From the NCBI RefSeq assembly GCF_000260965.1, contig NC_017856.1, forward strand, positions 2,070,001 to 2,102,000: a DNA stretch of 32,000 bases, in the 5' to 3' direction. The stretch's first letter is position 1. The number at the start of each line of letters is the position of its first letter. A program made the position numbers and the translations under genes. Positions 1-32,000 of the stretch are shown piece by piece. Origin of the DNA: Methylophaga frappieri (lineage in GTDB: Bacteria > Pseudomonadota > Gammaproteobacteria > Nitrosococcales > Methylophagaceae). The notes under the pieces are model-generated. The model was not told the origin of the DNA, made no database searches, and was given only the letters and a program-made list of their open reading frames with translations.

Positions 1-690
1 GATACCGAATTACGGGGTCAGGAGTGGGTCGTGATCAGCGTGCTTGATAGTGGTGGTGGCATTTCAGCAGAAATCATCGATAAAATTTTTGAACCTTTTT
101 TCACCACCAAGGCCAAAGGCAAGGGAAGTGGTCTTGGGTTAAGCATGATTTTTGGCTTTATCAAGCAGAGTGGTGGGCATATCCGGGTTCAGTCAGAGGC
201 AACGACGGGAACGTGCTTTCGGCTGTATCTGCCACCCTCCGATGAGGCATCAGATGACGAGGATCAGCAGGCTATAACTGATGAAGCTTTACTCGACAAG
301 ATTTCGACCGCTGACAAAACGATTCTGGTCGTCGATGATGATGATCTGGTCCGGCAATATGCCGTGTCGCAATTACATGCGGCGGGTTATCGGGTGTTGT
401 CAACAAATAGCGCGGAAAAGGCCCTGACCTGGTTACAATCGACGCAAGCCATAGATCTCCTGTTTACTGATGTGCTGATGCCGGACAGTTTTTCGGGTAC
501 GCTCTTGGCGCAAAAAGTGCAGCAATGTCGGCCGAATCTGCCGGTATTATTCACCTCTGGTTTCACTGAAAATGCGCTGGATGAGGTTTCAGCCCCGCTC
601 CTGCAACAGCATTTATTGCGCAAGCCCTATGATCGTGCGACGCTGTTGCAAAGGATTGCACAACTGCTGGCAGACAGTGAAGGAACATGA
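1..690 (+). CDS. Hybrid sensor histidine kinase, C-terminal part only (ATPase G2 box plus fused receiver domain); the 5' end lies upstream of the window
   Basis: Frame 1 is open from base 1 (DTELRGQEWVVISVLDSGGGIS...), so the track start at 31 is an internal GTG. GSGLGLSMIFGF is an HATPase G2 box. Receiver motifs: ILVVDDDD, FTDVLMPD, LFTSGF, RKP. The TGA at 688-690 overlaps the next ATG (ATGA). Confidence 0.85.
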   Translation, partial: DTELRGQEWVVISVLDSGGGISAEIIDKIFEPFFTTKAKGKGSGLGLSMIFGFIKQSGGHIRVQSEATTGTCFRLYLPPSDEASDDEDQQAITDEALLDKISTADKTILVVDDDDLVRQYAVSQLHAAGYRVLSTNSAEKALTWLQSTQAIDLLFTDVLMPDSFSGTLLAQKVQQCRPNLPVLFTSGFTENALDEVSAPLLQQHLLRKPYDRATLLQRIAQLLADSEGT

Positions 691-2855
691 TGGGCATGAC
701 AGAAAAACGACTTCTTGTACTTGATGATGATGCGCTCACTGGCGAGACCTTGAAGAATGTCGCTGAGTTTGCCGGTATGTGCGTACATGTCACCAGCTCG
801 CCCCACGATTTTTTTACTGAAATTGATAACTGGGCTCCGACGCATATTGCGCTGGATCTGGTGATGCCGGAAATGGACGGGGTTGAAGTGCTGACCGAGC
901 TCAGTAAAAGGCAGGTGAGTGCGTACATCATGATCACCAGCGGCGTGGGGCAGCAAGTATTACAGGCGGCGGCTCGCTCAGCCTCAGCACATGGCCTTAA
1001 CATCATTGGCGTACTACCCAAGCCATTCAGTCCACAACATTTTCGCGAGGTGGTGAATGCCGCCCCACAGCTGTCGGATGAACTCATGTCTGATAATGCT
1101 CGTGGTAGTAAAGAAATTACGGTCGCTGCTTTACAGGAAGCGATAGAAAACGAACAGTTGTACGTCGTATTCCAGCCCAAAGTCGAATGTCAAAGCGGGT
1201 TGCTGACAGGTTTTGAGGCATTGGCCCGCTGGCAGCACCCTGAATTGGGCTTTGTGTCACCGGATCAGTTTATTGCTGTTGCTGAAAAAAATAATCTTAT
1301 CGACTTGCTGACGCGGCTTGTATTCAAAAAAGCTTTGATCTGGTTCAGTGGTTTTTGTCAGCAAAAAGCTTTCTCCAACATTGCCAGCACGGCGCGTCCC
1401 TTACTGTGCTCAATCAACATTTCCGTGTTGTCACTGAGAAATCTGGACTTGTTCAACACCTTGGACGCGTTATGTCAGCAATATGGTGTGGCACCAGAAC
1501 AAATTATGCTGGAATTGACGGAAACTGGCGCGATGGATGATGCGGTCGCCTCATTAGACTTGCTTACCCGGTTACGGATGCGTGGTTTTCAGTTATCAAT
1601 TGATGACTTTGGCACAGGCTTCTCATCGATGCTGCAACTGGTAAGAATGCCCTTTTCTGAAGTGAAAATTGATAAGTCATTTATTATGACCGTCAATCAT
1701 TCACGGGAGTCGCGGTTGGTCACCAAAGCAATCATTGATCTGGCCCATAGTCTGGACATGTTGGTGATAGCGGAAGGTATTGAGGATGAGCCAACATTGG
1801 CGTTTCTCCAGCAGCTGGGATGTGACAAAGCACAGGGATATTATATTGGTCGTCCGTTAGCGACGTCGGAAGTCGACAGTTGGTTAGTCGAGCGCATGAA
1901 TTTGGTTGAAAAGCTGCGTTTAGAACGGCTACATGCGCTTAAATTGCTGGATACGCCATCGGAACAGCGTTTTGATCGCTTAACCCGTTTAGCCAAGCGC
2001 TTGTTTAATGTTCCAATCAGTCTGGTTTCGCTCGTAGACAGTGACCGGCAGTGGTTTAAATCCAAAGTCGGCCTGGATGTGAATGAAACACCTCGCGAAT
2101 ATGCTTTTTGCCATACCACCATTCAGCATGATGATGCTTTTGTTGTGCTTGATGCCAGTAAAGATCCGATATATCGAGAAAATCCTTTAGTCACAGGGAT
2201 GCCCTATATCCGTTTCTATGCGGGTCAACCGATCACAGCGCCAACCGGAGAAAGGCTGGGCAGTTTTTGCATCATTGATGATAAACCGCGGTTTTTCAAT
2301 GAGCAGGAAGTGGCCTTGCTGAAAGAACTGGGAACGATGGTTGAGGAAGAAATTGCCGCTAATATGAAACTGGCTGAGGATCATTTGACTGGTATTCTCA
2401 ATCGGCGTGGTTTTGAAAATCGTGCGCAACATATGCTCGACCTGTGTTTGAAACAAAACATGACAGCCTCCCTGATTTACATTGATATCAATAACTTTAA
2501 GCGGATTAATGATCAGGGCGGACATCAGGCCGGGGACGACGCATTAAAAGACTTTGCGATGTTATTGCAACAAACTTTTCGCGATTCGGATTTAATGGCT
2601 CGAATCGGCGGCGATGAATTTATTGTGATGATGGTCAATCCGCAAGGTTCAACGAGCCATAAAGAAGCCATCGAGCGACTCAAAAATGCGGTGCAAGGCC
2701 ACAACAATACTGTTGATAGCAGCTTGCAACTCCATTTCAGTTATGGGATTGCGCAAACGGTGGTAACCACCGACTACCACTTGCCTACCCTCTACGACAA
2801 AGCAGATCAGATGATGTACGCCAACAAGCATCGTCCCGAGATCTCGGATCTGTAA
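687..2855 (+). CDS. Response-regulator c-di-GMP turnover protein with domain order REC - EAL - GAF - GGDEF
   Basis: Receiver: LVLDDD, LDLVMPEMDG, ITSG, PKPF. EAL set: EALARW, QLSIDDFGTGFSS, KIDKSF, IAEGIED, QGYYIGRP. GAF: RFDRLTRLA...SLVDSDRQWFKSKVG. GGDEF: RIGGDEF, with RDSD exactly 5 residues upstream (I-site). The start could be the ATG at 687, 690 or 696. Confidence 0.9.
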   Translation: MMGMTEKRLLVLDDDALTGETLKNVAEFAGMCVHVTSSPHDFFTEIDNWAPTHIALDLVMPEMDGVEVLTELSKRQVSAYIMITSGVGQQVLQAAARSASAHGLNIIGVLPKPFSPQHFREVVNAAPQLSDELMSDNARGSKEITVAALQEAIENEQLYVVFQPKVECQSGLLTGFEALARWQHPELGFVSPDQFIAVAEKNNLIDLLTRLVFKKALIWFSGFCQQKAFSNIASTARPLLCSINISVLSLRNLDLFNTLDALCQQYGVAPEQIMLELTETGAMDDAVASLDLLTRLRMRGFQLSIDDFGTGFSSMLQLVRMPFSEVKIDKSFIMTVNHSRESRLVTKAIIDLAHSLDMLVIAEGIEDEPTLAFLQQLGCDKAQGYYIGRPLATSEVDSWLVERMNLVEKLRLERLHALKLLDTPSEQRFDRLTRLAKRLFNVPISLVSLVDSDRQWFKSKVGLDVNETPREYAFCHTTIQHDDAFVVLDASKDPIYRENPLVTGMPYIRFYAGQPITAPTGERLGSFCIIDDKPRFFNEQEVALLKELGTMVEEEIAANMKLAEDHLTGILNRRGFENRAQHMLDLCLKQNMTASLIYIDINNFKRINDQGGHQAGDDALKDFAMLLQQTFRDSDLMARIGGDEFIVMMVNPQGSTSHKEAIERLKNAVQGHNNTVDSSLQLHFSYGIAQTVVTTDYHLPTLYDKADQMMYANKHRPEISDL

Positions 2856-2877
2856 ATGTACTTTTTGGTGCCGGTGA

Positions 2878-4242
2878 GTGACGCAGCTTAATTATGATTT
2901 GTTGGTGATTGGAGCCGGTTCGGCTGGAGTGCGGGCTGCGCGGCTCGCTGCTCAGGCCGGTGCCAAGGTCGCGATTATAGAGCAGCAGGCTTTGGGCGGG
3001 ACCTGTGTCAATTATGGCTGTGTGCCCAAAAAACTGCTTTTTTACAGTGCGGCATATCAAACTCTGCTAGCCGATTCGGGACAATTTGGTTGGAAGACGG
3101 CATCATCGACATTTCATTGGCAAACCTTGCGTGAAAGCGTCACGGCTGCAGTCGAGGAAATCCAGCAAGCCTATCAGAACACCTTGGCTAAGGCCGGCGT
3201 AACCGTGTTATTCGGTAAAGCGAAATTGACGGCATCTCACACGGTACAACTCAATGGGCAAGAGATTCACGCCAAACAATTGTTGATCGCGACTGGCGCC
3301 AGTGCTTTCAGGCCACCCATTCCTGGAATTAATGATGCCCTGACCTCGGATGATATGTTTTGCCTGGAACAATTACCCCAGCGCTTGGCAATCATTGGCG
3401 GTGGTTATATCGCGACAGAATTTGCCGGCTTGATGCAGCGATTCGGTGTACAGATCACCATCATTGCCCGAAGCCCGCGATTATTAATGGGCTTTGATGC
3501 TGAATGCACGGAAGTCTGTGCCAGACAAATGCGCGCTAACGGGATCGACTTACGCCTCAGTCAGGATGCCACTGCCATTACCCGACTGGCCGATGGCAGT
3601 TTGCAAGTCACTACTGAAACTGGCCAGCAGATTGTCGCCGATCAAGTATTGGTTGCGGCTGGGCGCCACGCGAACACGGAAGCGCTTGGGTTAGATGTCT
3701 GCCAACTTGATCTGGATGATCAGGGGTTTATCAAAACAGATTCTTTGGGTCGGACCAATCAAGCTGATATTTTTGCGTTGGGGGATGTGACCGGGGGCAT
3801 GCAATTAACACCAATGGCGATTGCACAGGCAGAAGCCTTGATCAGACATTTATTTACGCCGCCTGCTGAGCCAGTTGATCCGGACAAGGTGCCCACAGCC
3901 GTCTTTTCAGATCCGCCCATTGCCCAGGCGGGGTTAACAGAAGCCATTGCCAAATCACGGGGTATGACGGTGAAGGTGTATAAAAAGACTTTTACCGGTT
4001 TACGTTCACGATTGAGCCAACGGACTGCCAAAAACTTTATCAAGCTGGTTGTTGATAGTGCCTCGGATCAGGTTTTGGGGGCGCAAATGACCGGACCGGA
4101 TGCCAGTGAAATTATGCAGGGGTTAGCGATCGCAATTCAGGCCGGTGCAACTAAAGCTGATTTTGACCGTACTATCGCCATTCATCCAACCAGTGCAGAA
4201 GAATTCACCAGCTTGACAGAGGTAGACTCAGAAAAATCCTGA
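2878..4242 (+). CDS. gor: Glutathione-disulfide reductase (class I pyridine nucleotide-disulfide oxidoreductase)
   Basis: DLLVIGAGSAG FAD fold; redox-active GGTCVNYGCVPKK; IIGGGYIATEFAG NADPH fold followed by ARSPR; C-terminal HPTSAEEF. GTG start at 2878. Confidence 0.8.
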   Translation: MTQLNYDLLVIGAGSAGVRAARLAAQAGAKVAIIEQQALGGTCVNYGCVPKKLLFYSAAYQTLLADSGQFGWKTASSTFHWQTLRESVTAAVEEIQQAYQNTLAKAGVTVLFGKAKLTASHTVQLNGQEIHAKQLLIATGASAFRPPIPGINDALTSDDMFCLEQLPQRLAIIGGGYIATEFAGLMQRFGVQITIIARSPRLLMGFDAECTEVCARQMRANGIDLRLSQDATAITRLADGSLQVTTETGQQIVADQVLVAAGRHANTEALGLDVCQLDLDDQGFIKTDSLGRTNQADIFALGDVTGGMQLTPMAIAQAEALIRHLFTPPAEPVDPDKVPTAVFSDPPIAQAGLTEAIAKSRGMTVKVYKKTFTGLRSRLSQRTAKNFIKLVVDSASDQVLGAQMTGPDASEIMQGLAIAIQAGATKADFDRTIAIHPTSAEEFTSLTEVDSEKS

Positions 4243-4264
4243 GTGTTAACAGGTAAACCCCTGA

Positions 4265-4292
4265 TTCACATAAATTTGCAATTCACTATCAT
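4265..4292 (+). promoter_or_regulatory. Candidate sigma70 promoter for pqqA (TTCACA - 16 nt - TATCAT)
   Basis: TTCACA at 4265-4270 and TATCAT at 4287-4292 with a 16-nt spacer, about 50 nt upstream of the pqqA ATG. Sequence match only. Confidence 0.35.
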
Positions 4293-4341
4293 AGGAACCA
4301 AGTCAGCGATTAGCTGATAAGTCAACTCAAGGAGAAGTGTT

Positions 4342-4413
4342 ATGTGGACTAAACCAGAATATTCAGATATGCGTTTTGGCTTTGAAGTAACCATGTACAT
4401 CAACAACCGTTAA
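4342..4413 (+). CDS. pqqA: PQQ precursor peptide PqqA (23 aa), stand-alone copy
   Basis: ATG 4342 to TAA 4411-4413 translates to [23 protein letters not shown]. It has the PqqA hallmark MW.KP...D.R.GFEVTMY..NR, with the Glu-x-x-x-Tyr pair that is cross-linked into PQQ. An AAGGAG Shine-Dalgarno sequence lies about 7 nt upstream. It is too short to appear in the ORF track. Confidence 0.85.
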
Positions 4414-4431
4414 TATTAACGGCAAGAATTC

Positions 4432-4461
4432 AAAAAAACCCGGCAAAAGTCGGGTTTTTTT
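4432..4461 (+). terminator. Rho-independent terminator after pqqA, bidirectional in form
   Basis: A7 run, stem ACCCGGC (4438-4444), AAAA loop, stem GTCGGGT (4449-4455), then a T7 run. Confidence 0.8.
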
Positions 4462-4594
4462 GTGCCCAAACCTAGGCCAGAGCGGGTTTTAAGATAACCT
4501 GAGAGACGCTGACTGGTGGTGAAATAAATCTGGGTTAAGAGACAAATGCAAGGCGTATGCTACGCTTAATCATTTAATTGTCATTTATGGATAT

Positions 4595-6727
4595 TTGATG
4601 ACGAATCCAATGCGCATACCGGTTCCCGGTAAAAATTGCTGGCAGTATGTCTCAGCTAACCGTGCCAGCTTACTCATTGATGGGGAAAATTATTTTCCAG
4701 CTCTGCATCAGGCAATAACCAATGCCAAGCGGCGAATTATTATCGTTGGTTGGGATATAGATAGCCGCATGCTGTTACGCCGCGGGCAAGATCTCCCAGA
4801 TGATTTGCCCAATGAGTTAGGTCATATTTTGTGCTATGCGCTGCAGCAAACCCCATCCCTTGATGTATACATTCTAAATTGGGATTGGGCCATGATGTAT
4901 ACATTTGAGCGTGAGTGGTTACCCACTTACCGGCCGCTGTGGCGTCATCAAGATCGGCTACATTTTGAGCTTGATGGTGAGTGTCCGCAAACCGCGTCAC
5001 AACACCAAAAAATAGTGGTTATTGATGATCAATTAGCTTTTTGTGGCGGTTTTGATCTCGGTAAACATCGCTGGGATAGCCGCGACCATGCGGCCGAAGA
5101 TAGTCGCCGTCAAGATCCCGATAAGCAAGCCTATCCTCCTTTTCATGATGTGCAGTGGTTAGTGGATGGTGAAGCAGCCTGTGCGTTATCAGATTTGGCA
5201 CGAGAGCGGTGGTTTCGTGCTACCGAGCAGACCTTAACACCAATCCCAGGTGGCGAAGATGTATGGCCTAACAGCGTATCGCCTGACTTTGAGCAGGTCG
5301 ATTTAGCGATTGCCCGAACTCAGCCGGCTTATGGTGGTTATCCTGAAGTTCGAGAAGTTGAGCGCTTGTATTTAGATAGTATTGCGAGTGCGGAATCATT
5401 GATTTACATTGAAAATCAATACTTTACTTCATCAGTTATAACTGATGCATTGGCAAAACGTTTGGCCGAACCAGCGGGGCCAGAGATTATTATTGTCTTG
5501 CCTAAAATGACGGGGGGCTGGTTAGAGCAAAATACCATGGATGTGCTCAGAGCACGTCTCATGCGTCGATTATGTGAGGCCGATAAGCATCAGCGTTTGC
5601 GGGTCTGCTATCCGCATCGTGATGCGCTTGGTGACCGTTATATCAGCGTGCACAGTAAAACCATGATCATTGATGACCACTGGCTGCGAGTGGGCTCCAG
5701 TAATTTGAGTAATCGCTCTATGGGGCTGGACAGTGAGTGTGATATTGGATTGCAGGCAACTAACCAGCGCCAAACGCAAAAAATAGCTAACATTCGACAT
5801 GATTTACTTGCTGAACATATGGGCATGTCGATTGCGGATGTCATTGAAGGCATCAAGCAACACGGTTCAGTACGACACTTTATCGATGCGCACCAAGATG
5901 CAGCTCATACCTTACGTGCTTTGGATTGCCAGGTCACTGAGCTAAGTGATGAATTGTTACCGGATAGTAGCGTCATTGACCCCGAAAAGCCGTTACAAGC
6001 CGATGATATGGCCAAGTTGTTATTGCCAATCCAGCAGCGTTCCGCTTTCCGAAAACAGTGGTTAACGGGGGTTGGCATTATTCTGTTTATTTGCTTGATC
6101 ACGCTGTTATGGCAATTCACTCCGCTGGCGGAATGGTTCAGTGAGGAAAATCTGGAAAGTGCTGGTCAGACGATTAAATCTCTGCCATTTGCGCCGATTT
6201 TGCTGTTGTTAGTGTTTGCGATCAGTAGCTTATTCGGCGTACCGGTGACGTTATTGATCATTGCAACAGTGATGACTTTTGGCGCTATTCAGGGCGGCAT
6301 TTATGCACTTATCGGCGCGGTGATGGGGGCTGTGCTGGGTTTTCTGTGCGGTCAACGGCTAGGTAAAGGCGCACTGGCAAGACTGGCCGGTAGTCAGGTT
6401 AACCGAATCAGCAAACGTTTGGCCAAACGCGGCTTATTGACGATTATTACGGTTCGGATTGTCCCGGTGGCGCCTTTTACCGTTATCAATCTGGTTGCCG
6501 GCGCATCTCATATTCGGTTACGTGATTTTTGTTGGGGAACGGTGCTCGGCATGCTGCCAGCGATTTTAGCGTTCACCGTATTTACCGATTCATTGATTGC
6601 CGCACTGAAACAGCCTGATGCCAGCCAAATCGGTGTATTGCTAGGGGTTATCGTGGCCGTCATAGTGTTGAGTGCGGGTTTACAAAAATTGTTTTTACGA
6701 CGTGATGCAAAGCGGCCGCAAAGCTGA
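4595..6727 (+). CDS. Phospholipase D / cardiolipin-synthase-like enzyme (two HKD motifs) fused to a C-terminal DedA/VTT (SNARE-associated) polytopic membrane domain
   Basis: HKD 1: HQKIVVIDDQLAFCGGFDLG. HKD 2: HSKTMIIDDHWLRVGSSNLSNRS. The last ~230 aa are hydrophobic helices with DedA-like features (GQRLGKGAL, ITVRIVPVAPFTVINLVAGAS). TTG at 4595 or ATG at 4598 could be the start. Confidence 0.8.
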   Translation: MMTNPMRIPVPGKNCWQYVSANRASLLIDGENYFPALHQAITNAKRRIIIVGWDIDSRMLLRRGQDLPDDLPNELGHILCYALQQTPSLDVYILNWDWAMMYTFEREWLPTYRPLWRHQDRLHFELDGECPQTASQHQKIVVIDDQLAFCGGFDLGKHRWDSRDHAAEDSRRQDPDKQAYPPFHDVQWLVDGEAACALSDLARERWFRATEQTLTPIPGGEDVWPNSVSPDFEQVDLAIARTQPAYGGYPEVREVERLYLDSIASAESLIYIENQYFTSSVITDALAKRLAEPAGPEIIIVLPKMTGGWLEQNTMDVLRARLMRRLCEADKHQRLRVCYPHRDALGDRYISVHSKTMIIDDHWLRVGSSNLSNRSMGLDSECDIGLQATNQRQTQKIANIRHDLLAEHMGMSIADVIEGIKQHGSVRHFIDAHQDAAHTLRALDCQVTELSDELLPDSSVIDPEKPLQADDMAKLLLPIQQRSAFRKQWLTGVGIILFICLITLLWQFTPLAEWFSEENLESAGQTIKSLPFAPILLLLVFAISSLFGVPVTLLIIATVMTFGAIQGGIYALIGAVMGAVLGFLCGQRLGKGALARLAGSQVNRISKRLAKRGLLTIITVRIVPVAPFTVINLVAGASHIRLRDFCWGTVLGMLPAILAFTVFTDSLIAALKQPDASQIGVLLGVIVAVIVLSAGLQKLFLRRDAKRPQS

Positions 6728-7419
6728 TGCGGCTGCGTATTGCCAGCTATAACATTCATGCCGGTATTGGCTCTGATGGTCAATTTGACCCGGCACGAAT
6801 TGCCACAGTCATTGATGAACTGAATGCCGATGTCATTGCGTTACAAGAGGTGGAACATCACTTGATTGAGGAAGGTGATTTTTTAGATTACCTTGCTGCC
6901 AGAACCGGATATCAAGCAGTGTCAGGGCCGACCTTAATGCGGGAAACCCGGCATTATGGCAATGCGGTGTTAACCCGGCTGCCGGTCATTGCCAGTCAAC
7001 GTCGCGATATTTCCTTCGCTGGACACGAGCCCCGTGCTGTTTTGGAGGTGGAGTTGGCGGTCGCGAGCAAAATAATTACGGTGATGGCGACTCACCTTGG
7101 TTTGTGGCCATCGGAACGGCGCTCGCAAGTGCGACAGATTGTCAATTTGTTACAGCAGAGCCACAGTGACTATATTTGGCTCATGGGGGACTTAAATGAA
7201 TGGCTGATTTGGGGAAGGCCGTTAAACTGGTTAAAGCATTTTTTTAGATATTCGCATCATATCGCAACATTTCCTTCATTTTTCCCCTTATTATCGTTAG
7301 ATCGGCTATGGGTCATGCCACAGCAAAGCTTGCTTTCTGTGCGTGCGCATCGTTCAAAGATCAGCCGTCAGGCTTCCGATCATTTGCCTCTGGTTGGGGA
7401 AGTAATCATCGAGACCTGA
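6727..7419 (+). CDS. Endonuclease/exonuclease/phosphatase (EEP) family hydrolase
   Basis: IASYNIHAG, ALQEVE, GDLNEW and SDHLPL match the EEP catalytic Asn/Glu/Asp/His positions. The ATG at 6727 shares its A with the upstream TGA (TGATG), indicating translational coupling. Confidence 0.8.
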   Translation: MRLRIASYNIHAGIGSDGQFDPARIATVIDELNADVIALQEVEHHLIEEGDFLDYLAARTGYQAVSGPTLMRETRHYGNAVLTRLPVIASQRRDISFAGHEPRAVLEVELAVASKIITVMATHLGLWPSERRSQVRQIVNLLQQSHSDYIWLMGDLNEWLIWGRPLNWLKHFFRYSHHIATFPSFFPLLSLDRLWVMPQQSLLSVRAHRSKISRQASDHLPLVGEVIIET

Positions 7420-7504
7420 GCGGGATCTGACAAAGCCCAAGCAAGACCATTGCCCTGATTCAGAATTACGACTATCTTTGTGCAATTAATGCACGGGACA
7501 TGAC

Positions 7505-8230
7505 ATGACTTATTGTGTGGCAATTTCGCTCGACGACGGCTTGGTGCTCACCTCTGACTCGCGAACCAATGCCGGAATTGATCAGGTGAGCACTTACAGC
7601 AAGATGTTTACCTTTGAAACCGATCCAAACCGGTCCCTGGTGTTGCTAAGTGCTGGTAATCTGGCCACGACACAATATGTTGCTGAACAGTTGAAACGTG
7701 ATATTCGCGAGACGCAGCCAAGAAATCTGAACACCTTGAGTTATTTATCTGATGCGGCAGATTATGTCGGTGAAATTCTCAGCAGTCGTATTCGTCGTCA
7801 TGCGGATAATGAAGCAAGTGGCTTTGCTCCTGAGGCAACTTTGATTTTGGCTGGGCAGATCCATGGTAATCCACATCAGGCTTTTCTGATTTATCCCCAA
7901 GGCAATCACATCACGACATCTCAGGAAACACCCTATTTGCAGATTGGCGAAAGTAAGTATGGCAAGCCGGTGCTAGATCGGTTTATCAGACCACATACAT
8001 CACTGGCTGACGCTGCTACCTGCGCGCTGATTTCCATGGACTCTACTATGCAGAGTAATGTCAGTGTCGGACCGCCTATTGAGGTGTTGATTTACCGAAA
8101 AGACACTTTTGATGTAAGTAAACGCTATCGTTTTCATGCAGAGCATCCTTACCTTATCGAATTAAGGAAGGCTTGGGGGGAGCGACTGCGGCAGGCGTTT
8201 TGTGAGATGCCTCGGTTTAACGAACAGTAG
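7505..8230 (+). CDS. Anbu-type proteasome beta-like Ntn hydrolase (ancestral beta subunit)
   Basis: The N-terminus MTYCVAISLDDGLVLTSDSRTNAG puts Thr directly after Met, with Asp18 and Lys33 in proteasome-beta register. The ~240 aa size is typical of Anbu, and the neighbours are ATP-grasp and alpha-E genes. Confidence 0.8.
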   Translation: MTYCVAISLDDGLVLTSDSRTNAGIDQVSTYSKMFTFETDPNRSLVLLSAGNLATTQYVAEQLKRDIRETQPRNLNTLSYLSDAADYVGEILSSRIRRHADNEASGFAPEATLILAGQIHGNPHQAFLIYPQGNHITTSQETPYLQIGESKYGKPVLDRFIRPHTSLADAATCALISMDSTMQSNVSVGPPIEVLIYRKDTFDVSKRYRFHAEHPYLIELRKAWGERLRQAFCEMPRFNEQ

Positions 8231-9245
8231 GGTGAATCAAATTATCAATAAACTGTAATTTTTGTTTCACCACAGGTGAGATGACAAACGGATACGCGTC
8301 TGCGTTGCCGGTGCTACGATTTAAGGCATTCAAAATGGTGACCAATTGATACCACTCTGTCATCCACAAGGTGTCTCCGGCTTTTTTCTCTGGTTGACTA
8401 ATCAGGTCAAAGGCTAGCGCCGTTTCCAGTGTTTCCTGCATTAGTAAGTAATGTGCCCAAGTCTCGGCCCAGTCTTCAAGTGGATGCGCGCTGGCATAGG
8501 CGGAAATGAACGTGGTCTGCCAGTGTTGGGCAGGTCCATGTTGATAGTAATGATTTAATGCCGCGGAATACTCCTGATGCGGGTTGCCAAACAAGGTCTC
8601 AAATTCGCTGCTCTTTGCTGAGTCGCGAATCAACAGTAACCAGTAAAAATGACCAACTTCGTGCCGAAAATGGCCTAATAAGGTCCGATATGGTTCATTC
8701 ATCGCTTCCCGTGCTGCTTCCCGATAGCTGCCGTCGGCCTCGGCAGCATTCAAGGTAATCCGGCCATTCACATGGCCACTTAACACGTGCTCAAGTCCAA
8801 CATTTGGATTAGTTTGCTGATCTTCGAGAAATTCAAATATCAGTCGAGGTTCGGTGTCAAAAACAGGCAGTTTTAGTGACAATAAACCGTATAAAAGGCG
8901 CCGTTTGGCTGATTCCAACACCTGCCATCGACGTTGATTGATCAGCGTATTTTGATTCGGAATCAGCTGAGTTAATCGGCAACTGGCACACTGCTGGTTG
9001 CGTGAATTGAGCGGTATCAGCCAGTTACAATGAACAGGTGCCGTGTGAAGCTGGCATCGCTTAAAGTCACCTTGTTGTGTCGAAAATACGTCGTTTGACT
9101 TCGGTGTCAATGACAACAGTTGTCGCTGTTCAGGATCGAATCCCAGCAAACTGCCACAGCGATTACAGTGGCTGTTTTCAAAGAATATTTCCTGCCCACA
9201 TTGACAAAAAAACCGTTTCACTAAAAGGCATCCGGATAAAACCAC
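8217..9245 (-). CDS. Zn-ribbon plus HExxH zinc metallopeptidase family protein
   Basis: N-terminal CQCG...CNRCG zinc ribbon and further Cys pairs (CQLH..HCNW, CASC). RHEVGHFYW is an HExxH site, with downstream EDWAE. The start is GTG 9245, or GTG 9221 overlapping the alpha-E stop by 1 nt (TAGTG). The 3' end overlaps anbu by 14 bp. Confidence 0.7.
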   Translation of the reverse strand: MVLSGCLLVKRFFCQCGQEIFFENSHCNRCGSLLGFDPEQRQLLSLTPKSNDVFSTQQGDFKRCQLHTAPVHCNWLIPLNSRNQQCASCRLTQLIPNQNTLINQRRWQVLESAKRRLLYGLLSLKLPVFDTEPRLIFEFLEDQQTNPNVGLEHVLSGHVNGRITLNAAEADGSYREAAREAMNEPYRTLLGHFRHEVGHFYWLLLIRDSAKSSEFETLFGNPHQEYSAALNHYYQHGPAQHWQTTFISAYASAHPLEDWAETWAHYLLMQETLETALAFDLISQPEKKAGDTLWMTEWYQLVTILNALNRSTGNADAYPFVISPVVKQKLQFIDNLIHPTVR

Positions 9246-10156
9246 TGCTGATTAATAAGCCGGTTCAGATCGGCTAATTGCACCTGCAGGGTATCCATTT
9301 GTTGGTGAATGGTTTCGGCAGGAATATCACGACAATCCAGCTCATCGACAATTGCCAACAGAGCTTGCTGTCTGGCCAGTAAGGTGTCTGGTTCGGGTAA
9401 CGCCGACAGGGAGTGACCAACACTGGACAGGGAAAACGCCAGTGAACGCGGGAAGTGGGCATCATGCGTTAAAAAGTCCAAGACCTGCGCAGCGACAAGG
9501 TTGGAACCATATTGTTGAGTAAACATTTGCAATGCACTCAGTGAGCGCAGTAAATGGGTCCACAGCAGACCATCAAATGCCCGGACATCATCGCCACGAT
9601 TATCTTTTAGCAGCAAAGAGGCCATTTCCAGTATGCGACTGGTCATATCAGTACGCTCCAGATGTTTGGCTGTTTGCAAAAAATAATAAGCATGATTCCG
9701 ACTCATATGATTGGCAATAATGCCCCAGATAGTCTGACACCGTTCCATGATGGCGACCAGCAAGTGTTGACGGCGTCGCCGGTTATATAAAGCCGGCAGT
9801 TCAGTTTTAACCTGCAAATACAGTTCATTTACCTGTTCCCAGGTTTCTTCAGGTAATAAGTCTAATGAGGTACGGGCATTTTCACGAAGTGCAGACAAGG
9901 CATTGATTAAGGCCATGGGATTATCGGTATCGGCCAGCAAAAAATGCATGACGTTATTTTCATTAATTTTGGGATGGCGGGCGTGATAAAAAGCATCGCC
10001 ATCAAACAGACTGACCAGCGTAAACCAACCTATTTCCGCTTCACGCGGTAAATCCATCATCAGCCCAGTGTGCACGTTAATAAGTCGGGTCGTGTTTTCT
10101 ACCCGTTCCAAGTATCGGGCTAACCAGTAAACGCGTTCTGCTGCTCGCGATAGCAT
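9221..10156 (-). CDS. Alpha-E domain protein (partner of circularly permuted ATP-grasp enzymes)
   Basis: The N-terminus MLSRAAERVYWLARYLERVENTTRLINV is the characteristic alpha-E opening. The protein is all-helical and ~310 aa. Its start shares 1 nt with the ATP-grasp stop (TGATG, 10154-10158). Confidence 0.8.
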   Translation of the reverse strand: MLSRAAERVYWLARYLERVENTTRLINVHTGLMMDLPREAEIGWFTLVSLFDGDAFYHARHPKINENNVMHFLLADTDNPMALINALSALRENARTSLDLLPEETWEQVNELYLQVKTELPALYNRRRRQHLLVAIMERCQTIWGIIANHMSRNHAYYFLQTAKHLERTDMTSRILEMASLLLKDNRGDDVRAFDGLLWTHLLRSLSALQMFTQQYGSNLVAAQVLDFLTHDAHFPRSLAFSLSSVGHSLSALPEPDTLLARQQALLAIVDELDCRDIPAETIHQQMDTLQVQLADLNRLINQQWFYPDAF

Positions 10157-11619
10157 CAGTCATGCCCTCCTGAAATCGGGCTATCATCAATTATCCAGGT
10201 ATCTTTACTGCCGCCACCTTGAGAAGAATTGACCACCAGTGAGCCTTCGACTAGAGCCACCCGGGTCAGACCACCGGGGGTGACGTAGTGGTTTTTACCG
10301 GAAAGAATAAAAGGCCTTAAATCGACGTGGCGGGGCGCAACTTTATCACCACAAAAAGTCGGTGAAACAGACAGTTTCAAGGTGGGTTGGGCAATGTAAT
10401 TGGTTGGATTATCGACAATTAATTGCCGAAACTCAGCAATTTTATCAGCACTGCTGTGTGGGCCAACCAGCATGCCATACCCCCCAGACTCGTTGGCGGG
10501 TTTGACAACCAGTTCCGGCAGATTAGCTAATACATGTTCCAGATCGCTGGCGTTACTACACAGCCAGGTAGGCACATTTGGCAAGATCGGGGGCTCGTTG
10601 AGGTAGTAGCGGATCATGTCCGGCACGTACGCATAAATCACTTTATCATCAGCAACGCCACAGCCCGGTGCGTTGGCAATAGCCACCTTGCCATCGCGCC
10701 AGGCCTGCATAATGCCGGGGATGCCCAAGGTGGAATCCGCACGAAAAACCTGTGGATCAATAAAGTCGTCATCAATTCGTCGATAAATGACATCAACCCG
10801 CTCCAGGCCGTGGATGGTTTTCATATAAACAAAGCCATCCTGACCCACGATCAGATCGGCGCCCTCAAGCAGAATCAGCCCCGCTTGTTGGGCGAGCGCA
10901 GCATGTTCGAAATAAGCTGAATTGAAAATGCCGGGCGTTAATAACGCCATGGTCGGATTCGCTAAATCGGGTCGCAGCGAGCGCAGCATACTGGCGAGTT
11001 GGGCGGGATAATCATTGACCGGGCTGATATTCAGGCGTTTAAACAGTTCCGGCAGTACCCGTTTGGTCGTTTTACGGTTTTCCAACATGTAAGCCACACC
11101 GGAAGGGACGCGCAGGTTATCCTCAAGAACATAAAGTGTTCCGGTATCATCACGAACCAGATCGGATCCGCAAATATGAGCCCACACGCCATAAGCTGGC
11201 TTCATCCCTTGGCATTCTGGCCGGTAACCTTTGGATTTGAAAACGGTCTCCGCGGGTATGACGCCATCACGAATGATGTGTTGCTCGTTATAGATATCAT
11301 CGATGAACCGGTTTAAAGCACGAATACGTTGCACGAGCCCCTTTTCGGTGCAGTCCCATTCCTGTTTGGACAACACCCGCGGAATAATATCGAACGGCCA
11401 GGCGCGATCAATATTGCCGGCATCAGAGTAAATGGTAAAGGTGATGCCACGTTCCAATATTTCGATTTCAGACTCGGCCACACGCTGTCTGAACGCCTCA
11501 TTTTTCATGGATCGCAAATGATCCAACAAACGATAACTAAAAGTTCTAGGCTGGTGTCCATCGACCATTAATTCATCATGAAAATGACCCGGATCGTAGT
11601 GTTGCCATAAATTAACCAT
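10156..11619 (-). CDS. Circularly permuted type-2 ATP-grasp protein (predicted amidoligase/peptide ligase)
   Basis: 487 aa. ITFTIYSD..DRAWPFDIIPRVLSKQEWDCTEKGLVQRIRALNRFIDDIYNEQ is the conserved N-terminal block of this family. First gene of a 3-gene coupled operon. Confidence 0.8.
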   Translation of the reverse strand: MVNLWQHYDPGHFHDELMVDGHQPRTFSYRLLDHLRSMKNEAFRQRVAESEIEILERGITFTIYSDAGNIDRAWPFDIIPRVLSKQEWDCTEKGLVQRIRALNRFIDDIYNEQHIIRDGVIPAETVFKSKGYRPECQGMKPAYGVWAHICGSDLVRDDTGTLYVLEDNLRVPSGVAYMLENRKTTKRVLPELFKRLNISPVNDYPAQLASMLRSLRPDLANPTMALLTPGIFNSAYFEHAALAQQAGLILLEGADLIVGQDGFVYMKTIHGLERVDVIYRRIDDDFIDPQVFRADSTLGIPGIMQAWRDGKVAIANAPGCGVADDKVIYAYVPDMIRYYLNEPPILPNVPTWLCSNASDLEHVLANLPELVVKPANESGGYGMLVGPHSSADKIAEFRQLIVDNPTNYIAQPTLKLSVSPTFCGDKVAPRHVDLRPFILSGKNHYVTPGGLTRVALVEGSLVVNSSQGGGSKDTWIIDDSPISGGHD

Positions 11620-11698
11620 ACCTGCGCTCTCTGATATGCCTGATTGACAGGCATTAAGTCTGCAAGTCTTATGCCTTTATCCAAAAAGGCCGGCGGCG

Positions 11699-13495
11699 CT
11701 AGCTGGTGATAGTCATTAACACTTCACCCGGGGTGACACGATCGCCTTTGGCAACATTGATTTCACTGATAGTGCCATCAATTTTGGCCAGTAATTCGGT
11801 TTCCATTTTCATGGCTTCAATCACCATCAATGCCTGACCACTTGTGACCTTATCACCAGTGTTAACCAATACATCGACAACATTGCCCGGTAATGGTGGG
11901 CTGACATGCCCAGGCTCAGTGGCTTTTTGTCTACCACCCCCACCTTGATTGACATATTCATTCAAGGCTTCAAACGTCACTTCCTCAGGCATGCCGTCCA
12001 ATGACAAATAGACTTTGCGCTTGCCGCCACCGACATCACCAACCCCGGTAATGGCAATCTCGTAGGTTTCACCATGCACATCAACTTTGAACTCGGTGGC
12101 CACCGCCTCATTCTGACGAACCGTGTTTTCGCTTGCCGGCAGCAGTGGCTCCGGTTTCAAAGTGCCCTCTTTGCGTTGCTGTAAAAACTCACGGCCTAAG
12201 TCGGGAAACATGGCATAGGTCAGTACATCTTCTTCACAACTGGCCAGATCCCCAATTTCCGCTCGTAACTTGGTTAATTCTGGCACCAGTAAATCTGCCG
12301 GACGACAATCCATCACCTCACCGTTGCCAATAGCACGTTTTTGTAAGTCGGCATTGACCTTGGCGGGCGGTTGCCCGTAACCACCAGACAGATAACGCTT
12401 CACTTCATTGGTAATGGTCTTATATCGCTCGCCAGCCAAGACGTTGTAAACCGCCTGCGTACCCACAATTTGCGATGTCGGTGTCACTAGTGGCGGGTAA
12501 CCCAGATCTTCACGCACCCGGGGAATTTCGTCGAAAACATCACGGATACGGTCCAAGGCATTCTGTTCTTTGAGTTGATTGGCCAGATTGGACATCATGC
12601 CGCCTGGCACTTGACTGACCTGAACCATAACGTCTTCACGGGTAAATTCGCTTTCAAATTGATGGTATTTTTTGCGAACGTCGCGAAAATAGTCGGCAAT
12701 TTCAGTTAACAGGTGCAAATCGAGACCGGTATCCCACGGCGTCCCACGCAACATCGCAACTTGGGCTTCAGTGGCCGGGTGGCTGGTGCCATTGGCAAAA
12801 GAAGATATAGCCGTATCAATACGGTCGACCCCCGCTTCAATGGCTTTTATCTGACACTGTGCTGCCAGGCCTGACGTTGCATGGCTATGAATCACCAGTG
12901 GCAAGTCGACCTCTGCCTTAATCGCTTTGACCAAATCATAGGTTGGGTATGGGGCCAGCAAACCCGCCATATCTTTAATCGCAATCGAATCGGCGCCCAT
13001 CTCGCGCAGAGATTTGGCCAGGCTAACAAACCGCTCTGGTGTATGAACCGGGCTGGTGGTATAGCTCAGCGTGCCTTGTGCATGTTTGCCGCTGTCCTTG
13101 ACGGCTGACATGGCGGTTTCAAGGTTTCGAAGATCATTGAGCGCATCAAATACCCGGAATACATCAATGCCATTTTCAGCGGCTTTGCCAACAAAAGCGC
13201 GCACAACATCATCTGCATAATGTCGATAACCGAGCAGGTTCTGACCTCGCAATAGCATTTGCAGGCGGGTATTAGGCAACGCTTGACGAAGATCACGTAA
13301 CCGTTGCCACGGATCTTCTTTTAAAAAGCGAACACAGGCATCAAAGGTGGCACCACCCCAGACTTCTAAGGACCAGTAGCCGACCTTATCCAATTTGTCG
13401 CAGATAGGCAGCATGTCTTCAGTTCGCATACGGGTGGCAATAAGAGACTGATGCGCATCCCGCAAAATAACATCGGTGACTTCAATTTTTTTCAT
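11699..13495 (-). CDS. pycB: Pyruvate carboxylase subunit B (carboxyltransferase plus biotinyl carrier domain; oxaloacetate-decarboxylase-alpha-like)
   Basis: MKKIEVTDVILRDAHQS TIM-barrel carboxyltransferase opening; C-terminal EAMKMETEL biotinylation motif. I prefer ATG 13495 (MKKIEV) to the track start at 13528, which would overlap pycA. Confidence 0.85.
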   Translation of the reverse strand: MKKIEVTDVILRDAHQSLIATRMRTEDMLPICDKLDKVGYWSLEVWGGATFDACVRFLKEDPWQRLRDLRQALPNTRLQMLLRGQNLLGYRHYADDVVRAFVGKAAENGIDVFRVFDALNDLRNLETAMSAVKDSGKHAQGTLSYTTSPVHTPERFVSLAKSLREMGADSIAIKDMAGLLAPYPTYDLVKAIKAEVDLPLVIHSHATSGLAAQCQIKAIEAGVDRIDTAISSFANGTSHPATEAQVAMLRGTPWDTGLDLHLLTEIADYFRDVRKKYHQFESEFTREDVMVQVSQVPGGMMSNLANQLKEQNALDRIRDVFDEIPRVREDLGYPPLVTPTSQIVGTQAVYNVLAGERYKTITNEVKRYLSGGYGQPPAKVNADLQKRAIGNGEVMDCRPADLLVPELTKLRAEIGDLASCEEDVLTYAMFPDLGREFLQQRKEGTLKPEPLLPASENTVRQNEAVATEFKVDVHGETYEIAITGVGDVGGGKRKVYLSLDGMPEEVTFEALNEYVNQGGGGRQKATEPGHVSPPLPGNVVDVLVNTGDKVTSGQALMVIEAMKMETELLAKIDGTISEINVAKGDRVTPGEVLMTITS

Positions 13496-13524
13496 GACAA
13501 GTTCTCTCTGGATTATGGGGGCAA

Positions 13525-14940
13525 TCACCAGCCAGCATGGGCAGCCAGTGCGGTGGCAATGGCAAGTGCCACCGCACTGGGATGACGTTTTTCAGAATAA
13601 TTCAACAGTTCCGGATGACCGGCGACGAAGCTGGTATCAAAGTGGCCCTGACGAAAATCCGGGTGATTTAGAATTTGTTGGTAATAGGTGGCCGTGGTTT
13701 TAATCCCATGCAGACGCATATCGTCGAGTGCGCGCTGGCCACGATCAACTGCATCTTCCCAATTGAGTGCCCAGACGACGAGTTTTAAGCACATGGAATC
13801 AAAATGCGGGGGAATCTGATACCCCGTGTAGATCGCCGTATCAATCCGAACACCGGGCCCGCCAGGCGCATAGTAGTGAGTAATACGCCCGAAACTCGGT
13901 AAAAAGTCATTCTTAGGATCTTCGGCATTGATACGAAACTGCAATGCAAAGCCACGATATTGAATATCTTGCTGGCGATAACTCAAGGATAGACCACTGG
14001 CAATACGAAGCTGTTCACGAACAATATCGACGCCGGTAATTTGTTCGGTAATGGTATGTTCGACTTGAATGCGGGTATTCATTTCCATGAAATACACCTG
14101 ATTACCGGTCAGTAAAAACTCGACCGTGCCGGCATTTTCGTAACCGACGGCCTTTGCTGCTTTGACCGCTAACTCGCCAACGTAGTCGCGTTGTTCAGGC
14201 GTTAATTGTGGACTGGGCGCAATTTCAATCAGTTTTTGGTTGCGTCGCTGAATCGAACAGTCCCGCTCATAAAGGTGAATCACATTGCCCTGTGAGTCCG
14301 CCAAGATTTGGACCTCGATGTGACGCGGGTTCACGATACATTTTTCAAGAAAGACATCGGCGCTGCCGAATGCTTTGGTTGCTTCGGAAATGACCCGGGG
14401 AAATTGTTGTCGCAATTCTGCTTCCGAATCACATCGCCGAATACCACGGCCACCACCACCAGACGTCGCTTTAATCATCACGGGGTAACCGATTTCGGTT
14501 GCCAAGGCGATGGCCTCATCCAGATTGGCAAGATTGCCATCAGAGCCAGGCGTAATGGGAACCCCGGCAGCACGCATACTATCGCGCGCTGCAGTTTTAT
14601 CGCCCATTTGTTGAATAACGGATGATTTTGGTCCGATAAATGTCACGCCATATTGTTCGCACAATTCAGCGAAACGGGCATTTTCAGACAAAAAACCATA
14701 GCCAGGGTGAATCGCATCACAGCCAGTTTGCAGTGCGAGATTAACAATCCGTAACGGATCCAAGTAACCAGCGACGGGATCATCCCCTAACGAGTGGGCT
14801 TCATCGGCACGTTTAACATGCAGACTGTATTTATCTGCATCGGTATAAACCGCAACCGAACGAATGCCCATCTCGGCACAGGCACGAATGATACGGACTG
14901 CAATTTCACCGCGATTGGCAATCAAGACTTTTTTCAGCAT
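13525..14940 (-). CDS. pycA: Pyruvate carboxylase subunit A (biotin carboxylase)
   Basis: MLKKVLIANRGEIAVRIIRA..., GYGFLSEN, KATSGGGGRGIR, EMNTRIQVEH are biotin carboxylase signatures. ATG 14940 is preceded by AGGAGC; the track start at 14964 adds 8 unlikely residues. Confidence 0.85.
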   Translation of the reverse strand: MLKKVLIANRGEIAVRIIRACAEMGIRSVAVYTDADKYSLHVKRADEAHSLGDDPVAGYLDPLRIVNLALQTGCDAIHPGYGFLSENARFAELCEQYGVTFIGPKSSVIQQMGDKTAARDSMRAAGVPITPGSDGNLANLDEAIALATEIGYPVMIKATSGGGGRGIRRCDSEAELRQQFPRVISEATKAFGSADVFLEKCIVNPRHIEVQILADSQGNVIHLYERDCSIQRRNQKLIEIAPSPQLTPEQRDYVGELAVKAAKAVGYENAGTVEFLLTGNQVYFMEMNTRIQVEHTITEQITGVDIVREQLRIASGLSLSYRQQDIQYRGFALQFRINAEDPKNDFLPSFGRITHYYAPGGPGVRIDTAIYTGYQIPPHFDSMCLKLVVWALNWEDAVDRGQRALDDMRLHGIKTTATYYQQILNHPDFRQGHFDTSFVAGHPELLNYSEKRHPSAVALAIATALAAHAGW

Positions 14941-14994
14941 GACGAGCTCCTGAACGAATGACAAAAGCGTAAATCAGTCTCGATATAATTAAAA

Positions 14995-15036
14995 ATTGAT
15001 AAAATTTTGTTTAATGATAAGTTATAAATTATCAAT
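14995..15036. promoter_or_regulatory. LysR-type operator candidates in the pycA / LysR divergent intergenic region
   Basis: ATTGATAA (14995-15002) and TTATCAAT (15029-15036) form a perfect 8-bp inverted repeat. An inner TGATAA (15015-15020) - N8 - TTATCA (15029-15034) dyad resembles the T-N11-A LysR box. The region is AT-rich. Confidence 0.4.
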
Positions 15037-15051
15037 AAGAGAGAAGTGTCG

Positions 15052-16020
15052 ATGTCACTTAATTTACAACAATTACTTAACCGGCTGACATTCCGGCAAT
15101 TACAGGTTTTCCATGCGGTTTATCATCACCGTGGCTATCGACGTGCCTCAGAGGCGCTTGGCCTGACCCAGCCCGCGGTTAGTTCACAAATCCGCAAGCT
15201 TGAAGAAGCGGTTGAAGCCCCGCTTTTCGAATATGTGGGGCGTAAACTCTATTCGACCCCCGCTGGCGAAAAGCTGGCAGAAACAGTGCGAGGTCTGTTT
15301 GAGCAGCTCGGTAATTTGCAAAGCGAATTACAAGCGCTGCGCGGTCAACTAGCGGGCGAATTAAATTTGTGTTTGGTTAATACGGCACAATATGTTGTCC
15401 CGCACATCCTAAAAGGATTTTTACAATTGTACCCGGGCGTTCGTGCCTCACTACGGGTGGTTAATCGTGCCGGTGCCATTGAGGGATTGACGAGAAATCG
15501 TGATGATCTGGTCATCATGGGGCTGGTGCCGACAGATAAGCCCTTGAGTATTTTACCGTTTTTGGATAATGCCTTAATCCCGGTCATGGGGGCGGATTAC
15601 CCGTTGGATAGCCGCAAGCCCATTAGTTTGCGACAGTTTGTCCAGCAGCCACTATTAATGCGCGAAGCAGGGTCAGGTAGCCGGTTGGCATTAGAACAAT
15701 ATTGCCAACAGCGGCATTTAACGGCGCGACCAATGATGGAAATGGGATCCATCGAAACCTTAAAGCAGGGCGTGATGGCCGGTCTTGGCGTTGCGGTAGT
15801 CCCCCAACTAAGCGTGGTGGCGGAGCTGCAAAGCGGTTTGCTCAGACCAATTCCGATCAAGGATTTTAATTTACGGCGTAGTTGGTGTTTGGTGCACCCA
15901 AAAGGAAAGCATCTCAGCCCGGTGGCGCAAGCATTTTATGATTATGTACAGCAAAATCTGGCAGACATAAGCCAGCAGTTTGATCACTTCGATATCGGTA
16001 AACTGGCCGAAACCGCTTAA
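15052..16020 (+). CDS. LysR-family transcriptional regulator, divergent from pycAB
   Basis: N-terminal wHTH (FRQLQVFHAVYHHRGYRRASEALGLTQPAVSSQIRKLEE) plus a LysR substrate-binding domain. ATG 15052 is preferred to GTG 15046. Confidence 0.85.
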   Translation: MSLNLQQLLNRLTFRQLQVFHAVYHHRGYRRASEALGLTQPAVSSQIRKLEEAVEAPLFEYVGRKLYSTPAGEKLAETVRGLFEQLGNLQSELQALRGQLAGELNLCLVNTAQYVVPHILKGFLQLYPGVRASLRVVNRAGAIEGLTRNRDDLVIMGLVPTDKPLSILPFLDNALIPVMGADYPLDSRKPISLRQFVQQPLLMREAGSGSRLALEQYCQQRHLTARPMMEMGSIETLKQGVMAGLGVAVVPQLSVVAELQSGLLRPIPIKDFNLRRSWCLVHPKGKHLSPVAQAFYDYVQQNLADISQQFDHFDIGKLAETA

Positions 16021-17312
16021 CTCTCTTCGGATGGCTTTTGCAGTAATCGAACTCGGTAGGCCCGGCCAAGCAGCCAGCCGGTGAATGCCCAGACAGCCGC
16101 CAGCACACTGCCCAGCAACATCGCAACACTGGGATTTTCCGCCAGCAAATCGATGCCCCGCTTTACCCAGCCACTGATCGCGTCGCCACCTCGGTAGACA
16201 ACCGTATCAATGAAGTTTTTGGCTTTATACTTGTCCGCATCAGGAACAGCGGTATACAGCATTTCGCGGCCGGGTCTGACCAGCGCATATTCACCAAAAC
16301 GGCGCGCCACCATGACCACCGCCAAAATGGCAAATACCGGTGCGAAAGCCAGCCACAAAAAACCAAATGCGACTATGATGGGCACAGCAACCAGCAGCAC
16401 CGTCACACCAAAGCGGCGTGCCAGATGCCCCGTTATCAGCAGCTGAGTGATAATGGCCAATGTCTGTACAACGGTATCGATAACACCGAACACCTGTGTT
16501 TGCTGAACGGGATCAGGAAACCTCTCAGCAACCAGTCTGGCTTGCTCGAAATACAGGAAGGTACTGACACTCGCCAGTAGCAGGACAAACACAATAATAC
16601 CCAGCAAAAAAGGCGATTTGAACGCATGGCCAGCGCCTGAAAACGGATTGCCGCCAAGCGGGTTTTTGCCTTGCTGATCGGCATTGATTTGATAGATCTC
16701 GGCTAGCGGGTGACGATCTCGCCAGCGTCGCAACCAGATTGCTGAGGCAGCGCTGGCGAGCAACAATCCGGCGCTGATTAACACGAGACCGCTATGGCCA
16801 AGTGGCGTGACCAGCAAAATGCCAAGAACAGGCCCGGTTAAACCGCCAAGACTGGCCCCACCTGCAATCATCGCAAACAGTCGTTTGGCTTCATCGGGGT
16901 TAAATATATCGGCCAGAATGCTCCAGGCCAGCGAAATGGCCATTAAATTAAATACGGATAGCCAGATATAAAAACTTCGCGCTGCCCAGACGGGGCTCTC
17001 CTGCCCTTGAAACAGCACTGCAAAAGCGACCAGATTCAACGCAAAAAAGCCATACAACCAAGGCAGAATTTGTCTTCTGGGAACTCGCGAAGCCAACCAG
17101 CCAAAACAGGGTAAGGCAGCAAGTGTCGCTAAAAACGTCCCCGTGAATAACCATTGCAAGTTATCAACGCCACCGGCAATACCCATTGTTTCACGTACCG
17201 GACGTAATAAAAAATAGCCGGTAAATAGCAGGAAAAACATCAGAATACCGACTAGAACGGCGGGTAGCTCCTGCGCGTCAACGTTAAAAAACTGACTCAG
17301 TTTAGTTTGCAA
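16017..17312 (-). CDS. 12-TM MFS-type transporter, possibly of the ATP/ADP-translocase-like (TLC/NTT-like) branch
   Basis: Polytopic hydrophobic protein whose N-terminus FFLLFTGYFLLRPVRETMG resembles the opening of nucleotide-transporter-like MFS proteins. That assignment is from memory and unverified. Apparent TTG start at 17312, 13 nt after the AKR stop. Confidence 0.6.
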   Translation of the reverse strand: MQTKLSQFFNVDAQELPAVLVGILMFFLLFTGYFLLRPVRETMGIAGGVDNLQWLFTGTFLATLAALPCFGWLASRVPRRQILPWLYGFFALNLVAFAVLFQGQESPVWAARSFYIWLSVFNLMAISLAWSILADIFNPDEAKRLFAMIAGGASLGGLTGPVLGILLVTPLGHSGLVLISAGLLLASAASAIWLRRWRDRHPLAEIYQINADQQGKNPLGGNPFSGAGHAFKSPFLLGIIVFVLLLASVSTFLYFEQARLVAERFPDPVQQTQVFGVIDTVVQTLAIITQLLITGHLARRFGVTVLLVAVPIIVAFGFLWLAFAPVFAILAVVMVARRFGEYALVRPGREMLYTAVPDADKYKAKNFIDTVVYRGGDAISGWVKRGIDLLAENPSVAMLLGSVLAAVWAFTGWLLGRAYRVRLLQKPSEES

Positions 17313-17325
17313 AATGCGTCACCCA

Positions 17326-18270
17326 TTAACGAAACAGCGTGATTAGTTGTTGCTGTTGTGCGGCATTTAGCATGGGACCTGTGCCCGCTCCCAGATTATC
17401 AACTTGATGCTTTAATTTACTGGTCGCTGGAATCACCGCTGTGACGGCAGGATGGCTGAGTGCAAACTTAAGAAATAATTGCGCCCAGGTTTGTACCTCA
17501 ACCTCTGCAGCCCAATCTGGTAATGGTTGGTTTTTAACGACGCCAAATAACCGGCCATCATCAAAAGCCCGATTGATTAATACGGCAACCCCTTTTTCCT
17601 GAGCCAGCGGTAGAACGGTTTCTGCCGCTTCAGGGGCATTGACAGAATAATGAATTTGAATGAAATCGAGCGGCTCGGTGTTCAGGATGTGTGTCATTTC
17701 TGACAAACCGCTTTCCAGATAATGCGTGACGCCAACATATTTGGTTTTTCCCGACGCTTTTAATTCATTTGCGAATTTGAGCTGTGTTTTCCAGTCACGC
17801 AGGTTATGTACTTGCAATAGTTCGACCGAATCGGTGTGCAACCGACGTTGTGATTCCCGCCATTGTTGTTCGGCCATTTGCCGATTATCTGCAGCAATTT
17901 TTGTGGCCAGAAAGGTCTGCTCGCGCCAGCCATCTTGATGAAGAATCTCTCCCAGTACTGTATCGGCATTGCCATAATTGGGGGAGGTGTCAAAGATGGT
18001 TGCGCCAGCTGCAAAAAATGCCTTGGTAACGTGACGTAAATTTTCGTATTCATCGGAACCAACAGGGACATTAAAACTACCTGATGTACCTGACCCAATG
18101 ATGGGGATCATTTCACCAGTTGAAGGGATCGGTCTTTGCAGTAATGGTCCCGGTAATGGCGGTAGCTTGGCATCCGCTGCCACCGCATAATTGGATGACA
18201 GAAAAGGCGATACCAACAAGCTGCCAGCGGCAGCGGCACTGGCACGAACAAATTGACGGCGGGAAAACAT
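17326..18270 (-). CDS. Aldo/keto reductase with a twin-arginine (Tat) signal peptide
   Basis: MFSRRQFVRASAAAAGSLL...AVAADA has an SRRxFV Tat motif, a hydrophobic region and an AxA cleavage site. AKR tetrad context: FDTSPNYG (Asp, Tyr), LATKI (Lys), LLQVHN (His). A perfect AAGGAG SD sequence lies upstream. Confidence 0.8.
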   Translation of the reverse strand: MFSRRQFVRASAAAAGSLLVSPFLSSNYAVAADAKLPPLPGPLLQRPIPSTGEMIPIIGSGTSGSFNVPVGSDEYENLRHVTKAFFAAGATIFDTSPNYGNADTVLGEILHQDGWREQTFLATKIAADNRQMAEQQWRESQRRLHTDSVELLQVHNLRDWKTQLKFANELKASGKTKYVGVTHYLESGLSEMTHILNTEPLDFIQIHYSVNAPEAAETVLPLAQEKGVAVLINRAFDDGRLFGVVKNQPLPDWAAEVEVQTWAQLFLKFALSHPAVTAVIPATSKLKHQVDNLGAGTGPMLNAAQQQQLITLFR

Positions 18271-18470
18271 GATAATTCTCCTTTTTGATTAGGCTTGACC
18301 TTCTAGGAGTCTGCGGTTTGGCCATAAGTTCATCGACTTGAATTGTTAAAGATTGATAGGGAGATTCAACGAAAAACGGTATTGTATAGGCGAGGCAAGA
18401 CGACAATTTATTGCTGAACGGTCTTTAGCCGTTTATGTTTACCATAATTTAACCTGACCCACGGAAGCTT

Positions 18471-19334
18471 ATGTCTGAGAATAACCTGCCACCTGAGGAT
18501 CCAAAGCTACAGTTCGATATTCCCCCGAAACCGGATATTTTGTTGGCAATCAATCAGGCCTTGGATAAACCGGATGCAGACTCAGCAGATATTGCGGAAG
18601 TCATTAGCCGTGATGTCGCTTTGTCGGCATTGGTTTTAAAAACGGTCAATTCGGTTATGTTCGGTCTACCCCGAAAATTATCGGATATTCGGCAAGCGGT
18701 GGTGATGCTGGGCACCAAACGGATTCAGGTATTGGTGAACTATTTTGCGTTGAGGCATGCGGTGAAAGGCAAAGCCTCCATATCACTGGAAAAATTCTGG
18801 GATAACACCATGGAGGTTGCCACCATGTCGCGATTGGTGGTGGATTATCTTCGACTTAATCGTCAAGTTGATGTTGATTTGTTATATGCCTTATGCCTGT
18901 TTCGCGACTGCGGCATCCCCGTTATGTCAATTAAATTTCAGGACTATCGTCAGGTCTTGTTCGAAGCCAATCATGCCAGCCAGCATAAGTTTACCGAGGT
19001 GGAAGAGGGGCATTATCGAACCAATCATGCCGTAGTCGGCTATTTCATTGCCAAATCCTGGCATTTACCGGCCACGCTTTGCGAGTTGATCTTGCGGCAT
19101 CATGATCCAGAGTATTTAACAGAAGCAAGCCCCACTATTGATGCAAAAAATGTGTTTGCGCTGATGAAAATGGCTTCGGCGGTGGCCACTCAGTATAAGT
19201 ATGGCAAAACGGATACAGAGTGGCCGACTGCCCGCGAATTCGTACTAACGCAAATGCGAATGAGCGACATCGATTTTCAGGATATGCAGGCAGATTTGAT
19301 TGATGACTACCACACGGAGTTTGCCGGTTATTAA
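18471..19334 (+). CDS. HDOD domain protein (HD-related output domain, signalling)
   Basis: IAEVISRDVALSALVLKTVNSVMFGLPRKLSDIRQAVVMLGTKRI matches the HDOD core pattern. H..HH (LILRHHD) lies further on. Confidence 0.7.
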   Translation: MSENNLPPEDPKLQFDIPPKPDILLAINQALDKPDADSADIAEVISRDVALSALVLKTVNSVMFGLPRKLSDIRQAVVMLGTKRIQVLVNYFALRHAVKGKASISLEKFWDNTMEVATMSRLVVDYLRLNRQVDVDLLYALCLFRDCGIPVMSIKFQDYRQVLFEANHASQHKFTEVEEGHYRTNHAVVGYFIAKSWHLPATLCELILRHHDPEYLTEASPTIDAKNVFALMKMASAVATQYKYGKTDTEWPTAREFVLTQMRMSDIDFQDMQADLIDDYHTEFAGY

Positions 19335-19349
19335 ATACGGGGTAGAAAT

Positions 19350-19383
19350 GCACCAAGGCTGCATCATCGGCAAGCCTTGGTGC
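19350..19383. terminator. Perfect 11-bp inverted repeat between the convergent HDOD and copB genes (hairpin, weak U tracts)
   Basis: GCACCAAGGCT (19350-19360), 12-nt loop, AGCCTTGGTGC (19373-19383). There is no strong T run on either side, so terminator function is uncertain. Confidence 0.45.
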
Positions 19384-19392
19384 TGGTCTCGT

Positions 19393-20103
19393 TCAGAATA
19401 GCAGGCTAATACCTAATGAGACGGTCCAATCGGCTGTTTCAGCATCATGTTGTTTGGCGTAATCAGCCGTTTGGCCAAATTTACGTGTGTAGTTCAGGTC
19501 GAGATAAGGCACGAGTTTGCGGTGAATTTCATAAAACAACTTAATACCAAGTTCACCCTGATTTAACCCGCTACCCAAGTCGTTTTCAGGCACATCCTGC
19601 GCGCTAAAATCAAGCTGGTAATAGGGTTCAATACCAAAACGCTGCGTAAATAACAGGTGGTTTTTTTGTTCCAGACGCGCGCTGACATCCCCCTGTTCAC
19701 TGACAAAAACATGGCTCTGGGTGACAAACAAGTATGGTGCCAATCCGTTGAAGCCCAGCGTGGCGTAGCTGGTTGAAGTTGGCTGCGTATCATGGCGTAA
19801 GCCGATTTGAAAATCCCAGAAGGCGGCGACGTGGCGACTATACATGAACCAGATTTCACTGGATTCCAGTTTGCCATCATGACTTTCTGTCTCCCCTTGT
19901 AGCCAGAGCTTATGCGTATCGCCTCCTGACCAGCCTTGCCATTCAACGTGACTTTGGTCATTACCCCGTTGAAGCTCCAACCACAAGGCATGATAAAGCG
20001 CGCCGCCATGATCGTCATGCAGTGCATCGGCGTTGACGGCTAGACCAAACAAGCTAAATACCGTCGCCAAAATACACATTGATAGAGGTTTAATGATGAT
20101 CAT
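19393..20103 (-). CDS. copB: Copper resistance protein B (CopB/PcoB outer-membrane protein)
   Basis: Signal peptide MIIIKPLSMCILATVFSLFGLAVNA and a beta-barrel-like alternating pattern ending ...SLGISLLF; positioned downstream of copA. ATG 20103 has a GGAG 6 nt upstream and overlaps the copA 3' end by 14 nt. ATG 20115 and 20157 are alternatives. Confidence 0.75.
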   Translation of the reverse strand: MIIIKPLSMCILATVFSLFGLAVNADALHDDHGGALYHALWLELQRGNDQSHVEWQGWSGGDTHKLWLQGETESHDGKLESSEIWFMYSRHVAAFWDFQIGLRHDTQPTSTSYATLGFNGLAPYLFVTQSHVFVSEQGDVSARLEQKNHLLFTQRFGIEPYYQLDFSAQDVPENDLGSGLNQGELGIKLFYEIHRKLVPYLDLNYTRKFGQTADYAKQHDAETADWTVSLGISLLF

Positions 20104-21715
20104 GGTGCGCTCCATGATTGCTCGCCGGTGAAATGAGGTCAGTACCATATTCGGCAACGATAACTTGAGACATCATGCCGGATGACATGTGATACAAAAG
20201 ATGACAATGAAATGCCCATTCGCCTGGCTCATCTGCGGTGAGCAAAACGGCATAACGCTCTCCGGGTGGCACATTGACGGTATGTTTGTCCGGCATTGTG
20301 GCCGCTGGCTGACCATTATCCAGTTGCACAAACATGCCATGCAGGTGCATGGGGTGTGCCATCATGGTTTCATTAATAAACACCAGCCGCACCCGTTCAC
20401 CGTATTGCAATTGAATGGGTTCAAAATCGGCATCGGTAAACTTTTTATCGTTCAGGGTCCAGATGTAACGTTGCATATTGCCGCCCAGCACGATTTCAAT
20501 TTCTCGACTCGGCGGCCGAATATCCTCCTGCGGTTCAAGCGCTCGTAAATCCGCATACTGCAGTGCTTTATGGCCGATAGGGGTGCCGGCTTCAGCCCAG
20601 CCACTCGGTGGGAGATCATCTTGATTATGAGACACCACATGATGACCGTGACTACCATGATGGTGTCCCATATCGGCCATGGTCAGCAGACTGCGGGGCC
20701 GATGTGCTGGCATTTCACCACGCATTCCTAGGTGGGGCGCGAGTGTGCCCGTGGCAAAACCGGTTCGATCAATCGATTCGGCAGCAATGGTGTAAGCCGT
20801 TTCCGATGTTGGCGTGACGATGACATCGTAAGTCTCGGCAACACCAAACCGAAACTCATCGACGGTGACTGGCTCGACATAACGGCCATCCGCCTGAACG
20901 ACGGTCATTTTTAATCCCGGGATTCGGACATCGTAGAATGACATGGCCGAAGCATTAATAAATCGTAACCGAATGCGTTCACCAGGGGAGAAGAGGCCGG
21001 TCCAATTTTGCTCATGGGTATGGCCGTTTAATAAAAAAGCATCATAGCCAACATCTGCCAAATCGGTTGGCGACATCCGCATCGAGCCCCAGTTTTTAAT
21101 GGTTTGCCATGCGGATGACCAGCCATGTTGGTCGACATCCCGCATAAAATCACCAACGGTACGCTGGGTATAATTGTAGTAATGCGGACTTTTTTTAAGA
21201 TTAGCCAGAATCTGTTGTCCGGTTTCCTCACTAAAGTCCGACAGGACAATCACATAGTCGCGGTCAGCCTGAATTTTTGGATCCGGGGCGGGATGGACTA
21301 TCAAAGCACCATAATGCCCTTCCTGTTCTTGCGTACCGCTGTGCGCGTGATACCAGTATGTCCCGTTCTGGCGCAGATCAAACTGGTAGGTAAAGGTTTC
21401 GCCAGCCGGAATGGCTTTGAAACCGCCCAGCCCCGGTACGCCATCCATCTCTGGTGGCAATAATAAGCCATGCCAGTGCACAGATGTGGGTTGGTCCAGC
21501 TTGTTTTCAACGTGAATAATAGCCGTATCCCCTTCGGTAAAATTCAGTACCGGGCCCGGGATCTGACCGTTGACGGCAATTTTTTGTACCGATTTACCGG
21601 TCACGTTCACAGTTTGATAAGCCACGACCAGATGATATTCCGTGGTTTTGGCGATGGCAGTGGTCGCCATCAAACAGATCAGTAGACCTGTCAGCATGCG
21701 TAAAGATAAAAACAT
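20090..21715 (-). CDS. copA: Multicopper oxidase CopA/PcoA
   Basis: All four copper-ligand blocks are present: HWHGLLLP, YWYHAHSG, HPMHLHG, HCHLLYHMSSGMM. The central stretch MGHHHGSHGHHVVSH and the C-terminal tail NHGAHHDHH are His-rich. The N-terminal signal has no RR motif. Confidence 0.85.
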   Translation of the reverse strand: MFLSLRMLTGLLICLMATTAIAKTTEYHLVVAYQTVNVTGKSVQKIAVNGQIPGPVLNFTEGDTAIIHVENKLDQPTSVHWHGLLLPPEMDGVPGLGGFKAIPAGETFTYQFDLRQNGTYWYHAHSGTQEQEGHYGALIVHPAPDPKIQADRDYVIVLSDFSEETGQQILANLKKSPHYYNYTQRTVGDFMRDVDQHGWSSAWQTIKNWGSMRMSPTDLADVGYDAFLLNGHTHEQNWTGLFSPGERIRLRFINASAMSFYDVRIPGLKMTVVQADGRYVEPVTVDEFRFGVAETYDVIVTPTSETAYTIAAESIDRTGFATGTLAPHLGMRGEMPAHRPRSLLTMADMGHHHGSHGHHVVSHNQDDLPPSGWAEAGTPIGHKALQYADLRALEPQEDIRPPSREIEIVLGGNMQRYIWTLNDKKFTDADFEPIQLQYGERVRLVFINETMMAHPMHLHGMFVQLDNGQPAATMPDKHTVNVPPGERYAVLLTADEPGEWAFHCHLLYHMSSGMMSQVIVAEYGTDLISPASNHGAHHDHH

Positions 21716-21740
21716 AATCTATCCTCAATAAAACAAATCG

Positions 21741-21761
21741 GCATTGCCACTCGAGCAATGC
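21741..21761 (-). promoter_or_regulatory. Hairpin (7-bp stem) followed by a U-rich tract between the copL-like gene and copA; possible attenuator or partial terminator
   Basis: GCATTGC (21741-21747) and GCAATGC (21755-21761) with a 7-nt loop. On the coding (minus) strand it is followed by CGATTTGTTTTATT, then the copA GAGGA SD sequence. Confidence 0.35.
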
Positions 21762-21779
21762 AAAGGTTGAATTGAAGAT

Positions 21780-22112
21780 CTAGCTGCGTGGGGGGCGGTC
21801 TATGCTATTCGGAGGGGAAGGATGCAGCGTATCGCGCTGCCCGCTCAGGTACTGAGAAGTCGGCTGTTTAAATGGTGTGACAGGCAACGGTGAGAGCGCA
21901 ACACTCGTGTGTGCAAAGTAACAATCGCACTGATCACCGCAATCATGGTCATGTTGGGGGTTCATCGGCATGGCATGATCTTCATCACAATCTGACATTG
22001 TTTCATGGGCAGTGCTTACAGGCATGAACTGAATCTGTGCCTGTGCGCCGGAAAGCAACAAAGACAGTATTAACAAGCCATACAGAAGTGATGAAAAAAA
22101 CGGGCGCCGCAT
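21780..22112 (-). CDS. Small secreted Cys/His/Met-rich protein, CopL-like metal-binding (regulatory) protein
   Basis: From ATG 22112: signal peptide MRRPFFSSLLYGLLILSLLLSGAQA, then HETMSDCDEDHAMPMNPQHDHDCGDQCDCYFAH, and a C-terminal ...IDRPPRS. Position immediately upstream of copAB matches the Xanthomonas copLAB arrangement. The track start at 22193 adds 27 residues with no signal-peptide logic. Confidence 0.55.
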   Translation of the reverse strand: MRRPFFSSLLYGLLILSLLLSGAQAQIQFMPVSTAHETMSDCDEDHAMPMNPQHDHDCGDQCDCYFAHTSVALSPLPVTPFKQPTSQYLSGQRDTLHPSPPNSIDRPPRS

Positions 22113-22139
22113 GATTACAAGCAGGTCATTCCTGTGAAT

Positions 22140-22177
22140 TTTTGCATCATCATATCTAAAAACAAGATGATGCAAAA
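22140..22177. promoter_or_regulatory. Perfect 12-bp inverted repeat upstream of the cop operon (candidate metalloregulator operator)
   Basis: TTTTGCATCATC (22140-22151), 14-nt spacer, GATGATGCAAAA (22166-22177). It lies 28-65 nt upstream of the copL-like ATG. Confidence 0.45.
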
Positions 22178-22315
22178 CTCTTGCCGGTAGCAAACTTTTC
22201 CTGATGATGATTTCGCTAAGCTATCAATGGCTATAATCGTGCAAATTAGGGTAAGGTAGTTCTAAAAGTGAGTGCTGAGTAACGCTCATTTTCTCCTTTA
22301 ATCTGTGATGCAGAG

Positions 22316-23917
22316 ATGAGAAAAGACAAGAAAAATATCTTTCTTTTTGTAACGTTAGTGATCCTCATTTTTGATGGTTTGTTTGTTTGGACTAATTACA
22401 CCGCCTCCAAAGATGCTCTGCATGAAACGCTTTCGCAGCGAGGTGAACAACTTCGGCATGCCTATCAGATTACCCTGGATCAGCTCAGCAGCTTTATGTT
22501 GCAGACAGCAACCTACATTGCTAATGATCAAGAAGTCACAACACTATTCCACCAAGGTAAAGTTGCTGTTGAAGCAGAAGGCGGAGGACCTGGCGGTGAG
22601 ACTGCAGCTGAAATTCGTTCCCAGCTGTATGCGGTTGTTGAGCGGGGCTGGCAAGCGCTAAGAAAAGACTTTAAGGTACGTCAACTGCATTTTCATCTAC
22701 CGATCGATATTTCTTTTCTGCGGGTACACAAGCCGGAAAAGTTTGGTGATGATCTGTCTGAAATTCGTCATAGCGTTGTGGCAACCAATACTGAACAAAT
22801 CCCCTCAAGCGGTTTCGAGTCTGGCCGTGTTTATGCTGGTATTCGCGGTGTGGTTCCGGTTTTTTATCGAGAAAATGTCTTTGCTGACAGACATCATGTC
22901 GGGGCGCTAGAGGCCGGCACCTCCTTTAATCTGATGCTGGATGATTTGAAATCGGTTTTGAACGCCGAATTTGCAGTCTTAATGACCATGGCTCACGCCG
23001 AAGAAACCATGTGGCCAGACTTTTTAAAAGACTATGTCAAAACCAAGTTGGTGATAAAAAACCATTTGTTGGAGGCGTCAACAAATGAGCAACAAATTAA
23101 TAACATGCTTAATCAAACCAATGCATCCCAGTTATTGGGTGATATGGCAACCAAACTGATTCTGGTTAATAACAAGGCTTATGCCATGACCAGTTTTCCG
23201 TTAATTGATTATCTAGGGTCTGTTGATCCTGAACGAAACCCCATTGGTACGATTCTGGTTTGGACACCTGCAGATGATGAGCTTGCCGAATTTCATCGGA
23301 GTAATCAGTTCAATATTTTGTTAGCCATCTTGGGTTTTTTAGTTGTCGAGAGCCTGTTGTATTGGGCGATTCGAATTGAATCCAGGCTCAAAGTCCAGCA
23401 AGAGATTGCACTGCGGGATGGATTGACGGGGGTCTACAATCGGCGGGCATTTGACGAACGTTATAAAGAAGAATTTTTTCGGTCGAAGCGTGAACAGGAT
23501 GACTTATCTATTCTCATGATCGATATCGATTATTTTAAAATTTATAACGATCATTACGGACACCTTGCCGGCGATGACTGTATCAGACGAGTGGTGGATA
23601 TTTTGCGTAAAAATATCAAACGTTCTGGCGATGTTTTGGCCCGGTATGGCGGCGAAGAGTTTGTCGTTATTTTGCCGGCGACAGATGAACATAGTGCGTT
23701 TCGTATTGCAGAGCAATTAAGAGTGCAGGTTGCTGATGCCAAGATCATGCATGAAGAAAATAAAAATAGTGACGTCGTTACCATCAGTTGCGGCGTCGCT
23801 TCATTCAAGTTCGATAATGTGCAGGCCGATATCCCGCCTGAGGCTTTGTTAGGAGAAGCGGATAAAGCACTGTATAAAGCCAAAAATCAAGGACGAAATA
23901 CGGTCTGTATTGCTTAA
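22316..23917 (+). CDS. Membrane diguanylate cyclase with a ~300-aa periplasmic Cache-like sensor between two TM helices
   Basis: TM1 is IFLFVTLVILIFDGLFVW and TM2 is ILLAILGFLVVESLLYWAI. The periplasmic block HFHLPIDISFLRVHKPEKFGDDLSEIRHSV resembles Cache_3-Cache_2-type sensors (from memory). The GGDEF domain reads RYGGEEF, with an RSGD I-site 5 residues upstream. Confidence 0.85.
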   Translation: MRKDKKNIFLFVTLVILIFDGLFVWTNYTASKDALHETLSQRGEQLRHAYQITLDQLSSFMLQTATYIANDQEVTTLFHQGKVAVEAEGGGPGGETAAEIRSQLYAVVERGWQALRKDFKVRQLHFHLPIDISFLRVHKPEKFGDDLSEIRHSVVATNTEQIPSSGFESGRVYAGIRGVVPVFYRENVFADRHHVGALEAGTSFNLMLDDLKSVLNAEFAVLMTMAHAEETMWPDFLKDYVKTKLVIKNHLLEASTNEQQINNMLNQTNASQLLGDMATKLILVNNKAYAMTSFPLIDYLGSVDPERNPIGTILVWTPADDELAEFHRSNQFNILLAILGFLVVESLLYWAIRIESRLKVQQEIALRDGLTGVYNRRAFDERYKEEFFRSKREQDDLSILMIDIDYFKIYNDHYGHLAGDDCIRRVVDILRKNIKRSGDVLARYGGEEFVVILPATDEHSAFRIAEQLRVQVADAKIMHEENKNSDVVTISCGVASFKFDNVQADIPPEALLGEADKALYKAKNQGRNTVCIA

Positions 23918-24060
23918 CTTTCGCCTGTTATGTGACGGCAAATGCTTGGTTGGATAAGCGTGTTGTTATTCAGGTGGGCATTACGCTGAGATTGGCCGTG
24001 CTCGGTTTTGGACTATGTGTATTTTTATGTGCGACAGGTGTTTGATAAGGAGGCTAAAAG

Positions 24061-24672
24061 CTAAGCATCTCGCTCTAAAATGTGATGCCACAGGTAAAAT
24101 CCCAGTACAGCAAACAAGGCCCCGGCAAAGTTAAAAACAATATCCAGCAAGGTATTGTGATAACCGCCGACGCCATTATCAGGCACTGTTAAAACGGCAA
24201 TAAACTCGAGCATTTCATTGACAGCACTGACACCTAACGCAGCCATGATCGCAATGAAGCCAATAAGCAGCTGACTATGTTTATTGCCGAAGTAATTACG
24301 CAGTAAGTGAAGGAATAAAAGGGCGATGATGGCATACAGATAGGCGTGGACAACTTGGTCAAATTTAAGAATGTAAAATTCGCCACCACCATCAAAGAAA
24401 GGGAAGATTTTCCACGCGTAAAGCACACCATCTGCTGTTTGAACACTGCCGCCTAGCATATGCAGCAGCCCCCATAGCGAGATGCCAGCCAAAATCGGGG
24501 CGGGGATTTTCGTTTTATCGAGCGTGCCATATAGCAGCACAAATATGAAGATGATGACAACGACGTAAGCAATGAACTCAATATTGACTTCACCAATAAA
24601 AAACACCGCAAAAGCAGTGGTATAAAATGCGGTAAAGGCGAGTATGACTTTTTCAGATGTTGAGAAATTCAT
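24061..24672 (-). CDS. Polytopic inner-membrane protein (~203 aa), pattern reminiscent of YjdF/DUF2238
   Basis: From ATG 24672 (MNFSTSEKVILAF...) there are about 6 hydrophobic helices. LLHMLGG, FDQVVHAYLY and NEMLEFIA...GGYHNTLLDIVFN resemble conserved DUF2238 positions, but the family call is weak. The track ORF's extra 44 N-terminal codons run through the tRNA terminator and are rejected. Confidence 0.6.
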   Translation of the reverse strand: MNFSTSEKVILAFTAFYTTAFAVFFIGEVNIEFIAYVVVIIFIFVLLYGTLDKTKIPAPILAGISLWGLLHMLGGSVQTADGVLYAWKIFPFFDGGGEFYILKFDQVVHAYLYAIIALLFLHLLRNYFGNKHSQLLIGFIAIMAALGVSAVNEMLEFIAVLTVPDNGVGGYHNTLLDIVFNFAGALFAVLGFYLWHHILERDA

Positions 24673-24761
24673 AGTAATCAGAACTATAGCACTTCTGTGG
24701 TCGGGAAGTTTTAGCCGAGTCCTGCTTGAAGAACACACCAGAGTGACGAAAAGCCAGACAC

Positions 24762-24800
24762 AAAAAAAGCCCCAACACGTTTCCGCGTTGAGGCTTTTTT
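24762..24800 (-). terminator. Rho-independent terminator downstream of tRNA-Leu
   Basis: Minus strand: GCCTCAACGCG - GAAA - CGTGTTGGGGC (11-bp stem with 2 G-U pairs, GNRA loop) followed by T7. An A/T run on the other side gives it bidirectional form. Confidence 0.8.
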
Positions 24801-24808
24801 GCATTTGA

Positions 24809-24895
24809 TGGTGCCCGGGGCCGGACTCGAACCGGCACGCTTTTAAAGGCGAGGGATTTTAAGTCCCTTGTGTCTACCAATTTCACCACCCGGGC
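24809..24895 (-). tRNA. tRNA-Leu (anticodon UAA), 87 nt, CCA encoded
   Basis: Reverse complement: GCCCGGGTGGTGAAATTGGTAGACACAAGGGACTTAAAATCCCTCGCCTTTAAAAGCGTGCCGGTTCGAGTCCGGCCCCGGGCACCA. Acceptor stem GCCCGGG/CCCGGGC; anticodon stem AGGGA/TCCCT with loop CTTAAAA; long variable arm; T arm GCCGG-TTCGAGT-CCGGC. Confidence 0.95.
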
Positions 24896-24907
24896 AGCAA
24901 GGGGCGG

Positions 24908-24936
24908 ATCATACACTAACACTGACGCGATGGGAA
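24908..24936 (-). promoter_or_regulatory. Candidate tRNA-Leu promoter (TTCCCA - 17 nt - TATGAT) with a GC-rich discriminator
   Basis: On the minus strand, TTCCCA (24936-24931), a 17-nt spacer and TATGAT (24913-24908). CCGCCCC follows directly before the mature tRNA 5' end at 24895, as in stringently controlled stable-RNA promoters. Confidence 0.4.
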
Positions 24937-25103
24937 TTTGCCGAGTGTAATTTTATTGTTTTTTGATTGTGAGGCTATGCTGATCACGCCGATTTATTTA
25001 TGCTGAAAACGGTGTTTTTTGCATTCATTGCAATTGTATTCAGGCTTTGGTTATGACTAGCGCTGCGGTATCATAAGCGGCTTTCCGGAAAGTGGTTCAG
25101 GCA

Positions 25104-26396
25104 ATGAAAATATTGGTAATTGGTAATGGTGGTCGTGAGCATGCGCTGGCCTGGAAGCTGAGTCAGTCGGCGCAATGCGAAACTGTATTTGTGGCGCCGG
25201 GTAATCCGGGCACTGCCGCAGAGCCGGGTATTCAAAATGTGCCGATTGCCGTTGATGGCATTTCAGACTTAGTGGCTTTTGCTCAACAAGAAGCGATTGA
25301 TCTGACGGTCGTTGGGCCTGAGCTCCCCTTGGTTGCCGGTGTTGTTGATGCATTTCAAAATGCGAATTTGCGCTGTTTTGGGCCAACACAAGCGGCAGCA
25401 CAGCTTGAAGCCTCAAAGAGTTTTACCAAAGATTTTTTGGCCCGTCATCATATTCCAACGGCATCCTATCAGGTGTTTACAGAGGTGCATTCCGCGACAA
25501 AATATATTGAAACGCAAGGCGCCCCAATTGTTGTGAAAGCGGATGGCTTAGCGGCTGGCAAAGGGGTGATTGTTGCGCAAACGGAAGCAGAGGCAATCGC
25601 GGCTGTTGAAGATATGTTGTCAGGGAACAAATTTGGTGAGGCCGGCAGCCGTGTTGTGATTGAAGATTTCATGACTGGGGAAGAGGCCAGTTTTATTGTT
25701 ATGGTGGATGGCAACAATGTTTTACCTCTTGCCACCTCACAGGATCACAAACCCCGGGATGATGGTGATAAAGGGCCAAATACCGGCGGGATGGGGGCTT
25801 ATTCTCCCGCTCCAGTCGTCACTGATGCGGTTTTTCAACGCATTATGGACGAAGTCATATATCCAACAGTGCGTGGTATGGCTGCTGATGGCCGACCTTA
25901 CACCGGGTTTTTATATGCTGGATTGATGATTGATAGTCTGGGTGCGCCGAAAGTCGTAGAGTTCAATTGCCGGTTTGGTGATCCAGAGACGCAGCCAATT
26001 ATGATGCGCCTAAAATCTGATCTGGCTATGTTGTGTTTAGCCGCGCTTGATAAGAAACTGGACACGGTTTCCGCTGAATGGGATGAGCGGGCTGCCATTG
26101 GAGTGGTGATGGCTGCTGGTGGATACCCGGATACTTATCGTAAAGGCGATGTGATAACCGGTCTGGATTTAGCTGCTGCAACCTCGGCCAAAGTGTTTCA
26201 TGCTGGTACACAGCAACAGGGGGGGGCGGTTGTCACGGCAGGAGGGCGTGTTTTGTGTGTCACAGCACTGGGCAAGTCTGTTTCCGAAGCACAGCATAAT
26301 GCCTATGACGCATTAGACATGATTCATTGGCAGGATGCGTATTTTCGTCGTGATATTGGTTATCGCGCGGTGGCAAGGGAGCAGCCGGATAATTAA
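25104..26396 (+). CDS. purD: Phosphoribosylamine--glycine ligase
   Basis: MKILVIGNGGREHALAWKL opening; ...VVKADGLAAGKGV...; GPNTGGMGAYSP; EFNCRFGDPE. ATG 25104 is preferred to GTG 25092. Confidence 0.9.
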   Translation: MKILVIGNGGREHALAWKLSQSAQCETVFVAPGNPGTAAEPGIQNVPIAVDGISDLVAFAQQEAIDLTVVGPELPLVAGVVDAFQNANLRCFGPTQAAAQLEASKSFTKDFLARHHIPTASYQVFTEVHSATKYIETQGAPIVVKADGLAAGKGVIVAQTEAEAIAAVEDMLSGNKFGEAGSRVVIEDFMTGEEASFIVMVDGNNVLPLATSQDHKPRDDGDKGPNTGGMGAYSPAPVVTDAVFQRIMDEVIYPTVRGMAADGRPYTGFLYAGLMIDSLGAPKVVEFNCRFGDPETQPIMMRLKSDLAMLCLAALDKKLDTVSAEWDERAAIGVVMAAGGYPDTYRKGDVITGLDLAAATSAKVFHAGTQQQGGAVVTAGGRVLCVTALGKSVSEAQHNAYDALDMIHWQDAYFRRDIGYRAVAREQPDN

Positions 26397-26420
26397 TTCG
26401 TCTGCTTGGGAGGTACGCGT

Positions 26421-27290
26421 ATGTCTGTTGCCCACCCGATCATTGCGGTAACCGGGTCTTCGGGGGCGGGCACGTCAACCGTTAAGCAAACCTTTGCCGA
26501 TATTTTTGCTCAGTTACATCTCGATGCTGTGATGATTCAAGGCGACAGTTTTCATCGCTACGACAGGCAATCGATGCAAGCGGCGGTCGAACATGCTGCA
26601 CAAGCCGGTTGGACATTGACCCATTTTGGTCCACAGGCCAATGATTTGGTGTCACTCGAAAGCTTGTTTGCCAATTATGCCGCATCGGGTCAAGGCCAGT
26701 ATCGACATTATGTCCATGATGCGGCAGAAGCAGCTCAACTCGGCTCACCGGTAGGCCAATTCACCTCATGGCAGTCTGTCCCACCAGCAACTGATTTACT
26801 GTTTTATGAAGGGCTTCATGGTGCGGCGGTAACCGATTTAGTGAATATCGCGCAGTTTGCTGATTTACTTATTGGTGTGGCGCCAGTAATTAATTTGGAG
26901 TGGGTACAAAAAATCCAGCGTGATTGTTTAAATCGTGGCTACTCACAACAGGATGTTGCTGACATTATTGAAAAACGCATGCCGGATTATATTCGCTATA
27001 TCACGCCGCAATTTTCTCGAACCCATATTAATTTTCAAAGGTTACCTTTGGTTGATACGGCCAATCCTTTTGCGGTGCCGGCTATTCCGGCTGCAGAAGA
27101 AAGTTTGTGTGTGATTGGCTTTCAAACCCCTCCGCTAGAGATGGGCTTGTACTTGTCAGCGATACCGTCTGCACGACAAACTTCTGCCAACTCGCTGGTG
27201 GTGCCGGGGCCACTGATGGCGGAAGCGATGCGGGTTATTATCATGCCGATAATTGAGAAAATGATTAAAAATAGGCGTGAAATGTCTTAA
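26421..27290 (+). CDS. prk: Phosphoribulokinase
   Basis: MSVAHPIIAVTGSSGAGTSTV P-loop opening and FHRYDR, ~290 aa, typical of bacterial class II PRK (PrkB/CbbP type). A GGGAGG SD sequence lies 8 nt upstream of ATG 26421. Confidence 0.8.
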   Translation: MSVAHPIIAVTGSSGAGTSTVKQTFADIFAQLHLDAVMIQGDSFHRYDRQSMQAAVEHAAQAGWTLTHFGPQANDLVSLESLFANYAASGQGQYRHYVHDAAEAAQLGSPVGQFTSWQSVPPATDLLFYEGLHGAAVTDLVNIAQFADLLIGVAPVINLEWVQKIQRDCLNRGYSQQDVADIIEKRMPDYIRYITPQFSRTHINFQRLPLVDTANPFAVPAIPAAEESLCVIGFQTPPLEMGLYLSAIPSARQTSANSLVVPGPLMAEAMRVIIMPIIEKMIKNRREMS

Positions 27291-27312
27291 AAAAAGATAA
27301 AAGGGCGCGATT

Positions 27313-28787
<1,475 letters not shown>

Positions 28788-28790
28788 TCT

Positions 28791-29879
28791 TTACTCGTCT
28801 TTAGCAAGCAGGGCCAGTTGATCAGCTTGGTATTCATTAATCAATGGCTCAATGACCTCTTCCAGACTACCCGCCATAATCTCATTAAGTTTGTACAGGG
28901 TCAGGTTGATGCGATGATCAGTTATTCGGCCTTGAGGGTAGTTATAGGTCCGAATACGTTCACTTCGGTCGCCGCTGCCAACTAAAAGCCGACGGGTTTC
29001 GGCTTGTTCTGATTGTTGTTTTTCAACTTGAGCCGCCATGATCCGGGATTGTAAAACAGACATGGCTTTGGCGCGGTTCTTGTGTTGCGAGCGTTCTTCC
29101 TGACATTCGACCACAATACCCGTCGGCAGATGAGTGATACGAATGGCGGAATCAGTGGTATTAACGTGCTGTCCACCGGCTCCCGAGGAGCGAAAAGTAT
29201 CCACTTTTAAATCAGCAGGGTTAATCGCGATTTCATCGATTTCATCGACTTCAGGCAAGATTGCCACGGTACAGGCAGAAGTATGAATACGGCCTTGTGA
29301 CTCGGTCTCCGGCACCCGTTGCACACGGTGGGCGCCGGATTCGAATTTCAGGCGGGAATAAGCGCCCTCACCGGCAATGCGGACGATAATTTCTTTGAAT
29401 CCGCCGTGTTCGCCTTCGGCTTTATTGAGAATTTCGACTTGCCAGCGGCGACGCTCGGCGTATCGACTGTACATTCTGAACAGGTCGCCAGAGAAAATAG
29501 CCGCCTCATCGCCGCCGGTGCCAGCGCGGATTTCAAGATAAATATTGCGATTATCGTTGGGATCTTTCGGAAGCAGTAGCTTTTGTAGATCCAGTTCCAG
29601 CTTTTCCTGGCGCTCTTCAGCGGCAGCAATTTCTTCACGCGCCATTTCTCGCAGATCCGCGTCTGCCTCCGACAACATGGCACCAGCTTCTTCAATATCC
29701 TGAATAACCTGACGATAGGTAGCAAAATTAGTGACCACCGGTTCCAGTTGCGCATACTCTTGGGACAGGGAGCGAAATTTGTTTTGGTCAGCCATGACCT
29801 CAGGATCGGCGAGCAGACCACTGATTTCTTCATGTCGTTCAGTTAAGGCTTCAAGCTTGTGGCGGATCGATTCTTTCAA
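28791..29879 (-). CDS. prfA: Peptide chain release factor 1
   Basis: [19 protein letters not shown] opening; PAT-region context ...[15 protein letters not shown]; [14 protein letters not shown] (GGQ). The start is TTG at 29879, one codon after the hemA TAA and in the same frame. Confidence 0.9.
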
Positions 29880-29882
29880 TGC

Positions 29883-31142
29883 TTAATCCTTGATATTAAA
29901 GAGTTGGCGTGCGGCCATGATCAGCAGATTTTCATCATCATTCTGAAAGGCGGATAAACGTAATTGTCGGCTGGGTTCATGAAGTAATTTGTTCGTCAGC
30001 GTTCGTGCTAATTCCGCCATCGCTTGTTCAGCAGGAACACCTTGCTGCACTTGTTTAAGTGCTTTATCAAGAACGCTGGCACTATGTTGCTGTGCTTCAT
30101 CGCGAATGGCTCGAATGACAGGGACAGCGTCCTGACTGCGCATCCAGCCAGCAAAGTGACTGACTTGGCTATCAATAATTTCTTCTGCTTGTCTCGCAGC
30201 ATCACGGCGTGACTGCAGATTTTCTTCGATAATATCGTGCAAATCATCGACGCAATACAGGTAAATATCTTCAAGCTGCCCGACTTCAGGCTCAATATCG
30301 CGTGGCACAGCAATATCGACCATGAAAATCGGTCGGCGTTTGCGTTGTTTCAATGCGCTCTCTACCATGCCTTTGCCCAAAATCGGTAACTGGCTGGCGG
30401 TAGAACTAATGACAATATCCGCTTCAGCAAGATGTGCCGGCATTTCACCTAAACTTATCGCATAGCCATTTACGTCGGCGGCTAAGTTGTGTGCCCGTTC
30501 TACTGATCGGTTGGCAATAATCATGCGTTTGATGCCATTGTCTTGGAGGTGGCGGGCCACCAGTTCAATAGTTTCTCCGGCGCCGATTAATAGCGCTGTG
30601 GCTTGCTTGAGGTTGCTGAATATTTGTTTGGAGAGACTAACTGCAGCAAAAGCTACCGAAACCGGACTGCTGCCAATCGCGGTATCTGTTCGGACTTGTT
30701 TGGCGACAGTAAAAGCATGTTGAAACAGTCTACCCAGCGATTTGCCTAAGGTTTGCGCATTTAAAGACTGCGTATAAGCGGTTTTTAATTGACCGAGAAT
30801 TTGCGGTTCACCCAGTACCATCGAGTCCAGGCCGGAAGCCACTCGATATAAATGCTGAACCGCATCGGTATCATGATATTGATAGTGACTATCTTTAACC
30901 GCTTCGTAAAGGCCACTGCGATATTGTTGCAACCATGTGCTGATGCCATTGTCATAGTCCTCGTCGACATGACAATACAGTTCAGTTCGATTGCAGGTAG
31001 AGATGATGACAACTTCATTAATATCGGCTTGCTGATGCAACGATGTTAATGCAGCAGGCAGCGCCTTATCGTCAAAACTGAACTGTTCGCGAAGTGCGAT
31101 GGGGGCTGTGGTATGGTTGATGCCGAAACAGATAAGATGCAT
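29883..31142 (-). CDS. hemA: Glutamyl-tRNA reductase
   Basis: MHLICFGINHTTAPIALRE, STCNRTELY, MVLGEPQILGQ, LLIGAGETIE. ATG 31142 is preferred to the TTG at 31157. Confidence 0.9.
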   Translation of the reverse strand: MHLICFGINHTTAPIALREQFSFDDKALPAALTSLHQQADINEVVIISTCNRTELYCHVDEDYDNGISTWLQQYRSGLYEAVKDSHYQYHDTDAVQHLYRVASGLDSMVLGEPQILGQLKTAYTQSLNAQTLGKSLGRLFQHAFTVAKQVRTDTAIGSSPVSVAFAAVSLSKQIFSNLKQATALLIGAGETIELVARHLQDNGIKRMIIANRSVERAHNLAADVNGYAISLGEMPAHLAEADIVISSTASQLPILGKGMVESALKQRKRRPIFMVDIAVPRDIEPEVGQLEDIYLYCVDDLHDIIEENLQSRRDAARQAEEIIDSQVSHFAGWMRSQDAVPVIRAIRDEAQQHSASVLDKALKQVQQGVPAEQAMAELARTLTNKLLHEPSRQLRLSAFQNDDENLLIMAARQLFNIKD

Positions 31143-31265
31143 AAGCAAGTATCGCAATTAAATGCTGGTAAACTCTACAGCCTCAGCCCGGAATATTGGG
31201 TGCATTATGTGTGATAAACCAAAATTAGCCATTCTATCAAACTCAATCACGCAGGTCGTTTTTAT

Positions 31266-32000
31266 ATGGATTTATTAGAACAGTTTTGGTTCGGTTTTCG
31301 CGGAGCATCGCGTCAAATGGTGTGGCTGGTCCTGCCTTTTGCGTTGTTTGCCTGTGCTGCCAAACCGACCCAGAGTGAAACCAATAAACAACCGGTTGCG
31401 GAGAAATCTGCGCCTGAAACACCCGATCAAGAAGCGGTTACCTATAAACCTCTGACACCAGAGCTGGTGTATTACATTCTGACGGCAGAAATTGCAGGTC
31501 AGCGTGGGGCGATTGGCATTGCCAGCGATATGTATGAACAGGCCGCCAATTCTGTTGACTCACCTTTGTTGGCTGATCGGGCAGCCCGGGTTGCTACATT
31601 TACCCGAGATCGTGCGCGTATTAATCGAGCGTTGTCACGCTGGAAAGAAGTCGATCCTAACGATGCGGATGTGCAGATCATGCAAATTCCGTTTTTAATT
31701 GATAATCAGCAGTATAGCGAAGCGATTGAGACTATGGATAAGGCGATTGCCTTGGCGCCGGAAAAGACCATCCCATATCTGGCAACTTTTGCTAAACAGC
31801 TAAGTGAAATGGAAGATGCTGAGACAGCGCTGCCAATGATGCGGTCTCTTCAGAGTTATCAGGAACAATCAGCAGATACCCGTTTTGCTTATGCGCGGCT
31901 TGCTGCGCATTACCGGGAATGGGCGTTGGCGCATGCTGAGCTTGATGCCTTGCTCGAGGAGCAACCGAAACACGAGCCATTTTTGACATTACAGTCTGAA
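31266..32000 (+). CDS. TPR-like lipoprotein, N-terminal 245 codons (runs off the window); occupies the position of the TPR gene that precedes lolB in pseudomonads
   Basis: I translated frame 3 by hand from ATG 31266 to base 32000 and found no stop: MDLLEQFWFGFRGASRQMVWLVLPFALFACAAKPTQSE... A LFAC lipobox follows a charged n-region, and helical Ala/Leu-rich repeats follow. It is not in the ORF track because it has no stop in the window. Confidence 0.7.
   Translation, partial: MDLLEQFWFGFRGASRQMVWLVLPFALFACAAKPTQSETNKQPVAEKSAPETPDQEAVTYKPLTPELVYYILTAEIAGQRGAIGIASDMYEQAANSVDSPLLADRAARVATFTRDRARINRALSRWKEVDPNDADVQIMQIPFLIDNQQYSEAIETMDKAIALAPEKTIPYLATFAKQLSEMEDAETALPMMRSLQSYQEQSADTRFAYARLAAHYREWALAHAELDALLEEQPKHEPFLTLQSE

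What the first reader, a model, noticed from the sequence alone, without database searches (positions are those of the whole stretch)
7505..11619. Anbu proteasome-like protease paired with a CP-ATP-grasp / alpha-E / Zn-ribbon-HExxH peptidase operon, with no transglutaminase
Seen in sequence:
- Three minus-strand genes are chained by 1-nt stop/start overlaps: TGATG at 10154-10158, and TAGTG at 9219-9223 if the GTG at 9221 is used. They therefore form one coupled operon.
- Their products read as a circularly permuted ATP-grasp ligase, an alpha-E protein, and a Cys-rich Zn-ribbon protein with an HEVGH metallopeptidase site.
- Facing them is a proteasome-beta-like protein starting MTYC (Thr nucleophile after Met removal; Asp18 and Lys33 in register).

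Established knowledge: Anbu was defined by comparative genomics (Valas and Bourne; Iyer, Aravind and colleagues). It is normally operonic with this ATP-grasp, alpha-E and a transglutaminase-like cysteine peptidase. That work predicted an ATP-dependent peptide-tagging or peptide-synthesis plus proteolysis pathway. Anbu structures exist, but to my knowledge no physiological substrate, tag or ligase product has been shown.

Inference: here the transglutaminase slot is filled by a zinc metallopeptidase and Anbu sits on the opposite strand. This looks like a variant architecture of a still uncharacterised conjugation/processing/degradation system. Interchangeable peptidases would suggest the third gene acts as a processing or deconjugating enzyme.
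Basis: partly seen in the sequence, partly recalled or inferred. Interest (0 to 1): 0.8.

Follow-up and report, generated by a model that had tools for sequence, protein, structure and literature searches.

The report
Anbu operon variant with zinc peptidase
This Methylophaga locus is a widespread but apparently undescribed version of the still-mysterious bacterial "Anbu" proteasome-like operon, in which a zinc metallopeptidase takes the place of the usual transglutaminase-like enzyme; this gives a natural comparison for working out what the system does.

Summary
The window matches Methylophaga frappieri. Three minus-strand genes are chained by 1-nt stop/start overlaps: a circularly permuted ATP-grasp ligase, an Alpha-E protein and a double-Zn-ribbon HExxH peptidase (Pfam Peptidase_Mx). 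A genuine Anbu-1 gene converges on them, with 3' ends overlapping by 14 nt. No transglutaminase lies anywhere in the 32 kb.

The layout is not a one-off. The same four-gene arrangement occurs in 14 of 80 peptidase-sampled genomes, and rearranged versions occur in about 10 more. Among the 80 metagenomic Anbu genes closest to this one, 20 have the peptidase beside them. Anbu, ATP-grasp and Alpha-E trees each separate these operons from canonical transglutaminase operons, so this is an old, co-evolving lineage.

The "interchangeable peptidase" idea is only partly supported. The peptidase also sits beside transglutaminase-containing ATP-grasp/Alpha-E systems, and it stands alone in about half the genomes sampled.

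Most likely function (inferred): an ATP-dependent amide ligase pair working with two amide hydrolases. The zinc peptidase would trim or remove the ligated group, and Anbu would degrade the product. In Methylophaga the operon may be sigma-54 controlled.

Verdict: a new variant of a known, uncharacterised system, of moderate interest.

The parts
10156..11619 (-). Circularly permuted ATP-grasp amide ligase (487 aa), first gene of the coupled operon
   Evidence: Pfam CP_ATPgrasp_2 2.8e-162 and CP_ATPgrasp_1 5e-134. PDB 3N6X matches at 8e-159 over residues 35-479.
9221..10156 (-). Alpha-E protein (311 aa); its start overlaps the ligase stop (TGATG)
   Evidence: Pfam Alpha-E 5.4e-75, model positions 1-294 of 294. 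N-terminal RYLERVENT motif read from the translation. Alpha-E is fused to the ATP-grasp in related systems (L053 862-aa protein).
8217..9221 (-). Double Zn-ribbon plus HExxH zincin peptidase (334 aa, GTG start at 9221; overlaps the Alpha-E stop, TAGTG)
   Evidence: Pfam Zn_ribbon_DZR_6 7e-22 plus Peptidase_Mx 1e-90. 8 Cys, H187-E188-x-x-H191 and H246-P-x-E249-D250-W-A-E253 are conserved in 98/98 homologs. AF2 model pLDDT 84, pTM 0.87.
7505..8230 (+). Anbu (Anbu-1 type proteasome-like Ntn hydrolase, 241 aa), convergent with the peptidase gene
   Evidence: PDB 5LOY 1.4e-70, 5NYW 1.5e-65, 5LOX 2.4e-56, 5NYF 6e-54. Thr2/Asp18/Lys33 invariant.
8217..8230 (.). 14-nt overlap of the convergent 3' coding ends of Anbu and the peptidase gene
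   Evidence: ORF coordinates. The same tail-to-tail overlap occurs in 13 of 19 related loci, median 29 nt, and in Thiothrix L171.
10154..10158 (-). TGATG stop/start overlap, ATP-grasp to Alpha-E
   Evidence: Sequence read.
9219..9223 (-). TAGTG stop/start overlap, Alpha-E to peptidase
   Evidence: Sequence read. The Alpha-E/peptidase junction overlaps in 12 of 16 related loci, by 4 nt (ATGA/GTGA) in 9 of them.
11661..11676 (-). Candidate sigma-54 -24/-12 promoter AGGCAT-N5-TTGCA, 41 nt upstream of the ATP-grasp ATG (inference)
   Evidence: Same element at the same distance in Methylophaga MAG L001 (GGGCACAACACTTGCA), inside the only conserved island of the intergenic region. Not conserved in other lineages.

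Best explanation
The four genes form one functional module, a distinct lineage of the Anbu operon. Shown: family membership, gene arrangement, conservation and co-divergence. Inferred: the mechanism. The CP-ATP-grasp enzyme, working with Alpha-E, uses ATP to activate a carboxylate as an acyl-phosphate and ligates an amine to it. The product is an amino-acid or peptide tag on a protein, or a small peptide or polyamide. Two cytoplasmic amide hydrolases act on that product. The Zn-ribbon/HExxH peptidase does the job attributed to the transglutaminase-like cysteine peptidase in canonical operons, which is trimming, processing or removing the ligated group, with its two zinc ribbons serving as a docking or substrate-recognition module. 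Anbu is the processive degrading or recycling hydrolase. In Methylophaga the ligase-AlphaE-peptidase transcript probably starts at a sigma-54 promoter, which would fit the nitrogen-limitation induction reported for the canonical Pseudomonas putida operon.
For: Family assignments.

Translational coupling: present in the window and conserved, with the Alpha-E/peptidase junction overlapping in 12 of 16 loci.

Recurrence of the layout: the exact four-gene layout occurs in 14 of 80 peptidase-sampled species genomes. It occurs rearranged (peptidase/Anbu pair kept, ligase-AlphaE moved) in 5 more, including a Nitrospirota MAG, and as peptidase-ligase-AlphaE in 3. Independent Pfam-annotated gene calls confirm the labels. 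In an Anbu-sampled metagenome set, 20 of 80 loci carry the peptidase. Among the 42 loci with at least 1.5 kb on both flanks, 12 have the peptidase and 6 have a small TGase.

Co-divergence: NJ trees of Anbu, ATP-grasp and Alpha-E each split peptidase-linked operons from canonical TGase operons at the midpoint root. The peptidase tree mirrors the operon types.

Module boundaries: outside the genus, only the four genes stay syntenic.

Active sites: intact in both alternatives. Peptidase HExxH and 8 Cys are conserved 98/98, and the canonical TGase has an invariant GVCQD Cys plus invariant His and Asp columns.

Rosetta-stone link: ATP-grasp and Alpha-E are fused in related systems.

Literature: the TGase-like protein is predicted to reverse tags added by the ATP-grasp (PMC3495828). 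The Y. bercovieri ATP-grasp releases phosphate from ATP (PMC6376114). The canonical operon is induced under nitrogen limitation (PMC3235984 note added in proof; PMC5666114).

Sigma-54-like element.
Against: No biochemical activity or substrate is known for any component beyond ATP hydrolysis by one ortholog, and purified Anbu has shown no peptidase activity on standard substrates (PMC6376114, PMC5666114). The peptidase is not confined to this context: 42 of 80 sampled copies have no ATP-grasp/Alpha-E gene within reach (for example Pseudomonas, downstream of smc-zipA-ligA). It also co-occurs with TGase domains in other architectures, so functional equivalence to the TGase is not established. 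Anbu is on the opposite strand, so co-regulation is inferred only from conserved adjacency. The sigma-54 match is conserved in only two Methylophaga loci, and matches of that quality occur at chance frequency window-wide (26 found, 25.5 expected). The trees are NJ only, from a biased sample.
Confidence: 0.55

Rival explanations
1. The peptidase is an addition and not a substitution. The transglutaminase function is still present in M. frappieri, encoded elsewhere (for example as the TGase-DUF2126 amidoligase fusion), and the zinc peptidase has its own distinct step in the pathway.
For: TGase-DUF2126 lies beside peptidase-type operons in L007, L094 and L124, and 8 kb from the Thiothrix peptidase/Anbu pair. 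L053 has the peptidase converging on a full ligase-AlphaE-TGase triad. In the Anbu-sampled set, TGase-DUF2126 is as frequent a neighbour as the peptidase, at 12 of 42 each. Valas and Bourne found no Anbu genome without a transglutaminase (PMC3235984).
Against: 23 of 25 re-scanned peptidase-linked loci, and the 32-kb window, have no TGase-like ORF nearby. The peptidase occupies exactly the TGase position and is translationally coupled to Alpha-E.
Confidence: 0.3
2. The module makes and recycles a small nitrogen-containing metabolite or polymer and is not a protein tag system. Candidates are a glutathionylspermidine-like or cyanophycin/poly-amino-acid-like amide. The ligase pair would synthesise it, and the zinc peptidase and Anbu would break it down.
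For: The closest solved structure is deposited as 'putative glutathionylspermidine synthase' (3N6X). No precursor-peptide ORF fits in the operon or its flanks. The canonical operon is nitrogen-limitation induced (PMC3235984). A glutathione synthetase gene lies divergent from the ligase in Thiomicrospira L170. Iyer et al. 2009, as summarised in PMC5666114, proposed a peptide-synthesis system.
Against: Anbu has a ring-like multi-site architecture and binds proteasome inhibitors, which its structural authors read as favouring protein degradation (PMC5666114). Double Zn-ribbons are more typical of macromolecule recognition (own knowledge).
Confidence: 0.25
3. The peptidase is an unrelated housekeeping enzyme whose adjacency to the ligase genes and Anbu is inherited synteny without functional meaning.
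For: 42 of 80 sampled copies are 'solo'. In 12 Pseudomonas genomes the peptidase follows smc-zipA-ligA. Ralstonia keeps it far from its canonical Anbu operon.
Against: Adjacency recurs in at least four different gene orders and with two different kinds of ATP-grasp/Alpha-E system, across Gamma- and Betaproteobacteria, Nitrospirota, Bacteroidota and Planctomycetota. Stop/start overlaps are conserved. Four gene trees are congruent. Synteny is lost for all flanking genes but kept for these four.
Confidence: 0.08
4. It is an ATP-grasp RiPP (graspetide-like) cluster or an anti-phage defence island.
For: Superficially, an ATP-grasp ligase sits next to peptidases.
Against: No precursor ORF is possible in the 79-nt and 85-nt flanking gaps, and the genes overlap one another. 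The ligase is the COG2308/3N6X type and not a graspetide ligase. There are no PADLOC hits for any of the four proteins. The flanks are housekeeping genes.
Confidence: 0.02

Closest known systems
Canonical Anbu operon (ATP-grasp, Alpha-E, transglutaminase-like protein, Anbu; e.g. P. aeruginosa around PA1733, Yersinia bercovieri; Valas and Bourne 2008; Iyer et al. 2009)
   Same: Related ATP-grasp, Alpha-E and Anbu-1 genes, with the same order for the first two and tight coupling. The window Anbu is 42-47% identical to Anbu from the canonical operons fetched here. The catalytic Thr/Asp/Lys residues are the same.
   Different: The third gene is a Zn-ribbon/HExxH zincin in place of a Cys-His-Asp transglutaminase-like protein. 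Anbu is convergent with overlapping 3' ends, not co-directional as the last gene. All three shared genes fall in a separate clade from canonical operons.
TGase-DUF2126 amidoligase / ATP-grasp-Alpha-E fusion / transglutaminase clusters (second system type described from comparative genomics)
   Same: They share the CP-ATP-grasp and Alpha-E domains. The same peptidase family sits beside them in Burkholderiales, a Saccharospirillum MAG, a Bacteroidota MAG and a Planctomycetota MAG.
   Different: The window has no DUF2126, no fusion protein and no transglutaminase domain. Those clusters usually lack Anbu.
Tubulin TTL/TTLL ATP-grasp ligases paired with cytosolic zinc carboxypeptidases (CCPs); own knowledge, used as a functional analogy only
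   Same: The logic matches: an ATP-grasp enzyme writes amino-acid tags on protein carboxylates and a zinc metallopeptidase erases them. PMC3495828 already compares the bacterial ATP-grasp/TGase system to TTLs.
   Different: There is no homology between Peptidase_Mx and M14 carboxypeptidases. No substrate is known here, and the eukaryotic system has no Anbu or Alpha-E component.
Peptidase_Mx / former DUF2248 (PF15887 + PF10005), predicted zincin with remote similarity to the anthrax lethal factor catalytic domain (PMC3650047)
   Same: The window protein is a full-length, typical member (1e-90).
   Different: The family has no characterised member. Its link to ATP-grasp/Alpha-E/Anbu is not mentioned in any paper I could read.

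Membership tests
Anbu (Anbu-1 subtype) | Strong full-length sequence similarity to structurally characterised Anbu proteins | tested here: met
   5LOY 1.4e-70 (query 2-236 to chain 1-235), 5NYW, 5LOX, 5NYF.
Anbu (Anbu-1 subtype) | Catalytic Thr directly after the initiator Met (no propeptide), plus Asp17 and Lys32/33 | tested here: met
   The protein starts MTYC. T2, D18 and K33 (numbering with Met) are invariant in 11 sequences. Criteria taken from PMC6376114 and PMC5666114.
Anbu (Anbu-1 subtype) | Anbu-1-type S1 pocket (Pa-Anbu T20, F30, T48, L52, S55) as opposed to the basic Anbu-2 pocket | tested here: met
   Read from the sequence, numbering without Met: T20, Y30, S48, L52, T55. These are conservative variants, with no Arg at the Anbu-2 positions (criteria from PMC5666114).
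Anbu (Anbu-1 subtype) | Open split-ring dodecamer | not testable with these tools
   Needs experiment or multimer modelling.
Canonical Anbu operon | CP-ATP-grasp and Alpha-E genes adjacent and coupled | tested here: met
Canonical Anbu operon | Transglutaminase-like gene between Alpha-E and Anbu | tested here: not met
   No Transglut_core or TGase HMM hit in 32 kb. The slot holds Peptidase_Mx.
Canonical Anbu operon | Anbu co-directional as last gene of the operon | tested here: not met
   Anbu is on the opposite strand, convergent, with a 14-nt 3' overlap.
CP-ATP-grasp (COG2308 / PF14403, PF04174) | Full-length match to the family models and to the solved representative | tested here: met
   2.8e-162 over model positions 1-374 of 374. 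3N6X at 8e-159.
CP-ATP-grasp (COG2308 / PF14403, PF04174) | ATP-dependent carboxylate-amine ligase activity | not testable with these tools
   Only phosphate release from ATP has been shown, for the Y. bercovieri ortholog (PMC6376114).
Alpha-E (PF04168) | Full-length helical domain with the conserved ER motif | tested here: met
   5.4e-75 over model positions 1-294 of 294. RYLERVENT at residues 14-22.
Zincin metallopeptidase (Peptidase_Mx, clan MA-like) | HExxH zinc-binding/catalytic motif, conserved across the family | tested here: met
   HEVGH at residues 187-191. H, E and H are conserved 98/98.
Zincin metallopeptidase (Peptidase_Mx, clan MA-like) | Identifiable third zinc ligand | tested here: inconclusive
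   Invariant H246, E249, D250, E253 and H257 are candidates.
Zincin metallopeptidase (Peptidase_Mx, clan MA-like) | Zincin fold similar to a solved metallopeptidase | tested here: inconclusive
   The confident model (pLDDT 84) gives only non-significant Foldseek hits. The best are anthrax lethal factor entries at E=0.18, TM 0.24. No PDB sequence relative below E=0.38.
Graspetide/RiPP ATP-grasp cluster | Adjacent precursor-peptide gene | tested here: not met
   The intergenic gaps of 79 and 85 nt hold no ORF, and the genes overlap.
Known anti-phage defence systems (PADLOC) | Any component matching a defence-system model | tested here: not met
   0 hits for all four proteins.

The most novel reading that the evidence does not exclude
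The ligase-AlphaE-zinc peptidase/Anbu module is a self-contained bacterial protein tagging, de-tagging and degradation pathway, analogous in logic to ubiquitin or Pup systems. ATP-grasp plus Alpha-E would write an amino-acid tag on protein carboxylates, Anbu would degrade tagged proteins, and the Zn-ribbon peptidase would erase or recycle the tag. The module would be switched on under nitrogen limitation, and the convergently overlapping peptidase/Anbu transcripts would provide built-in antisense balancing of the two hydrolases.
Probability: 0.15. Interest if true: 0.85.

Novelty: new variant of a known kind. Interest (0 to 1): 0.5.

Why it matters
Anbu has been known since 2008 and has several crystal structures, yet it has no substrate, no demonstrated activity and no established pathway. 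All published discussion that I could read assumes the four-gene operon with a transglutaminase. This analysis shows three things. Among the Anbu genes nearest to this one, the transglutaminase operon is the minority arrangement. A zinc peptidase (or a TGase-DUF2126 fusion) is the commoner partner. The peptidase-type operon is a separate, co-evolving lineage. That gives experimenters a natural swap: two chemically different hydrolases in the same slot. If both serve the same step, that step is amide hydrolysis and not cross-linking, which narrows the hypotheses. It also identifies an uncharacterised metallopeptidase family with at least 7,800 detected members as a likely component of ATP-grasp/Alpha-E systems.

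Tried and rejected
1. Iyer et al. 2009, the founding comparative-genomics paper, could not be retrieved by PMC id, DOI or PubMed id. I therefore cannot exclude that it already mentions the Zn-ribbon peptidase. Seven full-text searches found no paper linking Peptidase_Mx/DUF2248/COG4307 to these systems.

2. Structural identification of the peptidase failed. The PDB sequence search gave nothing below E=0.38, and Foldseek on a confident model gave no significant hit.

3. A general sigma-54 promoter upstream of the ligase gene is rejected. Only the two Methylophaga loci score above background, and other lineages match the random distribution.

4. No sigma-70 promoter or terminator excess in 7300-11800. 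No Rfam element. No PADLOC hit.

5. A palindrome upstream of Anbu (GTGCA-N5-TGCAC, 7480-7494) is not conserved in L001 or L002.

6. My first regex-based detection of peptidase start codons missed most loci. I redid it from tblastn coordinates.

7. Whether M. frappieri has a transglutaminase elsewhere in its genome could not be tested.

Full report
**1. What is in the sequence**

The window matches Methylophaga frappieri: the 334-aa peptidase is 100% identical to the deposited protein Q7C_2075.
- Anbu-like gene, 7505-8230 on the plus strand.
- Peptidase, 8217-9221 on the minus strand.
- Alpha-E, 9221-10156 on the minus strand.
- ATP-grasp, 10156-11619 on the minus strand.

The stop/start overlaps are real. 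TGATG spans 10158-10154 and TAGTG spans 9223-9219 on the minus strand. The mechanical ORF list offers an earlier GTG at 9245. The GTG at 9221 is the true start, because the deposited protein begins there and all 20 aligned homologs begin at this position, mostly with M-K-R-F/Y. Anbu and the peptidase gene are tail-to-tail, and their coding ends overlap by 14 nt (8217-8230).

**2. Family assignments**

Pfam results:
- ATP-grasp: CP_ATPgrasp_2, 2.8e-162.
- Alpha-E: 5.4e-75 over the whole model.
- Peptidase: Zn_ribbon_DZR_6, 7e-22, plus Peptidase_Mx, 1e-90.
- Anbu-like protein: Proteasome, 2.8e-6.

The weak proteasome hit is resolved by the PDB search. The protein matches the Anbu-1 consensus design 5LOY at 1.4e-70, and also the Hyphomicrobium, P. 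aeruginosa and Y. bercovieri Anbu structures. Thr2, Asp18 and Lys33 are invariant across Anbu sequences from both operon types. The S1-pocket positions are of the Anbu-1 kind as defined in PMC5666114.

The ligase matches PDB 3N6X at 8e-159 over nearly its full length.

The peptidase has no solved relative by sequence. A confident AlphaFold model (pLDDT 84, pTM 0.87) finds only non-significant structural neighbours, the best being anthrax lethal factor at E=0.18. That echoes the remote zincin prediction made for DUF2248 in PMC3650047. Across 98 homologs, eight cysteines (two zinc knuckle pairs), HExxH and an HPxEDWAE motif are invariant. The protein therefore looks like an active, cytoplasmic zincin with an N-terminal double zinc ribbon.

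**3. No transglutaminase locally**

Pfam annotation of 20 other ORFs in the window shows signalling, redox, PLD/VTT, an EEP-family phosphatase/nuclease, a two-subunit pyruvate-carboxylase-like pair, LysR, transporters, copper resistance and housekeeping genes. There is no Transglut_core. Three transglutaminase HMMs that I built from related loci find nothing in any stop-to-stop ORF of the window at E<=0.01.

**4. Is the arrangement conserved? Sampling by the peptidase**

A scan of one genome per species returned 80 loci with 40-61% identical peptidases. I labelled neighbours in three ways: tblastn, clustering of all ORFs, and HMMs built from the clusters and anchored by Pfam on representatives. 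Counts are below.

| Arrangement | Loci | Notes |
|---|---|---|
| Ligase, Alpha-E, peptidase, then convergent Anbu (the window's layout) | 14 | All Gammaproteobacteria: Methylophaga, Marinimicrobium, Gilvimarinus, Woeseiaceae, Chromatocurvus, Pseudohongiella and MAGs |
| Same, but no Anbu | 1 | L003 |
| Same, with TGase-DUF2126 inserted before Anbu | 1 | L007 |
| Peptidase/Anbu pair kept, ligase-AlphaE on the other side | 5 | Includes a Nitrospirota MAG |
| Peptidase, ligase, Alpha-E, no Anbu | 3 | |
| Ligase-AlphaE/Anbu with the peptidase 3.5 kb away | 1 | L068 |
| Peptidase beside a different system: TGase-DUF2126, an ATP-grasp-Alpha-E fusion protein and a small transglutaminase | 13 | Burkholderiales, a Saccharospirillum MAG, and Bacteroidota and Planctomycetota MAGs |
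| No such neighbour | 42 | 12 are Pseudomonas genomes where the peptidase follows smc-zipA-ligA |

Precomputed Pfam gene calls from cultured relatives confirm my labels and add two variants. Thiomicrospira microaerophila has ligase-AlphaE-peptidase without Anbu. Thiothrix caldifontis has the overlapping convergent peptidase/Anbu pair alone, with a TGase-DUF2126 gene 8 kb away.

Of the 25 related loci I re-scanned in which the peptidase accompanies stand-alone ligase and Alpha-E genes, 23 have no TGase-like ORF in the stretch fetched (up to 10 kb per side where the contig allows). L007 is a clear exception, and L024 has one weak hit.

**5. Sampling by Anbu**

To remove the selection bias, I scanned metagenome contigs with an Anbu alignment and labelled the 80 loci closest to the window's Anbu.
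- 20 of the 80 carry the peptidase.
- Among the 42 loci with at least 1.5 kb on both flanks: 12 have the peptidase, 12 have TGase-DUF2126 without it, 6 have a small transglutaminase, 5 have only ligase/Alpha-E, and 7 have none of these.
- The gene immediately downstream of Anbu is the convergent peptidase in 15 of the 62 loci with enough sequence.

The set is biased toward relatives of this Anbu. Within that neighbourhood the textbook operon is the minority.

**6. A separate lineage, not sporadic swapping**

I fetched six canonical co-directional operons (ligase, Alpha-E, transglutaminase, Anbu) from annotated chromids and plasmids of Klebsiella, Aeromonas, Ralstonia, Acinetobacter, Paracoccus and Burkholderia. 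Neighbour-joining trees of Anbu, ATP-grasp and Alpha-E each divide at the midpoint root into a canonical clade and a clade holding all peptidase-linked operons of the window's kind and its rearrangements. That second clade also contains some TGase-DUF2126-linked loci.

The peptidase tree shows matching groups: window-type clades, a rearranged-type clade, and a large clade of solo and DUF2126-associated copies.

Three Burkholderiales loci (L016, L030, L053) are an exception. Their ligase and Alpha-E belong to the canonical clade, yet the peptidase lies next to them. So adjacency has arisen more than once.

**7. Fine structure**
- The Alpha-E/peptidase junction overlaps in 12 of 16 loci, by 4 nt in nine.
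- The convergent peptidase and Anbu coding ends overlap in 13 of 19 loci, with a median overlap of 29 nt.
- Outside the genus, only these four genes remain syntenic. The PLD/EEP and pyruvate-carboxylase-like flanks are shared only with the Methylophaga MAG L001.
- Between the window and L001, the peptidase is the fastest-evolving member of the module at 60% identity, against 83% for ligase and Anbu.

**8. Regulation**

A sigma-54-like element, AGGCAT-N5-TTGCA, lies at 11661-11676 on the minus strand, 41 nt upstream of the ligase start. L001 has GGGCAC-N5-TTGCA at 40 nt, inside the only conserved island of an otherwise diverged spacer. Matches of this quality are not enriched in the window as a whole, and other lineages lack it. 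It is therefore a genus-level candidate only.

It would fit two other facts. The canonical P. putida operon is reported to be induced under nitrogen limitation (PMC3235984, PMC5666114). In Acidithiobacillus caldus, ntrBC genes sit beside Anbu.

**9. Mechanism**

Shown: the families, intact active-site motifs, coupling, conservation and co-divergence.

Inferred: the ligase, with Alpha-E, makes an amide-linked product. The two are fused in related systems. The zinc peptidase and Anbu hydrolyse amide bonds in or around that product. The peptidase occupies the slot of the transglutaminase-like protein, and canonical transglutaminases retain an invariant GVCQD Cys plus invariant His and Asp columns. 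Aravind and colleagues predict that the transglutaminase-like protein is a tag-removing peptidase (PMC3495828). The simplest reading is that the step performed there is hydrolytic trimming or removal.

The evidence does not distinguish protein tagging from synthesis of a small peptide or polyamide. There is no room for a precursor-peptide gene and no resemblance to known defence systems.

**10.

The peptidase also co-occurs with transglutaminase domains in several architectures, and Ralstonia megaplasmids carry both. It is often solo. 'Interchangeable' is therefore too strong. 'Alternative or additional accessory hydrolase' fits better. Whether M. frappieri encodes a transglutaminase elsewhere is untested.

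**11. Novelty and verdict**

The Anbu papers I could read describe only the transglutaminase operon (PMC3235984, PMC5666114, PMC6376114, PMC8665760). Papers that mention DUF2248 do not discuss its gene context (PMC3650047).

I rate this a new variant of a known, uncharacterised system. It is real, conserved and useful as a comparative handle, but it does not by itself reveal the function.

Noticed in passing
window 11661-11676 (-): Sigma-54-type -24/-12 match AGGCATAAGACTTGCA, 41 nt before the ATP-grasp start. It is conserved in position and sequence in Methylophaga MAG L001 and absent in other lineages.
   Followed up: partly
window 11699-14964 (-), 15046-16020 (+): A two-subunit pyruvate-carboxylase-like pair (biotin carboxylase; carboxyltransferase plus biotinyl domain) with a divergent LysR regulator. 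It ends only 79 nt upstream of the ATP-grasp gene on the same strand. Read-through transcription into the operon is possible. Synteny is shared only with L001.
   Followed up: partly
window 4595-7419 (+): A PLD-domain protein fused to a VTT/DedA membrane domain, followed by an EEP-family (endonuclease/exonuclease/phosphatase) gene that starts at the last base of the PLD gene's stop codon (6727). This pair lies 85 nt upstream of Anbu on the same strand and is syntenic in L001.
   Followed up: no
window 7480-7494 (+): Inverted repeat GTGCA-ATTAA-TGCAC 10 nt before the Anbu start codon. It is not conserved in L001 or L002.
   Followed up: partly
L171 10001-11728 (Thiothrix caldifontis): The convergent, overlapping peptidase/Anbu pair occurs on its own, with no ATP-grasp or Alpha-E within 10 kb. 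A TGase-DUF2126 gene lies 8 kb away. This suggests the two hydrolases are the tightest unit of the module.
   Followed up: partly
L081 (Acidithiobacillus caldus megaplasmid), 645-14714: Two Anbu paralogs flanked by IS elements, next to glnL/ntrC and a disrupted TGase-DUF2126, followed by ATP-grasp and Alpha-E. Its Anbu and ATP-grasp fall in the peptidase-type clade although no peptidase gene is in the stretch.
   Followed up: partly
L170 6443-9063 (Thiomicrospira microaerophila): A glutathione synthetase gene lies divergent from the ATP-grasp/Alpha-E/peptidase operon. This may be relevant to the small-molecule rival hypothesis.
   Followed up: no
L031, L034, L040, L050, L059 and seven other Pseudomonas loci: In Pseudomonas the peptidase homolog is invariably the gene after smc-zipA-ligA, far from the canonical Anbu operon. 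This is a conserved but functionally unexplained context.
   Followed up: partly
window vs L001, all module genes: Within the module the peptidase evolves fastest between the two Methylophaga genomes: 60% identity against 83% for ATP-grasp and Anbu and 73% for Alpha-E.
   Followed up: no
window 19393-21715 (-): A copper-resistance pair (multicopper oxidase CopA-like and CopB), unrelated to the finding.
   Followed up: no
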